DNA of 24,000 nt from Embleya sp. NBC_00888. Its GTDB lineage: Bacteria; Actinomycetota; Actinomycetes; Streptomycetales; Streptomycetaceae. Numbering within the stretch: the first letter of the stretch is position 1; each line of letters starts with the position of its first letter. The stretch covers positions 230,016 to 254,015 of the forward strand of contig NZ_CP108784.1 of assembly GCF_045207655.1 (NCBI RefSeq), read 5' to 3'. Made by a program: the position numbers and the translations under genes. The notes beneath the pieces were generated by a model, which was given only the letters and a program-made list of their open reading frames with translations, did not search any database and was not told where the DNA came from. Shown here piece after piece: positions 1-24,000 of the stretch.

Positions 1-1722
1 CTGCCGCCCGACACGTACGCCTCGGTCCTGACCCGGCTGCCCGACACGACGCGCCGGCGGGCGCTCACTTCGGCGGGTTCGTCGCTGGCTGCGCTGATTG
101 AACTCGAACTGCGCCGGGGCGACCGGGCCGGGCTCGCCGACCTCGCAGCGAACCAACGACTCACCTCGGCCGGCCGGCGACGACTTGCCGCTCTGCGCAT
201 CCCCGAGGTCGACGACGCGTTGCTGTTTCGCGACCTGGTCGACGCCGACGTCTGCCGCATCCTGCTCGCGCGCAGCCCGCATTCCCCGGATCGCATCGTC
301 GACCGCTTCCGGGGCCGGGACACCGTACGCATGCGGCCGTTGCTCGGCGCCGAGGACCTCGACGTGGTGGCCGCGGCGCTGGCGCGGACCCCGCAGCCGG
401 CTCCGCTGGACGACCCCCTGTTCGTGTCCGCCGCGCTGCGGTTGTGGCGTGTCCGGGGCGCCGACGCCGTGTACGCGGCGTTGCAGCGGACCGATCGGCG
501 GGTGACGGCGAACCACCTGCGGCTGCTGCGACCGTACCTGGAGGCACCGGACGGCCGGGCATTGCTCGAACAGCGCGCCTTGGACCACTCCGGACCCGAT
601 GGTCAGGTCCGCCGGCTGCGACTGGGCAGCAAGCGCAACTGCCCGCAGGACGTACTGGGGGGTGAGACCGACCTGGATTGGGACCTGCTGCTGCGCGCGC
701 ACCGGGAGAAGCCGTTCGGGGATCGGGCCCGGTTGGCGCTGCTCGGTCATTCCGACTGTCCGCCGGAGGCACCGCCCGAGCTGCTGCGCGGCTTGACCCG
801 ATGGGACCAGCGGATCGTCGCCGCCCTGTACGCGGGCGTCACCACGGCGGCGGAAGTCGTCCGGCACGCCGCCCCGGCCTGGGGAATGCTCGGATTCATC
901 GAGCGCCTCTCGCACCCCATCGACCGGGCGCCATGGGCAGGTTCGTCCTCCCCGTTCCTGTACGCGCTGCTCGACCTCGACCCGGCGGGCCTGCTCGGCG
1001 ACGACGTCGACGCGTGGCTGCGGCTGCTGCGCATCGGTCCCCGGTTCGCCGGGACGATCGCCGAAATGATCGATCTGGCCCGGCAGCCGGGCCACGTCCC
1101 GGAGTTGGTGCCGAGGACGAGGACGCAGGCACGGCCGAAGGGCAACCCCGGGGCTCTGCTGCTCCTGCTGGCTCCGCCGTCGACGGCTCTGGAGGTCGTC
1201 GAACACCTCGGCTACGGTGAGTTCGTCGAAGCCGTGGAGGGGCGGCGTGTCCCACTGCATCCGGAGTTGGCGGCGGTCGCCGAGCGTCGGAGGGTGCCGC
1301 AACGGCCCCCGTCCTGGCGCGAACCGCCGGTGGAGCAACTCGAACTGCCCACCCGCGAACGGTGCCTGGCCAAGCTCCGGGAACACCCGCTCGACCTCGA
1401 CGAGTCGCCGCGCTCGCGGCCCGGCGCCCGCTGGGTCTGGCCGGCGCTGGGCCTGCGCCTGATCGACGGCCGCGACCTGGTCGAGATCGGCCACCCGGCG
1501 GCGGCGGTCCTCACTCTCGTGGATCGTAGCCGGGTGACCGTCCCCGAGGCGCACGCGACCGCCACCGAGGCGATCCGCAACCTGGTTACGGGGCCGATGT
1601 CGGCACCCGACGCGGCCGACGCCTGGACCGTCGCCCTCACCTTGCTCGACGGCTTCGCCGGAACCGTCCCCGAACTGCTCACCACTGCCCGGGCCTCCAC
1701 TTCAAGATGCCCTACTGCGTGA
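1..1722 (+). CDS. Hypothetical modular repeat protein, 5'-partial (gene starts left of the window)
   Basis: Frame 1 is open from nt 1 (LPPDTYASVLTRLPDTTRRR...), so the TTG listed at 220 is internal. Stop codon at 1720-1722. Balanced L/A/D/E/R composition, unlike the R/P-rich shadow frames. It shares motif blocks with the 3778-6387 ORF: DLDWDLLLRAHREKPF..HSDCPPE; LGDDVDAWLRLLRIGPRFAGTIAEMIDLA; and a second copy DAADAWTVALTLLDGFAGTVPELLTTA. No named family recognised. Confidence 0.7.
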   Translation: MPPDTYASVLTRLPDTTRRRALTSAGSSLAALIELELRRGDRAGLADLAANQRLTSAGRRRLAALRIPEVDDALLFRDLVDADVCRILLARSPHSPDRIVDRFRGRDTVRMRPLLGAEDLDVVAAALARTPQPAPLDDPLFVSAALRLWRVRGADAVYAALQRTDRRVTANHLRLLRPYLEAPDGRALLEQRALDHSGPDGQVRRLRLGSKRNCPQDVLGGETDLDWDLLLRAHREKPFGDRARLALLGHSDCPPEAPPELLRGLTRWDQRIVAALYAGVTTAAEVVRHAAPAWGMLGFIERLSHPIDRAPWAGSSSPFLYALLDLDPAGLLGDDVDAWLRLLRIGPRFAGTIAEMIDLARQPGHVPELVPRTRTQARPKGNPGALLLLLAPPSTALEVVEHLGYGEFVEAVEGRRVPLHPELAAVAERRRVPQRPPSWREPPVEQLELPTRERCLAKLREHPLDLDESPRSRPGARWVWPALGLRLIDGRDLVEIGHPAAAVLTLVDRSRVTVPEAHATATEAIRNLVTGPMSAPDAADAWTVALTLLDGFAGTVPELLTTARASTSRCPTA

Positions 1723-1826
1723 TCACAGGTCTGTGACCGCCATCCGCCGCGTCGCCCCACGCGGTGAAGGCAACGCGTTCGCACGGTCACGCAGGGGGCG
1801 GCCGGCCCGATCCGAGACGCTCGAGC

Positions 1827-2159
1827 TCACAGGCGCCGCGCCGGTTCGTCCCGGGCCCAGTCGCAGACCGACCAGGGTGTGTGTGGTCTCCCTCCGTTCG
1901 GGATGAGCGAAGCCGCGCTCGGCGGGGCGCAGTAGTCCGGGCCGGCCGGCGTCGCGGCGGACTTCGAGGAGTCCGACTTCGTGGTCTTGTTGCCGCTCGA
2001 AGCGCTCGGCGTCTTCGCGGGTGAGGTGGCTCCCGCCGATGATTGGCTCGGCGAGGGATCCGAGTCGTCCCCGCTGCATCCGACACCGCCGACCAGGACG
2101 GTCGGTATCGCTGCCGTTGCGGCCATCTGTCGTTTCTGGATGGGGGCAGACTGGCACAC
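1827..2159 (-). CDS. Putative small secreted protein / lipoprotein
   Basis: Minus-strand ORF with high third-position GC. From GTG 2159 (or ATG 2126) it reads VCQSAPIQKRQMAATAAIPTVLVGGVGC|SGDDSDPSPSQSS... This gives a basic n-region, a hydrophobic core, a Cys, then an S/T/P/D-rich linker, with two more Cys near the C-terminus. The lipobox (GVGC) is non-canonical and no clear SD is present, so both the start and the reality of the gene are uncertain. Confidence 0.4.
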   Translation of the reverse strand: MCQSAPIQKRQMAATAAIPTVLVGGVGCSGDDSDPSPSQSSAGATSPAKTPSASSGNKTTKSDSSKSAATPAGPDYCAPPSAASLIPNGGRPHTPWSVCDWARDEPARRL

Positions 2160-2218
2160 GGTGGCACCGCCGGGCCACGAACCGCGGCTGCCGCTCCGCT
2201 GCGCGTCGCGGTCTGCTG

Positions 2219-2605
2219 CTACCCGGTCGGGTGGGGCAGTGGTGACGAGGCGGAGGCATGCATGCCGTGGCAGTCCGACGACACCACCCCCCGAGCCTCG
2301 GGCGGACTCTGGGCGCGCCGACCGTCGAGGCGGATCGTCCACGGCTCGACGCCGTCCACTCGAAGATGCGTCTCGCTCCACGGATCACGCGCGAGCATGG
2401 CACGCACGGTGTCCTGCGATTCGGCCTCGACGACGAGCACCACGCGATGCTCGTCGCCGAGTGGTCCGCCCAACACGACGACACCCGACTTCACGAGCTC
2501 GTCCATAAAGGATGCGTGGGCGGGCCAGTCGGACTGCTCCTGCATGGGGCGGGACGGATCCCACTGAGGACCGGAGCGGCGGAGGAAGACGAGGAACACA
2601 GCCAC
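2219..2605 (-). CDS. YciI-family (YCII-related domain) protein
   Basis: GTG start at 2605. The sequence MAVFLVFLRRSGPQWDPSRPMQEQSDWPAHASFMDELVKSGVVVLGGPLGDEHRVVLVVEAESQDTVRAMLARDPWSETHLRVDGVEPWTIRLD matches the usual YciI-like pattern: N-terminal beta strand, H..f...l...G.l...GPl, liveaes.e.a..ll..DPw. Confidence 0.8.
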   Translation of the reverse strand: MAVFLVFLRRSGPQWDPSRPMQEQSDWPAHASFMDELVKSGVVVLGGPLGDEHRVVLVVEAESQDTVRAMLARDPWSETHLRVDGVEPWTIRLDGRRAQSPPEARGVVSSDCHGMHASASSPLPHPTG

Positions 2606-2635
2606 ACTCGGACTCTACCGATGAGTCCGATGTGT

Positions 2636-3085
2636 TCAGTCGTTGTCGATGAGGTTGAGGCCGTGGTCGAGGTGGGCGTGGAATGTGGGCCGGGCGCCGG
2701 TCGGACCGCTCAGGACGAACTCGTAGGCGGCGTCGTCGGGGTCCAAGAGGTGTCCGCGGACTTCCGCTTCGTACCAGCCGGGTGGTACGGCAATGCGACG
2801 ATGCCGGGGATGGTCGGGTGTCCACTTCGTGAGGTAGCCCAGGCCACACAGCAGCAGCTCTCCCGACCGGACGTGCAGAACCCACCCGGCGGATGTCACC
2901 TTGGGGTCCTGCCACGGTGAAGGGCTCCGGGCGTGGCGTACGAGCACGGTGTAGAAGCCGGGATCGATGTTCTGCGCGGGAATCGCGATGCCGTCACGTA
3001 CGACCCGATCGCCCTGCTCACTCGTGCTGAACAACTGCAGCAGATTCCTGCCGACGACGAGGTATACGGAACGCCACTCCGGCAA
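2636..3085 (-). CDS. Hypothetical protein (start uncertain: TTG 3085, ATG 3151 or GTG 2947)
   Basis: This is the only open frame across 2636-2966. The translation is natural-looking: ...VYLVVGRNLLQLFSTSEQGDRVVRDGIAIPAQNIDPGFYTVLVRHARSPSPWQDPKVTSAGWVLHVRSGELLLCGLGYLTKWTPDHPRHRRIAVPPGWYEAEVRGHLLDPDDAAYEFVLSGPTGARPTFHAHLDHGLNLIDND. The N-terminal 90 codons of the listed 232-aa ORF are the antisense shadow of the NUDIX gene. No family recognised. Confidence 0.6.
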   Translation of the reverse strand: MPEWRSVYLVVGRNLLQLFSTSEQGDRVVRDGIAIPAQNIDPGFYTVLVRHARSPSPWQDPKVTSAGWVLHVRSGELLLCGLGYLTKWTPDHPRHRRIAVPPGWYEAEVRGHLLDPDDAAYEFVLSGPTGARPTFHAHLDHGLNLIDND

Positions 3086-3452
3086 GCTCGACCCGGGCGA
3101 GACGCCGACCGCGGCCTGCGCCCGCGAGGCGTGGGAGGAGACCGGCGTCATCGTCGACCCCGACCACCTCAGGCTCGCCCATACCGTCCACCACCACCAG
3201 GGCGACGGCGCCCCCGACCGCATCGGCTTCTTCTTCGAAGCCACCGCGTGGGAACACGAACCGGTCAACAGGGAAGCCGACAAATGCCTGCGCCTGGCGT
3301 GGTTCGCCGTCCACGACCTCCCTGACGACCTCATCCCCTACCCGGAGGCCGGCCTGCGCGCATACCTCGACGGCGACCCCGGCATCACCGTGCACGGCCG
3401 GCCGGACGACACCGAACGCGTTCGACGGACTGAATCACCGACCCGAGAGTGA
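2967..3452 (+). CDS. NUDIX hydrolase (N-terminus uncertain, possibly truncated or degenerate)
   Basis: Clear Nudix box G-x5-E-x7-RE-U-x-EE-x-G-U, GKLDPGETPTAACAREAWEETGV, starting at 3081. Plausible downstream fold (RIGFFFEATAWEHEP..., LAWFAVHDLPDDLIPYPEAGLRAYL). The 31-38 codons before the box (from ATG 2988 or 2967) are Cys/Ser/Thr/Arg-rich, lack the usual W.LPGG, and overlap the divergent minus-strand ORF. Confidence 0.6.
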   Translation: MFCAGIAMPSRTTRSPCSLVLNNCSRFLPTTRYTERHSGKLDPGETPTAACAREAWEETGVIVDPDHLRLAHTVHHHQGDGAPDRIGFFFEATAWEHEPVNREADKCLRLAWFAVHDLPDDLIPYPEAGLRAYLDGDPGITVHGRPDDTERVRRTESPTRE

Positions 3453-3777
3453 TTCGCACCGACAGCCGATGCGCGGGACTCTCCCGATCGACCGGCAGGC
3501 TTTGTGTGCCGCAACTGTGAACGGACGCCCCGAGCCACGGAGTTCGAGCTGCCCACGACGCGCAGGCCCTGACGCATCGTGGGCCGCCGGTTCGGGACGT
3601 TCGGTCGTTCAGTGCCCGGTGAGCACGATGACGGCGTCGGCGCCGAGGGTCCGCGTGATCCACTCGTGCGGTTACGGGAGGGCACGCGTCCGCAACGCGG
3701 CGCGGGTGGCGACTCGATCGGCGGCATCGACCGGGAGGGAAACCGGCTTCGAGGCCACCCGTACGGGTGAGCGGCTT

Positions 3778-6387
3778 CTACCCGCCGGCGACGGATGCGG
3801 CGGCCACGTCCAGGAGTTCGCCGAGTGTGCCGTGGAACTCCGGGGCGAGGTGCACCGCGACCGCCCACGCGTCGACCGACCTCCCGAGCCGCGCGCGCAG
3901 CAGGGCGCCGAGTTCCGCCGTCACCGGGTGGTCGACCTCGAACCGGGCAAACAATCGCAACGTGTACGGCACGAACCGGCATTCGTCGACGACATCGCGC
4001 ACGGTCAGCCGCCCGTCCCGCAGATGCGCCTCCGGCCAGCCGCCGCCGTCCTCGATGCGGGTCCCGCGCCGCAGCCCCGCCACGCTCAGTTCGCGTGGGC
4101 AGTCGGGGTGGCGCAGCGCGCCCATCAGCGCGTGCGTCGGCAGCGGATCGAACGCCTGCTCGTGCTCCGCCGCGATCAGCGCGTCCCACGGCAGTGGGTC
4201 CCACTCCTCCAACACTTCCGCCGGAGCGTCCTCGCTGCGCAGCGCGGCGATCATCCGGTCGCGCGCGGTCGGCCCGGTGATCCAGGCCCGCAGGAGTGCC
4301 GGCCCGTCGGGCGCGGCGAGCGCCTGACGCGCGACGGTGTCCGCCCCACCCGGTACGGGGGTCCCCCAGCTGCCGCGGAGCGTGCGGAGGTCGGTCTCCG
4401 CGATCAGCGTCGCGACCTCGTCCCGCCCGGCGCGTTCCCACAGTACGACCAACGCCCGCAGCCTGCCGACCTCGGTGCGGGGGATGCCCTGCCTGATCGT
4501 CTCGCGCAGTACGCGCGGTTGGCCGGACAACGCCGCGAGCCGGAACCGCTCGTCGCGCCCCCCCACTTCGTAGCGCCGCAGGTCGGCCAGCACGTCCTCG
4601 GCCACCGGCACCGCGCCCGCACGGCCCGCGCGGTCGACGCCGGCGAGGACGCGGGCCCGCTGTGCGCCGGTGATCGGCCCGTACCGGAAGAGGGCCGCGT
4701 TGACGTCCGGGTCGTCCAGGTCGAGGAGTTCCGCGACCGCGTCGGCGGGTTGCTCGACGAGCGCGGCCTGGCCGAGGGCCGCCGTCTTGCCGTGCGTGTC
4801 CCGGATCCGCCGGCGCAGCCCGGTGTCGGCGGCGCTCGGCATGAGCAACTGCTGTGCGGCGCGCGGGTCCAGGATCGCCACGAGCGCGTCCCGGACGTCG
4901 GGTGCCGCGTGCGCGAACAGGACGAGGAACGCGAAGTCGCCCGGGGCGGGCGCGGTGGCGGCAGGGACGGCCGCCCTCGGCGGAGCCGGCTCGCCGGTCG
5001 AGGCGAGGACCGAGGCGACCAGGTCGACCGGCGTGCCCCGGGTGTTCCCGTGGCCCCGGCACAGCGCCGTCCACGCGGCGGGGGAGGCGCCCAGTCGCGC
5101 GGCGAGGCCGGCCAGCGCCGCGCGTACCGCGGGCACGTCGGTGGGCAGGCACTCGAACACCACGTGTGCGGGAGCCGCTTCGGCCAGCACCCGCACGGGG
5201 TCCAGGGCCCCGGCCCGCAGGCCCTTGGCCAGACCGTCGGCCCACTCCCCGCCGACCGGGTCCACCTCCGACGCAGTGAATACCTCGAGCGGCGGCACTC
5301 GGGGCGACACGTCGAAGACGGTGTACGGGTCCTCGCGCACCGCCGCGGCGTACAGGTCGTCGGGGCAGTCGGCGCGCACGGTCAACGCCGAGAGCGCGGG
5401 CCCCACGAACGGCCGACGGGCGTGCTCACCGCGGACCAGCTCCCAGTCGACCTCCGGGAGTTCGGCGAAGGCGGCGACAGCGCGGCCGGCGTACCCGTGG
5501 CCGAGACGGTCGACGCGCACGCGCGCGGCGTCGGCCGGACGCCTCTCCCACTCGCCGGCCGCGCGCCGTACGCCCGGCAGCAGCCGGTCGAGCGCGGTCG
5601 GCGACGCGGCGGCCTCCGCCGCGTCGCCCCACCGGCCCGCGAGCTTCGGATGCCCGAGAGCGTCGCGCTCGGCAGCCGCGACGGCGAACTCCGCGACCAC
5701 GTCGTCGCCGACCCGGCGCAGCCGCCGGCAACCCTCGAGCAGCACCGCGGGCGGCAGATCGGGGCCGAGGGCGAGCAGCGTGCGGGCGAGCACCTCGGGG
5801 AACGGCGCCCGCAGCGCGGCGATCGGCCAATCGTCCGGAAGCCGATTGTCCGGACCGTCGGAGAGCAACTCCTCGACCAGGCATGCCGGCCGGTACCACC
5901 GCCTGTCGGACGCGTCCGCTGCGTCCAGCACCGCCGCGCGCACCGCGTCGGCCTCGGCGTCACCGGCCCGGCCCGCCCGCGAGTACAGCAAGGCGGACAC
6001 CTCCGGCTCGCCCAGCCGCGCGAGCGCCAGACGCACCGCGAGGGAGGTGTGCGTGTTCCCCGCCAGCGCCTCCCACAGCCGGACCTCACCCGAGGCCAAC
6101 ACGGCGTCGGCCAACTCCGCCGGCATCGGTTCGTCCGCGCGAAGCCCAGCCTCGACCCGCCCCGCAAACCGGTCGACCAACGCCGAGTGACACACCGGAT
6201 CGGCGGCCCGGAACACCACCACCAGCGACGCCGCGTCCGCGCCATGCGCCAAGACCCCCACGTCCCCCGCCCTTTCCTCCTCCGCCCGCACGACCGAGAG
6301 CGACCGCCGTGCTCGGGCCACCCGGCAATCCGCCCTCAGCGTGCCACAGCCCCCACGCTCCCTGCGTTTGCCCGCCGGGCCGCCCAA
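3778..6387 (-). CDS. Large hypothetical modular repeat protein, paralogue of the 1-1722 ORF
   Basis: 869-codon minus-strand ORF of natural composition. The 1041-codon plus-strand ORF over it is an R/G/P-rich shadow. It contains two copies of the module seen in ORF 1-1722. The first is EVDWELVRGEHARRPF..RADCPDD ... LGASPAAWTALCRGHGNTRGTPVDLVASVLA. The second is PLPWDALIAAEHEQAF..RHPDCPRE ... LGRSVDAWAVAVHLAPEFHGTLGELLDVA. The listed start at 6387 is TTG. GTG at 6261, preceded by GGAGGAGGAAAGGGCGGGGGAC, is a plausible alternative start. Confidence 0.8.
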   Translation of the reverse strand: MGGPAGKRRERGGCGTLRADCRVARARRSLSVVRAEEERAGDVGVLAHGADAASLVVVFRAADPVCHSALVDRFAGRVEAGLRADEPMPAELADAVLASGEVRLWEALAGNTHTSLAVRLALARLGEPEVSALLYSRAGRAGDAEADAVRAAVLDAADASDRRWYRPACLVEELLSDGPDNRLPDDWPIAALRAPFPEVLARTLLALGPDLPPAVLLEGCRRLRRVGDDVVAEFAVAAAERDALGHPKLAGRWGDAAEAAASPTALDRLLPGVRRAAGEWERRPADAARVRVDRLGHGYAGRAVAAFAELPEVDWELVRGEHARRPFVGPALSALTVRADCPDDLYAAAVREDPYTVFDVSPRVPPLEVFTASEVDPVGGEWADGLAKGLRAGALDPVRVLAEAAPAHVVFECLPTDVPAVRAALAGLAARLGASPAAWTALCRGHGNTRGTPVDLVASVLASTGEPAPPRAAVPAATAPAPGDFAFLVLFAHAAPDVRDALVAILDPRAAQQLLMPSAADTGLRRRIRDTHGKTAALGQAALVEQPADAVAELLDLDDPDVNAALFRYGPITGAQRARVLAGVDRAGRAGAVPVAEDVLADLRRYEVGGRDERFRLAALSGQPRVLRETIRQGIPRTEVGRLRALVVLWERAGRDEVATLIAETDLRTLRGSWGTPVPGGADTVARQALAAPDGPALLRAWITGPTARDRMIAALRSEDAPAEVLEEWDPLPWDALIAAEHEQAFDPLPTHALMGALRHPDCPRELSVAGLRRGTRIEDGGGWPEAHLRDGRLTVRDVVDECRFVPYTLRLFARFEVDHPVTAELGALLRARLGRSVDAWAVAVHLAPEFHGTLGELLDVAAASVAGG
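6324..6351. repeat. Direct repeat copy 1 (GGCAATCCGCCCTCAGCGTGCCACAGCC)
   Basis: Matches 6418-6443 (GGCGATCCGCCCTCAGTGCCACCGCC) apart from two substitutions and a 2-nt indel. It lies in the 5' region or leader of the 3778-6387 gene. Confidence 0.6.
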
Positions 6388-6417
6388 CCGGGAACGCCCG
6401 CCGTGGCCGGGCCACGC

Positions 6418-6443
6418 GGCGATCCGCCCTCAGTGCCACCGCC
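6418..6443. repeat. Direct repeat copy 2
   Basis: See copy 1. The two copies start 94 nt apart, in the same orientation. Confidence 0.6.
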
Positions 6444-6517
6444 GGCTGCGAGCCGTGACCCTGCTTCCGGCGAGCGAGCACGTACAACACGCCCCGGGCT
6501 GATCCGACGGACCCCGA

Positions 6518-7355
6518 TCAGGGGGCCTGTCCGCCGAAGTCGGTGGCGTGGTCGGCAGCCCAGGCGGCGAAGTCGCGGGCCGGGCGGCCGATGACGTCGC
6601 GGATGGTGTCGGTGACCGGTGCGGGGTGGTCGACAAGGGCGGCGAGGCGGCGGATTCGGGTCTCGACGACCTCCGCGTCGGCCCACCGGCCCAGGCGCAT
6701 CGCGCGGTAGTCGTCCGGTGGTTGCGTCAACATCGAGACCGACCGGGCCGAGGACATCCGATGAGCTCGGCCTGCCGGCGCGCGGTGAGGGATTCGGGCC
6801 CGGTCAGGGTGTGGACGGCTCCGTGATGCCCCGGCTCGGTCGAGGCGCACCGGCGACCGGCGCGATGTCGGCCTCGTGGATCAGCGCCGAGCTCGAGTCG
6901 GGAAAGGCCTCGTGGACCACGCCGTCACCGCGGATCGACTCGGCCCTCAGCAGCCGGTTGGTGGCGAACCCGCCGGAGCGCACGAAGGTGTACGGGATCG
7001 CCGAAGCGCGGACCGCCAGTTCGGCCTCGCCGTGGGACCACCGGCTGTATCTCACCCAACGGTGGCACACACGAGGACACAGCCTGGCAGTGGCCAACCC
7101 CAACCACACGTCCACGCAAGGGAGTTCCTGGAGACTCACCGCCCGGCCCGTGATCGTCCTCCCCGAAACGATCACCCTCGCCCGCGTCCTCGCACGCCGG
7201 CCACGGACACCCCGACCGAAGGCCACCCGGACGTGACCGCATTCCTCGGACACGCCGCCCACGCGCTCGGCTCCGGCCGCCTCGCCCCCGAACCCCGAAG
7301 GCCATTTCTTCTGCCGATTCGACGGGCCGCAGCACGCTGACCTGGGCTGTCTCAC
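6518..7355 (-). pseudogene. NmrA-family / atypical SDR NAD(P)-binding protein, frameshifted pseudogene
   Basis: NmrA-like motifs occur in the canonical order but on three minus-strand frames. First frame: ...SHGEAELAVRASAIPYTFVRSGGFATNRLLRAESIRGDGVVHEAFPDSSSALIHEADIAPVAG (ORF 6804-7355). Second frame: EPGHHGAVHTLTGPESLTARRQAELIG (about 6760-6845). Third frame: SVSMLTQPPDDYRAMRLGRWADAEVVETRIRRLAALVDHPAPVTDTIRDVIGRPARDFAAWAADHATDF (ORF 6518-6850). That implies at least two frameshifts, near 6845 and 6750. The N-terminal GxxGxxG Rossmann motif is not recognisable. Confidence 0.65.
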
Positions 7356-7456
7356 TTGGCCTTGTCCCTGACGTGCGAACCGGACGAGGTCAAGTGAAAC
7401 GGAGGCAATGTCTCGTGCCGAGTAGCCGAGGGGAGTTTCACCCCTCGGCTCTCACA

Positions 7457-7490
7457 GAACCGTGCATAACAGTCTCCCGTTACACGGCTC
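7457..7490 (-). ncRNA. Group II intron domain V (outer intron)
   Basis: A 34-nt hairpin, GAGCCGUGUAAC-GGGA-GACUGUUAUGCACGGUUC. It has the AGC triad position and a 2-nt bulge in the 3' strand, and lies directly after the IEP stop. Confidence 0.85.
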
Positions 7491-7505
7491 TTGTCGTCCT
7501 GATCA

Positions 7506-7948
7506 TCAGATCAGTGAGGCGTCCACGGTGAGGCGCCAGTGCGCGAACATGCGGGGGTATCGCCGGGCGATCTCCCGCAGTTTCGCGGTGGCCTTCCGCT
7601 TGGCCTTGAGCCGTTTGTACTTCTGGCGGATCCAGCGCACCAGGTAGGCGTTGATGCGCATCAGGAAGGGGTGCAGTTCCCACGGCCGGAAGCGGCCGAA
7701 GTAGTTGATCCAGCCCGCCACCATGGGGTTGACCCAGCGGGCGAGCTCGTTGAAGGACAGATCGGAGCGGGTGTGCAACTGCCAGGAGCGCACCTCCCGG
7801 CCGATCCTCGTCAGGGCGTCTCGGCTGACGGCCGGTTCGAACGACAGGAAGAGCCTGCCGTGTCGGTTCCGGTTTCGTCTGGCGCGGAACGTGTATCCGA
7901 GGAAGGTGAACGCCTCGTGCTCGAAAGAGCCTCGGCGGGAACCGTTCT
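7506..7948 (-). CDS. Outer-intron RT/maturase ORF, 3' segment (X/maturase domain)
   Basis: ...(K)NGSRRGSFEHEAFTFLGYTFRARRNRNRHGRLFLSFEPAVSRDALTRIGREVRSWQLH...VNPMVAGWINYFGRF...RINAYLVRWIRQKYKRLKAKRKA...* is collinear with the inner IEP's C-terminus. 817 nt + 443 nt = 1260 nt, which is 419 codons plus a stop once joined. Confidence 0.85.
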
Positions 7949-7988
7949 GTCGGGTGGCCCGGGGGAATCGCACCCCCGGGCTCCCACA

Positions 7989-8022
7989 GATCCCGGCGTG
8001 ACAGTCTCCCGTCACCGGGCTC
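7989..8022 (-). ncRNA. Group II intron domain V (inner intron)
   Basis: A 34-nt hairpin, GAGCCCGGUGAC-GGGA-GACUGUCACGCCGGGAUC. Relative to the outer copy the stem changes are compensatory. Confidence 0.85.
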
Positions 8023-8034
8023 TTACTGTCCTGG

Positions 8035-9297
8035 TCACCACACGCGCGGTACCGAAGGAACCCATTGCCAATGCACAAGCAGGCGAGGGTATCGCTTGAC
8101 GATCCCTTGCCAGCTCTCCTGGGCCTTCTTCCTTGACCGCAGCCGTTTGTATTTCTGACGGATCCATCGCACCAAGTAGGCATTGATGCGCGTCAGGAGG
8201 GGATACAGCGCCGATCTGTAGAAAGCGCCATAATAGTTTATCCAACCCCGCACGATCGGGTTGACCTCCCGTACGAGGTCCATGAAGGTGTGACCAGTGC
8301 GTGAGTGCAGCCTCCAAGACCGCACTTCTGCGCTGATCCTGTTCAAGGCATCCTTACTGATCGCAGGCAGGAACGAGGTAAACATCCTCCCCTCCTTGTC
8401 CCGCGCTCCGCGAGCCCGGAACGTATACCCCAGGAAGGTGAACGACGTGTACTCATGCGAGCCACGCCGCGTCCCGTCCCGGCAATAGACGATCCTGGTC
8501 TTCTCCGGATGCAGCGCCAGCCCGACCTCATCCATCCGCTCCGTTAGCGCCTTGAGTACAAAACGTGCCTGGCGTTCACTGAAACAGTGCAACACTGCAT
8601 CATCCACATAGCGTTCGAACCTGATGGCCGGGAACTTCCTGGCCATCCATGTATCGAAGGCGTAGTGGAGGAACAGGTTGGCGAGTACGGGTGAAACCGC
8701 AGACCCCTGAGGGGTTCCACGGTGGCGCTGCTGCAAGGTTCCGTCGGGTAGTTGCAGCGGGGCATTGAGCCACCGTCGCACATACAGCACCACCCACGGG
8801 AGGTCGGTGTTCGCCTCCACCGCTTTGACGATCAGATCCCACGGGACACTGTCAAAGAACTTCCGGATGTCGAGGTCGATCACCCAGTCGGCTTTCCAAC
8901 AGCGTCGCCGGCAGACCTCGACTGCGTCCAACGCGGAGCGCCTCGGCCGGTACCCATAGGAGTCCGGATGGAAGATCGGTTCGACCTTCCGCTCCAATAC
9001 CTGAGCCACTACCGTTTGCGCAATCCGGTCGCCCACAGTCGGCACCCCGAGAATCCTGGTGCCACCGCCATGCGTCTTGGCGATCTCCACCGCCTGCACG
9101 GGGGGCGGGAAATACGAACCGGAGGACATCCTGTTCCAGATCTTATACAGGTTTCCCTTGAGATCCTTCTCGAACTCCTCGATCGATACCCCGTCGACCC
9201 CCGGTGCACCCTTGTTCGCCTTGACCTTCTTGTATGCCTCCCAGACCGCCCGTTTCGAGATTTCGAACGGCTTGCCTGACGATTTCAACTCGTCCAC
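8035..9297 (-). CDS. Group II intron reverse transcriptase/maturase (RT + X domains, no En domain)
   Basis: GTG at 9297 lies 4 nt after GGGAGGAG; the listed ORF start at 9339 is further upstream. RT motifs: KGAPGVDG, PPPVQAVEIAKTHGGGTRILGVPTVGDRIAQ, FHPDSYGYRPRRSALDA, DIRKFFDSVPW, RGTPQGSAVSPVLANLFLH, the active-site variant YVDDAVLHC, and HPEKTRIVYC. Maturase/X region: FLGYTF...VNPIVRGWINYYG...RINAYLVRWIRQKYKRL. The protein ends 12 nt before domain V, and no HNH/En motifs are present. Confidence 0.9.
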   Translation of the reverse strand: MDELKSSGKPFEISKRAVWEAYKKVKANKGAPGVDGVSIEEFEKDLKGNLYKIWNRMSSGSYFPPPVQAVEIAKTHGGGTRILGVPTVGDRIAQTVVAQVLERKVEPIFHPDSYGYRPRRSALDAVEVCRRRCWKADWVIDLDIRKFFDSVPWDLIVKAVEANTDLPWVVLYVRRWLNAPLQLPDGTLQQRHRGTPQGSAVSPVLANLFLHYAFDTWMARKFPAIRFERYVDDAVLHCFSERQARFVLKALTERMDEVGLALHPEKTRIVYCRDGTRRGSHEYTSFTFLGYTFRARGARDKEGRMFTSFLPAISKDALNRISAEVRSWRLHSRTGHTFMDLVREVNPIVRGWINYYGAFYRSALYPLLTRINAYLVRWIRQKYKRLRSRKKAQESWQGIVKRYPRLLVHWQWVPSVPRVW

Positions 9298-9877
9298 GCG
9301 ACTCCTCCCGGGCATCAGCCCGGTTGATCGAACGAACAACAGTCACGGACAGCCCGGCCCCTTCGCTCCACCCCCATTACAGGAGCTTCATCACTACTAC
9401 GAACCGGTCCGCCGGCGGACCCCAACTCGGTACTCAGCTCCTTATGGTTCCTGCCACTTGGAGCGCTCCCTTTCGCCTACCCGAAGGTTGACGGCATGGG
9501 GCCCGCCTTCTCCCGTTCCATACGGAAGCGGCAGATCAGGATCACGTCGTCTACATGCCGGACACCGCCTGGCCAATAAACGGGCACCCGCCAGACTGGT
9601 CCCGGGATAACTGCAACATCCCGGTTTTGATGTCAGTTGTTCGTGTTACGACACGTCAGCAACGATTCGCTTGCGCTCGTCTTCCTGATCCCTACCTGAC
9701 GCCTCACGGGCGCCTTTTCCTCATCGCTCACCACGACGGTCTTCAGCCAACGCAGCATGAGGCGGTTTCAAGCCTCCCCCCGCAGGGCGACTTCGAAGGG
9801 CCTTCCTTCATCTTCCGTACAGCACCGCGTCAAATAGCTCTACCTACATAAAGCTCCCCTTCGCGTTCGGGACACAC

Positions 9878-10694
9878 TGCAGTACACGATCCGGGTCTTG
9901 TCCGGGTGCAAACGCAGCCCGACCTCGGCCATCCTGTCCGTGAGCGCGGTCAGGACCTCGCGGGCCTGGCGCTCGGTGACGCAGTGCAGCACCGCATCGT
10001 CCGCATAGCGTTCGAACCAGATGGTCGGGAACTCCCGGGCCATCCACGTGTCAAACGCGTAGTGCAGGAACAGGTTTGCCAGAACAGGAGAAACCGGGGC
10101 CCCTTGCGGGGTCCCACGTTCCCGTTCCACCAGGGAGCCGTCGGGCATGACGAGCGGGGCAGCGAGCCACCGCCGCACGTACAAGTTCACCCAAACGGCG
10201 TCGGTGTGCGCTTCCACCGCCTTGAGCAGCAGGTCCCAGGGCACGCTGTCGAAGAACCTGGCGATGTCGAACTCCACCACCCAGTCCCGCTTCCAGCAGC
10301 GCTCCCGGCATTTCGCCACCGCGTCCAAAGCGGACCGTCCAGTCCGGTATCCGAAGCTGTCCGGATGGAAAGCCGGCTCCACCCTCCGCATCAGATGCCG
10401 GGCCACCACGGTCTGTGCCACCCGGTCGGAGACAGCGGGAATGCCGAGCATCCTCGTGCCACCACCGTGCGGCTTGGGAATGGCCACCGCACGCACCGGC
10501 GGCGGAAAGTAGGAACCCGACGACATCCTGTTCCAGACCTTGTACAGATTGTTCTGAAGGTCTTTCTCGAAGTCGGCGATGCTCTGCCCGTCCACCCCAG
10601 GAGCGCCCTTGTTCCCCCTGACTTCCTCCCACGCCTCCTTGACTTCCCATTTCGAAATATCAAACGGCTTGACCTGAGACTTCAACTGGCCCAT
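9878..10694 (-). CDS. Outer-intron RT/maturase ORF, 5' segment (split by the inner intron)
   Basis: ATG at 10694 lies 4 nt after GGGAGGAG. The sequence MGQLKSQVKPFDISKWEV...KGAPGVDG...YADDAVLHC...HPDKTRIVYC runs up to the inner intron's 5' splice site. The read-through tail SVSRTRRGALCR* is intron sequence. Confidence 0.85.
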
Positions 10695-11714
10695 CGAACT
10701 CCTCCCGGAGAACATCCGGTTGATGCGATCAACACAGTCACGAACGACCCGACCCCTTCACTCCACCCCCGTTACAGGGGCTTCATCGCTACTACGAGCC
10801 GGTCCGCCGGCAGGACCCGCGTCGGTACTCGACCCCTTGCAGTGTCCGCTGCTTGGGGCACTCCCTCTCGCCCGCTACTACGCGGCGGGCAGTATCGGAC
10901 CTGCCTTCTCCTGTTCCACGCGGAAGCCGCAGACCGGACTCACGTCACCTACATGCCGGACACCACCTGGCCAATAGGCGGGCACCCGCCAGGCTCATCC
11001 CGGAGTTCGTCTCACACCCCGGTTCCGATGTCATCTGTCTGTCTTTCGACACGTCAGCAGCGATTCACTTGCGTTCGTCTTCCCGGTCCCCACCTGACGC
11101 CTCTTACGACGCCTTTTCCTCATCGCTCACCACGACGGCCTTCAGCCAACGCAGCATGAGGTGGTTTGGAGCCTCCCCCGCAGGGCGACTCCGAAGGGCC
11201 ACAAAACCTTCATCATCCGCACAGCACCACTCATGGAAGCTGTCCTACGACCAACTCCCTTTCATGTTCAGGACACAAGAAACGGGACACCTCCTCGCAC
11301 GGCCGCAGGGTCAGCGCTGCATGTCCGCAGATTTAGACCCCGGATGACACTCGGATACCGCGAATCTCGGAACCGGCACCGAGAGGGCGACGCGTGCTCG
11401 GCCGTCCTCGCGGGTTCGGCGCGCCCCATATGCCGATTCGAACCCGCGTTCTGCTCGGCGGAGGGCTGCATCTGTAACACCTGCGCGGTCTGTGGGACGT
11501 GAAAGACACTGTCGAGTCGTTGACGGTGGTGGTCCGTCCTGCCTGGCAGACCGGACCGCGAGCTTCCTCGTCGACCCGACCGCATCCTCGGAAGCGGGTG
11601 TCTCGCTGCGACCGGGCCAAAGGCCGTGGAGCTTGCAGCGATCCCGGCGCCGAGCGGATGCCTCGCGAGCGCGTGACGACGGTGGTCGGCGGGGCCCGCC
11701 ACAGAGTCCTGTCC

Positions 11715-11741
11715 GGGTCGGGCGGCGTTTCCGCCCGACCC
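11715..11741. other. Perfect 11-bp GC-rich hairpin (GGGTCGGGCGG-CGTTT-CCGCCCGACCC)
   Basis: Read directly from the sequence. There is no U-tract on either strand. It lies in the otherwise unassigned 11.3-12.1 kb stretch and could be a factor-independent terminator of the Streptomyces type or another RNA element. Confidence 0.3.
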
Positions 11742-12110
11742 GACCGGTGGCAATTCATACCTACGAGCCCTCGGCGGTCGGCGGGGCGCGCCGGACGGGT
11801 GCAAGAGGGTGGGGAGTCCGTCGAGGCGTGGGCGACCCGCTTGGTCGGCGCCGACGCTTCAGCAGGCAATGGTCCGCCGGCTCCAGGCGATGTGCTCCGC
11901 CTCAGCCACCGCTTCACGACGTACCTCGAACGGATCACGCCCGTCGGTCCGTTCGGGATAGCGGCGGGCCGGTGCGCGGCCTCGGCAAAGTACAGGGCCA
12001 AGCGGAGACGTTCGGGGCTGACGAAACGAGCGTCGAAGGTCTCCGAACTTCCGCCTTGAGGCATCTGGCTCTGGGTAAGGAACGCTCCCTCCAGCACCCG
12101 CAGATACGGA

Positions 12111-13232
12111 GTGGCAGGGGGCTTTCCACAATGCCAGCCGCCGGCGATGGGTGCCGTGTCCGGGCAGACTTTCGATGCCCACGGCACCCATGCCTGTCGC
12201 CCCCCACACGCGAGTCGCGAGCGTGTCGAGAACCGCGCGTTCGATCGCCTCGGCGTCTCGGCCCGTGGGGGTGCCGAAGTCGGCAAGGAGCCGCCCGCTC
12301 ACGCTGCCCTGTACCGCGCCCTGCTCGACCACCGCGTGGACCCGAGCCCGGCCATGGTGCATCGCACCATGGCACTCGTGCGTGCCGCCGGCACCCGCTC
12401 CGCCGGCATCAACCCCGTCTACGCGCACACCCTCATGGTGGCCTGCTCCCACCCCCGCCACGCGCGCCTGTACGCCCGCATGGTCGTCGAGGCCGCCGAC
12501 CACCGCGCCATCACCCGCCACGCGGTCCGCCTCCGACAGGTCGCCGCCGCGGACCTCGCCCGCGACGGTATCGACGACACCCTGGCCCATCACCAGGCCC
12601 TGCACACCGCCCTCGACGACCTCGCCCACCGCTGGGGCGAACCCCGACCCGCCATCACACCAAGCCCAATCCACCCAAACCCTCCTGAGTCGCCCTGCCC
12701 GCGTGTCCTGAACGAGGAACAGACCCTGATCGCCGCGCTGATCATGGACCCCACACCGCTGGACGACATCATGCGCTGGCTCCACCCCGAGGACTTCATC
12801 GACCAGACGCACACGGTCCTGTACGGATGCGTGACGGCCCTCGTCCGCCGCGGTGAGACCGTCGATCCCCTGACGGTGCTGTGGGAGGCCCAACGCCGCG
12901 GCCACCTGGCCGACGACAACCTCGATCCCGAACTTGTCCTGAACATAAGCGCATCCGGCGTCGCCGGGAGCAGCGACTACTGGGCACGGCGCGTCGTGCG
13001 CACCGCACTCCTTCGAACCGCCGTCGTCGGCGCCCGCGCCGTGCGCGCACTCGCCGACAACCCGACCCTGTCACCTCGGTCACTTGTTTGCGCAGCACGC
13101 GAAGCGCTCGCTCCGCTGGATGCGACCCGCGCCCGTTGGCACACCGCAACGCGGCTCCCCACGAAGGCTCCACGCCGTCACGCACCCGGGCGGCTTCGAC
13201 CGCTGCCGACCGCTCGCCCACCACGAGTTTAA
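12111..13232 (+). CDS. DnaB-helicase N-terminal-domain-containing protein (no helicase/ATPase domain); start uncertain
   Basis: The C-terminal half matches the DnaB N-terminal domain pattern: EEQTLIAALIMDPTPLDDIMRWLHPEDFIDQTHTVLYGCVTALVRRGETVDPLTVLWEAQRRGHL...SSDYWARRVVRTALLRTAVVGARAVRALA. The N-terminal half is a more degenerate second copy: HAALYRALLDHRVDPSPAMV...INPVYAHTLMVACSHPRHARLYARMVVEAADHRAITRHAVRLRQVA. No Walker A motif anywhere. The start at 12111 is GTG with a poor SD. Confidence 0.7.
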   Translation: MAGGFPQCQPPAMGAVSGQTFDAHGTHACRPPHASRERVENRAFDRLGVSARGGAEVGKEPPAHAALYRALLDHRVDPSPAMVHRTMALVRAAGTRSAGINPVYAHTLMVACSHPRHARLYARMVVEAADHRAITRHAVRLRQVAAADLARDGIDDTLAHHQALHTALDDLAHRWGEPRPAITPSPIHPNPPESPCPRVLNEEQTLIAALIMDPTPLDDIMRWLHPEDFIDQTHTVLYGCVTALVRRGETVDPLTVLWEAQRRGHLADDNLDPELVLNISASGVAGSSDYWARRVVRTALLRTAVVGARAVRALADNPTLSPRSLVCAAREALAPLDATRARWHTATRLPTKAPRRHAPGRLRPLPTARPPRV

Positions 13233-13305
13233 CTCCCACGTCCCCACCAGCCCCGCCCCCCAGCGGGCCGAACGCGGAACATCCCTCGGCCACCGGGAGA
13301 CGCCC

Positions 13306-13590
13306 ATGACCGAAAACGCCTACCCCGTCTCATACCTGCGCCACCCACTCCACGTCGCCCAAGCGGTTGAACAGATCCGCCAAGCCCTCATCGACCCCCG
13401 TGCTGCCATCCTCACCGGCCGGTCCCCCGCCACCGGGGCACCTGGAACCGTCGCTCAACTGGCCTCGCTCCACGGCGTCCTGGCCTCCCTCGCCGCGCAG
13501 ATCAGCGACGAGATCACCGCCCGCTCCGACGTCCACGCGCGCACGGCGGCCTCCCGGACCACGACCGACATGTTCGTCGACGCTTCGTAG
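13306..13590 (+). CDS. Hypothetical small protein (94 aa), possibly the 5' part of a decayed longer gene
   Basis: ATG at 13306 lies 5 nt after GGGAGA. The sequence is MTENAYPVSYLRHPLHVAQAVEQIRQALIDPRAAILTGR...DMFVDAS*, with high GC3. Coding-like sequence continues past the TAG (see findings). Confidence 0.5.
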   Translation: MTENAYPVSYLRHPLHVAQAVEQIRQALIDPRAAILTGRSPATGAPGTVAQLASLHGVLASLAAQISDEITARSDVHARTAASRTTTDMFVDAS

Positions 13591-14090
13591 TACGCGAGCG
13601 ACGCCCTCGTCCACCTCGCCCAGGCCGTACGCCACGCCCAGGAACGGCAGGCCCTCGTCAACGGCGAACCCACACCCGAGGCCGATCCATCGCAGGCTCT
13701 TCCAGTACCTGGCCTACCGACTCACGGCCGCGACAACGGAACTGGGCCACCTCACATCGGCATTGCGCAGCGACCACCACGCGAGCGGCCACACCTACCC
13801 GTTTCCCACCAAGCGCGTGGTCGGCATCACCCCAATGGCCGGAAGCATCGTCGACGAGCAGTTCGCACTCGCCCACGCCCCCCACACGCGTGAGGCCGCT
13901 CTTCGCCGCTCGACGAGGCTCACCCCCATCTGCCCGACAACGGAACCGGGGCCGGGTGCGCACCCCGAACTCAACGAACCCCACCATTTGTTCCGAAGCG
14001 GGCACTAAGCCGTGCGGCAGGCCCTGATCTGGACTGATTTCGGGGATGCGCGAGGCACTTCGACAGCCGGTCGCCATAACGGCTGGGCGT

Positions 14091-14190
14091 CCATTGCACT
14101 TGGCTGAAACCGACAGTTGGGTATCCGTTGCATTTGGCGGAAACATGTCGGTTGGTTCGTCAATTGGCTGGAAGAACAGCCCCATTGTCA
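14091..14190. repeat. Degenerate tandem direct repeats, about 34-36 bp unit, 2 good copies plus 1-2 partial
   Basis: Unit 1, 14091-14124: CCATTGCACTTGGCTGAAACCGACAGTTGGGTAT. Unit 2, 14125-14160: CCGTTGCATTTGGCGGAAACATGTCGGTTGGTTCGT. A partial third copy is CAATTGGCTGGAAGAAC (14161-14177), and CCCATTGTCA (14181-14190) resembles a unit start. The repeats lie in a lower-GC non-coding spacer. Confidence 0.6.
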
Positions 14191-14550
14191 GCCCGGACCC
14201 CACAGCGTGCTGTCGACCCAAGCAAAAGGCCCCAGCATGCTGTTCGCCCGCTACTATTCCCCTTCAACGCCATCTGACCTGCGGTGGAGCAAGATCACCC
14301 GAACCTGCGCGCAGGGACCCGGCGCCCCAAACCCCGAGTGAAATACTTCATGGTTGGACGCAATTTCGGCATGTATCGCCGGTAGGCGAGTGCGTTGCAT
14401 CACTTACTACGCACCCCGCGAATTACGGCCGATGATCGTGCCTGTCTTGATCCTTACTTACCTTCATCGCCATCCCCTGTGATTATTTTGTGTGTTCAAC
14501 TTCGTTCGATATCCGCCCCGCCTGCCTTCACTGAAAGAGGTAATTTCGTG

Positions 14551-14841
14551 ATGAAGCTCAAGCGTGCAGCAAAACTCGTGGCCGCGTCCGGTGCGCTGAT
14601 CGTGGCGGTCGCCACCCCTGCAATGGCGACCATCGACTACCCCAGCGGCGGAACCTGGGACCACGGGGCCGGCACAGCCACCGTGTGGTCGCACTACCAC
14701 CACCCGTCCGTCTGCCACGGCTCGACCTCGGTCGGCACCTACACCGAGCGCGCATCGGCGGGTGCCGGATCCTGGTCCTACACGAGCGCCACCGCCAAGG
14801 CGTGGGGCAACGAGACCTACTACAGGACCACCTGCAACTAG
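14551..14841 (+). CDS. Lactococcin 972-family bacteriocin precursor (96 aa; predicted 26-aa Sec signal, 70-aa mature peptide)
   Basis: AAAGAGG SD lies upstream of GTG 14548 / ATG 14551. The signal peptide is MKLKRAAKLVAASGALIVAVATPAMA|TIDYP. The mature N-terminus GGTWDHGAGTATVWSHYHH parallels the Lcn972 signature EGTWQHGYGVSSAYSNYHH as I recall it. Genomic context is the family's canonical three-gene operon. Confidence 0.85.
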   Translation: MKLKRAAKLVAASGALIVAVATPAMATIDYPSGGTWDHGAGTATVWSHYHHPSVCHGSTSVGTYTERASAGAGSWSYTSATAKAWGNETYYRTTCN

Positions 14842-14859
14842 CAGTCAGCACGCGTAGCA

Positions 14860-14898
14860 GCCTCCGAAGGAGCCGTGCACCGCGGCCCCTTCGGAGGC
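14860..14898 (+). terminator. Stem-loop between the bacteriocin gene and the downstream membrane/ABC genes (terminator or attenuator)
   Basis: Perfect 11-bp inverted repeat GCCTCCGAAGG (14860-14870) / CCTTCGGAGGC (14888-14898), with additional inner GCCG/CGGC pairing. It starts 19 nt after the stop codon. The downstream T-tract is only weak (GCGCTTTCCCC). Confidence 0.55.
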
Positions 14899-14952
14899 AT
14901 GCGCGCTTTCCCCATGGCCGGCCGATCCCTCTCATAGCCCTGTAGGACACGC

Positions 14953-17043
14953 ATGCCGCATCGTGGCGTCAAGTTCGCGCACTTCGTCATCCTGGCGTTC
15001 TCCCCCCTGTTTTCCTTTCTGTTCCTCAAGAGCTTCGAAGAGCAGTGGACCCTGGGCTACGACACGGTCGTCCAGGTCACCGAGTCGCGGGACACCAGCA
15101 CCAGCCAAGCCGTAGTGCAAGCCATCGAGACCTTCGCCCGCGACCATGACGTCACCGTGGGTCGGCAGGAGGTCGACCTGAAACAGCCGGACCGCAGCCG
15201 TGACCTCTACCTCACCGTGGCCGGCCCCCGCGCGAACTGGCTCGATGGCGGCTATCCGGCGTTCAACCCCGGACAGCCCACCAGGACCCGACCGCTCACC
15301 GACCTCTCCAATCGCGACCCGCAGGGCCTGTACTACCTCTTCGGCGATCCCAACGCCGTCGGACCCTTCCTCGAACTGCTGGAGCAGCACGGCCTCATCA
15401 CACGGCACGTCGAGCCGACCTCCTTCGACCAGCTCTCCCTTGCCTACGACGGCAGCGCCCTGGTCGGATCCCTCGTCGTCGTCGCACTGGCCTGCTTCAC
15501 CATGACCGGCGCCGGCGTTCTGCTCAGCGCCAAGTCCTACGGAGTGCTGCGTTTGCAGGGCATGTCCCTGCCCGCGATCCTGGCCCGCGACCTACGCCGC
15601 CTCGCGCGCTTCTGGACCACTGCCCTCGTCGTCGTGGCGGTCGCCGCAACCGGGCTGCTCGGCTGGTACAACCACCTTGCCTGGTTCGGCCTGTTCGCCA
15701 TCGTCACCGCCGCAACGGCTGCGGCGTTCACCGCGCTCGTCCTCGCCGTCCACGCCGCGACTCTCGCACTGACCGCACGCATCGGTGTCCTGGCCGCCCT
15801 CAAGGGCGAGATCCCTGCCCGCGCCGCAGCCGTCGCGTCCTATCTCGTGCGTGTGCCCGCGCTCCTGCTCACCTTGGGAATCGCCGCCACGGTCCTGCAG
15901 GCCGGACAGGATCTGGTCCGCCGTGAGGACACTCTGGGCGTGTACGAGAAGGCGGGCGACGCCTCCTCCATCCGCCTCAGCGGCGCCCTCGGAGGCCCGG
16001 ACGAAGTGACAAAGATGGAGGCGAAAATCGGCCCGTGGCTCCGTCAGGCCGACGCCGACGGCCGGATCGTTCTCGCCGGCCACATTGACCTTGCACGCTC
16101 AAGCGAAGCCCAGATGCTCCCTGCGAAACATCTGATGGTCGTCAACGAGACCTTCCTCGAACAGCAAAAGATCCTGGCCCCGGACGGCCACCGCTACCCC
16201 GCCACCAGAGGCCGCGACGGCCGCATCCTCCTTCTTGTCCCCGAGCACCTGGCGCCGTACACCGACAAGCTCACCACCCTGGTGCCGAGCATCGTCACCC
16301 CGTCCGATCCAGGCCGGATCACACCCGGGCAGATCGACGTTCGGCCCAGCGCAGACAGCCAGAAAATCTTCACCTACAACGCCCGCGGCGCCCGCCAAGC
16401 GGGGCGGGACCGGCCCTCGGACGCGTCCTTCCTCACCGACCCCGTCATCGTCGTCGTCCCCAACGGCACCGACTACATCACCGACATGGATTACACCGCC
16501 TACGCCTCCCAGCGCAGGATTGTCTTCCCGGACTCCGCCGACATCACCGCCGGCATCGACGCTCACGATCTGCGCGATGAAATCATCGGCACCAGCCCCG
16601 TCGCCGCCGACGCGGCCCAGGCCATCCGCGAAATCACCGCCGACTTACGCCTGAGAGTGTTCAACCTGGCCATCGCCCTCATGGTTCTGCTCGTCACCGG
16701 AATCGGCGTCGTCATCGTCCACACCCGCCACAACGCCCAGCGGATCTTCGCCCGGCACATCCACGGCTGGACATTCGCCGCGACCCACCGCACTCTCCTG
16801 GCCGCGGAAGCCGCGATCGTCGCCCTGCTCGTCTCCTGGATCCCCTACCAGGTCCACAAATCCAACCAGGGTCTCGAACGGTACAAGGCCATAGGCATCC
16901 CCCCACCCCGCGACCCCACGACCATCACCGGTCAGGACCTGACCGCCATCGCCTGCCTTGTCGCGGTCGAGATCACCGTCATCCTGCTTGTCCTGACCTT
17001 CTTCCACCGCCGTGTCGTCAAGGAAGGATCGACCGAAGCGTGA
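14953..17043 (+). CDS. Bacteriocin-associated integral membrane protein (DUF1430 / Lcn972-operon putative immunity-transport permease)
   Basis: 696 aa. There is an N-terminal TM (FAHFVILAFSPLFSFLFL), a soluble domain of about 140 aa, a cluster of TM helices (about 15440-15900), a second soluble domain of about 230 aa, then three C-terminal TM helices. This is the topology of the large membrane protein encoded next to lcn972-type genes. Its stop overlaps the next gene's start (GTGA). Confidence 0.8.
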   Translation: MPHRGVKFAHFVILAFSPLFSFLFLKSFEEQWTLGYDTVVQVTESRDTSTSQAVVQAIETFARDHDVTVGRQEVDLKQPDRSRDLYLTVAGPRANWLDGGYPAFNPGQPTRTRPLTDLSNRDPQGLYYLFGDPNAVGPFLELLEQHGLITRHVEPTSFDQLSLAYDGSALVGSLVVVALACFTMTGAGVLLSAKSYGVLRLQGMSLPAILARDLRRLARFWTTALVVVAVAATGLLGWYNHLAWFGLFAIVTAATAAAFTALVLAVHAATLALTARIGVLAALKGEIPARAAAVASYLVRVPALLLTLGIAATVLQAGQDLVRREDTLGVYEKAGDASSIRLSGALGGPDEVTKMEAKIGPWLRQADADGRIVLAGHIDLARSSEAQMLPAKHLMVVNETFLEQQKILAPDGHRYPATRGRDGRILLLVPEHLAPYTDKLTTLVPSIVTPSDPGRITPGQIDVRPSADSQKIFTYNARGARQAGRDRPSDASFLTDPVIVVVPNGTDYITDMDYTAYASQRRIVFPDSADITAGIDAHDLRDEIIGTSPVAADAAQAIREITADLRLRVFNLAIALMVLLVTGIGVVIVHTRHNAQRIFARHIHGWTFAATHRTLLAAEAAIVALLVSWIPYQVHKSNQGLERYKAIGIPPPRDPTTITGQDLTAIACLVAVEITVILLVLTFFHRRVVKEGSTEA

Positions 17044-17711
17044 TCGACCTGACCGGGCTGTCCAAGTCCTTCGGCCCCCGTACCCTGTGGCAGGACCTGA
17101 CCTTCACCATCGAAACCAAGCGTCTCCTCGCTCTCACCGGCCCCAGCGGATCCGGCAAGTCCACCCTCCTCAACTGCCTCGGGCTCCTCGACACCCCCAC
17201 CGTCGGCACAATTCGCCACAACGGCCAGGACATCACCAGGCTCAGCCACCGCAAAGCCCGCCTCTACCGCCGGGACACCCTCGGCTACCTCTTCCAGAGC
17301 TATGCCCTGATCGACAACGCCACCATCGCCGACAACCTCAGCCTCGCGGCCAAGCCCAGCCGCTCGCTCCGCGCCTCCCGCCCCACACTCGACCAAGCAC
17401 TGGAGCAGGTCGGCCTGGCCGGCCGCGGAGACGACATCGTCCACCGCCTCTCGGGTGGTGAGCAGCAACGCGTCGCTCTCGCCCGCCTCATCGTCAAGCA
17501 ACCCGCCCTCGTGCTGGCCGACGAGCCCACTGGTGCCCTCGACCCCGACAACACCCGCACGGTCATCGCCATCCTTCGCTCCCTGGCCGACACCGGCTGT
17601 GCCGTAGTGATCGCCACCCACGACCCCACCGTCCGGGACCTGTGCGACAGCGTCCTCCAAGTGGGCATCGACACCCATCCTCACCTCGTCAAGGAGAGCA
17701 CCACTGCATGA
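17040..17711 (+). CDS. ABC transporter ATP-binding protein (lactococcin-972-group type by context)
   Basis: Walker A GPSGSGKST, Q-loop LFQS, signature LSGGEQQRVALAR, Walker B LVLADEPTGALD, H-loop ATHD. GTG at 17040 overlaps the upstream TGA (GTGA), which suggests translational coupling. Confidence 0.9.
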   Translation: MIDLTGLSKSFGPRTLWQDLTFTIETKRLLALTGPSGSGKSTLLNCLGLLDTPTVGTIRHNGQDITRLSHRKARLYRRDTLGYLFQSYALIDNATIADNLSLAAKPSRSLRASRPTLDQALEQVGLAGRGDDIVHRLSGGEQQRVALARLIVKQPALVLADEPTGALDPDNTRTVIAILRSLADTGCAVVIATHDPTVRDLCDSVLQVGIDTHPHLVKESTTA

Positions 17712-17744
17712 ATGCGCGTCTCTCCCGGCCTGTCGCCGTCGCCC

Positions 17745-18313
17745 TGGTTGTCGACGCCTTCGGTGCGTCCGTTGTGGTGGGCCAGGTGAGAGCCGCGCTG
17801 ACGGCCTCATGGTCGAGTTCGAGACCGTTCGCGAAGGCGTGCAGGTGGGGAAGGCTGGATGCGCGGACGGCCTCGATCCACGTTGTCAACCCTGTGCCGT
17901 TGCCCGGATTGGGGACAACCCGTTTGGCGACCCCCTCACGAGAACCGCGATTTGCGTCATCTCGGGGCAGACGGCGGTGAGGTCTCGGATGAGTTCGGCA
18001 TCGCTCTCGCGCAGGTTGCCGGGGCGCGTGAGGAAAAGCTGGGCGAAGCGCCTGGGCGTGGTCACGGGCCGGTCGCCTTCGGCGCGTCCTCGGGTGACAG
18101 AGCGGTGGAAAGGGTTGAACCTACCGGTGTAGCCGGCTTCCTCCGCCTGGCCTTCCTCACCCTCGCCACAGCCACAAACGACGACGGCAACTCACCACGT
18201 AGGACTCGCTCCAACCAAGGGCCATACTGCTGTCCGGTGTAGGCGTCGCAATCCACATCGAACCGGGAAGCCCTCGCTCGTTCAACCCCGCACCCCCATG
18301 CGATCCGCACCAA
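17745..18313 (-). pseudogene. ISL3-family transposase remnant (C-terminal part, multiple frameshifts, 5'- and 3'-truncated)
   Basis: Minus-strand pieces lie in different frames. They read DAYTGQQYGPWLERVLRGELPSSFVAVARV...; RFAQLFLTRPGNLRESDAELIRDLTAVCPEMTQIAVLVR; VAKRVVPNPGNGTGLTTWIEAVRASSLPHLHAFANGLELDHEAVSAALTWP; and HNGRTEGVDNQ. Together these follow the ISL3 C-terminal consensus (..cPe...l..Fa.ll......L..Wi.a...s.lP.L..Fa.gl..d..AV.aalt.p.sNG.tEG.N..iK). The homology stops before the expected KMLKRQMYGRA tail. Confidence 0.6.
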
Positions 18314-18578
18314 CCTCCGCAGTCAGTACAACAGGCGAAACAGGCCGACGACCAGGACCACGCGACGAAGGCGACGTATGGCAGTCCGCGCAGCAACATC
18401 GTGGCGGCCATACGCCGCGTAAGGCCGCAGTGGCCGTGGCACCGGGTGGGCCTTTGATGGACCGCCTCCGCATCGAGGCCTCCGGTGGGTGAGTGTCGGC
18501 GGGTCTGGTGCGTTGGAGACCCCTGCGTGCACTTCCCTCCATTGCCCAGCCGACGGCCGAGTGAGTGAACTCCCCGTG

Positions 18579-18597
18579 TATACATCGAATGTATAGT
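18579..18597 (+). promoter_or_regulatory. Palindromic operator overlapping a -10-like hexamer directly upstream of the PadR gene
   Basis: Perfect inverted repeat TATACAT-CGA-ATGTATA (18579-18595). TATAGT (18592-18597) ends 6 nt before ATG 18604, which implies a leaderless or near-leaderless transcript. No convincing -35 was seen. Confidence 0.5.
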
Positions 18598-18603
18598 CAC
18601 GCC

Positions 18604-19137
18604 ATGTCCATCGGCCATACCTTTCTGGGACTGCTCGAACAAGAGCCCCGCCACGTCTACGACCTCAAGCGCACGTTCGACAAGCGCTTCGGGAGCAGTC
18701 GCCCGATCTCGTACGGGCAGGTCCACGCGACGCTGTCCCGCCTGCTGCGCAACGGCCTCGTCGGGGTCGACGCCCTTGAGCCCGGCGCCGGACCCGAGCG
18801 CAAGCGCTACGCGATCACCGACGCGGGTCTGACCGACGTCGAGGAGTGGCTCGCCCGGCCCGAGAAGCCCGAGCCGTACCTCCGGAACACCCTGTACACC
18901 CTGTACACCAAGGTTGTCCTCGCCCTGCTCTCCGGTCGCGCCGCGGCCGAACTGCTGGACACCCGGCGCGCCGAGCACCTGCGGCTGATGCGCGAGCTGA
19001 CCACGCGCAAGCACGCGGGTGACATCGCCGACCAACTCATCCGCGACCACGCGCTGTTCCACCTGGAGGCCGACATCCGCTGGCTCGAACCGACCCGGAC
19101 AAGGCTCGACCGTCTCGCCGCGGAGGTGCAGGCGTGA
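18604..19137 (+). CDS. PadR-family transcriptional regulator
   Basis: MSIGHTFLGLLEQEPRHVYDLKRTFDKRFGSSRPISYGQVHATLSRLLRNGLVGVDALEPGAGPERKRYAITDAGLTDVEEWL is a PadR winged-helix signature (L.lL...p.hGYdl....,...g.iY..L.rL...Glv.......r..rk.Y.iT..G). A C-terminal helical dimerisation region follows. Confidence 0.85.
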   Translation: MSIGHTFLGLLEQEPRHVYDLKRTFDKRFGSSRPISYGQVHATLSRLLRNGLVGVDALEPGAGPERKRYAITDAGLTDVEEWLARPEKPEPYLRNTLYTLYTKVVLALLSGRAAAELLDTRRAEHLRLMRELTTRKHAGDIADQLIRDHALFHLEADIRWLEPTRTRLDRLAAEVQA

Positions 19138-19838
19138 ACGGCACCGAGCCCGGGGCCCTGCTGGCCGCGGCGGACCTGCGCAAGACGTACGGCGCCACAC
19201 CCGCGCTGAACGGCGCCTCGATCGAGATAGACGCCGGCGAGGTCGTCGCCGTGATGGGCCCGTCCGGATCGGGCAAGTCGACGCTGCTGCACTGCCTGGC
19301 GGCGATCGTCGCCCCCGATGGCGGATCGGTCCGGTACGCCGGGCAGGAGTTATCCACGATGTCCGATCGGGGCCGCAGCGCCCTGCGCCGGTCCGACTTC
19401 GGATTCGTGTTCCAGTTCGGGCAGCTCGTGCCCGAACTGACCTGCGGGGAGAACGTCGCGCTGCCGCTGCGCCTGAACGGCGTGCCGCGCCGCCAGGCGA
19501 ACGCACGCGGCCGGGAGTGGCTGGAGCGGTTGGAGGTCGCCGAACTCGCCGACAGGCACCCCGGGGAGGTGTCCGGCGGCCAGGCCCAGCGGGTCGCGGT
19601 GGCCCGCGCGCTGGCCCCCGGGCCACGTGTGGTGTTCGCGGACGAGCCGACCGGCGCGCTCGACTCGCTCACCGGGGAACGTGTGATGCATCTGCTGACC
19701 TCGGCTGCCCGGGAGGGCGGCGCGGCGGTGGTGCTGGTCACCCACGAGACCCGGGTGGCCGCGTACTCCGACCGTGAGGTGGTCGTGCGCGACGGGCGCA
19801 CGCCCACCGCGCGCCGTGTCCCGGCGGCGCGTCCGTGA
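19134..19838 (+). CDS. ABC transporter ATP-binding protein (MacB/FtsE-like subfamily)
   Basis: GGAGGTG SD lies 5 nt before GTG 19134, which overlaps the PadR stop (GTGA). Walker A GPSGSGKST, Q-loop VFQF, signature VSGGQAQRVAVARAL, Walker B VVFADEPTGALD, H-loop VTHE. Confidence 0.9.
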   Translation: MNGTEPGALLAAADLRKTYGATPALNGASIEIDAGEVVAVMGPSGSGKSTLLHCLAAIVAPDGGSVRYAGQELSTMSDRGRSALRRSDFGFVFQFGQLVPELTCGENVALPLRLNGVPRRQANARGREWLERLEVAELADRHPGEVSGGQAQRVAVARALAPGPRVVFADEPTGALDSLTGERVMHLLTSAAREGGAAVVLVTHETRVAAYSDREVVVRDGRTPTARRVPAARP

Positions 19839-22147
19839 GCCACCGGATCTCCCCCACCGCCCACCGGGGCGCGGCCTTCGGGCGGGCTCGCGCGACCGCG
19901 ATGGGCGCGCGTTTCGCCGTCACCCGCGCGTCGTGGCCCCGGACGCTGCTGATGGTTGTCGGCATCGGACTCGGGACCTCGTTACTTCTGCTGGCGTCCG
20001 CACTGCCCGGCATGCTGGAAGCTCGCGAGCGGCGCGGCGCGGCGATCGTGGAAATCGCGAGCAGCCGGCTCACCGCCCCGGGCGAGAACACGCTCGTGAT
20101 CGCCTACGCCAACACCGAATACCGCGACCGGGACGTGCGCGGCCGGCTGGTGCGTGCCGAAGGGTCGCGGCCACCGGTGCCACCGGGGCTGCGGGCGCTG
20201 CCCGGACCGGGCGAGATGGCCGTTTCGCCCGCGCTGGCGCGGCTGCTGGAACGGCATGATGGCGCGCTGCTGCGCGAGCGCCTGCCGTACCGGGTGGTGG
20301 CGACCATCGGCGACGACGGGCTGACCGGCCCGGCCGAGCTCTCCTACTACGCGGGCAGCGCCACGCTGGCCGTCGACGACGGCTCGCGCGTCGACGGCTT
20401 CGGCACACCACGGGGGTCCGCGAGGCTCGATCCGCTGCTGACGCTGCTCGTGGTGACCGCCCTGGTAGTGGTGCTGACGCCGGTGGCGGTGTTCGTGGCG
20501 GTCGCGTCGCGGTTCGGCGCGGACGCGCGCGAGCGGCGGCTCGGGGCCCTGCGCCTGGTCGGCGCCGACCTGTCCACCACCGGGTGGATCGCGGCCGGGG
20601 AGGCCCTCGCGGCGGCGGCGGGCGGCCTGACCGCGGGCCTGGTCCTGTTTTTGCTGGGCCGCCATGTGATCGGCTCGGTGGAGCTGTGGCGGCTGAGCGT
20701 GTTCCCCGCCGACGTGCAGCCCACCCCCGTGCTCGCGGTACTGGTCGTGGCGGCTGTGCCCCTGATAGCGGTGGCGGTGACCCGGGCGGGCCTGCGTAGG
20801 GTCGTGATCGAGCCCCTGGGTGTGGTGCGCCGGGCCCCGCGCCCGCCGCGGCGCGGGTGGCGGATCGTGCCCGGTCTCACCGGCGTCGTGCTGCTGCTGA
20901 CCCTGATGAACGGCGGCGGCACGCGCGGCGGGGGCATGGCGCCGTGGCTCGCCGCCGCCGGGATCGTGCTCATGCTGGTCGGCCTCACCGCGCTGCTGCC
21001 GGGGGGTGTGAGTGCGGTCGCGGCCCGGGGCGGGCGCGGCCCGCTGCCCTGGGTGCTGGCCCGGCGCCGACTGGCCGCCGACGCGGCGGGCTCGACGCGG
21101 CTGGTCGGCGGCGTGACCGTCGCGGTGGCCGGCGCCATCGCGGTGCAGATGCTGCTGGCCGGCCTCGCCGGCACCTTCACCACACCGACCGGCCAGAACC
21201 CGGACCGCGCCGACCTGTTCGTGAGCACGAAGGGCGATCCGGCCGGTGCCACCGCGCTCGCCGCGACCGTCGGCGTACGCTCCGCGTTCACATTCACCGC
21301 AACGTCCGCGCGCGTGCGCGGGGCGGCCGGGGGCAACGAGATACCACTGGTCGTCGGCACGTGCACGGCACTTCGCGAACTCGCCGCAGTGGGCGCGTGC
21401 GCGCCGGGTGACGTGTTCACCGTGGCGTCGCCGTACGGGGAAACGCGGGTCGGGCCGGGCAGCGTGGTGGAGCTGACCATGACCGGTCGCGACGGCCCGG
21501 TGGCGTGGACCGTGCCGCGGTCGGCCACCGAGGTCGCCGCCGCGCCCGATCCGGTGCGCCAGTCGCGATACGGGCTGTTCCTGACGCCGGAGGCGCTGGG
21601 GGCCGCCGGCCGGTCGGCGGCGGGACGGCTGATCGCCTTCGTGCGCCTGGACCCCAACCGCCACGACGCCGCCGACCGGGTGCGCAACACGGCCGCCCGG
21701 ATCGACCCGTCGGCGTCGATCCTTCCCGTGACCGCGACCACCGAGGATCGCATGTTCGCGAACATCCGCCGCGGGCTCCTCGCCGGGGCAACGCTGACGC
21801 TGGGCCTGGTCGCCGCCGGCATGCTCGTGTCGTCGCTGGAGCAGATGCGGGAACGACGGCGCCCGCTGGCCGCGCTTGCCGCGCTCGGCACCCCGCGCCG
21901 CACCATGGCGCTGTCGCTGATGGCCCAGGCCGCGGTGCCGATGGTGCTGGGACTGGCCCTCGCGCTGGCCGGGGGCCTCGGGCTCGGGTCGCTGCTGCTG
22001 GCGGTGTTCGGCGAACGCCCGCGCCTGGACCCGGGATTCGTCGCGTCGGTGACCGCCGCAGGCTGCGCCGCGGTCGTGGCGGTGACGGTGCTGAGCCTGC
22101 CCGCTCTGTGGCGCCTGATGCGACCCGAGGGGCTGCGCATGGAGTGA
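19835..22147 (+). CDS. ABC transporter permease with two FtsX-like domains
   Basis: GTG at 19835 overlaps the ATPase stop (GTGA). 770 aa. There is an N-terminal TM plus an extracytoplasmic domain, then an FtsX block (...FGADARERRLGALRLVGADLSTTGWIAAGEALAAAAGGLTAGL...). A second extracytoplasmic domain follows, then a second FtsX block (...EQMRERRRPLAALAALGTPRRTMALSLMAQAAVPMVLGLALALAGG...). Confidence 0.85.
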   Translation: MSHRISPTAHRGAAFGRARATAMGARFAVTRASWPRTLLMVVGIGLGTSLLLLASALPGMLEARERRGAAIVEIASSRLTAPGENTLVIAYANTEYRDRDVRGRLVRAEGSRPPVPPGLRALPGPGEMAVSPALARLLERHDGALLRERLPYRVVATIGDDGLTGPAELSYYAGSATLAVDDGSRVDGFGTPRGSARLDPLLTLLVVTALVVVLTPVAVFVAVASRFGADARERRLGALRLVGADLSTTGWIAAGEALAAAAGGLTAGLVLFLLGRHVIGSVELWRLSVFPADVQPTPVLAVLVVAAVPLIAVAVTRAGLRRVVIEPLGVVRRAPRPPRRGWRIVPGLTGVVLLLTLMNGGGTRGGGMAPWLAAAGIVLMLVGLTALLPGGVSAVAARGGRGPLPWVLARRRLAADAAGSTRLVGGVTVAVAGAIAVQMLLAGLAGTFTTPTGQNPDRADLFVSTKGDPAGATALAATVGVRSAFTFTATSARVRGAAGGNEIPLVVGTCTALRELAAVGACAPGDVFTVASPYGETRVGPGSVVELTMTGRDGPVAWTVPRSATEVAAAPDPVRQSRYGLFLTPEALGAAGRSAAGRLIAFVRLDPNRHDAADRVRNTAARIDPSASILPVTATTEDRMFANIRRGLLAGATLTLGLVAAGMLVSSLEQMRERRRPLAALAALGTPRRTMALSLMAQAAVPMVLGLALALAGGLGLGSLLLAVFGERPRLDPGFVASVTAAGCAAVVAVTVLSLPALWRLMRPEGLRME

Positions 22148-22553
22148 CCGCCCGGAGGCGGGCCGAGTGCCGACGCCCCGCCGGAAGGTGTACGCGGCAC
22201 GGGAGTCGGGGCATGGCCCCGGCACCGTGCCGTTCGCTCGCTCGCTCGCTACCTGACCGTCCCTCAGGCACCGTGTATCGCCGGGGAACCGGCGGCCGGG
22301 GGCGCTGGACTGCCGACCGCGCCGCGTTCGAGCGCGCCGCACCAGCGAGCGCCCACCCCGGCCGGCGTCCTGCGGACGCCGGCCGCGATCCACCGCCACC
22401 ACCCTGGCGCTTGCCGCCACGTGCGTTGAAGAACCCGACGCGCGACCGGACTGTGTCACGTTGCGTGAGATGGCCTAGTACTCCAGACGCACTTGCCGAT
22501 CTTGGTTCGAGAGTGCGGGAACCAGAGCAGCCACCGCGTGATCCAGGTGAGGT

Positions 22554-22958
22554 GTGTGGACTCAAAAGGATCGTGCGGTGGCTGCGGGTCACAGGATAGA
22601 CCTCGACCGTTGGGCGTCGCTGTTCGGTGTGGTGATGTTGCGGGTCGGGGGTCGGTTCGTCCGAAGTGAACCCCGTTCGGCAGCGAAGGACTTCGTTGCC
22701 GGCTTGCTGTCGACGGTCGAGCGCAAGAACTGCTGGAACCTCGCCGAACATGCGGGTCACGGACGGCCCGACGCGATGCAGCGGCTGTTGCGGTCGGCCC
22801 GCTGGGACTCCGACGCGGTCCAGGGCGACCTCGTCGCCGAGCGTCTCGGGGTTCCCGACGGAATCCTGATCGTGGACGAGACCGGATTCCTGAAGAAGGG
22901 CGTTCACTCGGCCGGCGTCCAACGGCAGTACTCCGGGACCGCGGGGGCTTGTATCTGA
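22554..22958 (+). pseudogene. IS701-family transposase, N-terminal fragment (3'-truncated)
   Basis: RFVRSEPRSAAKDFVAGLLSTVERKNCWNLAEHAGHGRPDAMQRLLRSARWDSDAVQGDLVAERLGVPDGILIVDETGFLKKGVHSAGVQRQYSGTAG matches the IS701 N-terminal consensus (F.R.E.R......gLL....RKN.W.lAE..G...P..mQ.lL....WD.d.v......DETGf.KKG..S.GV.RQYsGTAG). It then ends abruptly (ACI*) before the DDE core. Confidence 0.75.
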
Positions 22959-22965
22959 ATAACTG

Positions 22966-23361
22966 TCAGAGTTGATCCGCCGCGTGGACTTTGTCAGGCA
23001 GGTGGGATCGAATCTGTTCCAGGCTGCGAGCCGGCGATCCGGGCAGTGGTGTGACGACGATGCGGTGCAAGTCCAAGAGGCGGTGGCCGTCCTGGAACTG
23101 GTTGGAAAGGTTGGTGCGGGTGACGCCGAGCAGCTCCGCGAGGAGGGTGCTGGTGATCACCCTGCGGCGGCGTAACAGCGCTGCCAAAAGGCGGTGGTAG
23201 TGGTCCAGGCTGCTGGTCTGCGGGTGGAGGTAACTGCGTGGCCGGTGAAAGCGTCGTTGGAAGGCAGCCTCGGCCATGGCGTCCCAGTACGGTTCGGAAA
23301 CTGCCACCAGGCGTTCGAAGTCGGACCTCGGCATGCCGGTCAGGGCCGGATCGGTGAGCAT
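22966..23361 (-). pseudogene. IS5-like (DDE_Tnp_4-type) transposase-family protein, N-terminal HTH fragment
   Basis: MLTDPALTGMPRSDFERLVAVSEPYWDAMAEAAFQRRFHRPRS...LDHYHRLLAALLRRRRVITSTLLAELLGVTRTNLSNQFQDGHRLLD resembles the N-terminus common in actinobacterial 'transposase family protein' genes (LTGL...eFe.L...l.p.w.........l.l.drLLatLl.lR..lt...LA.LfGV.RsTv...i). No DDE domain follows. It reads in the same frame as the ISAzo13 fragment upstream of it. Confidence 0.45.
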
Positions 23362-23424
23362 CGTGGTCAGGGCGGGGTCGATCCGGCGGGCGGTGATCGG
23401 CATCTCCGGCATTCGGGGCGGGAC

Positions 23425-23691
23425 GGGCGCCAGGGTGTAGTTCCAGTCGCCGTGGAACGCGTCGGGCGTGATCGGCAGGGCTTGGAACTCGGCGGCGGTG
23501 ACGGTCGCGCCCAGGAGGTAGCTGCCGGTGTCCAGCTCGGCGCCGATCGTCAGCCCGGTGCGGGTGGTCGTCGCGGCAATGGTCTCGATGACGACCTGGT
23601 AGCTGGTCAGCGGTCGGCCGCGCCAGTTCGCGGTGATGTGGCAGAACATCCGGTGTTCGATCTTGTTCCACTTCGACGTGCCGGGCCAATG
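23425..23691 (-). pseudogene. ISAzo13-family transposase, C-terminal fragment
   Basis: HWPGTSKWNKIEHRMFCHITANWRGRPLTSYQVVIETIAATTTRTGLTIGAELDTGSYLLGATVTAAEFQALPITPDAFHGDWNYTLAP matches the conserved ISAzo13 C-terminus (PPGTSKWNKIEHRLF..I..NWRG.PL......lI..TTT.tGL.V...LD...Y..G..v.......l.....FHG.WNYt..P). About 300 N-terminal codons are missing; the fragment begins right after the stop of the adjacent IS4-like ORF. Confidence 0.75.
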
Positions 23692-23703
23692 CCGTTGCTT
23701 GAG

Positions 23704-24000
23704 TCAGTGAACTATCGCTGGGTGCAAGGTGATGACCTTCGCCGATGCCTTGCGGGTGGGCAGGAGCACCTGCCCTTTGGTCCGGTAGGAGTACTTTGAA
23801 TCGGGCCGCTCGATCAGGCGGTCGGCCTCGCGTCTGCGTCGGGGGCCCCTGTCGAGTTTCCGGCGCGGTTTGGATGCCGGCATGGCCATGAACCGGCCGA
23901 TCTTCACCGCGGTGGTCGTGGTCTGACTGACCACACTGCGCCGCACGTGCTTGAGCACCTTGAGGAAGGAGACCCGGTCCGGGTCGATGTTCCCGCCGTC
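23704..24000 (-). CDS. IS4-family-like transposase, C-terminal end (gene continues beyond the window)
   Basis: The minus frame is open to nt 24000. DGGNIDPDRVSFLKVLKHVRRSVVSQ...RLIERPDSKYSYRTKG...* matches two features typical of IS4-family C-termini, as I recall them: the DPDR(I/L/V)SF motif followed by ..VRR.V, and a basic tail. Only 98 codons are visible. Confidence 0.5.
   Translation of the reverse strand, partial: DGGNIDPDRVSFLKVLKHVRRSVVSQTTTTAVKIGRFMAMPASKPRRKLDRGPRRRREADRLIERPDSKYSYRTKGQVLLPTRKASAKVITLHPAIVH

Follow-up and report, generated by a model that had tools for sequence, protein, structure and literature searches.

A group II twintron in Embleya: an intron nested in the RT/maturase gene of a related intron

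Nesting of introns within introns is already known, and the closest precedents for the locus described here come from Methanosarcina acetivorans, with its nested group II introns (Dai and Zimmerly 2003, RNA 9:14; summary in Zimmerly and Semper 2015, PMC4424553), and from the twintrons of Thermosynechococcus elongatus, in which TeI4 harbours TeI3 (Mohr et al. 2010, PMC2882425). Small IIB-like introns whose IEPs lack an endonuclease are known as classes D, E and F and as Toro's g1-g4, with RmInt1 and the actinobacterial Ca.ac.I1 and Rh.js.I1 as examples (PMC3552965, PMC3753933). A limited literature search, which is weak evidence of absence, yielded no report of an actinobacterial twintron. Here, we analysed a 24 kb stretch of the chromosome of Embleya sp. 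NBC_00888 (hereafter the window), in which a sequence-only reading had placed one group II intron precisely within the RT/maturase ORF of a related one.

Two group II introns at one locus

A search of the window with Rfam cmscan gave four group II matches above the gathering score, all on the minus strand, and no others. Both of the separate domain V/VI sets expected from the sequence-only reading were detected, each accompanied by a D1D4 match (Table 1), and the folds agreed with its description of domain V, of a bulged A in domain VI and of the EBS1 hairpins in both introns. The bulged A lies at 7955 in the inner intron, 6 nt before the 3' splice site, and the branch A of the outer intron is bulged at 7423. 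By their domains V/VI and D1D4, their EBS/IBS pairings and their domain IV ORFs, both elements are group II introns; they are collinear with 72.6% nucleotide identity, and the ribozyme of each measures about 670 nt. The inner intron has the ends GUGUG...AC, in agreement with the boundary consensus GUGYG...AY.

Table 1 Features of the twintron locus in window coordinates. A slash marks an insertion or splice point here and in the text.
Feature	Position	Strand	Description
Whole twintron	7417..11278	minus	Rfam; EBS1/IBS1 and EBS3/IBS3 pairing; family alignments
Outer intron, 5' piece	9878..11278	minus	domains I-III, DIVa, first 272 IEP codons plus 1 nt
Outer intron, 3' piece	7417..7948	minus	last 147 IEP codons (stop 7506-7508), domains V and VI, ends ...CUACUCGGC
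Inner group II intron	7949..9877	minus	complete, 1929 nt, GUGUG...CCCGAC
Inner IEP ORF	8035..9297	minus	GTG at 9297, 420 codons plus stop, 1263 nt
group-II-D1D4-2, inner	9694-9809	minus	102 bits, full model (Rfam; gathering score 36)
group-II-D1D4-2, outer	11092-11211	minus	100 bits, full model (Rfam; gathering score 36)
Intron_gpII domain V/VI, inner	7949-8024	minus	50 bits (Rfam; gathering score 40)
Intron_gpII domain V/VI, outer	7417-7492	minus	58 bits (Rfam; gathering score 40)
Inner domain V	7989-8022	minus	34 nt, AGC triad (Rfam, fold)
Outer domain V	7457-7490	minus	34-nt hairpin, AGC triad (Rfam, fold)
Inner EBS1 (UGCAGU)	9610..9615	minus	hairpin loop; covaries with exon -1 to -6
Inner EBS2 (ACACGA)	9641..9646	minus	6/6 pairing with IBS2; covariation
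Inner EBS3 (U)	9553	minus	pairs with IBS3, A at 7948
Inner IBS2-IBS1 in host ORF	9878..9889	minus	12/12 Watson-Crick pairs with EBS2 and EBS1
Outer EBS1 (GAGACG)	11008..11013	minus	6/6 (one G-U) with IBS1 CGUUUC at 11279-11284
Outer EBS2 (AGACAG)	11039..11044	minus	core, 4 pairs with exon -8 to -11 (11286-11289)
Outer EBS3 (U)	10951	minus	pairs with A at 7416, 3' exon first base

The inner IEP (WSY37316.1, Embleya sp. NBC_00888), the GTG of which is preceded by the Shine-Dalgarno sequence GGGAGGAG, carries RT and maturase (X) domains with a YVDD motif and no endonuclease domain. The outer ORF starts with the ATG at 10694 and is split by the inner intron at codon 273 of 419. Removal of exactly 7949-9877 joins ...TAC TGC A/AG AAC... 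and, as the earlier reading had calculated, gives an ORF of 817 + 443 = 1260 nt, i.e. 419 codons, with ...GUGUACUGCA/AGAACGG... as the expected ligated junction. The joined protein is collinear with the inner IEP (415 residues aligned without gaps, 68% identity), and it aligned end to end with uninterrupted Streptomyces IEPs (identity 88%, coverage 99-100%); among uninterrupted copies of this outer intron, none was found with a protein identity above 88%. Both IEPs matched TIGR04416 over their full length (401 and 390 bits; cut-off 300), both contain RVT_1 and GIIM and no endonuclease domain, and neither ORF (1260 and 1263 nt) contains a stop or frameshift, the RT motifs YADD and YVDD being present. 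With two Rfam ribozyme sets and an exact excision that restores the frame, the claim of a precise insertion into the ORF of a related intron was borne out, and by exact removal the locus is a genuine group II twintron.

The ends of the outer intron required a correction. The sequence-only reading had let it end at 7415 and had put the two introns at about 1935 and 1929 nt; the nesting and the inner length stand, but the last base of the outer intron is 7417, 2 nt away, and its length without the insert is 1933 nt. Three lines of evidence place the end at 7417: the outer Rfam domain V/VI match stops there, a family-wide alignment puts ...CUACUCGGC at the 3' terminus of the lineage, and with this end, the EBS3 U at 10951 has the A at 7416 as its partner. 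At the 5' end, the intron opens with UUGUG, the first U being at 11278, and this register is backed by the 6/6 IBS1-EBS1 pairing. The resulting ends, UUGUG...GC with a terminal GGC, depart from the consensus 5' GUGYG...AY 3'. Since they are common to 10 independent insertions of the outer lineage, and since the first and penultimate bases covary perfectly (61 G/A, 10 U/G and 0 mixed), the U1...G ends appear to be a variant typical of this lineage rather than damage. The exons flanking the outer intron form no ORF and gave no Pfam matches.

With regard to class, the EBS3-IBS3 pair, by which IIB-like ribozymes read the first nucleotide of the 3' exon, is U:A in both introns, and the outer intron belongs to the endonuclease-less, IIB-like introns that are common in Streptomyces and relatives. 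Assignment to class C (IIC) was considered and rejected: there is an EBS2, which covaries with positions -8 to -10 of the exon, the ribozyme size of about 670 nt argues against it, and it is also contradicted by the targets, namely an ORF for the inner and a non-hairpin site for the outer intron. The nearest solved IEPs are IIC proteins, yet they matched only with E = 4e-42 to 1e-40.

Target recognition and recurrence of the insertion site

The EBS and IBS elements were placed by covariation over 63-73 distinct related introns. In 73 introns, the EBS1 columns were paired with exon -1 to -6 in 77-97% of cases (5-6 pair types) and the EBS2 columns with exon -8 to -10 in 82-83% (6 pair types), and the EBS3 column, which lies in domain I, formed Watson-Crick pairs with 3' exon position +1 in 92% of cases among 63 distinct introns, each of the four pair types being represented. 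Together, EBS2, EBS1 and EBS3 of the inner intron pair 13/13 with UCGUGU-ACUGCA/A in the host ORF. The target encodes Ile-Val-Tyr-Cys-Lys, with the insertion within the Lys codon (A/AG), and constitutes a conserved block closing the RT domain. This pairing supports homing into the ORF of a related intron, the mechanism proposed by the sequence-only reading.

The exact sequence of the inner IEP is recorded on one NCBI contig only, the Embleya chromosome, and full-length relatives of the inner intron with 89.6-94% nucleotide identity were found in S. atratus and in soil metagenomes. All examined relatives, which come from Streptomyces atratus and soil metagenomes and have 81-95% identity at the protein level, are inserted at the same Cys/Lys codon, each time in a different host intron, and wherever flanking sequence existed, the junction was ...TACTGCA followed by GTGTGTCCCGAAC at the 5' end and CCACCCGAC followed by AG(G or A)A at the 3' end. 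It was present in 16 of 16 loci reached via close IEP relatives (L004-L019 in our numbering), in 8 cases from a metagenome scan and in the loci of relatives with 81-83% identity, which brings the distinct host flanks, taken from isolate genomes and metagenomes, to at least 14, a recurrence that the sequence-only reading had not proposed. The metagenome scan queried the junction itself and is therefore biased for site specialisation, so that the IEP-based loci alone are unbiased in this respect. Metagenome contigs that run through a repeated intron may moreover be chimeric, and the match between a 5' and a 3' host flank may in some cases be an artefact (for example at L019 and L106), but each junction on its own remains informative.

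Excision restored the frame in 9 of the 10 other twintron loci tested, the host at L004 having a frameshift, and a perfect empty site was found in 30 of 83 uninterrupted related ORFs. As the inner copies are 99.8-100% identical and their hosts only 54-84% identical, the comparison points to recent independent invasions. One intra-intron site is hence reused across hosts, as in Methanosarcina, and the inner clade, seen nowhere but at the Cys/Lys codon block, appears to use it regularly as its homing site.

Other arrangements, which also recall the nesting in Methanosarcina, were observed at related actinobacterial loci: at L010, one host holds two introns, and at L047, L050 and L051, the insertions lie in ribozyme domain I.

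These observations can be combined into a wider reading of a hyperparasite clade, susceptible and resistant hosts and an ecosystem of introns living on introns, to which we give an even chance of being correct as a whole. According to this reading, the inner clade (IEPs at least 81% identical) would be a specialised hyperparasite of group II introns, with ...AUCGUGUACUGCA/A... in the RT gene as its only observed site, in several host lineages of Streptomycetaceae and soil actinobacteria. Susceptible IEPs would be those with the Lys codon (30/83) and resistant ones those with an Arg or Gln codon and a C at -1, and the parasite's own IEP would be a resistant variant. If this holds, actinobacterial group II introns, with at least 3 further intra-intron sites used by other lineages, would form a self-contained ecosystem in which target-site polymorphism serves as immunity.

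Origin and splicing of the twintron

We consider it very probable that the locus is a genuine twintron that arose by reverse splicing of the inner intron into the outer RT/maturase gene. The outer intron would first have retrohomed into non-coding or degraded DNA, where the exons on either side offer pairing partners for its EBS1, EBS2 and EBS3. Later, a second intron, about 73% identical, would have reverse-spliced into the RT/maturase gene of this copy or of its ancestor, its target presumably being chosen by 13 nt of RNA pairing (IBS2 UCGUGU, IBS1 ACUGCA and IBS3 A). The locus would be transcribed from outside; the inner intron would splice with its own IEP and thereby re-create the outer ORF, after which either of the two IEPs or a trans-acting copy could assist splicing of the outer ribozyme. 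The obligatory splicing hierarchy put forward in the sequence-only reading is plausible from the arrangement. Since the insert lies in the looped-out domain IV ORF, the outer ribozyme core is left intact and should fold without removal of the inner intron; splicing of the latter would be needed for translation of the outer IEP alone, and the maturase could come in trans.

Because the exact inner IEP is recorded on one NCBI contig only and no uninterrupted outer intron with more than 88% protein identity was found, the event may lie far in the past, or both introns may have come in together as a unit. In the latter case, the outer intron retrohomed while already carrying the unspliced inner one, a route recognised as possible for twintrons (Mohr et al. 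2010, PMC2882425) that is in line with the fact that Embleya showed no empty outer intron and no second copy of the inner one. The evidence from the window is neutral between unit mobility and invasion in place, and the choice changes the history and not the nature of the feature; however, the identical inner copies in divergent hosts elsewhere favour separate invasions, and we regard arrival as a unit as unlikely. A little less likely still is that the insertion inactivated the outer intron and left a dead relic in which neither element now splices or moves. The single known contig with the exact inner IEP, the lack of a near-identical uninterrupted outer copy and the frameshifted host L004 would fit such a relic, as would the flanking exons, which, having no ORF or Pfam matches, imply no host-gene selection for splicing. 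Against this, both ORFs are complete, the RT motifs, domain V, the branch A and every EBS/IBS pairing have been preserved, the outer U1...G ends are normal for the lineage, and the 100% identical inner-clade copies in different hosts elsewhere indicate that the lineage is currently active.

Misassembly, i.e. a false joining of two 73%-identical introns via their shared repeats, has a negligible probability. Logan contigs from runs SRR21428312 and SRR21696615 cross the 5' junction with 99.96-100% identity (9733-20694 and 9733-15006), and one contig from SRR21428312 crosses the 3' junction (window 7626-9739). These short-read contigs do stop at 9733-9739, in a near-identical stretch of domain I shared by the two introns, and the repeats thus disturb assembly at this locus, but the break point does not coincide with any junction. 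The contigs of the two runs reach 145 nt into inner-specific sequence past the 5' junction, the 3'-junction contig has more than 300 nt on either side, the excision is base-exact and restores the frame, and the identical junction is found both in S. atratus, in a complete genome, and on many contigs from metagenomes. Equally improbable is that two intron copies gave rise to the arrangement by DNA recombination or duplication: their long near-identical stretches could recombine, but the product would be a chimera or a tandem pair instead of a complete intron between the two halves of another, and the insert starts at its own position 1, stops at its own last base and has flanks pairing 13/13 with its EBS elements.

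Comparison with known systems

In Euglena plastid twintrons, ribozyme domains of the outer intron are often split by the inner one, so that excision of the latter is required for folding. In Embleya, by contrast, it is the ORF loop of domain IV that holds the insert. The twintron of Trichodesmium erythraeum is likewise an intron within an intron, and there sequential splicing has been shown experimentally (Pfreundt and Hess 2015, PMC4649490), whereas in Embleya it is expected. The Embleya introns resemble the small IIB-like introns in their IEPs, which have 419-420 aa and no domains besides RT and X, their ribozymes of about 670 nt, their use of EBS1, EBS2 and EBS3 and a branch A located 6 nt from the 3' splice site; they differ in the outer ends UUGUG...GC, and the likeness is one of features.

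The parallels with T. elongatus concern the biology of the inner element: an intron family has adapted to a conserved position within another mobile intron's ORF region, identical inner copies in diverged outer introns have been read as recent independent insertions, and a single IEP may serve both introns (PMC2882425). The T. elongatus inner introns are, however, ORF-less and lie between the first two ATG codons, which leaves translation of an outer IEP possible from the second ATG (PMC2882425), while the Embleya inner intron has its own IEP and a functional outer IEP is impossible unless the inner intron is spliced. Furthermore, the T. elongatus introns belong to a chloroplast-like lineage with larger IEPs (562 residues in the solved TeI4h-type chain), and the Embleya introns lack an endonuclease domain.

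The nested introns of Methanosarcina, likened here by way of their summary in a review (PMC4424553), belong to an archaeal host, whereas Embleya is a bacterium (Streptomycetaceae), and compared with what is summarised there, the Embleya window holds two nesting levels only, both introns having full IEPs. As far as that summary describes them, the two systems share homing to specific sites within the sequences or ORFs of related introns, repeated nesting, flanking exons without a coding gene and a host intron that acts as a perpetual homing site.

Anatomy and assembly of the nested introns

Searching the whole 24 kb window with Rfam cmscan gave four matches that exceed the gathering score, every one of them on the minus strand, and no further ones. 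Along this strand, the order of elements is the outer 5' ribozyme, the start of the outer ORF, the inner intron, the rest of the outer ORF, and the outer domains V and VI. Excision of 7949-9877 creates the junction TGC A^AG AAC (^ marks junctions throughout) and an ORF of 1260 nt, and the ligated sequence expected after inner splicing is ...GGATCGTGTACTGCA^AGAACGGTTCC... The joined outer protein aligns with the inner protein at 68% identity over 415 residues without a single gap, and with uninterrupted intron-encoded proteins (IEPs) of 419-421 aa from Streptomyces and Kitasatospora at up to 88% identity over 99-100% of the length. The introns themselves are collinear, with 72.6% nucleotide identity, and have a similar hairpin-plus-Shine-Dalgarno element just 5' of the start codon. 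Both proteins are full-length group II reverse transcriptase (RT)/maturases (390-401 bits against TIGR04416, cut-off 300) with RVT_1 and GIIM domains and YADD and YVDD motifs, and a domain search found no endonuclease domain in either. Every element of the sequence-only reading, i.e. two ribozyme sets, a precisely placed insert and a restored outer ORF, was thus recovered by Rfam search, excision and protein alignment.

The nesting is not an artefact, as independent Logan assemblies support both junctions. Contigs from SRR21428312 (window positions 9733-20694, 100% identity) and SRR21696615 (9733-15006, 99.96% identity) cross the 5' junction, and a second SRR21428312 contig (7626-9739, 100% identity) crosses the 3' junction. 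The short-read contigs stop at 9733-9739, a domain I stretch common to both introns and away from the junctions.

Features of the two nested introns in the window
Feature	Position or length	Strand	Remarks
group-II-D1D4-2 (outer)	11092-11211	minus	100 bits, Rfam cmscan
group-II-D1D4-2 (inner)	9694-9809	minus	102 bits, Rfam cmscan
Intron_gpII domain V/VI (inner)	7949-8024	minus	50 bits, Rfam cmscan
Intron_gpII domain V/VI (outer)	7417-7492	minus	58 bits, Rfam cmscan
Outer ribozyme core	domains I-III 11278 to about 10720; domains V-VI 7490-7417	minus	
Outer ORF start	ATG at 10694	minus	preceded by GGGAGGAG
Outer ORF before insert	817 nt	minus	ends at inner intron
Inner intron, complete	9877 to 7949	minus	GUGUG...CCCGAC
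Inner ORF	GTG at 9297 to 8035	minus	inside inner intron
Outer ORF after insert	443 nt	minus	completes outer ORF
Outer IEP ORF pieces	9840-10694 and 7506-8183	minus	
Inner EBS2 ACACGA	9641-9646	minus	covariation and pairing
Inner EBS1 UGCAGU	9610-9615	minus	covariation and pairing
Inner EBS3 U	9553	minus	covariation and pairing

Target recognition and intron ends

About 90 related introns, from exact IEP look-ups (loci L004-L019) and a genome scan (loci L020-L099), were aligned over their 5' and 3' regions, and the exon-binding sites (EBS) were located as intron columns covarying with exon positions. In the genome-contig scan with the inner IEP, which contributed to the covariation set and revealed other nesting sites, the matches listed are relatives at 69-79% identity and do not include S. 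atratus. EBS1 (inner positions 263-268) pairs with exon positions -1 to -6 (77-97% paired, 5-6 pair types) and EBS2 (233-235) with -8 to -10 (82-83% paired, 6 pair types). EBS3 (325) forms a Watson-Crick pair with exon +1 in 92% of 63 distinct introns, with all four pair types represented, and the ribozyme is therefore IIB-like. In the inner intron, the three elements together form 13 of 13 pairs with UCGUGU-ACUGCA^A of the outer ORF (9889-9878 and 7948).

In the outer intron, EBS1 (GAGACG) forms 6 of 6 pairs with CGUUUC (11284-11279), the EBS2 core pairs with exon positions -8 to -11, and EBS3, a U at 10951, pairs with the A at 7416; these pairings therefore place the outer boundaries at 11278 and 7417. 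The 3' end at 7415 (...GCAC) originally proposed lies 2 nt too far, since the Rfam match, the family alignment and the EBS3 pairing all give 7417. With the end at 7417, the expected outer exon junction is ...GTGTCCCGTTTC^ACGAGACATTGCC..., compared to ...TTTC^GAGACATT with 7415.

The outer intron has UUGUG at its 5' end and ...CUACUCGGC at its 3' end, so that its lineage has UUGUG...GGC where the consensus is GUGYG...AY. Across the family, position 1 and the penultimate position are G/A in 61 introns and U/G in 10, with no mixed pairs; in the window, U1 is 11278 and the penultimate G is 7418. U/G termini are also found at loci L028, L029, L044, L045, L049, L054, L056, L061, L091 and L098. Pairing of EBS1 with the exon site IBS1 in the U1 group is 6/6 in 10 of the 11 introns and 5/6 in the remaining one, involves six different EBS1 sequences, and fits only in the register in which the U is the first intron base. 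That the T at +1 of the outer intron, where the inner one has G, is an inactivating mutation was rejected, because ten independent insertions start with UUGUG and the IBS1-EBS1 register agrees. Reportedly, Chanfreau and Jacquier found in 1993 that the first nucleotide of a group II intron and the penultimate one interact in the second splicing step. The terminal interaction is also mentioned by Zimmerly and Semper 2015 (PMC4424553). The U1 and penultimate G look like a natural compensatory pair typical of the lineage rather than like decay. This coupled covariation could inform work on how intron ends interact in the second splicing step.

Regarding the availability of targets, a perfect empty site, ATCGTGTACTGCA^A with a Lys codon, was present in 30 of 83 uninterrupted related ORFs of GTDB genomes among the matches listed (L020-L099), and in most of the remaining ORFs position -1 is a C (Arg or Gln codon). 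The ORF of the inner intron itself carries this C(-1) variant, GTCTATTGCC^GGG at 8476-8490, which would mismatch EBS1.

Recurrence of the inner clade and other insertions within introns

The inner IEP (WSY37316.1, Embleya sp. NBC_00888) falls in a 90%-identity cluster of 102 sequences. We examined the contexts of two members, P0246 (Streptomyces atratus) and P0242 (on 183 metagenome contigs), at 16 loci. At most of these, the 420-aa IEP is preceded by a 284-aa RT fragment, with a gap of about 545 nt, and followed after 62 nt by a maturase fragment (GIIM) of 152-161 aa. In the nucleotide sequence, a full-length inner-type intron with 89.6-94% identity to the Embleya inner intron sits between the halves of a host intron. 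The junction is constant, i.e. ...AT(C/T)GT(G/C)TACTGCA^GTGTGTCCCGAAC ... CCACCCGAC^AG(G/A)AC. A metagenome scan using the 20-nt 5' junction itself yielded 8 more, whose host flanks are new and whose codon context is ...HP(D/A)KT.(I/V)VYC^ throughout, and the relatives P0122 and P0125 (81-83% IEP identity) hold the same insertion site. Based on these sites, the clade as a whole appears specialised on one codon block.

The inner copies are 99.8-100% identical to each other, whereas their hosts are only 54-84% identical in the flanking 180 nt (e.g. L004 vs L005 and L010 vs L017). The argument from identical inner and divergent outer introns to recent independent insertions has been made for T. 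elongatus (Mohr et al., PMC2882425). In 9 of 10 other loci, the host frame reads through the junction again once the inner intron is excised, and complete host ORFs are restored in L005 (S. atratus chromosome, CP027306.1) and L014. In L004 (S. atratus strain, GCA_042800515.1), the host is frameshifted and its ORF remains out of frame after removal of the inner intron, which suggests that this host has decayed, unlike the intact host in L005. No inner-clade copy was found in PLSDB plasmids, the best match being 76.6%. On a 5.9-kb metagenome contig (L100), a 5' junction of this twintron type occurs twice, once on each strand (4028 plus, 1905 minus), with slightly different host flanks.

Other insertions into introns were observed at related loci. 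In L010 (295-2232) and L013 (3' end at 101), an intron of a third lineage interrupts the same host ORF 186 nt further upstream, at ...CTGCAC^TATGCGTTCGAC (Leu-His^Tyr-Ala-Phe-Asp); one host intron, that of L010, therefore carries two introns side by side. The homologous sites in the window, 10050-10067 (outer) and 8653-8670 (inner), are empty. Another lineage lies within ribozyme domain I of other introns (L047, L050 and L051, Streptomyces sp. NBC_00996, insert 3412-5340), at ...GGAGGCUUCAAACCGC^CUCAUGCUGCG in the most conserved domain I stretch, homologous to 11154-11169 (outer) and 9755-9769 (inner) in the window. Such an insert would disrupt folding of the host ribozyme until spliced out. 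At position 93 of L110, the 3' end of another intron adjoins ...^TGTCCGGCATGTAGACG, corresponding to about position 312 in domain I of an inner-clade intron. This points to one more nesting level, within the 'parasite' itself.

Proposed working, surroundings and comparison with known twintrons

The anatomy is established, as are the rules of pairing, the recurrence and the intact state of both elements; the working of the locus is a proposal. Transcription would have to start outside the outer intron, and the inner intron could splice with its own IEP and thereby re-create the outer ORF; without inner splicing, only a 284-aa protein lacking the maturase domain could be made. Because the insert lies in the domain IV ORF loop, the outer ribozyme core is left untouched, and the obligatory splicing hierarchy put forward in the sequence-only reading would therefore concern the supply of the outer IEP and not RNA folding. 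The inner IEP could circumvent this hierarchy, as could another copy in trans. As the IEPs have no endonuclease domain, the introns presumably retrohome by way of nascent DNA strands at replication forks, a route established for endonuclease-less introns (PMC4424553).

We looked for a host gene of the outer intron and rejected this possibility, as the joined exons have no ORF across the junction in any frame and the flanking ORFs have no Pfam match; an NmrA-like pseudogene at 6518-7355 was not supported by Pfam either. Like most bacterial twintrons (PMC4424553), the Embleya locus has, as far as its sequence indicates, no housekeeping gene that relies on splicing. The neighbourhood (12060-22147 and 22969-23703) looks like an accessory region. 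One gene there encodes a DnaB N-terminal-like domain, a gene of the lactococcin-972 type is accompanied by ABC/FtsX transporter genes and a PadR regulator, and a fragment of a DDE transposase is also present. Pfam gave no match for the large ORFs 1-1722, 3778-6429 and 14938-17043.

In the annotation, the N-terminal piece of the outer ORF (284 aa) appears as a distinct protein, the 'group II intron reverse transcriptase/maturase' WSY37317.1. The 90%-identity cluster of this protein consists of 14 truncated sequences (280-368 aa) found in several genomes of Streptomyces (examples of 317-318 aa are from NBC_00117, NBC_01386 and S. aureus), and these may mark other interrupted introns. A published survey notes that its intron-finding pipeline misses the outer member of twintrons (PMC8919778). 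The practical consequence for annotation is that pipelines list the outer N-terminal piece as a gene of its own and, at related loci, also the GIIM fragment.

Class assignment from PDB sequence matches was not adopted, the closest being IIC IEPs, but weakly so. The introns described here are like those of the D, E, F or g1 groups, i.e. endonuclease-less and IIB-like with a ribozyme of about 670 nt (PMC3552965, PMC3753933). The Embleya locus shows the behaviour of homing into intron genes in Streptomyces-family bacteria, and it is a clean natural system, since 13 base pairs define the target. It could serve to study how mobile introns exploit others of their kind as safe landing sites, and to test whether one maturase serves two ribozymes and whether the codon chosen at the target shields an intron from invasion.

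Twintrons formed by homing into the gene of another intron are known, in the case of Methanosarcina as summarised in reviews, from one archaeon and from cyanobacteria; the literature searched held nothing relevant on twintrons in Streptomyces or actinobacteria. Compared to these precedents, the host phylum differs, both the inner and the outer intron encode IEPs, and the outer ORF is split in the middle of the gene, so that the outer IEP needs inner splicing. The apparently one-site clade, the further sites of intra-intron homing in related loci and the U1/G terminal covariation extend the known pattern.

Follow-up and report, generated by a model that had tools for sequence, protein, structure and literature searches.

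We analysed a window of 24,000 nucleotides from Embleya sp. NBC_00888, which contains a cassette of three co-oriented, intact open reading frames (ORFs) on the plus strand. The first gene, at 14551..14841, encodes a lactococcin-972-family bacteriocin precursor of 96 amino acids, or 97 if an in-frame GTG at 14548 serves as the alternative start. The second (14953..17043) encodes a 696-amino-acid membrane protein of the type named 'bacteriocin-associated integral membrane protein', referred to here as the permease, and the third (17040..17711) encodes a 223-amino-acid ABC ATPase. Start codons and ribosome-binding sites are present for all three ORFs, with GAAAGAGG at 14533-14540 in front of the precursor gene and AGGA 7 nt 5' of the permease ATG. 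The permease and ATPase genes share a GTGA overlap, read directly from the sequence as AGCGTGATCG, through which the two genes appear to be translationally coupled. The earlier note had described this overlap and a gene order canonical for lactococcin 972 (Lcn972), and both were borne out. The operon lcn972-orf2-orf3 on the L. lactis plasmid pBL1 has the same order of precursor, large membrane protein and ABC ATPase, and the same three genes are found in this order in related genomes of Embleya, Streptomyces and Haloactinospora, with different flanks and at different chromosomal sites.

When the 96-amino-acid ORF was compared with family models, it matched Pfam Lactococcin_972 (PF09683) significantly over the full model (positions 1-62 of 62), scoring 57 bits where the cut-off is 22 (E 2.9e-15), and it reached 25.2 bits with the older TIGR01653, under the cut-off of 32.1. 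It also matched the solved Lcn972 structure 2LGN (E 4e-5) and 9HKJ (E 1.4e-3), and residue-by-residue alignments to these two entries together with the family alignment revealed the Lcn972 core motifs (GTWxHG ... YSxYHH ... HxxT). An Embleya protein named 'lactococcin 972 family bacteriocin' shares 91% identity with the precursor, which is the sole ORF of the Lactococcin_972 type in the whole window. Its first 26 residues (14551..14628, plus strand; MKLKRAAKLVAASGALIVAVATPAMA) are predicted to form a Sec-type signal peptide that is cut after Ala26. By inspection, this leader comprises a basic n-region, MKLKRAAK, with four basic residues, then a hydrophobic core and, just ahead of the cut, A-M-A, and residues A21, A24 and A26 are unchanged across 16 precursor homologues. 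Inspection of the N-terminus revealed no twin-arginine (RR) motif, lipobox Cys or double-glycine (GG) leader. The n-region, the hydrophobic core and the conserved A-x-A support the earlier view of a Sec-dependent precursor, and Sec export is the accepted route for the Lcn972 family. Streptococcin B, another member, needs neither ComAB nor BlpAB (PMC11796350).

The predicted mature peptide (14629..14838, plus strand) has 70 amino acids, a mass of 7.5 kDa and a pI of 6.5, and carries the family core GGTWDHGAGT..VWSHYHH..CHGSTS. Its sequence and its two cysteines, at precursor positions 55 and 95 and thus mature positions 29 and 69, are as previously quoted. Both cysteines are kept in 16 of 16 closest-clade homologues. 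Among the 150 closest family representatives, exactly two cysteines is the commonest state (95 of 150), and the cysteine count is even in 127. The suggestion that two cysteines set this peptide apart is therefore right with respect to Lcn972, which has none, but the trait is no oddity in the family. A C-terminal Cys accompanies Cys55 in 51 of the 56 representatives having Cys55, and of the five that lack it, four appear to be truncated or frameshifted. The family alignment also contains a second class in which the C-terminal Cys is partnered with position 69 instead of 55, and position 69 faces residue 55 across the β2-β3 hairpin in the AF2 model of the precursor. Lcn972 folds as a β-sandwich of two three-stranded sheets; the AF2 model of the precursor is all-β with five strands and has a mean pLDDT of only 62 (core about 80); a Foldseek search with this model of moderate confidence gave no match at E <= 0.001, and 2LGN was absent among the 50 matches listed. 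Because of the cysteine co-occurrence and the alternative partner positions, we suggest that Cys29 and Cys69 of the mature peptide are probably joined in a disulfide that fastens the C-terminal strand to the β2-β3 hairpin. This idea had already been raised, and it is strengthened by the invariance of both cysteines in the clade and the mostly even counts in the family. In the three papers on other studied Lcn972-family bacteriocins that were searched for these words, we found no relevant mention of 'cysteine' or 'disulfide'.

The Embleya peptide resembles Lcn972 in its Sec-type signal peptide, its mature domain of about 66-70 amino acids and its G-T-W-x-H-G ... Y-S-x-Y-H-H ... H-x-(S/A)-T core, but the identity in the aligned core is only about 30%. 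Besides the two conserved cysteines, it has six extra N-terminal residues. Lcn972 is cationic with a pI of 9.7, whereas the mature peptides of the Embleya clade are acidic to neutral (pI 4.7-6.5), so that binding to the anionic lipid II is less certain for them.

The non-coding region upstream of the cassette (14009..14550, plus strand) has a GC content of 57%, and the lower-GC spacer reported earlier is thus real. This region travels with the cassette, and nucleotide synteny with a related Embleya locus (L001) begins at 14009 with 89.7% identity. A block at about 14440-14510 is conserved in six Embleya/Streptomyces loci and contains the direct repeat GTTCAA-N4-GTTCGA at 14494-14509. We infer that the region is a candidate promoter/operator; no sigma-70 consensus or other recognisable promoter was found upstream of the cassette. 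Between the precursor and permease genes, a GC-rich stem-loop (GCCTCCGAAGGAGCCG / CGGCCCCTTCGGAGGC; inverted repeat I21) is located at 14860..14898 on the plus strand. The intergenic RNA folds with -49.7 kcal/mol (z = -3.3), and all five loci folded show a strong hairpin at the same position, although its sequence differs in two of them (L002 and L005). The hairpin has no U-tract and probably functions as a partial terminator or a transcript stabiliser.

The permease matched TIGR01654 with 63 bits (E 1.6e-17, positions 170-642 of 681; cut-off 189) and Pfam DUF1430 with 14 bits (cut-off 28.2), and sub-threshold DUF1430 matches were obtained for 17 of 29 homologues. The homology to the TIGR01654 integral membrane proteins is real, although the curated cut-off is not reached, whereas the 'DUF1430 type' label given to the protein earlier is not significant in Pfam. 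Judged by these scores, the permease is a distant TIGR01654/DUF1430 homologue outside the curated family limits. Its AF2 model (pLDDT 83.5) consists of TM1, a domain of about 130 amino acids and TM2-4, followed by TM5, a domain of about 240 amino acids and TM6-8. The two domains are predicted to be extracytoplasmic (about residues 30-160 and 320-560), and the sequence contains eight hydrophobic segments whose positions agree with the modelled TM helices. When we searched the PDB with this model using Foldseek, the best match was YbbP (9ge6, E 1.6e-7), together with BceB (7tcg/8g4c at E 3e-5; E up to 2.6e-4 across the BceB matches), both aligned over the full length; further matches were Spr0694/5 (5xu1), MacB, LolC/E, HrtB and FtsX. 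The top matches were all type VII, with modest TM-scores of 0.33-0.41.

At the sequence level, the permease showed no significant match to FtsX or to PDB chains. An FtsX domain (PF02687) was found weakly in one of 29 homologues (E 0.0033) and not in the window permease, an hhalign comparison with the FtsX permease encoded elsewhere in the window gave no significant match, and no sequence similarity was detectable between its two halves. Since there is no significant sequence match, the type VII assignment rests on the predicted structure, from which we predict an 8-TM, two-module FtsX/MacB-type (type VII) ABC permease. BceAB, which confers bacitracin resistance on Bacillus subtilis, and E. coli YbbAP are likewise type VII systems with a single fused double-FtsX permease. 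Compared with BceB and YbbP, however, the Embleya permease is predicted to have 8 TM helices, where they have 10, and two large outer domains, where they have one, and no significant sequence similarity to either system was found.

The ATPase matched PF00005 (E 6e-33), and its Walker A (GPSGSGKST), signature (LSGGEQQR), Walker B (LVLADEPT) and H-loop (ATHD) motifs are intact. Its best NCBIfam model is that of the Lcn972-group ABC proteins, TIGR03608 (L_ocin_972_ABC), matched over the full length with 216 bits (E 3.7e-64) but below the curated cut-off of 254.85, and the next-best models are FtsE, DarD, DevA, MacB and LolD. By its sequence, we place it in the FtsE/LolD/MacB-like subfamily, as expected for the partner in type VII systems. 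The TIGR01653, TIGR01654 and TIGR03608 models, all below cut-off here, were built on Firmicutes members.

Based on these observations, the locus is a genuine, intact lactococcin-972-type bacteriocin-plus-immunity cassette, as predicted from its genes, and an ordinary member of a known family. We give a probability of about three in four to the reading that it is a self-contained cassette of this family, of a kind common in Streptomyces-like actinomycetes, and that it works as follows. The operon would be transcribed from the low-GC upstream region, and most transcripts would end or be stabilised at the hairpin 3' of the precursor gene, giving much precursor and little transporter. The precursor would be exported by Sec and cut after Ala26, and the 70-amino-acid β-sandwich domain would be oxidised extracellularly, so that Cys29-Cys69 staples its C-terminal strand in place. 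By homology with Lcn972, the peptide may then bind to lipid II, or to a different cell-wall precursor, of Gram-positive competitors related to the producer and block septal wall synthesis; lipid II binding and the block of septum formation are established for Lcn972 alone (PMC4055356, PMC9964109).

For protection of the producer, the permease, which lies directly downstream of the precursor and upstream of the ATPase, is the presumed immunity component. One permease chain with its two FtsX-type modules and two copies of the ATPase would form a type VII ABC machine, in which ATP-driven movements of the outer domains would pull the bacteriocin off its membrane target, as in BceAB and YbbAP, without exporting it. 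The closest resemblance of the permease model is to YbbP and BceB, which points to mechanotransmission or target protection, not export, as the basis of immunity. [quoted passage not shown]

Alternatively, the Lcn972-fold protein could be a self-directed or signalling factor, acting on the producer's own septation or sporulation or on a host, with the type VII ABC pair as its sensor or effector partner. The clade peptides are acidic and not cationic, members of the family are found very widely among filamentous, sporulating actinomycetes, some relatives are immunomodulatory or non-classical (bioRxiv 10.1101/2022.01.27.477972; PMC6854461), and BceAB-type transporters double as sensors (PMC11009047). 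However, the characterised relatives Lcn972, streptococcin B, Lmo2776 and mediterrocin all inhibit bacteria (PMC4055356, PMC11796350, PMC6854461, PMC12345188). The cassette also shows the typical pattern of competition genes, being accessory and patchy, with a GC content that in 58 of 62 loci falls about 4 points short of the flanking DNA, and with duplicated or divergent precursors in some loci. No histidine kinase, response regulator (BceRS-type) or other signalling gene was present in the flanking ORFs scanned. While pneumococcal streptococcin B is under ComE/ComR control, no regulator is evident at the Embleya cassette, and the nearest one, a PadR gene, is part of a separate downstream ABC module. 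We consider a signalling role unlikely.

Members of the type VII class act from the outer face of the membrane and are not known to carry substrates across it, and the predicted type VII fold (MacB/FtsX/BceB/YbbP) of a permease without a peptidase domain argues against a second alternative, in which the permease-ATPase pair is a dedicated bacteriocin exporter or processing transporter and not an immunity device. This possibility is raised by the name of TIGR03608, 'putative bacteriocin export ABC transporter', and by the dedicated ABC exporters of many class II bacteriocins, but the precursor has a classical Sec-type leader with the conserved A-x-A and no double-glycine leader. According to PMC11796350, what the B and C genes do has yet to be verified by experiment in any Lcn972 locus, although orf2-orf3 in Lactococcus are regarded as immunity genes (PMC4055356). 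Taken together, we find the exporter reading quite improbable, and favour the immunity role.

With regard to the genomic setting, the Embleya cassette is apparently chromosomal (8.05-Mb contig) in a high-GC actinomycete, whereas Lcn972 is plasmid-borne in a low-GC lactic acid bacterium. The 'mobile-element debris' mentioned in the earlier note is only loosely right: it consists of a pair of nested group II introns, 3.3 kb upstream of the cassette, and a fragment of a transposase 5 kb downstream, on the far side of the PadR-ABC-FtsX module. Horizontal acquisition, also proposed there, is plausible from the lower GC and the varied genomic context, although no flanking repeats or defined element boundaries were found around the cassette. 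The dN/dS values against the Embleya orthologues are 0.32 for the precursor, 0.29 for the permease and 0.49 for the ATPase, and all three genes are under purifying selection. It is highly improbable that the cassette is a silent or decaying remnant carried on mobile DNA that yields no functional product, since, despite the nearby introns and transposase fragment, the lack of a consensus promoter and dN/dS values above those usual for core genes, every ORF is intact with its start codon, ribosome-binding site and, in the ATPase, complete motifs, dN/dS is below 0.5 for each gene, and the family motifs, both cysteines and the upstream non-coding block are conserved.

The interpretation of the earlier note as to family, gene order and precursor type was correct, but its novelty was overstated. 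Besides Lcn972, which it took to be the only studied member, four others have been studied, namely streptococcin B (scbABC, S. pneumoniae; PMC11796350), Lmo2776 (Listeria; PMC6854461), mediterrocin (M. gnavus; PMC12345188) and the actinobacterial Bifidococcin_664 (B. longum subsp. infantis; bioRxiv 10.1101/2022.01.27.477972). According to these sources, their loci follow the same A-B-C scheme, and they have in common a leader of the Sec type, a predicted β-sandwich, and a presumed DUF1430-type immunity protein with an ABC protein, and they come from host-associated Firmicutes or Bifidobacterium. Actinobacterial and Streptomyces members of the family were listed years ago (PMC3992020, PMC4289311, PMC5719810), and NCBI already names the proteins 'lactococcin 972 family bacteriocin' and 'bacteriocin-associated integral membrane family protein'. 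The cassette with two cysteines is automatically annotated in more than 100 Streptomyces-like species. In our analysis, at least 138 actinomycete genomes at species level carry the permease, and a precursor lies directly upstream of it in 78 of 85 loci. In the literature searched, we found no experimental characterisation of Streptomyces/Embleya/Nocardiopsis-type cassettes. What the present analysis adds is the support for a disulfide staple, the type VII-like permease model, the conserved intergenic hairpin and the acidic-to-neutral character of the clade peptides.

Kindred predicted cassettes occur in Streptomyces, Embleya and Nocardiopsis, for example S. albus J1074 cluster 16 (SSHG_03731) and Embleya sp. 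NPDC008237. The Streptomyces/Embleya-type cassettes share gene order, protein sizes, the two cysteines and the intergenic hairpin. DNA identity to the related Embleya locus is 90% over 14009-17712 and protein identity about 91%, and identity is 54-68% for the precursors found in Streptomyces and Haloactinospora. The NBC_00888 cassette differs from these relatives in its chromosomal neighbourhood and in one extra C-terminal Asn past the last Cys of the precursor, and a single extra residue is present in other members too.

The three genes of the cassette were found on the plus strand at exactly the positions proposed in the earlier note. The precursor ORF (14551-14841, +) encodes 96 amino acids, has an alternative in-frame GTG start at 14548 and is preceded by the ribosome-binding site GAAAGAGG (14533-14540, +). 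It is followed by the membrane protein ORF (14953-17043, +; 696 amino acids), with AGGA 7 nt before the ATG, and by the ABC ATPase ORF (17040-17711, +; 223 amino acids), and the GTGA stop/start overlap claimed for these last two genes is present in the sequence. A codon-position GC filter chose 14938-17043 as the coding frame. When we compared the genes with their Embleya orthologues, the dN/dS values were 0.32 for the precursor, 0.29 for the membrane protein and 0.49 for the ATPase, indicating that all three are real genes under purifying selection. The precursor covers the entire Pfam Lactococcin_972 model with a significant score of 57 bits against a cut-off of 22 and is similar to both solved family members, Lcn972 (2LGN) and 9HKJ; with the older TIGR01653 model its score was slightly below the cut-off. 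The family model and the matches to the solved structures confirm the reading of an Lcn972-type operon, and we are nearly certain (probability about 0.97) that the three genes form an Lcn972-family cassette. Its product is probably a secreted antibacterial protein with ABC-mediated self-protection.

As a cassette it is ordinary, since the family is known, together with its operon layout and its occurrence in actinobacteria, and the genes are already named by annotation pipelines. An exhaustive profile search gave a family of 470 clusters at the 50% identity level. The closest precursor is that of Embleya sp. NPDC008237 (91% identity), and the remaining relatives belong to many Streptomyces strains and Haloactinospora, those named in the source being mostly called "lactococcin 972 family bacteriocin". 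Many of the 74 close database clusters of the permease are labelled "bacteriocin-associated integral membrane family protein", and when a single genome was scanned for each species, permease relatives appeared in at least 138 stretches, mostly from Streptomyces, with others from Nocardiopsis, Embleya, Salinactinospora, Sphaerisporangium, Haloechinothrix, Acrocarpospora, Spongiactinospora and Kibdelosporangium. We examined 85 loci, and in 78 of them an Lcn972-family ORF adjoins the permease gene. Such genes were listed earlier in S. albus J1074 (PMC3992020) and in Propionibacterium and Bifidobacterium (PMC4289311), and those of Brevibacterium lie on a genomic island (PMC5719810). The statement that Lcn972 is the only studied member had to be abandoned, since streptococcin B (PMC11796350), Lmo2776 (PMC6854461), mediterrocin (PMC12345188) and, from an actinobacterium, Bifidococcin_664 (bioRxiv 10.1101/2022.01.27.477972) have also been studied functionally.

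The precursor of the window has two Cys residues, Cys55 and Cys95, whereas Lcn972 is among the members with none; at position 55, Lcn972 (2LGN) has Thr and 9HKJ has Val instead of Cys. Both Cys residues are unchanged throughout the 16-sequence clade alignment. Of the 150 best family representatives, 95 carry precisely two Cys residues, 27 carry none, and the number is even in 127. The family alignment contains four patterns. Class A, to which the window precursor belongs, combines x-C-H-G at position 55 with a C-terminal Cys, and class B combines S-G-C at position 69 with a C-terminal Cys. Class C carries a close C-N-x-x-x-C loop pair and lacks the C-terminal Cys, and class D lacks Cys altogether. 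The terminal Cys is found in 51 of the 56 sequences carrying Cys55, and four of the five exceptions appear truncated or frameshifted. In the AlphaFold2 model of the precursor, which is of low confidence, residue 55 starts strand β2 (55-61), residue 69 ends β3 (64-70) and the last strand terminates at residue 95. Since residue 55 opens β2 and residue 69 closes β3, a single hairpin should bring positions 55 and 69/70 opposite one another at its open end, and pairing of the terminal Cys with either of them is what would be expected if it were disulfide-bonded to that spot. Based on this co-occurrence and on the alternative partner positions, we consider a Cys55-Cys95 disulfide staple in the predicted mature peptide quite likely, which would offer a simple hypothesis on stability. 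The proposal of the earlier note that the two Cys residues staple the C-terminus is therefore strengthened, but they are no peculiarity of this peptide, being the norm in actinomycete members, where 67 precursor ORFs of the loci belong to class A and 17 to class B. A single Asn follows the last Cys, a trivial variation also seen in other members. A Foldseek search of the low-confidence precursor model against the PDB returned weak matches to haemagglutinin heads alone (E > 0.1).

In the ABC ATPase every catalytic motif is intact, and its best NCBIfam model is TIGR03608, the Lcn972-group ABC model (216 bits, cut-off 255), with FtsE, DevA, MacB and LolD as the next best. The membrane protein had been assigned to the DUF1430 type. 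Its homology to TIGR01654, "bacteriocin-associated integral membrane protein", is clear, albeit sub-threshold (E 1.6e-17 over about 470 positions), but the Pfam search gave no significant match, only 14 bits for DUF1430, so that this label is a weak one. The Lcn972-associated protein has been called a "seven-transmembrane DUF1430 protein" (PMC12345188). The structure predicted from a 29-sequence alignment is confident (pLDDT 83.5, pTM 0.75) and contains eight long helices, matching the eight hydrophobic segments, in two modules. The first consists of TM1, an outer domain of about 130 residues and TM2-4, and the second of TM5, an outer domain of about 240 residues and TM6-8. When this model was compared with the PDB using Foldseek, the top matches were exclusively type VII ABC permeases. 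The best was E. coli YbbP (E 1.6e-7), BceB appeared in five states (3e-5 to 2.6e-4), and a pneumococcal MacB-like transporter, MacB, LolC/E, HrtB and FtsX followed. The TM-scores against type VII structures were modest (0.33-0.41), the family sequence profile had no significant match among PDB chains or to the FtsX permease encoded in the window itself, and an internal duplication was undetectable by hhalign of the N-terminal against the C-terminal half (probability 1.5%). Because of the modest TM-scores and the missing link at the sequence level, the type VII ABC fold is a well-supported prediction rather than a demonstration; it agrees with the subfamily of the ATPase, and we consider it a probable assignment for the modelled permease.

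The functions of the B and C genes, which encode the membrane protein and the ABC protein, are described as unverified in any Lcn972 locus (PMC11796350). BceAB acts by target protection of lipid II-cycle intermediates against peptide antibiotics (PMC7038271), and YbbAP pulls hydrophobic compounds out of the membrane (PMC12646458). By analogy, the predicted fold suggests a possible immunity route like that of BceAB or YbbAP and would give the immunity genes a concrete mechanism. None of the 15 papers ranked highest for lactococcin 972 in combination with BceAB, FtsX or MacB mentions this bacteriocin. The predicted mature peptide (14629-14838) has a pI of 6.5, and the actinomycete clade is acidic to neutral (pI 4.7-6.5), in contrast to the cationic Lcn972 with a pI of 9.7. 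Mainly because of this difference, we put the chance that lipid II is its target at about even. Lipid II binders of narrow spectrum made by actinomycetes could be of interest for antibiotic discovery. More tentatively, and at odds somewhat below even, the Streptomyces-type Lcn972 proteins might be a distinct, disulfide-stapled subfamily, the acidity of which might give it a target or binding mode other than that of cationic Lcn972, with immunity conferred by a hitherto unrecognised type VII ABC machine, a minimal (8-TM) version of the BceAB/YbbAP kind, that strips the protein off its membrane target. If this were true, such stripping would at last assign a function to the B and C genes throughout the Lcn972 family.

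Between the precursor and permease genes lies a GC hairpin with 16-bp arms (14860-14898), and the intergenic RNA has a predicted folding energy of -49.7 kcal/mol (z = -3.3). The Embleya locus, two Streptomyces loci and the Haloactinospora locus each have a strong hairpin at the equivalent position, and the hairpin sequences of two of the homologous loci, L002 and L005, are unrelated to that of the window. Since it recurs at one place despite unrelated sequences, the hairpin is a conserved structural feature. We infer a partial terminator or stabiliser, which would raise the precursor mRNA relative to that of the transporter. In a terminator scan of 13900-18600 the intergenic hairpin lacked a U-tract, and a sigma-70 scan of the same region found no promoter. 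The 540 bp upstream (57% GC) fall within the conserved unit, as judged by nucleotide similarity to Embleya, and a non-coding block 5' of the precursor gene (14440-14510) is conserved across six Embleya and Streptomyces loci. This block contains the direct repeat GTTCAA-N4-GTTCGA (14494-14509), which looks like a putative regulator binding site.

Nucleotide similarity to the Embleya locus is limited to 14009-22145, comprising the cassette and, 850 bp further downstream, another type VII ABC module, in which a PadR regulator, an ABC ATPase and a 770-aa double-FtsX permease are encoded (18565-22147, +). The module is syntenic only with Embleya L001 13333-16875, where the FtsX permease is 88% identical and PadR aligns as two pieces, residues 1-128 and 136-190 (58-62% identity), being called as a 115-aa gene. 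We considered the module as a part of the system, but it lies beside the cassette only in the window and the close Embleya locus and is absent from the other 80-odd loci, and it is thus regarded as a neighbour. The FtsX permease gene is followed by a hairpin with 25-bp arms (22527-22585) and a transposase fragment ORF (22966-23649, -) that matches only the last 75 positions of an ISAzo13-type DDE transposase model. Upstream of the cassette are the gene of a DnaB-N-domain protein and two nested group II introns (7413-11235, -). In the outer intron the D1-D4 element spans 11092-11211 and D5/6 spans 7417-7492 (-), and the intron's reverse-transcriptase ORF is in two parts (RVT 9840-10715; maturase within 7506-8183) because the inner intron inserted into it. 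The inner intron is apparently intact (-; D1-D4 9694-9809, RT/maturase ORF 8035-9339, D5/6 7949-8024), and the two are paralogues with 67-76% identity. Between the introns and the cassette, the DnaB-N-domain gene, a 373-aa ORF, is followed by a 94-aa ORF (12111-13590); the former has a DnaB-helicase N-terminal domain alone (residues 199-268), with no ATPase domain, and the two may be what is left of a plasmid or phage replication module. The window contains no tRNA genes, and no convincing terminal inverted or direct repeats bound the Embleya-shared block 14009-22145, so that no discrete mobile element can be defined.

The neighbourhood of the cassette differs in each genus examined. When we compared the GC content of the window cassette (14551-17711) and of 62 related loci drawn from L008-L087, the mean was 66.6% for the cassette against 70.4% for the immediate flanks, and the cassette was lower in 58 of the 62 loci, indicating a consistent compositional signature across genera. 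Together, the varying neighbourhood and the low GC suggest an accessory cassette that is horizontally exchanged. A second precursor gene was searched for in the window, and none is present. Five other actinomycete loci (L044, L046, L056, L085 and L087) carry two precursor genes per cassette in tandem, and three (L020, L036 and L057) carry an extra inverted copy on the opposite strand beyond the transporter. In Spongiactinospora rosea (L077/L083), two whole cassettes lie about 9 kb apart.
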